DNA from: Serratia sp. (in: enterobacteria) | GTDB lineage: Bacteria > Pseudomonadota > Gammaproteobacteria > Enterobacterales > Enterobacteriaceae | Assembly: GCF_051654945.1 (NCBI RefSeq) | Contig: NZ_JBOFZA010000076.1 | Coordinates: forward strand, 19,279-49,278 | Direction of reading: 5' to 3' | DNA: 30,000 bases | Shown: positions 1 to 30,000 of the stretch, in pieces | How the letters are laid out: every line of letters starts with the position of its first letter | How positions within the stretch are numbered: the first letter of the stretch is position 1 | Made by a program: the position numbers and the translations under genes | Notes under the pieces: model-generated | Databases searched by the model: none | Told to the model about the DNA's origin: nothing | What the model saw: the letters and a program-made list of their open reading frames with translations, nothing else

Positions 1-98
1 GGGTATTCATAAACCGCCATCACCATTGATGCGGTAATAGCAAAAAAGCCTAGCAACGTTAATTGCTTTGGAGCGGCGCTTTTTTCGGTGCTCGCCAT
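1..98 (-). CDS. gadC: Glutamate:GABA antiporter, N-terminal 32 codons only (gene runs off the left edge)
   Basis: Minus-strand ATG at 98 is preceded by AGGAGA. It translates to [33 protein letters not shown]. The [23 protein letters not shown] stretch is how I remember the E. coli GadC N-terminus. The gene lies directly downstream of gadB, as in the gadBC operon. Confidence 0.8.
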
Positions 99-150
99 AA
101 CGATTCTCCTGCCGGAAGAGGTTGCTCTTCTTCAGCGAATATTGGTGGGG

Positions 151-182
151 AAAAAAGCGGGGCTGGCATCAACGCCGCCCCG
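151..182 (-). terminator. Intercistronic stem-loop plus T-run between gadB and gadC (intrinsic terminator or attenuator candidate)
   Basis: The minus strand reads CGGGGC-GGCGTTGATGCCA-GCCCCG, followed by CTTTTTTCC. The 6-bp GC stem pairs 158-163 with 177-182. The T-run corresponds to plus-strand A151-A156. Confidence 0.45.
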
Positions 183-199
183 ATAAGAAACCAGAGTGA

Positions 200-1600
200 T
201 TACCCGTGGTTGAATCCGCTGCCTTGCTGCGCAGAGACTGGGTTAACGACCGGATGATTCTCGAATTCAATCAGCGCACGTTTGATATCTTCGATCAGCA
301 GGCAGCCAAGGTCGTAGCTCACGCCGTGGCGCACCAGGATGCGTTGGATCACCAGATCTTCACGGTGTGTCGGCATCGAATAGGCTGGCACCTGCCAACC
401 ACGAGCACGCAGTTTTTCCGCCAGATCGTAAAGGGTGTAGCCACCGATCGCCGCGCCGTCTTTCAGTTTCCACGCCAGCGCCGGAATGCCTTTATCGCTG
501 TCACCATCAAACAGAATGTCAAACGGCCCCAGCTTGCCAATCTCTGCTGCCAAATGCTGAGCCGTGGCGTAGCAAGCGTTGTGGATTTTGGCGTAGCCTT
601 CGCGGCCAAGGCGCAGGAAGTTATAATATTGCGCCACGATCTGGCCACCAGGGCGCGAGAAGTTCAGCGCGAAAGTCGGCATGTTGCCGCCAAGGTAGTT
701 GACGTTGAAGATCAGCTCTTCTGGCAAATCCGCCGCTTCACGCCAGACAACCCAGCCTGCCCCCAACGGTGCCAGACCAAATTTATGCCCTGACGAGTTA
801 ATGGATTTCACCCGTGGCAGACGGAAATCCCACTCCAGTTCTGGCGAGCAGAAGGGAGCCAGGAAAGCACCGCTGGCACCATCGATATGCATCGGGATAT
901 CCAGGCCGGTTTCCTGTTGCAGACGATCCAGCGCATCACTTACCTCTTTCACCGGCTCGTACTGGCAGGTGAACGTCACGCCCAACGTGGGTACGACACC
1001 AATGGTATTTTCATCAACGCGCTTGAGCACTTCCTCCGCATTCATGATCAAACGATCGCCCTCTAGCGGGATTTCACGCAGTTCTACGTCGAAGTAGCGA
1101 GCAAACTTGTGCCAGCAGATCTGCACCGGGCCACAAATCAGGTTCGGCTTGTCGCTAGGCAGCCCCTGCTCAGCACGCTTTTTGCGCCACTGCCATTTCA
1201 GCGCCAGCCCGCCCAGCATGGCGGCTTCAGAGGAGCCGATGGTTGAACAGCCAAGGGTGGTTTCCGGCGTTGGTGAATTCCACAGGTCGGCCAACATTCT
1301 GACGCAACGGGCTTCAATTTCGGCGGTTTGCGGATATTCATCTTTATCGATCATGTTCTTGTCGATAGATAAATCCATCAGTTCGCGGATTTCATCATCC
1401 ACCCAGGTCTGACAGAACGTAGCCAGGTTCTGACGTGAATTACCGTCCAGCATCAGCTCATCGCGGATGGCATTAAAGACGTTACGCGGATTGCGCTCGG
1501 CCATTGGGAAAGTGGATGTCGGTAATGCACCCGCCAAATCTACTGACCCGTAAATATCATCATTTTCATTATAAACTGGAGCGGTAGTGACCTTATTCAT
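200..1600 (-). CDS. gadB: Glutamate decarboxylase, PLP-dependent (466 aa)
   Basis: Full-length ORF, colinear by eye with E. coli GadA/GadB (same 466 aa). It includes the ...[15 protein letters not shown]... PLP-lysine region. An RBS-like AAAGGG lies upstream of the ATG at 1600. Confidence 0.95.
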
Positions 1601-1769
1601 AATAATAACCCTTTAAGATAGTTCTATTAATCAAGAAATATATTTGCGATATCAGGCAGCATAAATAACGTTATTATTTATCCGTCATATTCCCGCAAAA
1701 CTTGATAAGGATATTAGAACAGGCCTCATAACGAAGATATAAGAGCTATTGGTAAATACTGTAGGCGCA

Positions 1770-1786
1770 GGACTACACCTGTAGGA
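1770..1786. promoter_or_regulatory. Candidate EvgA-type operator, GGACTACACCTGTAGGA, about 170 bp upstream of gadB
   Basis: Identical at 16 of 17 positions to 6290-6306 in the evgA/emrK divergent region. The core is a CTACA-N2-TGTAG dyad. An extra CTGTAGG half-site sits at 1759-1765. Confidence 0.4.
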
Positions 1787-1821
1787 TGAGATAAACAGGC
1801 GTAGCATGGTTTTGGAGATGA

Positions 1822-4800
1822 CTAGGGGTGGGAAAATGCCTCAATGGCCGCATTCAGCCCCAGAAGCAGCTGTTCCAGGTCGCGCATGCCCTGTTCAATG
1901 ATGGCCTCATGCTGCTGTTTCGCCAGCGCATTTTCCAGCGCTTCACTAAGCTGATGTAATGACGTTGCCCCCAGCAATTGAGCCGTTCCATTGATGCGAT
2001 GTAAATGGCGTTGCAGAGTTGGCCAGTCCTGTAATTGGTGTGCCTGCCTGGCCACCAGCAGATCTTTGTCATTTTCCTGCCGGGCTTGCTCGAGCATCTG
2101 GCGCATCAGGGCGTTATCCCCCAGGCTAAGCGCCTGTAGCGTGGCCATATCGACAAACTCGCTGAGGGAGACGGCCGGCGAAGGTGCAGCAACACCTTGC
2201 AGCGCCGCTTCCAGCTGCGGTAAATCTACCGGTTTAAACAGGCAAAGGTTCATTCCCATCGCCAGGCAGCGTTCTTTCTCTTCAGCCTGGGCGTTAGCGG
2301 TTAGCCCCCAGATAATGATCTCCTGGTTGAATTCACGTACCCGGCAAGTCAGCGTCATGCCGTCCATATTCGGCATATTGAGATCGGTGATCAGCAAATC
2401 ATACGGATTGGCCTCGATCATGGCCAGGGCCTCCACCCCATCAATAGCCTCATCGACCCGATAACCCAGCGTATCCAACTGACGACGGAGCAGTAAGCGG
2501 TTGGTGGGGTGATCGTCCGCAATCACAATCCTCAGCGCTTTTGAGCCACTGACGGGCGCTTTGGGCGTGAATGAAACGGCGGTAACCTTATCCAGATCCG
2601 CAACTGCGGTGATGAGCGTTACCGTCATGGTCGTTCCCCTGCCCGGCTGGCTTGCCATCTCTATGCTACCGGCCATACGTTCCACCAACTCACGGCAAAT
2701 CGTCAGACCCAATCCCGATCCGGTCTGTTGTTTACCGCCTTCGGTCTGGCTAAAGGGCTTAAACAGGTGTTGTTGCTCCTGTGGGCCAATCCCTGCCCCG
2801 CTATCTTTCACGCTCAGCGTCAGGCGAGTTTGATCGGTGCCCTGCGAGTGCGTTTGCGCGATCACCTCAACCCCGCCCTCAACGGTAAATTTGATGGCGT
2901 TACTGAGCAGATTGGCAAGTATCTGCTTCACCGCCTGCGGATCGAGCCACAGCGCCTGCGTTGTTCCGAGGTGGTAGTCTACCGACAGCCGCAGATTTTT
3001 CAGCGTGGCCACCCCCTCAAAACTGCTGACCGTCGTGGCTAACAGCGAAGCCAGATCAACCCATTCTGGTGTCAGCTCAAAGTTGCCAGACTCAATTTTC
3101 TCCATATCCAGCACATCGCCAATCAGGCCAAGCAATGACTGCGCGGTGGCATAGGCAAGTTGGATCGACTCTTTCTCCTCTGCCGGGCTTTGGCTATGGG
3201 TGGTAAGCAATTCCAGGAACCCCATAATGGCACTCACCGGCGTACGAATTTCATGGCTCATGCTGGCCAGGAAGGTGCTTTTGGCCCGATTGGCATCAAT
3301 GGCCTTGTCTTTCTCCACCTGCAACGCCTGCATCAATTGTCTGGATTCGGTAATGTCCTGCCAGCCGCAAATCAGCGTGGCTGTTGTGTTAGCTGGCAGT
3401 TGGCACAGCGTTAACCAGTGCAAAATCAGGCGTTCTTCCGTGCCATTATTCAGCACCAATTGATGAGGGATAACCTGGTTGGCTTGCAGCCCTTGCTGGA
3501 TTACGGGCTGCACCGCAGCGAAAATGTCTGCCAGCGGATGGCGACGGTCAAACAACGAGTAATGCATCGCGGCATAAAGCTCGGGACTGAAGAAGTCACC
3601 AAAAGCGCTGTTGTAGCTTTCGACCTCTCCTTGCAAAGAGATAACGTACACCGGCACCGGGATCGAGTTGAATAAGGTCTGGCGGAAACCAAGCTGATAC
3701 TCAAGCGCCGCCTGTGCCTTTTTGCTTTTACGGATGGCCCGCAGCAGATAAGCCCCCCATAGCAAGCTGCTGACCACCAGCAACGTTGCCAAAATGATCA
3801 CCAGATAAAAAGGCCGGTTATAGAGATTCCAGGTGTCAATTTTCACTTCAGGGGTTTTTACCCACTTGCCAGCCAAATTCAACAGCTCTTTGGGAGGAAT
3901 ATCGTCCAGCGCCTTATTCATAATGCTTTGTAATTCTGGCGAACTGCGTGGCACGGCAAAAGAGATCTGGGCAGTGCGTTCATCAGGAATACGCGTGTAG
4001 GTCATCCGATCGGGATAATAGTGATCGATGATATAGCGCGCGGCGAGCTGCGTAGACACCACTGCGTCGATTTCCCCCTGATCCAGCATGCTCAGCGCCG
4101 CACTGGTGTTCTCTACCTCGATCCATTTCACGCCCGGATATTTGATTTTCAGCTTTTCCAATAACGTATGGTAGGCCGGAATAGCGACTTTCATGCCCGG
4201 CTGCAGCTCTATGCCCTGCTTGGCAGCAACGCGGGTAACCATCACAAAAGGGGTGGCTAAATACGGATGGGTAAAGGCAATTTGCTCTTCCCGATCGGGG
4301 CTGTAGGTAGCCGAGGGCAGGATATCCCAATCGCCCTTACGCATAATGCCGACCATCTGTTCATTGGAATTGGCGATCACTGGCTCAAAGGTCAAGCCGG
4401 TTTGTAGCTGGATCAGGTTAAGGATATCGCCAACCAGCCCACGCATTTCCTGATTTTCATCCACCATGCTGAATGGGGCGTAATAGGGATTAACCAACAC
4501 ACGCAATTTAGGATGCTTTTGCAGCCAACGAGTTTCCTGTGTGGTAAAAGTCAGCCTTTTGGATAAAAAGGCCAGATTGCCCATATCAATCCACGATTGG
4601 ACAATCTGGCTGTGTAAAGGCTCGGTCAACGATCTGATAAAGCTATCTACGATGTTGACTAACTGTCGCTGGTTAGCGAGCGCAATAAATACGTTACCGC
4701 TCTGCGGCTCTCGCCAGAATTTCACCATATCCAGCGTCTGATAGTAATCGCGGGCGATAATAAAACTGGTGGTGAGGTTATTGCCGAAAAAATAGTCGCT

Positions 4801-5418
4801 CTGTTGGGCGGCAACCGAGGCCAACGCCTGATTTTCATGGGCAAAAGAAACGATGCTGGCGTTGGGAAATGACTGTTTGATAAATGATTCAGACGGAAAA
4901 CCTTGCGTGATAGCCACCTTGATATTGCCGCTAATATCGTGAAACGGCTTCATCACTTCGGCCTGCCGCGTCACCAGGGTTGGATACCCTCGCACCAGCG
5001 GCAAGCTGGTAATAAAGGGAGCCTCTAGCTGGCTTACCCCGGATTGGGCGCTGAGAACGAGATCGACGCTGCCCGCTTGTAATGCAGCCAATGCCTGCGA
5101 TTCATCGACATAAAGTTTGACGATCACATTGGTATTCAGAGCCTTTCCCAGCAGCGCAAGATAATCCGCATTCATTCCGCGATAACGACCAGTGGCGCTA
5201 TTTATACTTAACGGTGGGGATTCAAGGCCATAAACGGCGACGGTAAGAGTGTGCTTTTGCGCCAGCCATGCCAGATCGCCGTAGCTGAGAGCGATAGTTG
5301 AGGGCGTGACTATGTGATTACTCGTCAGCACCAACGTTATCGGCTCGTTGCTCACCGCCCGTGCAGGCAGCATCATCCATAGCAAAACCAGCCAAAACAC
5401 CACCACTCGCCTTAACAT
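1822..5418 (-). CDS. evgS: Hybrid sensor histidine kinase of the EvgS/BvgS type (1198 aa from the ATG at 5418)
   Basis: Domain order read from the translation: signal peptide; two periplasmic solute-binding-like domains; TM segment; HisKA (SHEIRTP); HATPase (GSGLGL); receiver (DLLITDLNMPNMDG); C-terminal HPt (HRINGTA). The length matches E. coli EvgS (1197 aa). I prefer the ATG at 5418 (MLRRVVVFWL...) to the ORF-track start at 5454, which would overlap evgA by 32 nt. Confidence 0.9.
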   Translation of the reverse strand: MLRRVVVFWLVLLWMMLPARAVSNEPITLVLTSNHIVTPSTIALSYGDLAWLAQKHTLTVAVYGLESPPLSINSATGRYRGMNADYLALLGKALNTNVIVKLYVDESQALAALQAGSVDLVLSAQSGVSQLEAPFITSLPLVRGYPTLVTRQAEVMKPFHDISGNIKVAITQGFPSESFIKQSFPNASIVSFAHENQALASVAAQQSDYFFGNNLTTSFIIARDYYQTLDMVKFWREPQSGNVFIALANQRQLVNIVDSFIRSLTEPLHSQIVQSWIDMGNLAFLSKRLTFTTQETRWLQKHPKLRVLVNPYYAPFSMVDENQEMRGLVGDILNLIQLQTGLTFEPVIANSNEQMVGIMRKGDWDILPSATYSPDREEQIAFTHPYLATPFVMVTRVAAKQGIELQPGMKVAIPAYHTLLEKLKIKYPGVKWIEVENTSAALSMLDQGEIDAVVSTQLAARYIIDHYYPDRMTYTRIPDERTAQISFAVPRSSPELQSIMNKALDDIPPKELLNLAGKWVKTPEVKIDTWNLYNRPFYLVIILATLLVVSSLLWGAYLLRAIRKSKKAQAALEYQLGFRQTLFNSIPVPVYVISLQGEVESYNSAFGDFFSPELYAAMHYSLFDRRHPLADIFAAVQPVIQQGLQANQVIPHQLVLNNGTEERLILHWLTLCQLPANTTATLICGWQDITESRQLMQALQVEKDKAIDANRAKSTFLASMSHEIRTPVSAIMGFLELLTTHSQSPAEEKESIQLAYATAQSLLGLIGDVLDMEKIESGNFELTPEWVDLASLLATTVSSFEGVATLKNLRLSVDYHLGTTQALWLDPQAVKQILANLLSNAIKFTVEGGVEVIAQTHSQGTDQTRLTLSVKDSGAGIGPQEQQHLFKPFSQTEGGKQQTGSGLGLTICRELVERMAGSIEMASQPGRGTTMTVTLITAVADLDKVTAVSFTPKAPVSGSKALRIVIADDHPTNRLLLRRQLDTLGYRVDEAIDGVEALAMIEANPYDLLITDLNMPNMDGMTLTCRVREFNQEIIIWGLTANAQAEEKERCLAMGMNLCLFKPVDLPQLEAALQGVAAPSPAVSLSEFVDMATLQALSLGDNALMRQMLEQARQENDKDLLVARQAHQLQDWPTLQRHLHRINGTAQLLGATSLHQLSEALENALAKQQHEAIIEQGMRDLEQLLLGLNAAIEAFSHP

Positions 5419-5422
5419 GCGC

Positions 5423-6055
5423 TCACCCAATTTTATTACGGTTGGCAAAGGCAAACAGGTCTGCCAACGAGCTACAACCGAGCTTCTCCATTAAACGGCT
5501 TTTATAGGTACTGACCGTTTTATTGCTGATAAACATCGCCGCCGCGATCTGCATATTATCCGCACCGCCAAGGATGGCGCGCATCACCTTGATCTCCTGG
5601 CTGGAGAGCGAAGCCAACATTTCCTGTTCCGAAGAAAGGCTGCCGACGAAACCGTTCAGTGAGAAAGGAAAATAGCTGTAGCCATTTTGGGCGGCATGCA
5701 CCGCAGCAATGATATTGGTCATGCCCTCTTTTTTACTGATAAAGGCATTGGCCCCGGCATCTGCACTGCGCTTGCCGTAGAACAGATCGTTTTTGGCTGA
5801 GACTACGATAATAATTTGGCTGAACTGCTGCTTTCTGAGCTTTTCAACCACCTCAATGCCGCTCATGATGGGAATATCCACGTCGACAATCACTACGTCC
5901 GGCTGCTGCTGCGCTACCTGTAACAGCGCTTCGGCCCCGTCCCCCGCCTCGCCAATAACCTCAATCCCTTCACTTTCCAGCAGGTTCCTGATCGCCATAC
6001 GGGCCAGAGGATGATCGTCAACAATTACAGCACTCAAAAATTTGGCTTCACCCAT
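5423..6055 (-). CDS. evgA: Response regulator, NarL/LuxR-type HTH output (210 aa)
   Basis: Receiver domain (VIVDDHPLARMAIRNLL..., DVVIVDVDIP) plus a C-terminal LuxR-type HTH (LSSQEIKVMRAILGGADNMQIAAAMFISNKTVSTYKSRLMEKLG). It lies immediately upstream of evgS and divergent from the emrK-type gene, as in E. coli. Confidence 0.9.
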   Translation of the reverse strand: MGEAKFLSAVIVDDHPLARMAIRNLLESEGIEVIGEAGDGAEALLQVAQQQPDVVIVDVDIPIMSGIEVVEKLRKQQFSQIIIVVSAKNDLFYGKRSADAGANAFISKKEGMTNIIAAVHAAQNGYSYFPFSLNGFVGSLSSEQEMLASLSSQEIKVMRAILGGADNMQIAAAMFISNKTVSTYKSRLMEKLGCSSLADLFAFANRNKIG

Positions 6056-6289
6056 GGTTGTTTCCTGGTCATATAAAAAATACGGACAGTGTTGGGCAGC
6101 GATGTTGCTTCGCTCGCTCTCTATCTTAAGGATATCAAGCTATCTACGAGCTTATAGCATAACCGTGTTTATTGTTCTAATTCACAGAACTTCCTTCCCC
6201 CTTACTCTCCAAAGTGTGGGGCTTTCCCTGCAGTTGTCAGATAGGGACGTCAGTTTCCGGCGCGCCACTGGCAGACCTGGTTTAGCAAG

Positions 6290-6306
6290 GGACTACACGT
6301 GTAGGA
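6290..6306. promoter_or_regulatory. Candidate EvgA-type operator, GGACTACACGTGTAGGA, in the evgA/emrK divergent region
   Basis: Contains the perfect 12-bp palindrome CTACACGTGTAG. It is a near-identical copy of 1770-1786. The right half, TGTAGGA, fits the TGTARGAA half-site I recall for E. coli EvgA. Confidence 0.45.
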
Positions 6307-6524
6307 GGCGGCCTGCAACAACTTCCGATGTCTCTGCTGTGTTACGGCCAGGCCCTGCATTATCATTATTACGAACTTTCAGCATTGCTGCTCGCCGATC
6401 CGGACGTTTCAAGCTGAAAATGATGACCAAGCCATTCTATTAATCAATTACGCTCTGCGCTTATTGCCACTGGCAGCGTGATGGCTTGCTATTGCTCCTA
6501 AACAGACCAGCAAGGGTTTTGCCA

Positions 6525-7694
6525 ATGCCACAATTACCCCCCTCAGACAGTAACCAGGTGAAAACACCCTTAGAAAAAAGAAAGCATTGGCTGATCGTTT
6601 TTCTAGTGGTGATTGTTATTACAGCCATGGCCAGTGCCGCCTGGTGGTATTTCAATTCGCGCAATGTGCAAAGCACCGACGATGCCTATGTCATGGGCAA
6701 TCAGGTCGCGATTTCTTCGCAGGTGAATGGCAGCGTGGTCAGCGTGAATTACACCAATACCGATTTAGTCCACCAAGGGGATGTGTTGGTCAATTTAGAT
6801 GATACCGATGCCAACCTCAGCTTTAAAAAAGCCAAAAATAATCTGGCGGAAACGGTGAGAAAAACCAAGCAGATCTATATCGCCGACGAACAATATAGCG
6901 CCAATATTGCCCAGGCTAAAATCGCGTACCAACAGGCACAGGCCGATTTTAAACGTCGCACCCAGCTGATGGGCGCGGGGGCTTTTTCAAAAGAAGATCT
7001 GCAACATGCGCGCAATGCCGTTAGCAGCAGCAAGGCAGCGCTGGACGTCGCCATTCAGGAATATCGCGGTAATCGTGTTCTGATCCAGAACTCCACGCTT
7101 GAACAGCAGCCGGCAATCCTGTTGGCAGTAGAACAACTGCGTGAAGCCTGGCTGGCGCTACAACGTACCAAAATTCGCAGCCCGGTGACCGGCTATGTCG
7201 CGCAGCGCAATGTGCAGGTCGGTGAAACGCTGAGTGCAGGCCAGGCCTTATTATCTATCGTCCCCGCCGATCAGCTGTGGATTGACGCCAACTTCAAGGA
7301 AACCCAGCTCAGTGGTGTCCGCATTGGGCAGAAGGTGAGCGTGGTGAGCGATCTGTATGGCAGTGATGTGGTCTTCGACGGCGTGATTGAAGGGATCAAT
7401 ATGGGCACCGGCGGCGCGTTTTCAGTACTACCCGCGCAGAATGCCACCGGCAACTGGATCAAAGTGGTACAACGCCTTCCGGTGCGTATCACCCTGGATG
7501 CCGAGCAAGTCAAAGCGTACCCGCTGCGGATTGGCTTATCCACCACGGTGACCCTGCGCGAAAACAACACCAACGGGCCTGCGCTGTCTACCACCCAACG
7601 CCAGACTCCGGCTTACCAAAGCCAGGCGCTGGTGCTCGATACCGCGATTATCGACGGGGAAATCCTCAGCATCATCAAAGCCAATGCGATGTGA
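6525..7694 (+). CDS. emrK: HlyD-family membrane fusion protein of an EmrAB/EmrKY-type efflux pump (389 aa from the ATG at 6525)
   Basis: Colinear by eye with E. coli EmrK/EmrA (STDDAYV.GN, LDDTDA...KAKNNLA, IRSPVTGY.AQR.VQVGE, NFKETQL..VRIGQ, GINMGTG.AFS.LPAQNATGNWIK.VQR.PV). The ORF-track start at 6486 is a TTG. The ATG at 6525 has AAGGG about 8 nt upstream and gives the E. coli-like length. Confidence 0.85.
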   Translation: MPQLPPSDSNQVKTPLEKRKHWLIVFLVVIVITAMASAAWWYFNSRNVQSTDDAYVMGNQVAISSQVNGSVVSVNYTNTDLVHQGDVLVNLDDTDANLSFKKAKNNLAETVRKTKQIYIADEQYSANIAQAKIAYQQAQADFKRRTQLMGAGAFSKEDLQHARNAVSSSKAALDVAIQEYRGNRVLIQNSTLEQQPAILLAVEQLREAWLALQRTKIRSPVTGYVAQRNVQVGETLSAGQALLSIVPADQLWIDANFKETQLSGVRIGQKVSVVSDLYGSDVVFDGVIEGINMGTGGAFSVLPAQNATGNWIKVVQRLPVRITLDAEQVKAYPLRIGLSTTVTLRENNTNGPALSTTQRQTPAYQSQALVLDTAIIDGEILSIIKANAM

Positions 7695-7697
7695 TCT

Positions 7698-9233
7698 ATG
7701 AGCAACAACCGCGCACTGCTGCCGCTCAAAGGCTGGTCATTGATCCTGGTGACGCTCTCGCTATCGATGGCGACCTTTATGCAGATGTTGGACTCCACCA
7801 TTTCCAATGTCGCGATCCCAACCATTTCCGGCTTCCTGGGTGCCTCGACGGACGAAGGAACCTGGGTGATCACCTCGTTTGGCGTCGCCAATGCGATCGC
7901 CATCCCGATGACCGGGCGTCTGGCACAACGCTTCGGCGAGTGCCGGCTGTTTTTAGCTTCGGTGGCATTGTTTGCCCTGGCGTCGCTGTGCTGCGGGCTC
8001 TCCACCAATCTCGATATGCTGATCTTTTTCCGCGTCATTCAAGGATTGGTTGCAGGCCCGCTGATCCCGCTCTCGCAAAGTCTGTTGCTGCGTAACTACC
8101 CGCCGGAGAAGCGTAATATCGCGTTGGCGCTCTGGTCAATGACGGTGATTATCGCCCCGATATTTGGCCCGATTATTGGCGGCTATATTTGCGATAACTA
8201 TGACTGGGGCTGGATATTTTTAATCAACGTGCCGTTCGGCATCGTGGTGGTTGCCATTACCGCGTGGAAGCTGAAAGGAAGAGAAACGCCTACCGAGCCG
8301 GTGAAAATCAATCTGTTTGCATTAAGCCTGCTGGTGCTCGGTGTAGGTTGCCTGCAAATCATGTTGGATAAGGGCAAAGACCTCGACTGGTTTAACTCCA
8401 CCACCGTGATTGTGCTGGCCGTGATTGCCGTGGTGGCGCTGATTTTGCTGATTATCTGGGAAGCCACCGACGATAATCCGATCATCGATCTGAGCCTGTT
8501 CCGTTCGCGTAACTTCAGCATCGGCATCCTGTGCATCAGTTGCGCGTATCTGATTTATGCCGGAGCGATTGTGTTGATGCCGCAGCTGCTACAGATTGTC
8601 TTTGGCTACACCTCGGTGTGGGCGGGTCTGGCCTATGCCCCCATCGGGCTGATGCCACTGCTGATCGCCCCATTGATTGGCCGCTACGGCGATCGTGTCG
8701 ATATGCGGGTGCTGGTGACCTTCAGCTTTATCGTGTATGCCGGTTGCTACTACTGGCGAGCGATGACGTTTAACCCGGCGATTGGCTTTAGTGCCGTGGT
8801 GCTGCCGCAGTTGATGCAAGGCTTCGCCGTGGCCTGCTTCTTCCTGCCGCTGACCACCATTTCGTTGTCAGGACTGGCACCAGAAAAATTTGCCGCAGCC
8901 ACCAGCTTAAGCAACTTTTTCCGTACGTTATCTGGCTCGATCGGCACGTCACTCACCATGACTTTGTGGAGCCACCGGGAGTCGTTTCACCATGCGCAGT
9001 TGACGCAGTCGGTGACGCAATTCAACCCGGCCGCGATCAAGCTGGATCGGGAGTTGCAACATCTGGGGTTCGATCAACAACAAGCAGCGACCTATATCAA
9101 CGATCAGATTACCCAGCAGAGCCTGCTGATGTCGGCCAATGATATTTTCTATCTCTCAGCGGGGGTGTTCCTGATGCTGACCCTGCTGGTATGGTTCGCC
9201 AAGCCGCCGTTTAATACGGCCAAGGCGGGTTGA
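7698..9233 (+). CDS. emrY: MFS (DHA2, 14-TMS) multidrug efflux permease of the EmrB/EmrY type (511 aa)
   Basis: The ATG lies 3 nt after the emrK stop. The hydrophobic translation is EmrB-like (MATFMQMLDSTISNVAIPTISG.LG, ...GRLAQRFGE...). The length matches EmrB/EmrY (512 aa). Confidence 0.88.
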   Translation: MSNNRALLPLKGWSLILVTLSLSMATFMQMLDSTISNVAIPTISGFLGASTDEGTWVITSFGVANAIAIPMTGRLAQRFGECRLFLASVALFALASLCCGLSTNLDMLIFFRVIQGLVAGPLIPLSQSLLLRNYPPEKRNIALALWSMTVIIAPIFGPIIGGYICDNYDWGWIFLINVPFGIVVVAITAWKLKGRETPTEPVKINLFALSLLVLGVGCLQIMLDKGKDLDWFNSTTVIVLAVIAVVALILLIIWEATDDNPIIDLSLFRSRNFSIGILCISCAYLIYAGAIVLMPQLLQIVFGYTSVWAGLAYAPIGLMPLLIAPLIGRYGDRVDMRVLVTFSFIVYAGCYYWRAMTFNPAIGFSAVVLPQLMQGFAVACFFLPLTTISLSGLAPEKFAAATSLSNFFRTLSGSIGTSLTMTLWSHRESFHHAQLTQSVTQFNPAAIKLDRELQHLGFDQQQAATYINDQITQQSLLMSANDIFYLSAGVFLMLTLLVWFAKPPFNTAKAG

Positions 9234-9249
9234 TTAACGGAGGAAATAG

Positions 9250-9270
9250 GGAGGCGCTGACACCGCCTCC
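9250..9270. terminator. Hairpin between the convergent emrY and arsC genes
   Basis: GGAGGCG (9250-9256) pairs with CGCCTCC (9264-9270) across a 7-nt loop, followed by TGATTT. It sits in the 41-bp gap between two converging stop codons. Confidence 0.5.
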
Positions 9271-9274
9271 TGAT

Positions 9275-9694
9275 TTACTTAATCCGCTTACCGAGCTCAT
9301 CCACGATCTTTTCGCCATCCTCTTTTGCCAATGCCCCCATTTGCGGATTGGGCAAGATATCCAGTACCACCTCAGACGGGCGACATAGACGAGTCCCCAG
9401 CGGCGTCACCACGATTGGGCGATTAATCAGGATCGGATGCTGCAACATAAAATCGATCAGCTGCGGGTCACTGAACCGCTCCTCTGCTAGCCCCAACTGC
9501 TCGTAAGGTTCCACATTTTTGCGCAGTAAGGCCCGGACGCTTATCCCCATATCGGCGATAAGCTTCATCAGTTCGTCGCGGCTTGGCGGTGTCTCAAGGT
9601 AATAGACGATCGTTGGCTCGGTGCCGCTGTTGCGGATGAATTCCAGCGTATTACGCGAGGTGCCGCAGGCCGGGTTATGGTAAATGGTGATCAT
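9275..9694 (-). CDS. arsC: Arsenate reductase, glutaredoxin-coupled type (139 aa)
   Basis: ITIYHNPACGTSRNTLE.IRNSGTEPTI..YLE.PPSRDEL.KLIADMGISVRALLRKNVEPYEQLGLAE... is near-identical by eye to E. coli ArsC, including the catalytic Cys in HNPACGTSRN. Confidence 0.95.
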   Translation of the reverse strand: MITIYHNPACGTSRNTLEFIRNSGTEPTIVYYLETPPSRDELMKLIADMGISVRALLRKNVEPYEQLGLAEERFSDPQLIDFMLQHPILINRPIVVTPLGTRLCRPSEVVLDILPNPQMGALAKEDGEKIVDELGKRIK

Positions 9695-9706
9695 GGGTGT
9701 TCCCCG

Positions 9707-10996
9707 CTACATAGTGATTGATAGGCGTAACGCCAAAGCCGTCAGTGTGACCAACAGCACTGGCAGAGTCATAATGATCCCGGTGCGGAAGTAGTAGCCC
9801 CAGGTAATACTCATGTTCTTTTGCGCTAACACATGCAACCAGAGCAAGGTCGCCAGGCTGCCAATTGGCGTGATTTTTGGCCCCAGATCGCAGCCAATGA
9901 TATTGGCGTAAATCATGGCTTCCTTAACCACTCCCGACGCGGTACTGCCCTCTATGGACAGCGCACCAATCAGCACCGTGGGCATATTGTTCATTATGGA
10001 TGACAGGAACGCAGTCAGGAAGCCGGTACCGAGCGTGGCAGACCACAAACCGTTATCTGCCAGCAGGTTCAGCACGCCGGAGAGGTATTCCGTCAGCCCA
10101 GCGTTGCGCAGGCCATAGACCACCAGATACATCCCCAGCGAGAAAATCACGATCTGCCAAGGTGCGCCGCGCAGCACCTTCCCGGTGTCAATAGCATGAC
10201 CCCTTTTGGCCACCGTAAACAGGATCACCGCCCCTACCGCAGCAATAGCGCTAACCGGAATGCCGAGCGGCTCCAGCACAAAGAAACCAACCAACAGCAG
10301 GATTAATACCACCCAGCCAGTTTTGAACGTGGCCGGATCCTTAATGGCTTTCACCGGCTGTTTCAGTCGTGCAAGATCATAGGTTGGCGGAATATCTTTG
10401 CGAAAGAACAGATGCAGCATGACCAGCGTGGCGACGATCGCAGCAATATCGACTGGGACCATCACCGAGGCGTATTGCGTAAACCCCAAATTAAAGAAGT
10501 CTGCCGAGACAATATTAACCAGATTGGACACAATCAGCGGCAAGCTGGCGGTATCGGCAATAAACCCGGCAGCCATAACAAACGCCAGCGTAGTGCCTTT
10601 GCTGAACCCCAGCGCCAGCAGCATGGCGATCACGATAGGGGTCAGGATCAGCGCCGCGCCATCGTTGGCGAACAAGGCTGCCACAGCCGCGCCGAGTAAT
10701 ACGATATAGGTGAACAGCAGGCGTCCTCGTCCGTTACCCCAGCGGGAGACATGCAGTGCCGCCCATTCGAAAAAACCGGATTCATCGAGCAACAAACTGA
10801 TGATAATCACGGCAATGAAGGTCGCCGTGGCATTCCAGACAATATGCCAAACCACCGGGATATCGGCGATCTGCACCACTCCGGTGATCAAGGCCAGCCC
10901 CGCGCCGAGTACGGCGCTCCACCCAATCCCCAATCCTTTGGGCTGCCAGATCACCAGCACAATGGTCAGAATAAATATCGCCCCAGCCAACAGCAT
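9707..10996 (-). CDS. arsB: Arsenite efflux permease (429 aa from the ATG at 10996)
   Basis: [31 protein letters not shown]... matches the E. coli ArsB N-terminus and length. GAGGGA lies 8 nt upstream of the ATG at 10996. The ORF-track start at 11011 is a TTG inside the operator-like motif. Confidence 0.93.
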
Positions 10997-11008
10997 AATT
11001 GTGTCCCT

Positions 11009-11040
11009 CAAATTTATATATGAATTTTCATATGTGTTAA
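11009..11040 (-). promoter_or_regulatory. Second ArsR-operator-like dyad, with a possible internal promoter, in the arsR-arsB spacer
   Basis: The minus strand reads TTAACA-N16-TATAAA and contains TCAT-ATATAAA-TTTG (plus 11009-11023). The TCAT-N7-TTTG spacing is what I recall for the ArsR footprint. It shares the GAAAATTC core with the arsR-proximal dyad at 11456-11488. Confidence 0.35.
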
Positions 11041-11050
11041 GCGAAAAAAT

Positions 11051-11401
11051 TTAGCTACACAGCGTCTTACCTTCGCGGGTACTGCTCGCCGCTGCCAGCT
11101 TCCGCGCCATTAACTGGACTTCATCCTGCTGGCTCAACCAGGCTTGTTCGACAACCAGGGCTGCCCATGCAGGGATATGGGGAGAAAGACGATAATGCAC
11201 CCACTTCCCCTGCTTACGATCCAGTAGTAATCCACACTCTCTAAGCATCGCCAGATGGCGCGAAATCTTCGGTTGCGACTCATCCAGCCCGGTACAGAGA
11301 TCGCAAACGCAAAGCTCTCCCAACGCTTTGAGCAACAACACGATACCCAGGCGGGTTTCGTCCGACAGGATTTTGAACAGTTGCAAGGAAGTCAGGGTCA
11401 T
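11051..11401 (-). CDS. arsR: ArsR/SmtB-family arsenic-responsive repressor (116 aa from the ATG at 11401)
   Basis: LQLFKILSDETRLGIVLLL...GELCVCDLCT.LD.SQPKISRHLA.LRE.GLLLDRKQGKWVHYRLSPHIPAWAA includes the ELCVCDLC metalloid-binding site. GGAGA lies 6 nt upstream of the ATG at 11401. The ORF-track start at 11413 is a GTG that contains that SD. Confidence 0.93.
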   Translation of the reverse strand: MTLTSLQLFKILSDETRLGIVLLLKALGELCVCDLCTGLDESQPKISRHLAMLRECGLLLDRKQGKWVHYRLSPHIPAWAALVVEQAWLSQQDEVQLMARKLAAASSTREGKTLCS

Positions 11402-11430
11402 CGCTTTCTCCACTCTCGGTAGTGGCTGAA

Positions 11431-11488
11431 ATGATACCCTTAAGCGTTTTCAAGTCAACAACACATTCGAATTTTCGTATATGTTTTC
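11431..11488 (-). promoter_or_regulatory. arsR promoter and operator region
   Basis: The minus strand has TTGACT (plus 11453-11458), a 16-nt spacer, then TATCAT (plus 11431-11436). It overlaps an imperfect dyad, AACACATTCGAA-TT-TTCGTATATGTT (plus 11459-11484), with TCGA-N7-GTTG in the position where E. coli has TCAT-N7-TTTG. Confidence 0.5.
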
Positions 11489-11636
11489 ACGCAGCGAAAA
11501 CACATCATGTGGCAATATATTCACACCCCGGCAACAAATAATATTGCACTAAATAATGTGAGCCTGTTCAAGACGGAAAATGCCCAATAATGCTATTTAT
11601 TCTGCATGGTTTTCTCTCACGTGGATCTGCGTAATC

Positions 11637-11993
11637 ATGAACCATTTAGAACTGCAGGCGCTACGTCAGCTTTTTTTTATGACGGTCGAAGAAAGTTCGG
11701 CTTATATTTCCCATGACAACAATCCGGTTACATGGCTGCAATGGGAACGAGGCGAAGGGGAAATCCCATCGGAAGTTATTGAAACATTCATGCAAATGAT
11801 TATAAAAAGAAAAACACACATCAATGCGATCATCGACAAGATCAATAGCCGTATTGGCAATAATACCATGCGTTTTTTTCCGGATTATGCCTCCTTCCTG
11901 GCGGTCTATCGCGAAGGGGACTATCTGCAATGGAAAATTTATCAATCTGTCGCCGCTCAGTTGTATGCTTATGATCTGGAACGGCTATGTTAA
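11637..11993 (+). CDS. ydiL: YdiL-like small HTH protein (DUF1870 / Aca2-like fold family), 118 aa
   Basis: MNHLELQALRQLFFMTVEE...INSRIGNNTMRFFPDY..F..VY..G....WKIYQSVAAQLYAYDLERLC matches my memory of E. coli YdiL in sequence and length. The ATG at 11637 is preferred to the upstream ATG at 11580. Confidence 0.85.
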   Translation: MNHLELQALRQLFFMTVEESSAYISHDNNPVTWLQWERGEGEIPSEVIETFMQMIIKRKTHINAIIDKINSRIGNNTMRFFPDYASFLAVYREGDYLQWKIYQSVAAQLYAYDLERLC

Positions 11994-12200
11994 ACATTAT
12001 TAATCAGACTTAATGATTAGACCGATCCGTTTCATCCACAACGCGATCATGCTTTCTATAAGGGGCGCTTATTAACAGCCCTGCCGGTAATGTTACCTAA
12101 CCCCATCCCCAACAACAGGTTAATACCTGTGAAAATTTCGGCTCCGCAGACCTCGCGGCGCGAATTGTTTATTACTGAACGCACTTTTGAGCAATAAAAT

Positions 12201-13409
12201 ATGGAAAACAAGTATGTACCCACGGCCCTGGGGCTGTATCTGAATTATCTGGTGCACGGTATGGGGGTGATATTAATCAGCTTGAATATGCCTTATCTGG
12301 CACAACAGTGGCACACCGATGCCGCTGGCATCTCGATCGTCATCTCGTCTTTAGGGATTGGCCGGCTGAGTGTTTTATTAGTCACCGGCATGTTATCCGA
12401 CCGTTTTGGTCGCAGGCCCTTTATTTTCCTGGGGATAATTTGCTATCTGGGTTTCTTTTTCGGCATTCTTATTAGCCACACCATTATTGTCGCTTATGTA
12501 TTTGGTTTTTTAGCCGGCGTCGCCAACAGTTTTCTCGACGCAGGCACCTATCCTACGCTGATGGAAGCGTTCCCCAAGTCACCAGGCACCGCCAATATCT
12601 TGATCAAAGCTTTTGTCTCTGGCGGCCAGTTTATGCTGCCTATGGTCATCAGCCTGCTGGTCTGGGCTGAGCTTTGGTTTGGCTGGTCGTTCCTGATCGC
12701 CGCTGGCATGATGCTGCTCAACGGTTTGTTCCTGCTGCGCTGTCCTTTCCCCGCTCATCCAGGGCGACGCGTGGCCGAACAGCCCGATCCTCAGGCGGGT
12801 ATCAACCACAGTTGTTCCATTGTAGATCTGGTCAGCTATACGCTCTATGGCTATATCGCCATGGCCACCTTCTATCTGATCAGCCAGTGGTTGGCGCAGT
12901 ATGGCCAGTTTGTGGCAGGTATGAGCTATACCCTGTCGATCAAGCTACTGAGCATCTACACCCTCGGTTCCTTGATGTGCGTATTCATCACCGCCGGGCT
13001 GGTAAAGAAAAGGTTTAGATCAAGCACTTTTCTGATGCTGTATACCTTCATCTCCTTTATTGCCTTACTCACCGTTTGTCTGTACCCCAATATGTACGTC
13101 GTGATGGTTTTTGCTTTCATCATCGGTTTCTCTGCCGCTGGGGGAGTCATGCAGCTTGGGCTGACGCTGATGGCTACCCGCCTTCCCCACGCGAAAGGCA
13201 AAGCCACCGGCATTTATTACAGCGCCGGCAGCCTGGCAACGTTCACCATTCCTTTGATTACCGCCAAAATTTCCGAAACCAGTATCGCCAACATAATGTG
13301 GTTCGATACCGGTATCGCAGCCTGTGGCTTCCTGTTGGCGCTGTTTATTGGCTATCGTAGTCATAAGGAGGCCAACAGTTCCCTTAAGATCGCCCAGATG
13401 GTGAGTTAA
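12201..13409 (+). CDS. ydiM: MFS transporter (402 aa)
   Basis: PTALGLYLNYLVHGMGV...SLGIGRLSVLL..G.LSDRFGRRPFI... is colinear with E. coli YdiM. The position between ydiL and ydiN is conserved. Confidence 0.88.
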   Translation: MENKYVPTALGLYLNYLVHGMGVILISLNMPYLAQQWHTDAAGISIVISSLGIGRLSVLLVTGMLSDRFGRRPFIFLGIICYLGFFFGILISHTIIVAYVFGFLAGVANSFLDAGTYPTLMEAFPKSPGTANILIKAFVSGGQFMLPMVISLLVWAELWFGWSFLIAAGMMLLNGLFLLRCPFPAHPGRRVAEQPDPQAGINHSCSIVDLVSYTLYGYIAMATFYLISQWLAQYGQFVAGMSYTLSIKLLSIYTLGSLMCVFITAGLVKKRFRSSTFLMLYTFISFIALLTVCLYPNMYVVMVFAFIIGFSAAGGVMQLGLTLMATRLPHAKGKATGIYYSAGSLATFTIPLITAKISETSIANIMWFDTGIAACGFLLALFIGYRSHKEANSSLKIAQMVS

Positions 13410-13440
13410 TTTCGCTGTTGTATGCCCCCCTCTTGCTATA

Positions 13441-13557
13441 TCTCCCTCTCCCCAACCCTCTCCCCAAGGAGAGGGAGCCGATCTGATGCCGTGGTCAGGT
13501 ACGGTTTTTATTATTAATCATTGGCTCGATCGGTCCCTTCTACTTTTAGGAGAGAGG
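13441..13557. repeat. GC-rich hairpin-ended intergenic repeat (BoxC/REP-like, MITE-like architecture), copy 1, partly degenerate
   Basis: The left end is CCCTCTCC-CCAA-GGAGAGGG-AGCCGATC (hairpin 13456-13475). The right end is GATCGGTCCCTTCTACTTTTAGGAGAGAGG (13528-13557). It belongs to the same family as 17012-17183 and 24674-24849. Confidence 0.7.
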
Positions 13558-13975
13558 CATTATTTCAAAACAGAAATCTGGTTTTATTTCTCCCTCTGAC
13601 AGCAGATACAACATTATTATGACCGCGTGCAATATGAGACAGAATTCCGCTAACCGCTGATACCTCAACAAAGTAAATAGCTTGTTAATAGCACTTGGCA
13701 TTCATCACACCCAGTCGGCAAACCCCGGACAGCAGCCATCTGTGCATAATTTACCAGACAAAACAGCGACACAATTCAGCAACACCCACCAGCATTTTTC
13801 TCTGCAATAAAGTTTAAAACTAAAACGGCATATTACGTACTTATCCCTCCGAGCGTTATTTATACTCACTACACGTTTCAGGCTGCTTTAAATAACTTAT
13901 TAACAAGAAAGGCCATCGAAAAAACATCCCCGGGATCCAGATAACGTAAAAAATTAGCGATAAGCGGAGAACAGC

Positions 13976-15211
13976 ATGAGCCAGAGCAAGGCCTTCAAAG
14001 CGCCATTTTTGTTGGCGGTCATCAGTATCTATTTAAGTTATTTTCTCCACGGTGCCAGCGTCATCACGCTGGCTCAAAACATGACGCCACTGGCCGAGAA
14101 GTTCGGCACCGACAATGCGGGCATTGCCTATCTGATATCCGGTATTGGCCTGGGTCGGCTGGTCAGCATTCTGTTCTTTGGCGTGATATCGGATAAGTTT
14201 GGCCGTCGCGCCGCCATTTTGATCGGCGTCGCCCTGTATATTCTGTTCTTCTTTGGCATCCCGGCCAGCCCTAATCTGATCGTCGCTTTTGGCCTGGCAG
14301 TCTGCGTGGGCGTTGCCAACGCGGCGCTCGATACCGGCGGCTATCCGGCCCTGATGGAGTGCTACCCCAAAACCTCCGGCTCGGCGGTGATCTTGGTGAA
14401 AGCCATGGTCTCTTTCGGCCAGATGTTCTATCCAATGTTGGTCAGCTATTTGCTGGTCAGCCATATCTGGTACGGCTACGCGATGGTCATCCCGGGGATC
14501 CTGTTCGTCCTGATCACGCTATTGCTGCTTAGAAGCAAGTTTCCCAGCCAGTTGGTCGATGCTGCCGTGGCCAAAGACTTGCCACAAATGAACAGTAAAC
14601 CGCTGGCCTGGCTGGAAGGCGTCTCCTCCGTCATCTTCGGCGTGGCCGCATTCTCTACCTTCTATGTGATCGTGGTCTGGATGCCGAAATACGCGATGGC
14701 ATTTGCCGGTATGGCGGAGGCCGATGCGCTTAAGACCATCTCCTGGTACAGCTTTGGCTCACTGATGTGCGTATTTATCTTCGCCCTGCTGTTAAAAAGC
14801 ACCGTGCGTCCGGTCTGGGCCAACGTGTTTAACGCCGGTGTCTCGGTGATCGCGGCAACCATTATTTATCTGTATCCCTCACCGTTGGTCTGCAACCTGG
14901 GTGCCTTTGCGATTGGTTTCTCTGCTGCCGGCGGGATATTGCAGCTTGGCGTCTCGGTAATGTCGGAGTTCTTCCCGAAAAGCAAAGCCAAGGTCACCAG
15001 CGTTTATATGATGATGGGAGGGTTAGCCAACTTCTTGATCCCATTGATTACCGGTTATCTCTCCACCGTCGGATTGCAATACATCATCCTGCTGGATATT
15101 GCCTTTGCCCTGCTGGCCTTTATCACCGCCATCATCGTCTTCATTCGCTATTACCGAGTATTCAAAGTCCCGCAAAGTGACCTGCGTTTGGGCGAGCGCT
15201 TTTTCCAATAA
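13976..15211 (+). CDS. ydiN: MFS transporter (411 aa), paralogous to ydiM
   Basis: Predicted 12-TMS MFS protein with the GLGRL....G..SDKFGRR motif. The position immediately upstream of ydiB matches E. coli. Confidence 0.85.
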
Positions 15212-15261
15212 CCCACGCGGGCTTGCGCCCCACACGATCATGGTTAGACAAGGAGTTTAGA

Positions 15262-16128
15262 ATGGATGTTACTGCAAAATATGAGCTTATCGGGTTGATG
15301 GCCTATCCGATCAGACACAGTCTATCGCCAGAGATGCAAAATAAAGCGTTGGAAAAAGTCGGGCTGCCTTTTACCTATATGGCTTTCGAAGTCGACAACA
15401 CCACCTTCGCCAGCGCGATTGAAGGGCTTAAAGCGTTAAAAATGCGCGGCACCGGCGTCTCAATGCCTAACAAACAGTTTGCCTGCCAATATGTTGATGA
15501 ATTGACGCCGGCCGCCAAACTGGTCGGGGCCATCAACACCATTGTCAACGACGACGGCTATCTGCGCGGCTATAACACCGACGGTACCGGGCATATTCGT
15601 GCCATCAAGGAAACCGGTTTTGATATCAAGGGCAAAACCATGGTGCTGGTCGGCGCAGGTGGCGCTTCTACCGCTATCGGCGCGCAGGCGGCCGTTGAAG
15701 GCATCAAAGAGATCAAGCTGTTTAATCGTAAGGACGAGTTCTTTGATGAAGCCATCGCCTTTGCCAAACGCGTCAACGACAACACCTCATGCAAGGTGAC
15801 CGTGACCGATCTGGCAGACCAGGAGGCCTTTGCCAGCGCCATCGCCAGCGCAGATATCCTGACCAACGGCACCAAAGTGGGGATGAAGCCGCTGGAGAAT
15901 GAGAGCATCGTCAGCGACATTGCCCTGCTGCGCCCTGAGCTGCTGGTGACGGAGTGCGTCTATAACCCGCATATGACCAAATTGCTGCAAATGGCCCAAC
16001 AGGCAGGTTGCCAAACGGTGGATGGTTACGGCATGTTGTTATGGCAGGGTGCCGAACAGTTCAAACTGTGGACTGGCAAAGATTTCCCACTGGAATACGT
16101 GAAGCAGGTGATGGGATTCGCGGCGTAA
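15262..16128 (+). CDS. ydiB: Quinate/shikimate 5-dehydrogenase, NAD(P)-dependent (288 aa)
   Basis: [45 protein letters not shown]... is near-identical by eye to E. coli YdiB, with the same length. AGGAG lies upstream of the ATG at 15262. The ORF-track start at 15223 adds 13 unsupported codons. Confidence 0.95.
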
Positions 16129-16142
16129 TATTCCCGTAGAGC

Positions 16143-16166
16143 GTGGTGATAGATTTGAATCACCAC
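16143..16166 (+). terminator. Hairpin in the ydiB-aroD spacer (weak attenuator candidate)
   Basis: GTGGTGAT (16143-16150) pairs with ATCACCAC (16159-16166) across an 8-nt loop. No clear T-run follows. Confidence 0.25.
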
Positions 16167-16192
16167 CTTAATGATTCAGGTAACAGGTAAAA

Positions 16193-16945
16193 ATGAAAAC
16201 CATAACCGTAAAAAACATTGTGTTCGGCGAAGGCGCGCCAAAAATCATTGTTTCGCTGATGGCTAAAGATATCCCTGGCGTCATCGCCGAAGCGCAGGAT
16301 TATCGTCACGCCGATTTCGATATTCTGGAATGGCGCGTCGATCATTTTGCAGATGTCGCCACGCTCAGCAACGTGATAGCCGCCGCGCGCCAGATCAAAG
16401 CGATCATTGCCGACAAACCGCTGCTGTTTACCTTCCGCAGTGCCCAGGAAGGGGGTGAGCAAGCGCTTCCCCCACAGGCCTATATCGCGCTCAATCTGGC
16501 GTTGGTGGACAGTGGCCTGGTCGATATGATCGATCTGGAACTGTATACCGGTGACGATCTGGTCAGGGATGCCGTGGCTCACGCCCACGCCAACAACGTC
16601 AAAGTCATCATGTCGAATCATGATTTCCACCAGACGCCGCCGCAGGCGGAAATCGTCAAGCGCCTGTGCAAAATGCAGGAACTGGGCGCCGATATTCCGA
16701 AAATCGCCCTGATGCCGCAAAGCAACGGCGACGTATTAACGCTGCTGGCCGCGACGTTGGAAATGCACGAGCAACATGCCCACGGCCCGATCATCACCAT
16801 GTCGATGGCCAAAACCGGTATTATTTCCCGGTTAGCGGGCGAAACTTTTGGCTCGGCGGCCACCTTTGGCGCGGTCAAGAAAGCCTCCGCGCCCGGGCAA
16901 ATCTCTGTCACAGATTTACGTGCCATATTAAACATACTGCATTAA
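16193..16945 (+). CDS. aroD: 3-dehydroquinate dehydratase, type I (250 aa)
   Basis: [24 protein letters not shown]......A......[12 protein letters not shown]... plus a C-terminal ...PGQISV.DLR..L..LH. Colinear with E. coli AroD and at the conserved position. Confidence 0.95.
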
Positions 16946-17011
16946 TTGCGTAGCGTACTGAAATAACTTTCGGCGGGAATAATATTATTCCCGCTTAAAT
17001 AACAAAGAATA

Positions 17012-17183
17012 CCCCTCACCCTAACCCTCTCCCACAGGGAGAGGGGATTGAACGTGCTATACATGAACTCCTGCACCTCTCCCACAGGGAGAGAGGATTG
17101 AACGTGCTATATATGAGCTCCTGCACCTAATTTCTGTGCTGGACTAGCTCCCTCTCCCTGTGGGAGAGGGATGGGGTGACGGG
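17012..17183. repeat. BoxC/REP-like composite element, copy 2, containing a 2 x 50-bp tandem duplication
   Basis: The inverted ends are CCCCTCACCCTAACCCTCTCCCACAGGGAGAGGGG (left) and CCCTCTCCCTGTGGGAGAGGGATGGGGTGACGGG (right). The internal units at 17026-17075 and 17076-17125 match at 47 of 50 positions. Confidence 0.85.
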
Positions 17184-17231
17184 AAATACACATTAATAAA
17201 TTAAATATCTTGGTCATCAACTGGAGTTATT

Positions 17232-18827
17232 ATGGATCTGGTAAAACCGAAAAGAATCAATGGCAGAGTGCCGGTATTATCGGCACAAGAGGCCGTGAAT
17301 TATATTCCTGACGAAGCCACCTTGTGCGTATTAGGTGCCGGCGGCGGTATTCTGGAGGCCACCACCTTAATTACCGCGCTGGCAGAAAAATATCAAACCA
17401 CGCAAACCCCGCGCGATCTGTCATTAATCAGCCCGACAGGATTAGGCGACCGGGCCGATCGCGGCATCAGCCCGCTGGCACAGGTTGGGCTGGTGAAGTG
17501 GGCACTGTGCGGGCATTGGGGGCAATCTCCACGCATCTCCGATCTGGCCGAGCAGAATCTGATTGCCGCCTACAACTATCCTCAGGGCGTGTTAACCCAA
17601 ACCCTGCGGGCCGCTGCGGCACATCAGCCGGGGATTTTAACCGATATCGGTATTGGTACCTTCGTCGACCCGCGTCAGCAAGGCGGCAAGCTCAATGAGG
17701 TGACCAAAGAAGATCTGATCAAGCTGGTCGAGATCGATAACCAGGAATACCTCTACTACAAGGCTATTGCGCCCAACGTTGCCTTTATTCGCGCCACCAC
17801 CTGCGACAGCGAAGGCTATGCCTCATTCGAAGATGAGGTGATGTATCTGGATGCGCTGGTGATTGCTCAGGCGGTGCATAACAACGGCGGCATCGTGATG
17901 ATGCAGGTGCAAAAGATGGTCAAGAAGGCCACGCTGCACCCTAAAGCGGTACGCATCCCTGGCTACCTGGTGGATATTGTCGTGGTCGATCCGCAGCAAA
18001 CACAGCTGTACGGCGGTGCCCCGGTAAACCGCTTTATCTCCGGCGATTTCGTGCTTGATGACAGCACCCAAATCGCCCTGCCCCTCAACCAACGCAAACT
18101 GGTGGCACGCCGTGCGCTCTTTGAGATGCGCAAAGGGGCGGTGGGTAACGTCGGGGTGGGCATTGCCGACGGTATCGGCCTGGTAGCCCGTGAAGAAGGC
18201 TGTGCCGATGATTTCGTGCTGACGGTCGAGACCGGCCCCATCGGCGGCATTACCTCACAGGGCGTAGCCTTCGGCGCGAACGTCAACACCCGTGCCGTAC
18301 TGGATATGACCTCTCAGTTCGATTTCTACCACGGCGGTGGCCTGGATGTCTGCTACCTGAGCTTTGCCGAGGTGGATCAACAGGGCAACGTCGGCGTGCA
18401 TAAATTCAACGGCAAAATCATGGGCACCGGTGGTTTTATCGATATCAGCGCCACGTCGAAAAAGATCGTTTTCTGCGGCACCCTCACCGCCGGCAGCTTA
18501 AAGACCGCGATCAACGACGGCAAGCTGAATATTGTGCAGGAAGGCCGCGTCAAAAAATTCATCAAGCAATTACCCGAAATCACCTTTAGCGGCAAAATCG
18601 CGCTCGAGCGAGGATTGGACGTGCGTTATATCACCGAGCGCGCGGTCTTTACGCTCAAAGAAGATGGCCTGCATCTGATTGAAATTGCCCCCGGTGTCGA
18701 TCTGGAAAAAGACATTTTGGCAAAAATGGATTTCGCCCCGGTTATTTCCCCGCAGCTAAAACTGATGGACGAAAGATTGTTTATCGACGGTGTAATGGGT
18801 TTCACTTTACCTGAATCAGTATATTAA
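17232..18827 (+). CDS. ydiF: Acyl-CoA:acetate CoA-transferase, fused alpha/beta subunits (531 aa)
   Basis: ...RINGRVPVLSAQEAVNYIPDEATLCVLGAGGGILEATTLITALA... is colinear over the full length with E. coli YdiF as I remember it. Confidence 0.93.
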   Translation: MDLVKPKRINGRVPVLSAQEAVNYIPDEATLCVLGAGGGILEATTLITALAEKYQTTQTPRDLSLISPTGLGDRADRGISPLAQVGLVKWALCGHWGQSPRISDLAEQNLIAAYNYPQGVLTQTLRAAAAHQPGILTDIGIGTFVDPRQQGGKLNEVTKEDLIKLVEIDNQEYLYYKAIAPNVAFIRATTCDSEGYASFEDEVMYLDALVIAQAVHNNGGIVMMQVQKMVKKATLHPKAVRIPGYLVDIVVVDPQQTQLYGGAPVNRFISGDFVLDDSTQIALPLNQRKLVARRALFEMRKGAVGNVGVGIADGIGLVAREEGCADDFVLTVETGPIGGITSQGVAFGANVNTRAVLDMTSQFDFYHGGGLDVCYLSFAEVDQQGNVGVHKFNGKIMGTGGFIDISATSKKIVFCGTLTAGSLKTAINDGKLNIVQEGRVKKFIKQLPEITFSGKIALERGLDVRYITERAVFTLKEDGLHLIEIAPGVDLEKDILAKMDFAPVISPQLKLMDERLFIDGVMGFTLPESVY

Positions 18828-18840
18828 AAGGAGTAAGGCT

Positions 18841-19992
18841 ATGGATTTTTCTTTAACCGAAGAGCAGGAGCTGTTGCTGGCCAGTATTCGGGAACTGATC
18901 GGCAATAACTTTTCGGAGGAGTATTTCCGCACCTGCGATCAGACCTCAACCTATCCTCGCGAGTTTATGCGCGCACTGGCCGATAGCGGTATTTCCCTGT
19001 TGGGTGTGCCAGAAGAATTCGGCGGCATTCCGGCTGACTATGTCACCCAGATGCTGGCGTTGATGGAAGTCTCCAAATGCGGTGCACCGGCGTTCCTGAT
19101 CACCAACGGCCAGTGTATTCACAGCATGCGCCGTTTCGGTTCTGCCGAACAGTTGCGCAAGACGGCTGAAAGCACGCTGGAGACCGGCGATCCGGCGTAT
19201 GCGCTGGCCCTGACCGAACCGGGCGCAGGCTCGGACAACAGCGCCGCCACCACCACCTACACCCGTAAAAATGGCAAAGTGTATCTGAACGGGCAAAAAA
19301 CCTTCATCACCGGTGCCAAAGAATACCCGTATATGCTGGTACTGGCGCGCGATCCCGAGCCGAAAGATCCGAAAAAGGCCTTCACCCTGTGGTGGATGGA
19401 ATCCAACAAGCCGGGCATCAAGGTCAATCCGCTGCACAAGATCGGCTGGCATATGCTCAGCACCTGCGAAGTTTACCTCGATAACGTTGAGGTGGATGAG
19501 AGCGATATGGTCGGCGAAGAAGGCATGGGTTTCCTCAACGTGATGTACAACTTTGAGATGGAACGCCTGATCAATGCCGCACGCAGCGCCGGTTTCGCCG
19601 AGTGCGCATTTGAGGACGCCGCCCGTTACGCCAACCAGCGTATCGCCTTTGGCAAACCGATCGGCCATAACCAGATGATCCAGGAAAAGCTGGCACTGAT
19701 GGCGATCAAAGTCGACAACATGCGCAATATGGTGATGAAAGTGGCTTGGCAAGCGGATCAGAAACAGTCACTACGTACCAGCGCCGCCCTGTGTAAGCTC
19801 CACTGCGCCCGTACGGCCATGGAAGTCATCGATGACGCCATTCAGATTATGGGTGGGCTGGGCTATACGGATGAGGCGCGGGTTTCCCGCTTCTGGCGCG
19901 ACGTACGCTGCGAAAGGATTGGCGGCGGCACCGATGAAATCATGATTTACATTGCTGGCCGCCAGATCCTGAAAGACTACCAGAGCAAATAA
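18841..19992 (+). CDS. ydiO: Acyl-CoA dehydrogenase (383 aa)
   Basis: MDFSLTEEQELL..SIRELI...; ACAD fold motifs (LTEPGAGSD, ...GGGTDEIM...). AAGGAG lies upstream. The position after ydiF matches E. coli. Confidence 0.92.
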   Translation: MDFSLTEEQELLLASIRELIGNNFSEEYFRTCDQTSTYPREFMRALADSGISLLGVPEEFGGIPADYVTQMLALMEVSKCGAPAFLITNGQCIHSMRRFGSAEQLRKTAESTLETGDPAYALALTEPGAGSDNSAATTTYTRKNGKVYLNGQKTFITGAKEYPYMLVLARDPEPKDPKKAFTLWWMESNKPGIKVNPLHKIGWHMLSTCEVYLDNVEVDESDMVGEEGMGFLNVMYNFEMERLINAARSAGFAECAFEDAARYANQRIAFGKPIGHNQMIQEKLALMAIKVDNMRNMVMKVAWQADQKQSLRTSAALCKLHCARTAMEVIDDAIQIMGGLGYTDEARVSRFWRDVRCERIGGGTDEIMIYIAGRQILKDYQSK

Positions 19993-20001
19993 GGCCATAA
20001 A

Positions 20002-20030
20002 GCGCCAGGATACGGCCTGCATCCTGGCGC
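20002..20030. terminator. 10-bp-stem hairpin between the convergent ydiO and ydiP genes
   Basis: GCGCCAGGAT (20002-20011) pairs with ATCCTGGCGC (20021-20030) across a 9-nt loop, in the 52-bp gap between converging stops. Confidence 0.55.
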
Positions 20031-20044
20031 AAGGCAAAGCCGAT

Positions 20045-20929
20045 TTACCCCAGTAAATACTCTTGTTCCGCCAAGCTGTTGTTGAATTGCTTACGATAAT
20101 CACTTGGGGAGCAACCCACATGGCGCATAAATAACTTGGCAAAATGATCGACGTTTTCGTACCCTACCCGCCAGGCAATCTCATTAAGGCTGTTATCGGT
20201 ATTAGTCAGTGTAAATTTGGCCTCGGTAATGCGGCGCTGAATAACGTAGTTAATCGGCGAGATATGATATTCCCTGGCAAACTCATGACAGATATAACTG
20301 ACGCTGGCGCGGAACTTTTTTGCTAATTGTTCAAGCGTGATCTTTTCATGATAGTTATTATTCAAATAGACCAACACATCTTTCACCAGCACGTCTTTTT
20401 TAATGTACCCCAGCTCCGAACGATAAGCGTTTTTAAAGTTCTCATAAAAAAGCGCAGTTAAGGTATAACCATAGGCATCATAAATTGATGAGGTCAGCTC
20501 ATTTTTCTGCTGGGGTAATCTCACGCCCAACTCATGGAAAATGGTTTTTATCACCTCGACACCTTGCCCGACGGAAACCACCGGACAGGAGTGAGGCTGC
20601 AAAACCTGATTCTCTTCCCAGCCCGGAAACTTGAAGCCATGGATGGCACAGGTATAGGTAGTGGCCGGGGAGGCGCTGTCCGAAGCCACCGCGTGCAGGC
20701 GGCCGGGCTCAATAACCACGATATCACCGGCATGTGCCACATAGTAAGAGGAGTCGATGACCAGTCTGGCGACACCCTTTTTAACGTAAATCAGCTCACT
20801 TTCATTATGATGCACATGGTGCCCAGACTCCCAGTTAGGATCGTCACTGATGACAAACCGCGAGAGTTTTGGCGTCATTCCCTGCTCAAAAAGGGCGTCT
20901 TTTTTATTATCGAAACAGCGCTGAAACAT
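20045..20929 (-). CDS. ydiP: AraC/XylS-family transcriptional regulator with an N-terminal cupin domain (294 aa from the ATG at 20929)
   Basis: C-terminal dual HTH (ITLEQLAKKFRASVSYICHEFAREY..SPINYVIQRRITEAKF.L..T..SL.EIAWRVGYENVDHFAKLFMRHVGCSPSDYRK). GGAGG lies 5 nt upstream of the ATG at 20929. The ORF-track start at 20941 is a GTG that contains that SD. Confidence 0.85.
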   Translation of the reverse strand: MFQRCFDNKKDALFEQGMTPKLSRFVISDDPNWESGHHVHHNESELIYVKKGVARLVIDSSYYVAHAGDIVVIEPGRLHAVASDSASPATTYTCAIHGFKFPGWEENQVLQPHSCPVVSVGQGVEVIKTIFHELGVRLPQQKNELTSSIYDAYGYTLTALFYENFKNAYRSELGYIKKDVLVKDVLVYLNNNYHEKITLEQLAKKFRASVSYICHEFAREYHISPINYVIQRRITEAKFTLTNTDNSLNEIAWRVGYENVDHFAKLFMRHVGCSPSDYRKQFNNSLAEQEYLLG

Positions 20930-21292
20930 GGCAACCTCCACACAAAACAGTTGGCTTTGGCAAAATGATCAGTGGCTAAAATAGAGCGACAGAAAACAAT
21001 ATACAATATGCCCTCAGGGGACTAAAACAAGATAGTTTGCCCAGCATGCAAGATGGCACGAAAATAAAGTCACTACGCTCGCGCCGTCGGCTTACCCTCG
21101 CTCACTGGCAGACCTTTTTCCCGCAAAACAATCCATCCGTTATTAGCGGTTTTTTTGCAAGATTGTTGGCAACGAAAACAGATTATCCAGTCGTAAATCC
21201 TCCTGCGCACTCGCAATATATTGTCATGCTTTTTTGTTCTTTCCGCTGACATAACGCTCTCTGCCGCCAGCGAGCGACCAACAGGAGATGCC

Positions 21293-22057
21293 ATGAAAAT
21301 AATAACCTGCTTTAAGCTGGTCCCCGAAGAGCAAGATATTGTGGTTACCGCACAACGTACGCTCAACTTCGATCACGCCGAAGCCAAAATCAGCCAGTTC
21401 GATTTGAATGCGATTGAGGCGGCGACCCAGTTGGCAACCGAGAACGATCAGATTACCGCGCTCAGCGTGGGCGGCTCGCTGCTGCAAAACTCCAAGGTGC
21501 GTAAAGACGTGCTGTCACGCGGCCCTCACGAACTTTATCTGGTTCAGGATGCGCAGTTGGAAAACGCGCTGCCGATGGATACCGCGCACGCGCTGGCCGC
21601 CGCCGCAGATAAGATCGGCTTTGACCTGATGCTGTTTGGCGAAGGTTCCGGGGATTTATACGCTCAGCAGGTGGGCCTGCTGGTCGGGGAGATCCTGCAA
21701 CTCCCTACCGTGAACGCCGTCAGCAATATTCAATTTGCCGGTGACCATGTGCTGGTTGAGCGCACGCTTGAAGAAGAAGTTGAGGTCCTTGAACTGCCAC
21801 TTCCTGCGGTTATCTGCGTAACCTCAGACATTAACGTTCCCCGTATACCATCGATGAAAGCGATCCTCGGCGCCGGGAAAAAACCGGTCAATCAATGGCA
21901 GGCCAATGATATTGCCTGGAGCCAGACGCCGCCGTTAGCCGAACTCATTGAGATCACCGTACCGCCGCAGAAACAACGCCAACGCATCATTCTGGAAAAC
22001 GACTCGCCGGAAGCCATTAGCGAATTGGCAGACCATCTGAAAAAAGCGCTGAACTAA
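21293..22057 (+). CDS. ydiQ: Electron transfer flavoprotein, beta-subunit-like (254 aa)
   Basis: MKIITCFKLVPEEQDIVV... has the same length as E. coli YdiQ. AGGAG lies 6 nt upstream of the ATG at 21293. The ORF-track start at 21221 adds 24 unsupported codons. Confidence 0.9.
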   Translation: MKIITCFKLVPEEQDIVVTAQRTLNFDHAEAKISQFDLNAIEAATQLATENDQITALSVGGSLLQNSKVRKDVLSRGPHELYLVQDAQLENALPMDTAHALAAAADKIGFDLMLFGEGSGDLYAQQVGLLVGEILQLPTVNAVSNIQFAGDHVLVERTLEEEVEVLELPLPAVICVTSDINVPRIPSMKAILGAGKKPVNQWQANDIAWSQTPPLAELIEITVPPQKQRQRIILENDSPEAISELADHLKKALN

Positions 22058-22079
22058 CCCACGACTGGAGAAAATCATC

Positions 22080-23030
22080 ATGAGTAAACTGACAAACGTA
22101 TGGGTGTTCAGCGATAACGTTGAGCGCTACGGCGAACTGATGACCGGTGCACGCCAGTGGGGCGAACACGTCTACGCTATCGTGCAGGACAACGAACAGG
22201 TTGCCAGGCTCAAGTCTCTGGGCGCAGACGGCATCTACGTGCTGGAGAAAACCGCCGCCCTGCAACGTATCGAGAACTATGCCGAAACCCTGGCCGCCAT
22301 CCTGAAAGAGGTGAACGGTGAACAAACTCCGGCCTTGGTGCTAATGGCAGCGACCAAGCGCGCTAAAGCACTGACCGCGCGCCTTGGCGTGCTGCTGAAC
22401 GCAGCGGTGGTGAACGATGTGACTGCCGTACACGTCGATGGGGCTGACTTTATCGCCGAACACCGCATGTACGGCGGGCTGGCCTTCGGTAAAGAGAAAA
22501 TCAATACCGCCACCGCCATCATCACCCTGGCTCCCGGCGTGATGGAGCCTGCCGCCGCCGACCCGGCGCATGACTGCCTGGTGACTCAGCTCAGCTACGT
22601 TGCTCCGCGCCAGGAAATTCTCTGCAAAGAGCGCCGTACCAAAGCGTTGAGTAGCGTCGACCTCAGCAAGGCCAAACGCGTGGTCGGTGTGGGACGCGGG
22701 CTGGCGGCGCAGGACGATCTGAAAATGGTTCATGATCTGGCTGCCTTACTCGGAGCGGAAGTTGGCTGTTCTCGTCCTATCGCCGAGGGCGAAAACTGGA
22801 TGGAACGTGAGCGCTATATCGGTGTATCCGGCGTGCAGCTGAAATCCGATCTTTACCTGATGTTGGGCATTTCCGGGCAGATCCAGCATATGGTCGGCGG
22901 CAACGGCGCCAAGATCATTATCGCGGTGAATAAGGACAAGAATGCCCCGATCTTCAACTATGCCGATTACGGCCTGGTGGGCGACATTTATAAAGTGGTC
23001 CCAGCCCTGATCGACCAGTTAGGACGTTAA
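22080..23030 (+). CDS. ydiR: Electron transfer flavoprotein, alpha-subunit-like (316 aa)
   Basis: EtfA/FixB-like C-terminal FAD-binding region (GVSGQIQHMVG...II.AVNKD.NAPIF..ADYG.VGD). GGAG RBS. Gene order matches E. coli. Confidence 0.9.
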   Translation: MSKLTNVWVFSDNVERYGELMTGARQWGEHVYAIVQDNEQVARLKSLGADGIYVLEKTAALQRIENYAETLAAILKEVNGEQTPALVLMAATKRAKALTARLGVLLNAAVVNDVTAVHVDGADFIAEHRMYGGLAFGKEKINTATAIITLAPGVMEPAAADPAHDCLVTQLSYVAPRQEILCKERRTKALSSVDLSKAKRVVGVGRGLAAQDDLKMVHDLAALLGAEVGCSRPIAEGENWMERERYIGVSGVQLKSDLYLMLGISGQIQHMVGGNGAKIIIAVNKDKNAPIFNYADYGLVGDIYKVVPALIDQLGR

Positions 23031-23090
23031 CCCTTTGATTCACCGCACGCATCTCGCTGCATATCGGCGGCGAGATAGGGAGCATAAAGC

Positions 23091-24380
23091 ATGTCGGATG
23101 ATAAATTTGATGCCATCGTGGTCGGCGCTGGCGTTGCAGGCGCCGTAGCCAGCTACGTGATGGCGCAGGCCGGGTTGGATGTACTGGTCATCGAACGTGG
23201 CAACAGCGCGGGCAGTAAGAATATGACCGGGGGGCGTCTGTATGCCCATAGCCTGGAAAGCATCATGCCCGGGTTCGCGCAGGAAGCGCCGGTAGAGCGC
23301 AAAGTCACCCGCGAGAAGATCTCATTTATGACGGAGAAAAGCGCCGTCACGCTCGATTTTCATAGCGAGAAACCGGACGTTGCCGCCCAGGCGTCTTATA
23401 CCGTGCTGCGCAATCGCTTCGATCCCTGGTTGATGGAGAAAGCCGAACAGGCCGGAGCGCAGTTGATCTCGGGTGTTCGGGTTGATGGACTGATACGTGA
23501 AGGTAATCAGGTCACTGGCGTGCAGGCGGGCGAGGATATCCTGAAGGCCGATGTGGTGATCCTGGCCGACGGCGTGAACTCCATGCTTGGCCGCTCGATT
23601 AACCTGGTGCCACCGTCATCGCCACATCACTATGCCGTCGGCGTCAAAGAGCTGATCGGCTTGTCCCCTGCGGTGATCGAAGACCGTTTTAATCTTTCGG
23701 GCAATGACGGTGCCGCCTGGCTGTTCGCCGGTTCCCCGTCTAACGGCCTGATGGGGGGCGGATTTCTCTACACCAATCGGGACTCTATCTCCCTCGGGCT
23801 GGTATGCGGCCTGGGGGAAATTGGCCATGCGGGGAAAAGCGTGCCCCAGATGCTTGAAGACTTTAAGCAACACCCTTCCATTCGCCCGCTGATCCAGGGC
23901 GGCAAGCTGCTGGAATACGGCGCACATCTGGTTCCTGAGGGCGGCAAGGCGATGGTGCCAACGCTGGCCGACGGCGGCGTGATGATCGTCGGCGATGCGG
24001 CAGGATTTTGCCTGAACCTGGGCTTTACCATCCGCGGCATGGATCTCGCCATTGCATCTGCCCAGGCCGCCGCCAAAACGGCCATCGCGGCCAGGCAGCG
24101 GCAGAACTTTTCCGCCAGCAGTCTGGGGGAATATAAGCACGCGCTGGAGCAGAACTGCGTGATGCATGAGCTGCACCACTTCCGCAAAATCCCGGCGCTG
24201 ATGGAAAACCCACGCCTGTTTACACAATATCCGCGCATGGTCGCGGACATCATGGCTGATATGTTCATCATCGATGGCCGCCCCACTCAGCCGATGCGCA
24301 AGTCCCTGATGAAAAGGGTGAAACAGATTGGCTTGATGAATTTAGTGAAAGACGGCATCAAAGGGGCGACAGCGCTATGA
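23091..24380 (+). CDS. ydiS: FixC-like FAD-dependent oxidoreductase (ETF-quinone oxidoreductase family), 429 aa
   Basis: N-terminal dinucleotide-binding motif FDAIVVGAGVAGAVA, then FixC-like sequence throughout. Gene order matches E. coli. Confidence 0.9.
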   Translation: MSDDKFDAIVVGAGVAGAVASYVMAQAGLDVLVIERGNSAGSKNMTGGRLYAHSLESIMPGFAQEAPVERKVTREKISFMTEKSAVTLDFHSEKPDVAAQASYTVLRNRFDPWLMEKAEQAGAQLISGVRVDGLIREGNQVTGVQAGEDILKADVVILADGVNSMLGRSINLVPPSSPHHYAVGVKELIGLSPAVIEDRFNLSGNDGAAWLFAGSPSNGLMGGGFLYTNRDSISLGLVCGLGEIGHAGKSVPQMLEDFKQHPSIRPLIQGGKLLEYGAHLVPEGGKAMVPTLADGGVMIVGDAAGFCLNLGFTIRGMDLAIASAQAAAKTAIAARQRQNFSASSLGEYKHALEQNCVMHELHHFRKIPALMENPRLFTQYPRMVADIMADMFIIDGRPTQPMRKSLMKRVKQIGLMNLVKDGIKGATAL

Positions 24381-24670
24381 GCAGCGAAAATCCGGTCAAC
24401 GTAGACGTCAAGCTGGGCATCAACAAGTTTCATGTTAATGAGGGCCATCCGCACATCATTCTGGTGGATAACCCCGATATGGGGGAGTTCCGCAAGCTGG
24501 TGCTGGCCTGCCCTGCCGGGCTGTATAAACAAGACAGCGCGGGCAATATCCATTTCGATTCCGCCGGCTGTCTGGAGTGTGGCACCTGCCGCGTGCTGTG
24601 CGGCGATACCATTCTGGAGCAGTGGGAATATCCTCTGGGGACGTTTGGCGTCGAGTTCCGCTACGGGTGA
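24377..24670 (+). CDS. ydiT: FixX-like ferredoxin (97 aa)
   Basis: ATGA start/stop overlap with ydiS. Cys-rich motif C.ECGTCRV.C. Confidence 0.9.
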   Translation: MSSENPVNVDVKLGINKFHVNEGHPHIILVDNPDMGEFRKLVLACPAGLYKQDSAGNIHFDSAGCLECGTCRVLCGDTILEQWEYPLGTFGVEFRYG

Positions 24671-24673
24671 TCG

Positions 24674-24849
24674 CCCCTCACCCCAGCCCTCTCCCACAGG
24701 GAGAGGGAGCTGGTACGGTGATAGAGGCAGTTACTGCGATCTACCTGCAGTCCTCCGTAAAACGACTCGGTAGCCCAGGTCGATTTCGGCAACCCATAGC
24801 AAACTCGATCGGTCCCCTCTCCCTTTGGGAGAGGGTTAGGGTGAGGGGC
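24674..24849. repeat. BoxC/REP-like hairpin-ended element, copy 3 (176 bp, MITE-like)
   Basis: The left end is CCCCTCACCCCAGCCCTCTCCCACAGGGAGAGGGAGC. The right end is GATCGGTCCCCTCTCCCTTTGGGAGAGGGTTAGGGTGAGGGG, in inverted orientation. It fills the ydiT-fadK spacer. Confidence 0.85.
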
Positions 24850-24909
24850 AATTTTCACCGGACCAGAACATTTCAACATCCCCCAGAAATAATGAATAGA
24901 GATAAACCA

Positions 24910-26550
24910 ATGAGTGTCACGATAAAACTCGATCCTGAACGCCGGGCCAAATACCGCCAGCAAGGCTTCTGGGGCGATGCCTCCCTGGCCGATTACTGGC
25001 ATCAAACCAGGCAGGCCATGCCGGAAAAGATTGCCGTGATCGACAATCGGGGAACCTCCTACACCTATGCTGCCCTCGATCACGCGGCAAGTTGCCTGGC
25101 TGCGTGGTTAATTTCCCGTGGTATACAACCGGGCGACCGCGTCGCCTTTCAGCTCCCCGGCTGGTGCGAATTTACCGTGATCTACCTGGCCTGCCTGAAA
25201 GCCGGTGCCGTTTCCGTTCCGCTGCTCCCCTCTTGGCGAGAGTCAGAGCTGGTCTGGGTGCTGAACAAATGCCAGGCCAAGGTGCTGTTCGCACCGACCT
25301 CATTCAGGAATAGCCGCCCGATCGACCTTATTTTACCGCTGCGCGATCAACTGCCGGGTCTGCTGGAGGTCATTGCCGTCGATAAACTGTCGCCCGCCAC
25401 CAATACGTTGGCCCTTAGCCAGTTGCTGCGCGACACTCCACCGCTAACCACTCCGGTCAGCACGCAGGGCGATGAACTGGCCGCCGTGCTGTTCACCTCC
25501 GGTACCGAGGGCAAACCCAAAGGCGTGATGCTGACGCACAACAATATCCTGGCCAGCGAGCGTGCCTACTGCGCACGGCTCAATCTGACCTGGCTCGATA
25601 CCTTCCTGATGCCTGCTCCCTTGGGGCATGCCACCGGTTTTTTGCACGGCGTGACGGCCCCCTTTCTGATTGGCGCACGCAGCGTACTGCTGGATATATT
25701 TAATCCACTTGATTGCCTTGCCCTGCTGCAACAAGAGCGCTGTACTTGCGTGCTCGGAGCAACCCCCTTTGTCTATGATCTGTTATGCACCCTGCAACAG
25801 CAGCCGCACGACATTTCATCGCTGCGCTTCTTCCTGTGCGGTGGCACCACCATCCCGAAAAAAATTGCCCGGGATTGCCTGCAAATGGGCATCAAACTGC
25901 TCAGCGTTTATGGCTCGACGGAAAGCTCGCCCCACGCGGTGGTCAACCTGGACGATCCCCTTTCCCGCGTGCTCAACAGCGACGGTTTTGCCGCACCTGG
26001 GGTAGAGATCAAAGTGGTGGATGAAAATCGTGACCAACTCCCCAACGGCGAAGAAGGCGAAGAAGCCTCGCGTGGCCCCAACGTATTTATGGGCTATCTG
26101 GATGAACCCGAGCTGAGCGCCCGTGCGCTGGATGAGGATGGCTGGTATTACAGCGGCGATCTGTGCCGGATGGATGCTGATGGCTATATCAAAATTACCG
26201 GGCGCAAAAAGGATATTATCGTGCGCGGTGGCGAGAATATCAGCAGCCGCGAAGTGGAAGATATTCTGATGCAACACCCGCGCATCCATGATGCCGCAAT
26301 TGTCGCCATGCCGGATGAGCGATTAGGGGAAAGATCCTGCGCCTACGTGGTGCTTAAGGCCGCATACGGCTCACTCACCCTAAAGGAGATCATTGCTTTC
26401 TTTGGCCGCAAACGGGTCGCCAAATACAAATACCCCGAACACCTGGTGGTGGTGGACAGCCTGCCGCGTAATGCCTCGGGCAAGATACAAAAATTCCTGT
26501 TACGCCAGGATATCATCCAGCGTCTCGGTGAAGAGGTGCTGTCTCATTGA
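24910..26550 (+). CDS. fadK: Short/medium-chain acyl-CoA synthetase (546 aa from the ATG at 24910)
   Basis: ...YRQQGFWGDASLADYWHQT...; AMP-binding motif LFTSGTEGKPKGVMLTHNN; ...GEEASRGPNVFMGY..., ITGRKKDIIVRGGENISSREVE, and a C-terminal SGKIQKFLLR. Colinear with E. coli FadK (YdiD). An alternative in-frame ATG lies at 24892. The 657-aa ORF-track version reads through the repeat element and is rejected. Confidence 0.88.
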   Translation: MSVTIKLDPERRAKYRQQGFWGDASLADYWHQTRQAMPEKIAVIDNRGTSYTYAALDHAASCLAAWLISRGIQPGDRVAFQLPGWCEFTVIYLACLKAGAVSVPLLPSWRESELVWVLNKCQAKVLFAPTSFRNSRPIDLILPLRDQLPGLLEVIAVDKLSPATNTLALSQLLRDTPPLTTPVSTQGDELAAVLFTSGTEGKPKGVMLTHNNILASERAYCARLNLTWLDTFLMPAPLGHATGFLHGVTAPFLIGARSVLLDIFNPLDCLALLQQERCTCVLGATPFVYDLLCTLQQQPHDISSLRFFLCGGTTIPKKIARDCLQMGIKLLSVYGSTESSPHAVVNLDDPLSRVLNSDGFAAPGVEIKVVDENRDQLPNGEEGEEASRGPNVFMGYLDEPELSARALDEDGWYYSGDLCRMDADGYIKITGRKKDIIVRGGENISSREVEDILMQHPRIHDAAIVAMPDERLGERSCAYVVLKAAYGSLTLKEIIAFFGRKRVAKYKYPEHLVVVDSLPRNASGKIQKFLLRQDIIQRLGEEVLSH

Positions 26551-26561
26551 TTATCCAGATG

Positions 26562-26579
26562 GGCGCAGCAGGCTGCGCC
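26562..26579. terminator. GC hairpin between convergent fadK and the secreted-protein gene
   Basis: GGCGCAGC (26562-26569) and GCTGCGCC (26572-26579) are perfect complements; effectively a 7-bp stem with a 4-nt loop. No flanking T-run on either strand. Confidence 0.35.
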
Positions 26580-26597
26580 TCAACGGCTTGACCGATC

Positions 26598-27188
26598 TTA
26601 CTTTTTAGCGGGTTCGGCATGTATTTCTAGCAAATCGGTATAGGTCACCACCACGCTCTGATTCACCTTCAGATCTTTCAGGCGAGCCTGGATCGCAGGA
26701 TCTTCAACGGCAATGACTTTCTGACGCCCCGCAGGCCCTTCAAAGGTCACCTGGTGCTTGTTAAGATCAATATGCGTGATCTTCAAGGTCACATTGACCT
26801 GATGTATCGCGTTGACGTTGGGATTAGGGTTGTTCTTGGTCGCGTTGCTTTCTTCTTTATAGCTGGTGATCGTCGGGGCCGCCTTACTCAGATCGGTATC
26901 AAGCTTAACAATACGTGAGCGAACCACCGTGGCCTGGATCGTATCCCCCGCCTTTAGGTTGGTTAAATCCTTTTCCTGATCGGTCAGTTTAAAACTGACG
27001 TTATGCCCTTCTGCACCAGCCAAAACCACGACGCGGTTTTGTTGGTCGACCGAGACCACTTTCGCGGCGAACTGATCCGTTTGCACCTCACCAGCCAAAG
27101 GAACAATGTCTGCGTAAGCTGAAGTGATGCTGATGGCAAGAAGGGAAAATGCAGTGGAGGCTTTAATCAACGAACGGATAACTTTCAT
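26598..27188 (-). CDS. Secreted/periplasmic protein of unknown function with an internal two-fold duplication (196 aa)
   Basis: Sec-type signal peptide MKVIRSLIKASTAFSLLAISITSAYA/DI. Two similar beta-rich modules: (a) VVSVDQQNRVVVLAGAEGHNVSFKL....LTNLKAGDTIQATV; (b) ITHIDLNKHQVTFEGPAGRQKVIAV....LKDLKVNQSVVVTY. AAGGA RBS. I cannot name the family. Confidence 0.75.
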   Translation of the reverse strand: MKVIRSLIKASTAFSLLAISITSAYADIVPLAGEVQTDQFAAKVVSVDQQNRVVVLAGAEGHNVSFKLTDQEKDLTNLKAGDTIQATVVRSRIVKLDTDLSKAAPTITSYKEESNATKNNPNPNVNAIHQVNVTLKITHIDLNKHQVTFEGPAGRQKVIAVEDPAIQARLKDLKVNQSVVVTYTDLLEIHAEPAKK

Positions 27189-27364
27189 TATACAACGATC
27201 CTTAATGATAAAGAGTCGGTCGGATAGAAATGCATATTTCAGGTAGCCATGGATAACTAGCCAACGTCATGATGCATTTAACCCACATGGCATTGAATCA
27301 CCACGCTAACCATACCACAGTTGTCATATTCAAAACCTTTTCCACGGGCTGAAACGAGCCAAAA

Positions 27365-27377
27365 GGCACGTCATGCC
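27365..27377 (-). terminator. Weak hairpin plus T-run downstream of the tRNA-like gene
   Basis: The minus strand reads GGCA-TGACG-TGCC followed by TTTTGG, about 65 nt beyond the tRNA 3' end. The stem is only 4 bp. Confidence 0.25.
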
Positions 27378-27440
27378 CATTAGTCACAAAGCCGGTAACG
27401 GCAAATAAAATTGATAGGTTCCGACAGGAAGAATGAAAGG

Positions 27441-27513
27441 CTCTGGCAACAGGGCTCGAACCTGTGTCCAGTCGGTCCGAGAGCCGACTGCTCTACCACT
27501 GAGCTATACCAGA
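27441..27513 (-). tRNA. tRNA-like gene with a canonical body but an 8-nt anticodon loop (CUCUCGGA). No encoded CCA. Isotype undetermined; the 3' half of the loop is Arg-like.
   Basis: Manual fold of the minus strand:
- Acceptor stem TCTGGTA/TGCCAGA (7 bp, one G-U)
- U8 A9
- D stem GCTC/GAGC, loop AGTGGTA
- A26
- Anticodon stem GTCGG/CCGAC, loop CTCTCGGA (8 nt)
- Variable loop TGGAC
- T stem ACAGG/CCTGT, loop TTCGAGC
- Discriminator G, followed by CCT
Conserved U8, A14, G18G19, A21, T54-T55-C56 and A58 are all present. Confidence 0.7.
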
Positions 27514-27522
27514 GTTAGGGCT

Positions 27523-27550
27523 ATTATCTACAGCCTGCCAGCACGGTCAA
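27523..27550 (-). promoter_or_regulatory. Near-consensus sigma70 promoter for the tRNA-like gene
   Basis: The minus strand has TTGACC (plus 27545-27550), a 16-nt spacer, then GATAAT (plus 27523-27528). The -10 element ends 9 nt before tRNA position 1. The -35 hexamer overlaps the TGA stop (27547-27549) of the upstream 442-aa ORF. Confidence 0.6.
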
Positions 27551-28875
27551 GCAGGCTGACTGCCTTTACCGGAAAAATAGCCTGCCTTGCGGAGTATCAG
27601 GGCGATCTCGGGCCGCGCCACCACCACGCCATGAACCAGCTCCGGCGTTGGGACAAACGGCACCGCCTGCCGATTGTGACGTGGGCTGATCCAGCCCTTT
27701 TTATAAGGATCGACAGCAAACTGCGCACAGATCCGCTGCACATCGGCTTTGGTACAGCTTGCTGCGCCCGAAAACACCTCCCACGGAAACGGCAGATGCG
27801 CCCACACCTGCGTGTCCGGCTCCGGGCCACCGCCCGCCTGATAGTGCCAGGCAGCAACGTCCCCAGCCATCAGGCGTAGCACTTTGCCCAGGCACATCTG
27901 TTCAACCATCTGCTCCATACCCAGCACTTCGGCTAGCGCAAGCCACCCTTGTCTGGCACTGTTCCAGGCTCCGGCCAAGGCATTCCAGGTGGAGGAGTCA
28001 TCACCACGTTTTACAACCATAGTGCGGCGATTGAACGTATTACGTTCCCAGATCAGCTTCAGTAAACCGGCCAACTCATTGAGCTGCGCCAGATAGTGCG
28101 TAAACAGGCTCAGCTTTTGCCGATCGTCGAGATGCTGGACGATCTCACGGTCCGGCATGATATGGGCAATGGCATACCACCCCGCCGATGTTGGCTGCTG
28201 CTGTACCCGAGCCAGCAGCATCTCGGCAATCTGGTCAAAGGCTCGATCCTGCGCCTGGTTGGTAAATACGCTGCGGCGGTTCATACGAGCGGAAAGCCAG
28301 GCAATAAAACAGGCAACATCTGGCGTGGAGGAAAAATCCTCATAGCGGATCAGAGTCGTCAGCCCGGATTTTGCCACCCGGGATGCCTGATACTTTTGCG
28401 TTTCCAACTGGTACGTCGCGAGTTTGCTCTCAAAGCGCTGCAAAAAGCGGAACAGCTTGTTATAGCGCCTTTTGGAGATCTCCATTCCCGCCTGCTGCCG
28501 CTCTGCGCGGCTCAAACGATCGGCGATAAAATGATTACTGCCCGGTATTTTCTGGATCTCCGCTGACAGTTGCTCAATCAACTGCCTGACCTGCTCAATA
28601 TCGCTGCAATCAACGGCGTCCAGCGCTGGCGCACAGACAAACAGCTCCCGCGCTTTCGCCACCTGTTTTTGTGGGGCTATGGGTTGCTGGAAATCCTGCA
28701 TCATCGAGGTCATCTGAACCAGCCCCGACTTCAGCGAACGAGCCGACGCCTGGCGCAATGGGGCTGCTTCAGCCACAGTCAGGGAATCTCCCAACTGCGT
28801 GAGGATCAATTCAGCCACATCTTCCGGGCGCAACCGGGTTTGCAGGGAGGAGAACAGCCGGGCAAGGTTATCCAT
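27547..28875 (-). CDS. Hypothetical protein, 442 aa, no family recognised
   Basis: Long uninterrupted ORF with ordinary-looking composition. Predicted soluble: no signal peptide or TM segment is visible. I see no catalytic motif. ATG at 28875 with only a weak SD. The opposite-strand ORFs here are short. Confidence 0.7.
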   Translation of the reverse strand: MDNLARLFSSLQTRLRPEDVAELILTQLGDSLTVAEAAPLRQASARSLKSGLVQMTSMMQDFQQPIAPQKQVAKARELFVCAPALDAVDCSDIEQVRQLIEQLSAEIQKIPGSNHFIADRLSRAERQQAGMEISKRRYNKLFRFLQRFESKLATYQLETQKYQASRVAKSGLTTLIRYEDFSSTPDVACFIAWLSARMNRRSVFTNQAQDRAFDQIAEMLLARVQQQPTSAGWYAIAHIMPDREIVQHLDDRQKLSLFTHYLAQLNELAGLLKLIWERNTFNRRTMVVKRGDDSSTWNALAGAWNSARQGWLALAEVLGMEQMVEQMCLGKVLRLMAGDVAAWHYQAGGGPEPDTQVWAHLPFPWEVFSGAASCTKADVQRICAQFAVDPYKKGWISPRHNRQAVPFVPTPELVHGVVVARPEIALILRKAGYFSGKGSQPA

Positions 28876-29038
28876 CAGGGCTAATCCATTAAAAGGTTAA
28901 AGTCTTATAAGGTCGGCTGACGCGGGTATCAGCCAGTGCATCAAGCAAATGACATACCGTTGACTATATTGATAGAGGTCAATTGATCAACCAGTTTAAT
29001 GGTGAAACGCTCCCCTCTGCCAAGTTAAACTCATCGCA

Positions 29039-29617
29039 ATGGCCCTGCGCTATTCCTACCTGCGTTCACCGTGGAGCAAGAAATTGTTTAAATGCCTGAT
29101 AAACCGGCTAACGCTGGTCGCTGTTCTCGCCCTGCCCGCCATGGCCCATGCGGCCCCTGACGTACAGGTGGGATTTTCGCCGGAAGGCTCGGCACGGGAA
29201 CTGGTGCTGAAGGTCATTGGCAGCGCACATAAATCCATCCAGATGATTGGCTATTCCTTCCAGGCGCCAGATATCACTCAGGCGCTGGTAGCGGCACATC
29301 AGCGGGGGGTGGATGTGCGCGTAGTGGTCGATAAACGCCGCAATCAGGGCAAGGTCAGCCAGGCGGCGATTAACTATGCGGCGACTCACGGCGTACAGAT
29401 GCGTATTGACGGGCATTATCATATCCAGCACGACAAAACGATTATCGTCGATGGCCAGACGGTAGAAACCGGCTCGTTTAACTATGCTCCCTCGGCAGAG
29501 ACGCAAAACAGTGAAAACGTGGTAGTTCTACGCCATATGCCCGACGTTGCCAGGCAGTTCATCATGCACTGGCAAAGCCGCTGGGATTTGGGCATTCCTT
29601 ACCCAGTGACGCTTTAG
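29039..29617 (+). CDS. nuc: Nuc-like periplasmic endonuclease, phospholipase D superfamily with a single HKD motif (192 aa; 177 aa if it starts at TTG 29084)
   Basis: Single HxK(x)4D motif followed by GSxN (HDKTIIVDGQTVETGSFN). Signal peptide ...LTLVAVLALPAMAHA/AP. GGAG (29073-29076) lies 7 nt before the in-frame TTG at 29084, while the ATG at 29039 has no SD, so the start is uncertain. Confidence 0.8.
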   Translation: MALRYSYLRSPWSKKLFKCLINRLTLVAVLALPAMAHAAPDVQVGFSPEGSARELVLKVIGSAHKSIQMIGYSFQAPDITQALVAAHQRGVDVRVVVDKRRNQGKVSQAAINYAATHGVQMRIDGHYHIQHDKTIIVDGQTVETGSFNYAPSAETQNSENVVVLRHMPDVARQFIMHWQSRWDLGIPYPVTL

Positions 29618-29702
29618 GCCACAAAACAGCCTGATTGATGAATTCCACTCATAGTGCCTATCCTGTCACGCGTGATTATCCCAGCGCCCAATCCTGCTAC
29701 CG

Positions 29703-30000
29703 TCAGATATTCTGATCGAAGAAGCTATCAAGCCCGGCCATTGCCTGATCGACATAGCGAGGAACCCAGTAGGTTTCGATATGAGTGGCCCCATCGATAA
29801 GGATAAGCCGCTTGTTGTTCGTACCGGTGGCTTTCTTGAAGGCACTCTCTGTCATGTAAAGCGAGTCCGCCTTGCTGCCAGCCATCATCAGCAGCGGTTG
29901 ATTGATGAGATCCATATTGCTTTGCGCATCAAAGCTCATCAAATCGAGCAGGCTGCTCAGGGTATAGCGGAAAGTGGAATTTGGGTGTGCATGGCTTTTG
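29703..30000 (-). CDS. Alpha/beta-fold hydrolase, C-terminal part (open to the right edge of the window)
   Basis: The frame stays open upstream of the ORF-track start through position 30000. The C-terminal LLMMAGSKAD...LILIDGATHIE pattern is typical of the acid/His end of an alpha/beta hydrolase catalytic triad. Confidence 0.6.
   Translation of the reverse strand, partial: KSHAHPNSTFRYTLSSLLDLMSFDAQSNMDLINQPLLMMAGSKADSLYMTESAFKKATGTNNKRLILIDGATHIETYWVPRYVDQAMAGLDSFFDQNI

What the first reader, a model, noticed from the sequence alone, without database searches (positions are those of the whole stretch)
27441..27550. Promoter-equipped tRNA gene with a canonical body, an 8-nt anticodon loop and no CCA, docked to the stop codon of an orphan ORF
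The 73-nt minus-strand sequence folds into a textbook cloverleaf.

What the sequence shows:
- All four stems are intact, and the variable loop is 5 nt.
- The nucleotides that build the tRNA elbow are present: U8, A14, G18G19, A21, T54-T55-C56 and A58. G15/C48 can form the Levitt pair.
- This looks like a maintained tRNA body, not a decaying pseudogene or an attachment-site fragment.
- The anticodon stem GTCGG/CCGAC encloses 8 nt, C-U-C-U-C-G-G-A, rather than 7. I found no alternative pairing that restores a 7-nt loop.
- The gene starts with U1:A72, has discriminator G73, and is followed by CCT rather than CCA. Enterobacterial tRNA genes normally encode CCA.
- It has its own strong promoter, TTGACC-16 nt-GATAAT, and the -35 hexamer overlaps the TGA of the 442-aa ORF.

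Established knowledge: 8-nt anticodon loops are the hallmark of +1 frameshift-suppressor tRNAs (Salmonella sufD/sufJ/sufT class) and of engineered quadruplet decoders.

Inference:
- The 3' side of the loop (C-G-G-A) equals positions 35-38 of the enterobacterial tRNA-Arg(CCG) as I remember it. Arg-like charging with a CUCG or UCG-plus-one anticodon is therefore conceivable.
- It could be a natural quadruplet or frameshifting decoder.
- It could instead have a non-translational role as a tRNA mimic (decoy, primer, or ligand of the neighbouring protein).

I know of no described enterobacterial system with this layout.
Basis: partly seen in the sequence, partly recalled or inferred. Interest (0 to 1): 0.8.

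Follow-up and report, generated by a model that had tools for sequence, protein, structure and literature searches.

The report
Protein-partnered tRNA mimic, swappable anticodon loop
The odd tRNA gene is real and is the RNA half of a widespread, undescribed two-gene module: a protein of unknown fold plus one to three tRNA look-alikes whose body never changes while part of the anticodon loop is swapped between lineages, so it is probably a protein-bound tRNA mimic and not an ordinary decoder.

Summary
Window 27441-27513 (-) is a full cloverleaf (Rfam tRNA 57.9 bits; ARAGORN "tRNA-???", 8-nt loop CUCUCGGA) with no CCA and a conserved TTGACC-16-GATAAT promoter.

The "orphan" 442-aa ORF is not an orphan. 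It has at least 1391 homologues (570 clusters at 50% identity) in about 12 bacterial phyla, large plasmids and megaphage-like contigs. It has no Pfam, NCBIfam or PADLOC match, and its confident all-alpha model matches nothing in the PDB.

- **Linkage:** All 80 genome loci examined carry 1-3 tRNA-like genes beside it. Starting from the RNA, 43 of 50 metagenome loci carry the protein.
- **RNA family:** The body is near-invariant, the stems covary, and an eighth acceptor pair (-1:73) is present. The loop starts with an invariant CUC, followed by 3-6 hypervariable bases.
- **Serratia lineages:** The ORF diverges by 12.7%, the tRNA body by 0 of 690 sites, and the loop's variable part by 28 of 40 sites.
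- **Variable bases:** They copy positions 34/35-38 of real tRNAs, mostly Glu, Gln and Lys. The window's is Arg(UCG)-like.

Best reading (inferred, about 0.35): a protein-bound anticodon-loop mimic used in conflicts over tRNA. A frameshifting or recoding tRNA is the main rival. Assembly error and pseudogene are refuted.

The parts
27441..27514 (-). tRNA-like RNA gene. Positions 1-73 are 27513..27441, and C(-1) at 27514 pairs with G73.
   Evidence: ARAGORN; Rfam tRNA 57.9 bits; family covariance model R1 91.2 bits against 64 bits or less for ordinary tRNAs; MFE cloverleaf with an 8-bp acceptor stem; -1:73 paired in 100 of 130 family members.
27481..27483 (-). Invariant C-U-C at the 5' side of the anticodon loop, flanked by invariant stem pairs G30:C40 and G31:C39.
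   Evidence: The GG-CUC...CC columns are invariant or nearly so in 130 distinct family RNAs.
27476..27480 (-). Variable cassette U-CGGA of the loop. The last four bases (27476-27479) are the hypervariable part.
   Evidence: Five Serratia lineages carry CGGA, TAGA, GGGA, CCTT and CCAT, while the remaining 69 nt are identical. The cassette resembles positions 34-38 of natural tRNAs.
27523..27550 (-). Sigma-70-like promoter TTGACC-16-GATAAT for the tRNA-like RNA. The -35 hexamer overlaps the ORF stop codon.
   Evidence: Consensus scan, 10 of 12 positions; conserved in all Serratia relatives although the region diverges by 12% overall. Function is inferred, not shown.
27547..28875 (-). 442-aa partner protein (WP_438690339.1), an all-alpha fold with no known domain.
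   Evidence: At least 1391 homologues; 570 clusters at 50% identity; no Pfam, NCBIfam, PADLOC or PHROG hit; AF2 pLDDT 92.5 and pTM 0.90; no PDB match; giant-virus structural homologues.
27432..28900 (-). Minimal shared module: 25 nt upstream of the ATG through about 9 nt past the tRNA-like gene.
   Evidence: This is the only stretch around the module that is shared with Serratia sp. 2723 (L004), where the module sits in a different genomic context.

Best explanation
Shown:
- The gene is the RNA subunit of a self-contained, horizontally spread two-gene module. The module is a roughly 440-480-aa all-alpha protein of novel fold plus 1-3 dedicated tRNA-like RNAs.
- The RNA keeps a near-invariant L-shape body, an 8-bp acceptor stem, G30:C40 and G31:C39, and an invariant C32-U33-C.
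- The 3-6 bases that follow are a lineage-specific cassette. It reproduces positions 34/35-38 of real tRNAs. If the copied anticodon starts with C, the loop has 7 nt. If it starts with U or G, the invariant C stays as an extra base between U33 and N34, giving the 8-nt loop seen here (CUC+UCGGA, Arg-UCG-like).

Inferred mechanism:
- The protein grips the invariant body and the CUC handle, and displays the cassette as a mimic of one particular tRNA's anticodon loop.
- The ribonucleoprotein then engages whatever reads that loop. The extra or fixed C sits exactly where wobble-directed anticodon nucleases cut (U33|N34), which would make the RNA an uncleavable substrate look-alike.
- It would therefore act as a decoy or antidote in conflicts over tRNA cleavage. 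It could neutralise foreign tRNases. Alternatively, in toxin-antitoxin fashion, it could hold the partner protein's own tRNA-directed activity in check.
- Changing the cassette retargets the system.
For: - **Linkage:**
  - 79 of 80 genome loci have 1-3 tRNA-like genes 20-250 nt from the protein gene by ARAGORN. The 80th was recovered with the covariance model.
  - 16-17 of 18 viral loci also have one.
  - From the RNA side, 8 of 9 viral contigs and 43 of 50 metagenome loci carry the protein, plus one protein remnant.
  - No other neighbouring gene is conserved.
- **Maintained structure:** 99.4% of cells are paired and 15 of 21 pairs show compensatory changes, with 0 of 500 shuffles reaching this. 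The -1:73 position is paired in 100 of 130 members, using all Watson-Crick types.
- **Diversifying cassette:** In Serratia the ORF diverges by 12.7%, the body by 0 of 690 sites, and the loop's variable four bases by 28 of 40 sites. The loop is stable within S. fonticola: 10 assemblies all carry CTCTCCAT.
- **Mimicry of real loops:**
  - Positions 34-37 match natural tRNAs in 19 of 35 8-nt alleles, against 5.4 expected (maximum 14 in 2000 random draws). Position 37 is a purine in 80% of occurrences.
  - Natural loops in the same phage tRNA arrays are CUUUGGA (Gln), UUUGGGA (Pro), CUUUCAC (Glu), CUUUUAA (Lys) and CUCUUAA (Lys-CUU).
  - Glu, Gln and Lys types make up 93 of 165 readable loops. From my own knowledge, these are the classical targets of wobble-dependent anticodon nucleases. 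tRNA-cleaving defences and phage tRNA escape through loop changes are documented (PMC10264068, PMC11464382).
- **Context:** Inside tRNA arrays of 100-430-kb phage-like contigs and on large plasmids. In chromosomes it is scattered among housekeeping genes, as small toxin-antitoxin-like cassettes are.
Against: - No biochemical activity can be assigned to the protein. It has no nuclease, ligase or transferase motif or fold match.
- The protein is unusually conserved for a conflict gene: 45-60% identity across phyla, with 48 invariant residues.
- It shows no hypervariable patch that tracks the loop.
- Neighbourhoods are not defence islands.
- About one third of alleles have a pyrimidine at position 37 or do not match any natural loop in my small reference set.
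- The 36-37 covariation (G36-G37, U36-A37) is also what ribosomal decoding or tRNA-modifying enzymes would select.
- No cultured phage carries the module.
- Expression, processing and protein binding are all untested.
Confidence: 0.35

Rival explanations
1. Dedicated recoding tRNA. The RNA enters the ribosome and decodes the codon specified by its cassette. The 8-nt loops cause +1 frameshifting or quadruplet reading (CGAG/CGAN here), and the 7-nt C34 loops cause single-codon mistranslation. The partner protein would be a maturation, charging or delivery factor specific for the constant body.
For: - 8-nt loops with an insertion 5' of the anticodon are proven +1 frameshifters. SufJ carries C31.5, and engineered anticodon stem-loops carry an insertion at 33.5 (PMC4238358).
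- The cassette keeps the natural 'extended anticodon' rules: G36-G37, U36-A37, and a purine at 37 in 80% of occurrences.
- There is a precedent for a constant tRNA body with swapped anticodons next to a dedicated protein: tRNA-ProX with ProRSx (PMC10404621).
- All tRNA elbow nucleotides are conserved.
Against: - Loop sizes of 6, 7, 8 and 9 nt coexist in the family (4, 56, 100 and 9 members).
- About a third of alleles have a pyrimidine at position 37.
- One body carries about 18 'isotypes', so host synthetases cannot charge them consistently.
- Position 73 is paired with -1 and not conserved, and CCA is encoded in only 7 of 130 members.
- The protein has no aaRS or EF-like fold.
- The partner ORFs contain no frameshift or in-frame stop that needs suppression.
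- Phage arrays already contain ordinary tRNAs with the same anticodons.
Confidence: 0.2
2. Non-ribosomal tRNA platform. One option is a dedicated aminoacyl carrier: the anticodon cassette lets a chosen synthetase charge the RNA, the extra C keeps it off the ribosome, and the protein acts as a tRNA-dependent transferase. The other option is an RNA-repair or quality-control scaffold comparable to Ro60/Rsr with its tRNA-like Y RNA.
For: - The isotypes mimicked most often (Glu, Gln, Lys, Pro, Arg, Thr, Asn, Asp, Gly) are ones whose synthetases rely on the anticodon (my own knowledge). Ala, Ser and Leu types are rare.
- Obligate protein-RNA pairing.
- Jumbo phages carry Ro/TROVE proteins with tRNA-like partners for RNA repair (PMC7824862).
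- The all-alpha architecture is compatible with an RNA-wrapping solenoid.
Against: - No TROVE, transferase or ATP-binding signature.
- The acceptor end is not conserved and position 73 is paired, which argues against regular aminoacylation.
- No repair enzymes (RtcB, Pnkp, Hen1) or biosynthetic genes are conserved nearby.
Confidence: 0.12
3. Artefact or decay: a 1-nt assembly insertion, a recently pseudogenised tRNA-Arg, or the tRNA-derived end (att remnant) of an integrated element.
For: An expanded loop, no encoded CCA, and a location in an accessory gene pair could suggest this at first sight.
Against: - Identical 8-nt architecture in 17 independent assemblies and in hundreds of loci from many phyla.
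- No 7-nt tRNA-Arg at the homologous loci; the relatives carry other 8-nt loops.
- Zero substitutions in the body against 12.7% in the ORF, with strong covariation.
- No integrase or direct-repeat boundaries.
- The Rfam score of 57.9 bits is far above the gathering threshold of 29.
Confidence: 0.01

Closest known systems
+1 frameshift-suppressor tRNAs with 8-nt anticodon loops (Salmonella SufJ with C31.5; sufD and SufB2; engineered 33.5-insertion quadruplet decoders)
   Same: A canonical tRNA body with an 8-nt loop caused by an extra base on the 5' side of the anticodon, while positions 34-38 stay natural (PMC4238358).
   Different: - Those are laboratory mutants of native tRNAs.
- This is an ancient, conserved gene family with its own partner protein and its own promoter.
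- Its loop length varies from 6 to 9 nt.
- Its discriminator is paired and not conserved.
- One body carries about 18 anticodon types.
tRNA-ProX / ProRSx mistranslation pairs of Streptomyces and Kitasatospora
   Same: A dedicated protein gene lies next to a non-canonical tRNA. The tRNA has a constant body and its anticodon has been exchanged for that of another amino acid (PMC10404621).
   Different: - There the partner is a recognisable prolyl-tRNA synthetase, the loops are 7 nt, and the system is restricted to two genera.
- Here the partner has no known fold, the loops are expanded or contracted, and the distribution covers about 12 phyla plus phage-like contigs.
Ro60/Rsr with tRNA-like Y RNA (YrlA)
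   Same: A bacterial and phage ribonucleoprotein made of an alpha-helical RNA-binding protein and an adjacent gene for an RNA that mimics tRNA (PMC7824862).
   Different: - No TROVE or vWA domain is present.
- The RNA here is a complete cloverleaf that scores as tRNA, whereas YrlA is only partly tRNA-like.
- There is no rtcBA linkage.
Phage tRNAs that escape anticodon nucleases through anticodon-loop changes (T5 tRNA-Lys against PARIS, and others)
   Same: - tRNA genes in phage tRNA arrays whose anticodon loops differ from host loops.
- Diversification is focused on the loop.
- Lys, Glu and Gln are prominent (PMC10264068, PMC11464382).
   Different: - Those are functional, chargeable 7-nt-loop tRNAs without a partner protein.
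- Here the loop has a fixed CUC and a variable length.
- A conserved protein is always present.
- Most copies are in bacterial chromosomes.
Type III toxin-antitoxin systems (e.g. ToxIN)
   Same: A compact protein-plus-structured-RNA cassette with no mobility genes, scattered in chromosomes, plasmids and phages. The RNA gene is sometimes in tandem copies.
   Different: - No similarity to ToxN/AbiQ-type endoRNases.
- The RNA is a tRNA mimic, not a pseudoknot repeat.
- The RNA lies downstream of the protein gene with its own promoter.
- Toxicity is untested.

Membership tests
Canonical elongator tRNA (Rfam RF00005) | Cloverleaf with a conserved elbow (G18G19, T54-Psi55-C56, A58) | tested here: met
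   57.9 bits, model positions 1-71 of 71; covariation in all four stems.
Canonical elongator tRNA (Rfam RF00005) | 7-nt anticodon loop with U33 followed directly by the anticodon | tested here: not met
   The loop is 8 nt, CUCUCGGA. Family loops range from 6 to 9 nt.
Canonical elongator tRNA (Rfam RF00005) | 7-bp acceptor stem with a free discriminator and a CCA end (encoded in Enterobacterales) | tested here: not met
   C(-1):G73 pairs. The -1:73 position is paired in 100 of 130 members, and CCA is encoded in 7 of 130. The window has CCU.
Canonical elongator tRNA (Rfam RF00005) | Aminoacylation and use on the ribosome | not testable with these tools
   Needs tRNA-seq, an acid-urea gel and reporters.
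+1 frameshift-suppressor tRNA (suf class) | Derived from a native isoacceptor by a single-base insertion in the anticodon loop | tested here: not met
   No 7-nt parent exists at the orthologous loci. The relatives carry other 8-nt loops on the same body. The body belongs to a cross-phylum family.
+1 frameshift-suppressor tRNA (suf class) | Suppresses +1 frameshift mutations or reads quadruplets | not testable with these tools
   Needs reporter assays with CGAG/CGAN.
tRNA-ProX/ProRSx-type mistranslation pair | The adjacent gene is an aminoacyl-tRNA synthetase paralogue | tested here: not met
   No Pfam or NCBIfam hit; no PDB sequence or fold match.
Ro60/Rsr-Y RNA ribonucleoprotein | TROVE (and vWA) domain protein | tested here: not met
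   No TROVE hit in Pfam; no Foldseek match to Ro structures.
Type III toxin-antitoxin | ToxN/AbiQ/CptN-type endoRNase toxin with a tandem-repeat RNA antitoxin | tested here: not met
   PADLOC gave only a chance-level LmuB hit at E 0.03. There is no fold match, and the RNA is a tRNA cloverleaf.
The new protein + tRNA-like module defined here | Partner protein of the RPEDVA / RRYNKLFR / GDDSSTWN / GKVxRLMAxDV / TPELVHG family | tested here: met
   The window ORF is the query. It is 46-93% identical to members across phyla, with 48 invariant columns.
The new protein + tRNA-like module defined here | Adjacent tRNA-like RNA with the invariant stem-loop junction GG-CUC...CC and the family body | tested here: met
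   Model R1 scores 91.2 bits for the window, 65-94 for family members and 64 or less for ordinary tRNAs. The loop is CUC+UCGGA.
The new protein + tRNA-like module defined here | Physical and functional interaction of the protein with the RNA | not testable with these tools
   This is inferred only from the reciprocal genomic linkage.

The most novel reading that the evidence does not exclude
The module is a natural orthogonal decoding system:
- A non-aaRS-fold enzyme services one universal tRNA body.
- Its plug-in cassette gives anticodons of 2 to 5 bases, all led by the fixed C.
- Bacteria, megaphages and possibly giant viruses would thereby read chosen codons or quadruplets (CGAG here) in a programmed way.
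- It would be the first natural family of variable-codon-size decoders with its own dedicated protein.
Probability: 0.1. Interest if true: 0.97.

Novelty: categorically new. Interest (0 to 1): 0.86.

Why it matters
- tRNA has recently emerged as a main battlefield of phage-bacterium conflict. This module would add a new principle to it: a protein-held tRNA look-alike whose specificity is rewritten by exchanging 3-6 bases.
- It gives a role to a protein family of novel fold found from Serratia to Streptomyces, in megaphage-like tRNA arrays, and by fold in giant viruses.
- It explains a class of "undetermined" tRNA genes that annotation pipelines flag across many phyla.
- Whatever the mechanism turns out to be (decoy, antidote, recoder or carrier), the constant body with a swappable loop is a ready-made natural scaffold for programmable tRNA tools. 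It also provides a direct test case for how 8-nt anticodon loops behave in nature.

Tried and rejected
- **Assembly error or pseudogene:** rejected.
- **att-site remnant or mobile-element end:** no integrase or transposase among neighbours, no conserved neighbour at all, and single copy per genome.
- **Defence-island context:** a PADLOC and Pfam scan of 150 neighbouring ORFs from 40 loci found mostly housekeeping genes. The adjacent PLD nuclease is Serratia-specific synteny and is absent next to L004.
- **GDD motif as a polymerase palm:** rejected, because the model is all-alpha.
- **Fold assignment:**
  - Foldseek against the PDB and a profile search against PDB sequences found nothing.
- **Domain fusions:** none among the 150 best-scoring representatives listed (of 570 clusters).
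- **Cis target complementary to the loop:** none in the module or its 5' region.
- **Co-varying hypervariable patch in the protein:** none found.
- **Rapid phase variation of the loop:** rejected, because 10 S. fonticola assemblies are identical.
- **Other collections:** no match in E. coli complete genomes or in cultured phages.
- **Literature:** nine full-text searches found no description of the module.
Full report
**1.

ARAGORN reports a single gene in the 30-kb window, at 27439-27513 on the minus strand. It calls it "tRNA-???" with a four-base anticodon (ctcg), which means an 8-nt loop.

Rfam's tRNA model matches 27441-27513 end to end at 57.9 bits (gathering threshold 29, E 3e-10). Nothing else in the window reaches any Rfam threshold.

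The sequence reads UCUGGUA-UA-GCUC-AGUGGUA-GAGC-A-GUCGG-CUCUCGGA-CCGAC-UGGAC-ACAGG-UUCGAGC-CCUGU-UGCCAGA-G, followed by CCU.

The promoter-like site TTGACC-16-GATAAT lies at 27550..27523 and matches 10 of 12 consensus positions. Its -35 hexamer overlaps the TGA of the 442-aa ORF at 27547-28875.

A thermodynamic fold gives the cloverleaf and adds a C(-1):G73 pair.

**2. The ORF is not an orphan, and the pair is a conserved module**

- **No known domain.** The 442-aa protein has no significant hit in Pfam, NCBIfam, PADLOC or PHROGs.
- **Many homologues.** It has at least 1391 homologues in the word-indexed search and 570 clusters at 50% identity in the exhaustive profile search. These are nearly all 430-500 aa long and show no domain fusions.
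- **High conservation.** Identity is 45-60% between phyla, with 48 invariant columns. The conserved motifs are RPEDVA, RRYNKLFR, GDDSSTWN, GKVxRLMAxDV and TPELVHG.
- **Novel fold.** An AlphaFold2 model is confident (pLDDT 92.5, pTM 0.90) and almost entirely alpha-helical. It matches nothing in the PDB by sequence profile or by Foldseek (best E 0.8). It does match two uncharacterised proteins of Klosneuvirinae giant viruses (E 3e-15 and 4e-14, TM 0.67-0.68).
- **First clue to a module.** DNA similarity between the window and a Hymenobacter plasmid covered the tRNA plus the 3' end of the ORF. In that plasmid the homologous gene is followed by two odd tRNA-like genes, with loops CUCUAC and CUCUGGUA.
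- **Genome scan.** One genome per species gave 248 loci, of which 80 were examined. They span Pseudomonadota, Myxococcota, Bacteroidota, Planctomycetota, Cyanobacteriota, Chloroflexota, Acidobacteriota, Verrucomicrobiota, Gemmatimonadota, Armatimonadota and others.
- **Linkage from the protein side.** In 79 of these 80 loci, ARAGORN finds one to three tRNA-like genes 20-250 nt downstream on the same strand. The 80th was recovered by a covariance model.
- **No other conserved gene.** No other neighbouring gene is conserved across taxa. A scan of 150 neighbouring ORFs shows ordinary housekeeping genes, no integrases, and only sporadic defence genes.
- **Linkage from the RNA side.**
  - A loop-and-body DNA pattern found nine viral contigs. 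Eight had already been found through the protein, and the ninth hit is an ordinary tRNA-Met.
  - An 8-nt-loop pattern found 50 metagenome loci, and 43 of them encode the protein next to the RNA.
  - Of the seven without the protein, one keeps a protein remnant, two are cut too close to a contig end, two lie in short tRNA-array contigs, and two are unexplained.

**3. Anatomy of the RNA family**

I aligned 130 distinct family RNAs (alignment A4).

- **Body.** It is close to UAGCUCAG-UGGUAGAGC-nnnCGG-[loop]-CCGnnn-UGGAC-RCAGGUUCGAGCCCUGY.
- **Covariation.** On the cloverleaf, 99.4% of cells form standard pairs. Fifteen of 21 pairs show changes on both sides. None of 500 shuffles reaches the observed values, and sliding the partners by one to three columns drops pairing to 31-46%.
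- **Discrimination from ordinary tRNAs.** A covariance model (R1) scores family members at 65-94 bits and the window at 91.2. Ordinary tRNAs from a plasmid array and phage arrays score 64 bits or less. The best ordinary ones are tRNA-Lys(CUU), tRNA-Met and tRNA-Gln(CUG).
- **Eighth acceptor pair.** The base before position 1 pairs with position 73 in 100 of 130 members, using all four Watson-Crick types. The -2:74 position is at chance level. This points to an 8-bp acceptor stem.
- **3' end.** The "discriminator" is not conserved, and CCA is encoded in only 7 of 130 members.
- **The loop.**
  - It always begins with CUC (CAC in three members).
  - It sits on invariant G30:C40 and G31:C39 pairs.
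  - Its total length is 6, 7, 8 or 9 nt in 4, 56, 100 and 9 members respectively.

**4. The loop cassette is hypervariable and looks like real anticodon loops**

Five Serratia lineages keep the module, mostly at the same chromosomal place. Their ORFs differ at 12.7% of sites and the promoter spacer at 12.1%. The 69 body nucleotides differ at 0 of 690 compared sites, while the last four loop bases differ at 28 of 40.

| Lineage | Last four loop bases |
|---|---|
| Window | CGGA |
| L101 (93% protein identity) | TAGA |
| L003 | GGGA |
| L004 | CCTT |
| S. fonticola | CCAT |

Ten S. fonticola assemblies encoding an identical protein all carry CCAT. The loop is therefore stable within a lineage and is neither phase-variable nor an assembly error. 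The protein shows no matching hypervariable patch.

Natural tRNAs in the same phage arrays and on a Burkholderia plasmid have these loops:

| tRNA | Natural loop |
|---|---|
| Gln-UUG | CUUUGGA |
| Gln-CUG | CUCUGGA |
| Pro-UGG | UUUGGGA |
| Glu-UUC | CUUUCAC |
| Lys-UUU | CUUUUAA |
| Lys-CUU | CUCUUAA |
| Asn | CUGUUAA |
| Arg-ACG | CUACGGA |
| Met | CUCAUAA |

The commonest family loops are CUC+UUCAC, CUC+UUGGA, CUCUGGA, CUCUUAA, CUC+UUUAA, CUC+UGGGA and CUC+GUUAA. Each equals CUC followed by natural positions 34-38. Where the anticodon starts with C, the loop is the natural 7-nt loop itself.

- **Match to natural tRNAs.** Positions 34-37 of 19 of 35 distinct 8-nt alleles occur in a reference set of 91 natural tRNAs. 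Random draws give 5.4 on average, with a maximum of 14 in 2000 draws. The alternative register matches only 2.
- **Purine at 37.** Position 37 is a purine in 80% of occurrences, and the natural G36-G37 and U36-A37 rules are kept.
- **Exceptions.** About one third of alleles break these rules.
- **Isotypes.** Read this way, Glu (34), Gln (30) and Lys (29) types make up 93 of 165 loops, followed by Pro (15) and Arg (11).
- **The window.** Its UCGGA is an Arg(UCG)-type cassette with G37 and A38.
- **Shuffling.** Cassettes move between the two body subtypes: L026 and L043 carry the same pair swapped.

**5. Where the module lives**

- **Chromosomes.** It is single copy and sits among unrelated housekeeping genes.
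- **Module limits.** In Serratia sp. 2723 (L004) only window 27432-28900 is shared, which defines the module's limits.
- **Plasmids.** It occurs on a Hymenobacter plasmid, five large Streptomyces plasmids and a Miltoncostaea plasmid. Streptomyces pTFSG1 has the family RNA 78 nt after the gene, with loop CUCUGAUC.
- **IMG/VR.** There are 18 loci, many on 100-430-kb contigs. There the gene sits inside large tRNA arrays with the odd tRNA on either side of it. Nearby genes include two radical-SAM enzymes, a DnaG-type primase, a MazG/cytidylyltransferase and endonuclease-I-like genes.
- **Absences.** It is not found in cultured phages of INPHARED or in complete E. coli genomes.

**6. What it most likely does**

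Shown:
- obligate two-component linkage;
- a structured RNA under extreme purifying selection, except for a 3-6-nt cassette under diversifying selection;
- cassettes that imitate the 3' two-thirds of specific tRNA anticodon loops behind a fixed C32-U33-C.

Inferred:
- The protein recognises the invariant body and the GG-CUC junction. This would explain why a C must stay in place even when the copied anticodon starts with U or G, and that retained C is what creates the 8-nt loop.
- The cassette addresses the complex to whatever reads that tRNA's loop.
- The fixed C sits at the U33|N34 junction. From my own knowledge, this is where PrrC-type anticodon nucleases cut tRNA-Lys. The cassettes mostly mimic Lys, Glu and Gln, which are the wobble-thiouridine tRNAs favoured by such nucleases.
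- tRNA cleavage as an immune strategy, and escape from it through loop changes in phage tRNAs, are documented (PMC10264068, PMC11464382).

I therefore rank a protein-bound, uncleavable anticodon-loop mimic first, at about 0.35. It could work against foreign tRNases. It could also work as the antidote half of a toxin-antidote pair, which would fit the scattered, mobility-gene-free distribution.

The main rival, at about 0.2, is a true recoding tRNA.
- **In its favour:** insertions 5' of the anticodon do cause +1 frameshifting (SufJ, PMC4238358). A constant body with swapped anticodons next to a dedicated protein has a precedent in tRNA-ProX/ProRSx (PMC10404621).
- **Against it:** the 6-9-nt range of loops, the alleles with a pyrimidine at 37, the paired and unconserved position 73, the non-aaRS fold, and the redundancy with ordinary tRNAs in the same arrays.

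A non-ribosomal carrier or repair platform comparable to Ro/Y RNA gets about 0.12. Artefact or decay gets about 0.01.

**7. Novelty**

No library that I could search contains the protein family or a dedicated RNA family. Nine full-text literature searches found no description.

Gaps in RefSeq locus tags next to the plasmid genes suggest that pipelines annotate these RNAs as tRNA genes. RS22695 and RS22700 are missing in Hymenobacter, and RS34270 is missing in Streptomyces. This is an inference.

The nearest known systems each share one trait, and each fails a defining feature (see the membership table). I rate the module as categorically new. The caveats are that its function is unproven and that my literature access is incomplete.

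Noticed in passing
window 29039-29617 (+): A 192-aa PLD-family nuclease (PLDc_2, E 1e-25; Nuc/NucT and DISARM DrmC-like), apparently with an N-terminal signal sequence, is divergently transcribed from the module. It is syntenic with the module in most Serratia relatives but absent next to it in L004, so it is not part of the module.
   Followed up: partly
window 26598-27188 (-): A 196-aa protein with a signal-peptide-like N-terminus and no family hit lies between the tRNA-like gene and the caiC-like gene. It is present in the window and in L003 and L102-L112, but in S. fonticola GTA-SR07 and RP0009 (L005, L006) about 46 bp stand in its place.
   Followed up: partly
window 24670-24707 and 24815-24852: Two inverted copies of a 38-nt palindromic repeat (ATCGCCCCTCACCCCAGCCCTCTCCC...GGGAGAGGG), 89% complementary and 107 nt apart, lie in the intergenic region between the fixX-like and caiC-like genes. 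It looks like an enterobacterial repetitive extragenic element, and it creates spurious long ORFs.
   Followed up: partly
window 20045-26550: An AraC-type regulator ORF, fixA/B/C/X-like electron-transfer flavoprotein genes and an AMP-binding (caiC-like) ligase gene form a carnitine-type cluster directly downstream of the module. I judged this from ORF translations only and did not test it with family searches, apart from an AMP-binding hit on the orthologue.
   Followed up: no
family-wide; window 27514 with 27441: The base before position 1 pairs with position 73 in 100 of 130 family RNAs, using all Watson-Crick types. This gives an 8-bp acceptor stem (8+5 as in tRNA-His or tRNA-Sec) and implies unusual 5' processing. 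In Serratia the predicted transcription start is only 2-3 nt upstream of position 1.
   Followed up: partly
BFVD hits A0A3G4ZSE3 (Edafosvirus) and A0A5K0U9D9 (Yasminevirus): Giant viruses of the Klosneuvirinae encode 550-580-aa proteins with the same fold as the partner protein (TM 0.67, 18-19% identity). From my own knowledge, this group is known for large tRNA and translation gene sets. I could not check whether CUC-loop tRNAs lie next to them.
   Followed up: no
L085 6780-7811 and 9607-10347; L085 534-7953: In a 330-kb phage-like contig the module is flanked by two radical-SAM genes and preceded by an array of 21 ordinary tRNA genes. Some of these have the same anticodons as the odd tRNAs (Arg-CCU, Gln-UUG and Gln-CUG).
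   Followed up: partly
L167 1443-1517, L173 1230-1303, L159 3319-3568: A few family tRNA-like genes occur without an intact partner gene nearby. L159 keeps only a 45-aa remnant of the protein (E 8e-6). L167 and L173 show none, which suggests decaying loci or trans-acting copies.
   Followed up: partly
L002 3250-7725 (Burkholderia sp. M701 plasmid pM7012): A 582-kb conjugative plasmid carries an array of 37 tRNA genes covering nearly all amino acids. Its tRNA-Lys(CUU) is the ordinary tRNA most similar to the family body, at 63.4 bits.
   Followed up: no

What the first reader, a model, noticed from the sequence alone, without database searches (positions are those of the whole stretch)
27547..28875. 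442-aa orphan ORF transcriptionally abutting the aberrant tRNA gene
This is a long, clean ORF, and I cannot place it in any family by eye.

What the sequence shows:
- There is no P-loop, HKD, HEPN (Rx4-6H), DEDD, nucleotidyltransferase GS/DxD, integrase or HTH signature.
- It looks soluble and mostly helical. A basic patch, SKRRYNKLFRFLQRFESKL, lies near residues 135-153, and the C-terminal third is Trp/Gly-rich.
- Its stop codon is embedded in the -35 hexamer of the tRNA-like gene, and the two are co-oriented. The pair would be inherited as a unit, and read-through would place both on one transcript.
- It is divergent from a secreted Nuc-type nuclease gene.

Inference: tight protein + structured-RNA pairs of this kind are typical of RNA-guided or RNA-antitoxin modules and of tRNA-modifying or tRNA-using enzymes. 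The protein may bind, charge, modify or cleave the adjacent tRNA-like RNA.
Basis: inference. Interest (0 to 1): 0.65.

Follow-up and report, generated by a model that had tools for sequence, protein, structure and literature searches.

The report
Unknown protein always paired with odd tRNA
This 442-residue protein of unknown fold belongs to a widespread family that, wherever it occurs (bacteria, plasmids and viral contigs with tRNA arrays), sits next to its own special tRNA gene with an abnormal, fast-changing anticodon loop, which points to an undescribed protein-tRNA system.

Summary
The ORF (27547-28875, minus strand, 442 aa) is real. It evolves under strong purifying selection (dN/dS about 0.1) and has more than 1,300 homologues in many phyla. 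None matches Pfam, NCBIfam, PHROGs or PADLOC.

A confident AlphaFold model (pLDDT 91) is all-helical. It has no PDB match; its only structural relatives are two uncharacterised giant-virus proteins.

In 80 of 81 homologue loci with enough downstream sequence, one to four co-oriented tRNA genes begin within a few bases of the stop codon. A covariance model found the tRNAs in the one exception.

In distant clades the tRNAs lie just upstream instead. No protein-coding neighbour is conserved, including the Nuc gene.

The linked tRNAs share one cloverleaf chassis:
- The acceptor stem co-varies freely.
- The discriminator varies and CCA is usually not encoded.
- The anticodon stem ends in CGG.
- The loop always starts C-U-C(-U), followed by 2-6 rapidly changing bases, giving loops of 6-9 nt.

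The trailing bases obey the normal position 36/37 rule of decoding tRNAs.

My best reading is a mobile two-part module: a generic tRNA with a swappable anticodon plus a dedicated factor directed at its anticodon loop. The chemistry is unknown. I found no published description.

The parts
27547..28875 (-). 442-aa protein: basic, all-helical, novel fold, member of a conserved uncharacterised family. Residues conserved across the broad family: R14, R136, R143, Y193, R201, D214, D293, S294, N298, N305, R308, K331, D339, H344, C374, H415.
   Evidence: ORF. Homologues. dN/dS about 0.1. AF2 pLDDT 91, pTM 0.88. No PDB fold match. No family hits. Conserved residues.
27441..27513 (-). Cassette tRNA. It is a perfect cloverleaf (21 of 21 pairs), with anticodon stem GUCGG/CCGAC, an 8-nt loop CUCUCGGA, discriminator G, then CC-U, so no encoded CCA. 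The loop reads either as an extra C followed by the UCG (Arg) anticodon, or as a quadruplet anticodon CUCG.
   Evidence: ARAGORN. Rfam 57.9 bits. Structural parse. Family covariance model 87.8 bits. MFE cloverleaf. Family covariation: 99.6% of cells paired, 18 of 21 pairs with compensatory changes.
27523..27550 (-). Sigma-70-like promoter of the tRNA (TTGACC, 16 nt, GATAAT). Its -35 hexamer contains the ORF's stop codon TGA.
   Evidence: The motif ..TTGACC..GTAGATAATAGCCCTAAC is conserved in the Serratia loci L001 and L006-L011.
27514..27546 (-). 33-nt spacer between the stop codon and the tRNA 5' end. It is 100% identical to the spacer in L001. Across the family this spacer ranges from -10 to +45 nt.
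28963..28990 (-). Candidate promoter of the ORF (TTGATC, 16 nt, TATAGT), 88 nt upstream of the ATG. It lies outside the minimal conserved cassette.
   Evidence: consensus match only. Cassette boundary.
27432..28900 (-). Minimal conserved cassette: from 25 nt upstream of the ATG to 9 nt past the tRNA. This is the only stretch shared with Serratia sp. 2723 (L005), where it sits between fimbrial and ars genes.

Best explanation
The ORF encodes the protein half of a two-component, horizontally mobile module. The other half is one or more dedicated tRNAs built on a single conserved chassis.

**Proposed mechanism**
- The protein binds the L-shaped tRNA through three features: the conserved elbow, the G-C-rich top of the anticodon stem (..CGG/CCG..), and the invariant 5' side of the loop, C32-U33-C(-U).
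- It then acts at or next to the wobble position. This could be a base modification or some other maturation or licensing step. The logic resembles TilS acting on C34 of tRNA-Ile2(CAU).
- The rest of the loop is free to change, so the same chassis can be re-targeted to different codons.
- The tRNA then works in decoding. In this window it would read Arg CGA/CGG through UCG preceded by an extra C, or the quadruplet CGAG.

**Shown**
- Obligate genetic linkage of the protein and the tRNA.
- A conserved chassis with compensatory base-pair changes.
- The invariant CUC rule and rapid anticodon turnover.
- The canonical 36/37 signature of decoding tRNAs.
- Purifying selection on a basic protein with a novel fold.

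**Inferred**
- Physical binding of the protein to the tRNA.
- Action at the anticodon loop, and the chemistry of that action.
- A constructive role in translation, as opposed to a toxic one.

**My probabilities**
- A functional protein-tRNA partnership: about 0.9.
- A constructive, anticodon-loop-directed factor: about 0.4.
For: **Linkage**
- 80 of 81 homologue loci with at least 130 nt downstream carry a co-oriented tRNA starting between -160 and +200 of the stop codon (median +13). The background density in the same loci is 0.06 tRNAs per kb.
- The covariance model R1 finds the tRNAs that ARAGORN missed in L085, L099 and L101.
- In homologues of 36-40% identity the tRNAs lie immediately upstream instead.
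- No protein-coding neighbour is conserved.
- The minimal shared DNA is the ORF plus the tRNA.

**tRNA family**
- 108 distinct sequences form a cloverleaf: 99.6% of cells are paired and 18 of 21 pairs show compensatory changes.
- Linked tRNAs score 75-92 bits against R1. Ordinary tRNAs in a viral-contig tRNA array score 44-58 bits.
- The loop starts CUC in 107 of 112 unique tRNAs and CAC in the other 5. Loop lengths are 6, 7 and 8 nt in 4, 58 and 50 tRNAs. Distant clades have 9-nt loops, again starting CUC(U).
- The base ARAGORN takes as the first of the anticodon is C in 132 of 138 linked tRNAs, against 9 of 30 background tRNAs. No background tRNA has an 8-nt loop.

**Signs of decoding**
- The canonical rule (G36 followed by G37; U, C or A36 followed by A37) holds in 48 of 58 7-nt loops.
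- In 8-nt loops it holds in 39 of 50 when the anticodon is read after the extra C. In the other register it holds in only 9 of 50.
- 8-nt loops, which mostly carry U34-type anticodons, are enriched in AT-rich loci (p = 0.006, not corrected for phylogeny).
- Cassettes with several tRNAs usually carry different anticodons.

**Chassis origin**
- In IMG/VR, tRNAs matching the same scaffold pattern but lacking the ORF are almost all canonical CUCAUAA (Met/Ile2-type). The 8-nt loops occur only on contigs that carry the ORF.

**Anticodon turnover**
- Loops are identical in 21 of 21 pairs above 95% protein identity.
- They are identical in only 2 of 15 pairs at 90-95% identity and 5 of 32 at 80-90%. 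The tRNA bodies are identical in 12 of 15 and 22 of 32 of those pairs.
- Within Serratia the body shows no change at dS 0.3-0.8, while 1-4 of the 4 variable loop bases differ.

**Protein**
- dN/dS is about 0.1 and the family pI is 9.2.
- A cluster of polar residues is conserved across the broad family: D214, D293, S294, N298, N305, R308, K331, D339. This suggests an active site.
- Homologues lie inside tRNA arrays on large IMG/VR viral contigs.
- The only structural relatives are proteins of two giant viruses, Edafosvirus and Yasminevirus. From general knowledge, both belong to the Klosneuvirinae, a group known for rich translation machinery.
Against: - There is no biochemical evidence of any kind. 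The protein has no recognisable nucleotide- or cofactor-binding fold or motif, so an enzymatic role rests only on conserved polar residues.
- Some family tRNAs cannot be ordinary decoders: those with 6-nt and 9-nt loops, the five with A33, and about 15-20% with a pyrimidine at position 37.
- The canonical-looking 34-38 segment would also be expected if the RNAs mimic real tRNAs, as decoys or pseudo-substrates, instead of decoding.
- Switching among Arg, Pro, Gly and ochre-type anticodons within one genus looks more like conflict-driven diversification than codon supply.
- The acceptor stem and discriminator are unconstrained and CCA is mostly not encoded. Aminoacylation is therefore not assured.
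- The loci are not phylogenetically independent, so the counts overstate the number of independent observations.
Confidence: 0.4

Rival explanations
1. Toxin plus tRNA antidote, as an abortive-infection, addiction or host-shutoff module. The protein is a tRNA-directed toxin, for example a novel all-helical anticodon nuclease that attacks tRNAs next to U33. The linked tRNA is either an uncleavable pseudo-substrate that inhibits the toxin, or a resistant replacement. Resistance comes from the C placed directly after U33.
For: - The cassette is strictly a two-gene unit that is mobile, sporadic in distribution, and found on chromosomes, plasmids and viral contigs.
- In Serratia the tRNA has its own strong promoter.
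- The conserved features are what a pseudo-substrate would need for binding: the 5' half of the loop, the anticodon stem and the elbow. The acceptor end, CCA and discriminator are free.
- Loops of 6-9 nt and A33 are tolerated.
- The most frequent anticodons are Lys, Gln and Glu types. From general knowledge, these are the classic targets of anticodon nucleases.
- The loop changes faster than synonymous sites in some pairs.
Against: - The protein matches no HEPN, PIN, MazF, colicin or BECR-type family or motif.
- It is large and unusually well conserved across phyla for a toxin.
- Cassettes with several tRNAs carrying different anticodons, the 36/37 rule and the trend with GC3 all fit real decoding better.
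- Its presence in large viral tRNA arrays, and structural relatives in giant viruses, suggests a constructive role.
- The window is not a defence island.
Confidence: 0.2
2. A natural orthogonal pair for recoding or deliberate mistranslation. The protein gives the chassis tRNA a fixed amino-acid identity, either by charging it or by recruiting a charging enzyme, whatever the anticodon. Swapping the anticodon then redirects that amino acid to different triplet or quadruplet codons.
For: - One tRNA body carries many anticodons, including Ser- and Leu-type anticodons on a body with a short variable arm, and the stop-reading anticodons CUA and UUA.
- The tRNAProX-ProRSx system is a published precedent: a single tRNA body with swapped anticodons, encoded next to a dedicated protein (PMC10404621).
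- The 8-nt loops have the architecture of quadruplet decoders: U33, then C-N-N-N, then a purine at 37.
Against: - The protein has no aminoacyl-tRNA synthetase fold or ATP-binding motif.
- The discriminator base and acceptor stem, the usual handles for charging, are unconstrained.
- CCA is rarely encoded.
Confidence: 0.1
3. A counter-defence cassette whose two parts act independently. The tRNA is a nuclease-resistant substitute for host tRNAs that are attacked by anticodon nucleases or tRNase bacteriocins. The protein is a separate inhibitor or repair factor that never touches the cassette tRNA. The CUC rule reflects the enemy nuclease's specificity, not recognition by the partner protein.
For: - From general knowledge, phage tRNAs with altered anticodon loops are known to escape tRNA-targeting defences.
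- Homologues sit in viral-contig tRNA arrays.
- tRNA identity turns over quickly, as expected in an arms race.
Against: - Independent functions do not explain near-100% linkage with almost no spacer. In several lineages the ORF's stop codon is even formed by U8-A9-G10 of the tRNA.
- They also do not explain why the chassis sequence is held constant across phyla together with the protein.
Confidence: 0.1
4. A DNA-level explanation. The protein is a mobility or homing enzyme (recombinase or endonuclease) that acts on the tRNA gene. The anticodon stem acts as inverted repeats and the variable loop as a spacer or immunity polymorphism. Alternatively, the adjacency only reflects insertion next to tRNA genes.
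For: - The 1.47-kb cassette sits in different contexts in related Serratia.
- In S. fonticola a 62-nt imperfect direct repeat flanks the Nuc + ORF + tRNA block.
- Homing endonucleases are known in tRNA arrays (PMC8421152).
- The variable loop is a variable-length segment directly after a constant motif and between the CCGG arms.
Against: - The protein has no nuclease, recombinase or transposase signature.
- The linked tRNAs are not host tRNAs. They are a distinct family that travels with the protein.
- Compensatory changes in all four helices show that selection acts on the RNA.
- The family is apparently single-copy per contig, and no terminal repeats bound the minimal cassette.
Confidence: 0.05

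Closest known systems
tRNAProX + ProRSx of Streptomyces and Kitasatospora (dedicated mistranslation machinery; PMC10404621)
   Same: One tRNA body carries swapped anticodons, and the tRNA gene lies next to the gene for a dedicated protein partner. The distribution is sporadic and accessory.
   Different: The ProRSx partner is a recognisable prolyl-tRNA synthetase isoform. Here the protein has no synthetase fold or any known domain. Here the loop must begin CUC and may be 6-9 nt long. The family also spans many phyla and viral contigs.
TilS acting on tRNA-Ile2(CAU), where lysidine at C34 changes codon and amino-acid identity (general knowledge)
   Same: Both involve a C34 tRNA with the loop start C32-U33-C34 whose function depends on a dedicated enzyme acting at the wobble cytidine. 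The chassis here resembles CAU-type (Met/Ile2) tRNAs.
   Different: TilS is a PP-loop ATPase and is not genetically linked to its tRNA. No such domain is present here. Here the anticodon is variable, and an extra C often precedes it.
PylS-pylT, and SmpB-ssrA (tmRNA), gene pairs (general knowledge)
   Same: A protein gene lies adjacent to, and co-oriented with, the gene of its dedicated tRNA or tRNA-like RNA. The pair is transferable as a unit.
   Different: PylS is a class II synthetase, and SmpB is a small beta-barrel protein that works with tmRNA. Neither fold nor RNA type matches. ARAGORN finds a tRNA here, not a tmRNA.
Ro60 (Rsr) with Y RNA / YrlA, which carries a tRNA-like module (mentioned in PMC7824862)
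   Same: A largely helical RNA-binding protein is encoded next to a tRNA-like non-coding RNA, and the pair is also found in some jumbo phages.
   Different: Ro60 has TROVE and vWA domains, which Pfam would detect. YrlA lacks a true anticodon arm. Here the RNA is a complete cloverleaf and there is no TROVE hit.
tRNAs with 8-nt anticodon loops: yeast mitochondrial tRNA-Thr1 (PMC3113583) and +1 frameshift suppressors such as SufB2
   Same: The anticodon loop is enlarged to 8 nt while the tRNA keeps a canonical L-shape. Such tRNAs can decode triplets (tRNA-Thr1) or cause quadruplet reading or +1 frameshifting (suppressors).
   Different: Those are isolated tRNAs with no dedicated, linked protein of unknown fold. 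Here the extra base is always a C after U33, and the feature is shared by hundreds of cassettes.
Phage tRNAs with anticodon-loop changes that escape tRNA-targeting defences; anticodon nucleases PrrC and RloC (general knowledge)
   Same: Both involve mobile or viral tRNAs with unusual anticodon loops. Lys, Gln and Glu identities are prominent, and there are signs of arms-race evolution.
   Different: No protein partner is known for those tRNAs. PrrC and RloC are HEPN/ABC-type proteins and are not similar to this ORF.

Membership tests
Canonical elongator tRNA (Rfam RF00005) | Cloverleaf with conserved tertiary-interaction nucleotides (U8, A14, G18-G19, G53-U54-U55-C56, A58) | tested here: met
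   Rfam 57.9 bits against a gathering score of 29. 21 of 21 pairs form. Family covariation.
Canonical elongator tRNA (Rfam RF00005) | 7-nt anticodon loop with U33 directly before the anticodon and a purine at 37 | tested here: not met
   The window tRNA has the 8-nt loop CUCUCGGA. Family loops are 6-9 nt long and 5 of 112 have A33.
Canonical elongator tRNA (Rfam RF00005) | Identity elements (discriminator base, acceptor pairs) that match the anticodon; in enterobacteria, an encoded 3' CCA | tested here: not met
   Discriminator counts are G 35, A 32, U 32, C 13, with no link to the anticodon. CCA is encoded in 7 of 112. The window tRNA has G73-CC-U.
Aminoacyl-tRNA synthetase / tRNA pair (PylRS-type, ProRSx-type) | Class I (Rossmann fold, HIGH/KMSKS) or class II catalytic domain in the protein | tested here: not met
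   No Pfam or NCBIfam hit. No match by profile search of PDB sequences or by Foldseek. The model is all-helical.
Aminoacyl-tRNA synthetase / tRNA pair (PylRS-type, ProRSx-type) | The protein aminoacylates the linked tRNA | not testable with these tools
   Requires aminoacylation assays.
TilS-type C34 modification | PP-loop (SGGxDS) N-type ATP pyrophosphatase domain | tested here: not met
   No Pfam hit. No such motif appears in the alignment.
TilS-type C34 modification | Substrate tRNA with C34 preceded by C32-U33 | tested here: met
   The loop starts CUC in 107 of 112. This shows a resemblance in logic only. It is not evidence of family membership.
Type III toxin-antitoxin (ToxIN-like) | Tandem array of short antitoxin RNA repeats that are processed by the toxin | tested here: not met
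   The RNA is one to four full tRNA cloverleaves, not short tandem repeats.
Type III toxin-antitoxin (ToxIN-like) | ToxN/AbiQ-type endoribonuclease fold | tested here: not met
   No PADLOC or Pfam hit and no Foldseek match.
HEPN anticodon nucleases (PrrC, RloC) | Rx4-6H HEPN motif together with an ABC-type ATPase domain | tested here: not met
   No Pfam or PADLOC hit. In the alignment, the conserved R334 and H344 are 10 residues apart, and there is no P-loop.
Ro60 / Y-RNA ribonucleoprotein | TROVE domain followed by a vWA domain | tested here: not met
   No Pfam hit. No PDB structural match.
SmpB / tmRNA | An SmpB-fold protein and a tmRNA with a tag reading frame | tested here: not met
   ARAGORN reports a tRNA and no tmRNA. 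Rfam finds only tRNA. No SmpB hit.
Integrative element at a tRNA attachment site | A tyrosine or serine recombinase next to the 3' end of a host tRNA gene, with a direct repeat of the tRNA 3' part | tested here: not met
   The cassette contains no recombinase domain. The ORF lies 5' of the tRNA. No repeat of the tRNA occurs in window 26300-29900. The tRNA belongs to the cassette family and is not a host tRNA.
Operon partnership with the PLD-type Nuc nuclease | The Nuc gene is conserved next to homologues of the ORF | tested here: not met
   Nuc is present only in some Serratia loci (L001, L006-L012). It is absent in L004, L005 and all non-Serratia loci.

The most novel reading that the evidence does not exclude
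The cassette is a natural, self-contained 'orthogonal' translation device. An enzyme with a novel fold licenses a chassis tRNA by modifying or charging it. It recognises that tRNA by the C-U-C(-U) start of its anticodon loop. The anticodon is free to be swapped, and to expand to four bases. The module could therefore re-programme the reading of chosen triplet or quadruplet codons, as recoding, deliberate mistranslation, or bypass of tRNA-targeting immunity. It moves between bacteria, plasmids and viral genomes.
Probability: 0.25. Interest if true: 0.95.

Novelty: categorically new. Interest (0 to 1): 0.86.

Why it matters
If the pairing is functional, this is a previously undescribed class of protein-tRNA system.

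- **Distribution:** it is widespread, with more than 1,300 proteins and 566 clusters at 50% identity. It occurs from enterobacteria to myxobacteria, on Streptomyces plasmids and on large viral contigs. Its only structural relatives are in giant viruses.
- **Protein:** its fold has no solved relative.
- **tRNA:** its design rule has no precedent. The chassis is constant, the loop must start CUC, loops run from 6 to 9 nt, and the anticodon changes quickly.

It bears directly on three open questions:
- Why mobile elements and viruses carry tRNAs.
- How tRNA identity and codon size can change in nature.
- How cells and viruses fight over the tRNA pool.

It could also supply new parts for genetic-code engineering: an anticodon-agnostic tRNA chassis with its cognate factor, and natural tRNAs with the loop architecture of quadruplet decoders.

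The system is immediately testable. The whole module is only 1.5 kb.

Tried and rejected
**Sequence and profile searches of the protein: nothing significant**
- Pfam, NCBIfam, PHROGs and PADLOC on the window protein.
- Pfam on 10 and then 60 distant family members.
- Profile searches of PDB sequences. The best hit was HutP at E = 0.4 over the C-terminal 70 residues, which I treat as noise.

**Structure search**
- Foldseek against the PDB gave no match (best E = 0.4, TM below 0.2). Several isoprenoid-synthase-fold entries appear among these non-significant hits. I do not rely on them.

**Searches of annotated genome collections**
- E. coli complete genomes by megablast: no match.
- INPHARED phages by tblastn: no match.
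- Plasmids: 7 hits, all annotated 'hypothetical protein'.

**Search for domain fusions or informative names**
- Cluster look-up of long or distant members returned only 'hypothetical protein'.
- The representative search showed no fusions.

**Literature**
- Seven full-text searches, including searches by locus tag and accession, found no description of the family or the pair.

**Ideas considered and rejected**
- Nuc as a functional partner: not conserved.
- Integrase-type insertion at a host tRNA: no recombinase, wrong side of the tRNA, and the tRNA is cassette-specific.
- Chance adjacency: 80 of 81 loci show the linkage.
- The ORF needing its own suppressor or frameshifting tRNA: the ORFs are intact in frame zero everywhere.
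- RNA guide: only 2-6 bases vary.

**Not achieved**
- I could not retrieve the giant-virus homologues' sequences or loci to check whether they are also adjacent to tRNAs.
- No structure coordinates were available for mapping the conserved residues.
Full report
**1. Checking the observation**

- ARAGORN finds a single tRNA in the whole window, at 27439-27513 on the minus strand, and cannot assign it because the 'anticodon' has four bases, ctcg.
- Rfam scores 27441-27513 as a tRNA at 57.9 bits, against a gathering score of 29.
- The tRNA is co-oriented with the ORF and starts 34 nt after its stop codon.
- A sigma-70-like promoter (TTGACC, 16 nt, GATAAT; 10 of 12 consensus matches) lies at 27550-27523 on the minus strand.
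- The divergent gene at 29039-29617 is a PLD-type (Nuc-like) protein, PF13091 at E 1e-25.
- The protein matches nothing significant in Pfam, NCBIfam, PHROGs or PADLOC.

The ORF is a real gene. Against its Serratia homologues dN/dS is 0.08-0.14 at dS 0.32-0.80.

**2. The protein family**

The protein is not an orphan.
- A search of 5.8 billion proteins found 1,391 homologues with E<=1e-3. All are annotated 'hypothetical' and none carries a Pfam domain.
- The closest are at 87-93% identity, from Serratia and unnamed assemblies. Identity then drops to about 60% in Chitinimonas, Andreprevotia, Myxococcus, Corallococcus, Prosthecobacter, Leeia, Parvibaculum and Gemmataceae.
- An exhaustive profile search found 566 clusters at 50% identity, with no domain fusions.
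- The family is basic, with a median pI of 9.2.
- Strongly conserved motifs include SRRRYNKLFR, GDDSSTWNxxAGAWNxAR, GKVxRLMAADVAxWH and PTPELVHGV.
- Among members only 29-46% identical to the window protein, the conserved polar residues are R14, R136, R143, Y193, R201, D214, D293, S294, N298, N305, R308, K331, D339, H344, C374 and H415.

An AlphaFold2 model built from a 53-sequence alignment is confident (pLDDT 91, pTM 0.88).
- It is all-helical apart from a small C-terminal hairpin.
- Foldseek finds no relative in the PDB (best E 0.4, TM below 0.2).
- In the viral structure library it finds two clear relatives, both uncharacterised proteins of giant viruses: Edafosvirus at E 7e-16 and Yasminevirus at E 3e-14, both with TM about 0.67. 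From general knowledge, both belong to the Klosneuvirinae, a group noted for extensive translation machinery.

**3. The conserved partner is the tRNA, and nothing else**

The first three homologue loci I fetched each had a co-oriented tRNA 34-44 nt after the stop codon. These were a 93%-identical relative, Chitinimonas arctica and Andreprevotia lacus.

I then collected 88 loci from genomes and metagenomes.
- Of 81 loci with at least 130 nt of downstream sequence, 80 carry one to four co-oriented tRNA genes starting between -160 and +200 of the stop codon. The median offset is +13.
- The background density elsewhere in the same loci is 0.06 tRNAs per kb.
- A covariance model built from the linked tRNAs (R1) then found two tRNA-like genes right after the ORF in the one exception, L085. 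It also found them in two viral-contig loci where ARAGORN saw none.
- In several lineages the tRNA overlaps the end of the ORF, so that the stop codon is U8-A9-G10 of the tRNA (offset -9).
- In the most distant homologues (36-40% identity, IMG/VR contigs) the order is reversed. The tRNAs lie about 50-120 nt upstream of the ORF.
- The same pairing occurs on Streptomyces linear plasmids and a Hymenobacter plasmid. There the gaps in RefSeq locus-tag numbering match the tRNAs found.

No protein-coding neighbour is conserved.
- The Nuc gene accompanies the pair only in some Serratia.
- In Serratia sp. 2723 the only DNA shared with the window is 27432-28900. That runs from 25 nt upstream of the ATG to 9 nt past the tRNA, and there it sits between fimbrial and ars genes.
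- The unit is therefore a 1.47-kb cassette of ORF plus tRNA.
- The window itself is ordinary chromosome: a two-component system, efflux pumps, arsB, fixCX and an acyl-CoA synthetase.

**4. The anatomy of the linked tRNAs**

All linked tRNAs are variations on one chassis:
- a D arm, UAGCUCAGUGGUAGAGC;
- an anticodon stem ending ..CGG/CCG..;
- a variable loop, UGGAC;
- a T arm, GCAGGUUCGAGCCCUGC.

They are true cloverleaves. On 108 distinct sequences, 99.6% of cells are paired and 18 of 21 pairs show compensatory changes.

Some parts of the tRNA are unconstrained.
- The acceptor stem sequence is free.
- The discriminator base is free (G 35, A 32, U 32, C 13) and unrelated to the anticodon.
- CCA is encoded in only 7 of 112.

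The unusual part is the anticodon loop.
- It starts C-U-C in 107 of 112 unique tRNAs and C-A-C in the other 5.
- It is 6, 7 or 8 nt long in 4, 58 and 50 of them.
- In distant clades it reaches 9 nt, again starting CUC(U).
- No 8-nt loop occurs among 30 other tRNAs in the same loci.

The bases after CUC vary, but not at random.
- In 7-nt loops the anticodons are CUU (19), CUG (18), CGU, CUC, CGG and others. The normal rule linking positions 36 and 37 (G36 followed by G37; U, C or A36 followed by A37) holds in 48 of 58.
- In 8-nt loops the rule holds in 39 of 50 if the anticodon is read after the extra C, giving UUG, UUC, UGG, UUU, UCC, UCG and others. It holds in only 9 of 50 in the other register.
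- An 8-nt loop is therefore a canonical 34-38 segment preceded by C-U-C instead of C-U. Equivalently, it is a quadruplet anticodon C-N-N-N.
- The window's loop CUCUCGGA reads either as an extra C plus UCG (Arg), or as the quadruplet CUCG.
- 8-nt loops are commoner in AT-rich loci: 27 of 43 at ORF GC3 below 0.45, against 6 of 26 at GC3 above 0.75 (p = 0.006, not corrected for phylogeny).

I also ran the reciprocal test, scanning IMG/VR for the chassis pattern.
- Matches without the ORF are almost all canonical CUCAUAA (Met/Ile2-type) tRNAs, with a few being Lys(CUU).
- 8-nt loops occur only on contigs that carry the ORF.
- The chassis therefore looks derived from CAU-type tRNAs. The aberrant loops are specific to the pairing.

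**5. Evolutionary dynamics**

Among the Serratia cassettes the roughly 69-nt tRNA body has no substitution at dS 0.32-0.80. Over the same divergence, 1-4 of the four variable loop bases differ: CUCG-GA, CUUA-GA, CUGG-GA, CUCC-UU and CUCC-AU.
- Two pairs at dS of about 0.32 differ at all four positions. That is unlikely under neutrality, roughly 0.005 per pair, although the pairs are not independent.

Across all lineages the pattern is the same.

| Protein identity | Loops identical | tRNA bodies identical |
|---|---|---|
| above 95% | 21 of 21 | 21 of 21 |
| 90-95% | 2 of 15 | 12 of 15 |
| 80-90% | 5 of 32 | 22 of 32 |

The anticodon is the fast-evolving part of an otherwise frozen RNA.

**6. 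Interpretation**

What is shown is an obligate genetic partnership between two things:
- a conserved, basic protein with a novel fold;
- a dedicated family of tRNAs with a constant chassis, an obligatory C-U-C(-U) loop start, a rapidly changing anticodon, and signs of real decoding (the 36/37 rule, the GC3 trend, different anticodons within one cassette).

The invariant elements are the ones a protein partner would read: the elbow, the top of the anticodon stem and the 5' side of the loop. The parts normally read by synthetases are free.

My preferred mechanism (probability about 0.4) is a constructive, tRNA-directed factor.
- It recognises the chassis and CUC.
- It acts at or next to the wobble position, by modification or another licensing step, in the manner of TilS on tRNA-Ile2(CAU).
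- This lets a generic tRNA with a swappable anticodon function after horizontal transfer.
- Three observations favour it: the family's presence in viral tRNA arrays, its structural relatives in giant viruses, and the high conservation of the protein.

The main rival (about 0.2) is a toxin/antidote pair. The protein would be a novel tRNA-directed nuclease, and the tRNA an uncleavable pseudo-substrate or resistant replacement.
- This model explains better the 6- and 9-nt loops, the A33 variants, the free acceptor end, the prominence of Lys, Gln and Glu types, and the within-genus switching.

Other readings:
- orthogonal charging or deliberate mistranslation, with tRNAProX-ProRSx as precedent (PMC10404621): about 0.1;
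- two independent counter-defence parts: about 0.1;
- a DNA-level mobility function: about 0.05;
- chance adjacency: effectively excluded.

**7. Comparison with known systems, and novelty**

No defining protein feature is met for any of the following (membership table):
- aminoacyl-tRNA synthetases;
- TilS;
- HEPN anticodon nucleases;
- ToxN;
- Ro60;
- SmpB;
- recombinases.

The closest analogues resemble this cassette in logic only:
- ProRSx with tRNAProX;
- TilS with tRNA-Ile2;
- PylS with pylT;
- SmpB with tmRNA;
- Ro with Y RNA;
- phage tRNAs with altered loops;
- tRNAs with 8-nt loops (PMC3113583).

Seven literature searches, including searches by accession, found no description of the family or of the pair. 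I therefore rate it as categorically new. The caveat is that the biochemical mechanism is not established and could turn out to be a new variant of tRNA modification or tRNA-targeting toxicity.

**8. Limits**

- The loci are not phylogenetically independent.
- The metagenome sample was limited to the 80 best of 222 hits.
- The giant-virus loci could not be inspected.
- No structure coordinates were available for mapping conserved residues.
- All functional statements beyond linkage and sequence constraints are inference.

Noticed in passing
L013, L016, L021, L048, L078/L079 (also L089-L091): In several unrelated lineages the homologue's stop codon is the invariant U8-A9-G10 of the downstream tRNA (offset -9). 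RNase P cleavage at the tRNA 5' end would then remove the stop codon from the mRNA. That would couple the amount of protein made to tRNA processing.
   Followed up: partly
L095-L103 (IMG/VR contigs; homologues of 36-44% identity): In distant clades the cassette tRNAs lie just upstream of the ORF instead of downstream. Their anticodon loops reach 9 nt and all start CUC(U), for example CUCUUGGGA and CUCUGCUAA.
   Followed up: partly
L006:5152-5213 and L006:7498-7559 (Serratia fonticola); right copy corresponds to window 26476-26537: A 62-nt imperfect direct repeat (82% identity) flanks the Nuc + ORF + tRNA block. The right copy is the 3' end of the AMP-binding (acyl-CoA synthetase) gene. This suggests the 2.3-kb block arrived by an insertion that duplicated the target. 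The repeat is not present in this form in the window.
   Followed up: partly
window 26598-27188 (-): A 196-aa ORF with a signal-peptide-like N-terminus and no Pfam hit lies directly downstream of the tRNA. The roughly 890-bp stretch 26538-27423 is absent from S. fonticola loci L006, L007 and L009, so it is a strain-variable insertion next to the cassette.
   Followed up: partly
window 24670-24707 and 24815-24852: A pair of 38-nt inverted repeats (89% complementary), each containing a GGGAGAGGG/CCCTCTCCC palindrome, lies between fixX and the acyl-CoA synthetase gene. They look like REP-type intergenic repeats. They also account for the spurious long upstream extension of the 657-aa ORF call.
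   Followed up: no
window 28876-28900 (-), just upstream of the ORF start: A two-codon mini-ORF (ATG GAT TAG) repeats the first two codons of the gene. It lies 5 nt upstream of the real ATG, inside the 25 nt that travel with the cassette. No clear Shine-Dalgarno sequence is visible.
   Followed up: no
L113-L164 (IMG/VR): Many viral contigs carry a tRNA(CAU) with the same D arm, anticodon stem (..CGG/CCG..) and T arm as the cassette tRNAs, but with the canonical loop CUCAUAA and no linked ORF. They are probably the stock from which the cassette chassis derives. Whether they are Met or Ile2 (lysidine) tRNAs was not determined.
   Followed up: partly
L107 (viral contig, 335 kb), 4497-9660: Here the homologue sits inside an array of at least 19 tRNA genes, alongside an HNH endonuclease, two radical-SAM proteins and an RNase T-like exonuclease. 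These might be functionally related to tRNA metabolism.
   Followed up: no
window 1822-6055 (-): A 1,210-aa hybrid sensor kinase (two periplasmic SBP_bac_3 domains, HisKA, HATPase, receiver, Hpt) is followed by a LuxR-type response regulator. An EmrAB-like efflux pair lies divergent to them (6486-9233). This resembles the EvgSA-emrKY arrangement and is unrelated to the finding.
   Followed up: no
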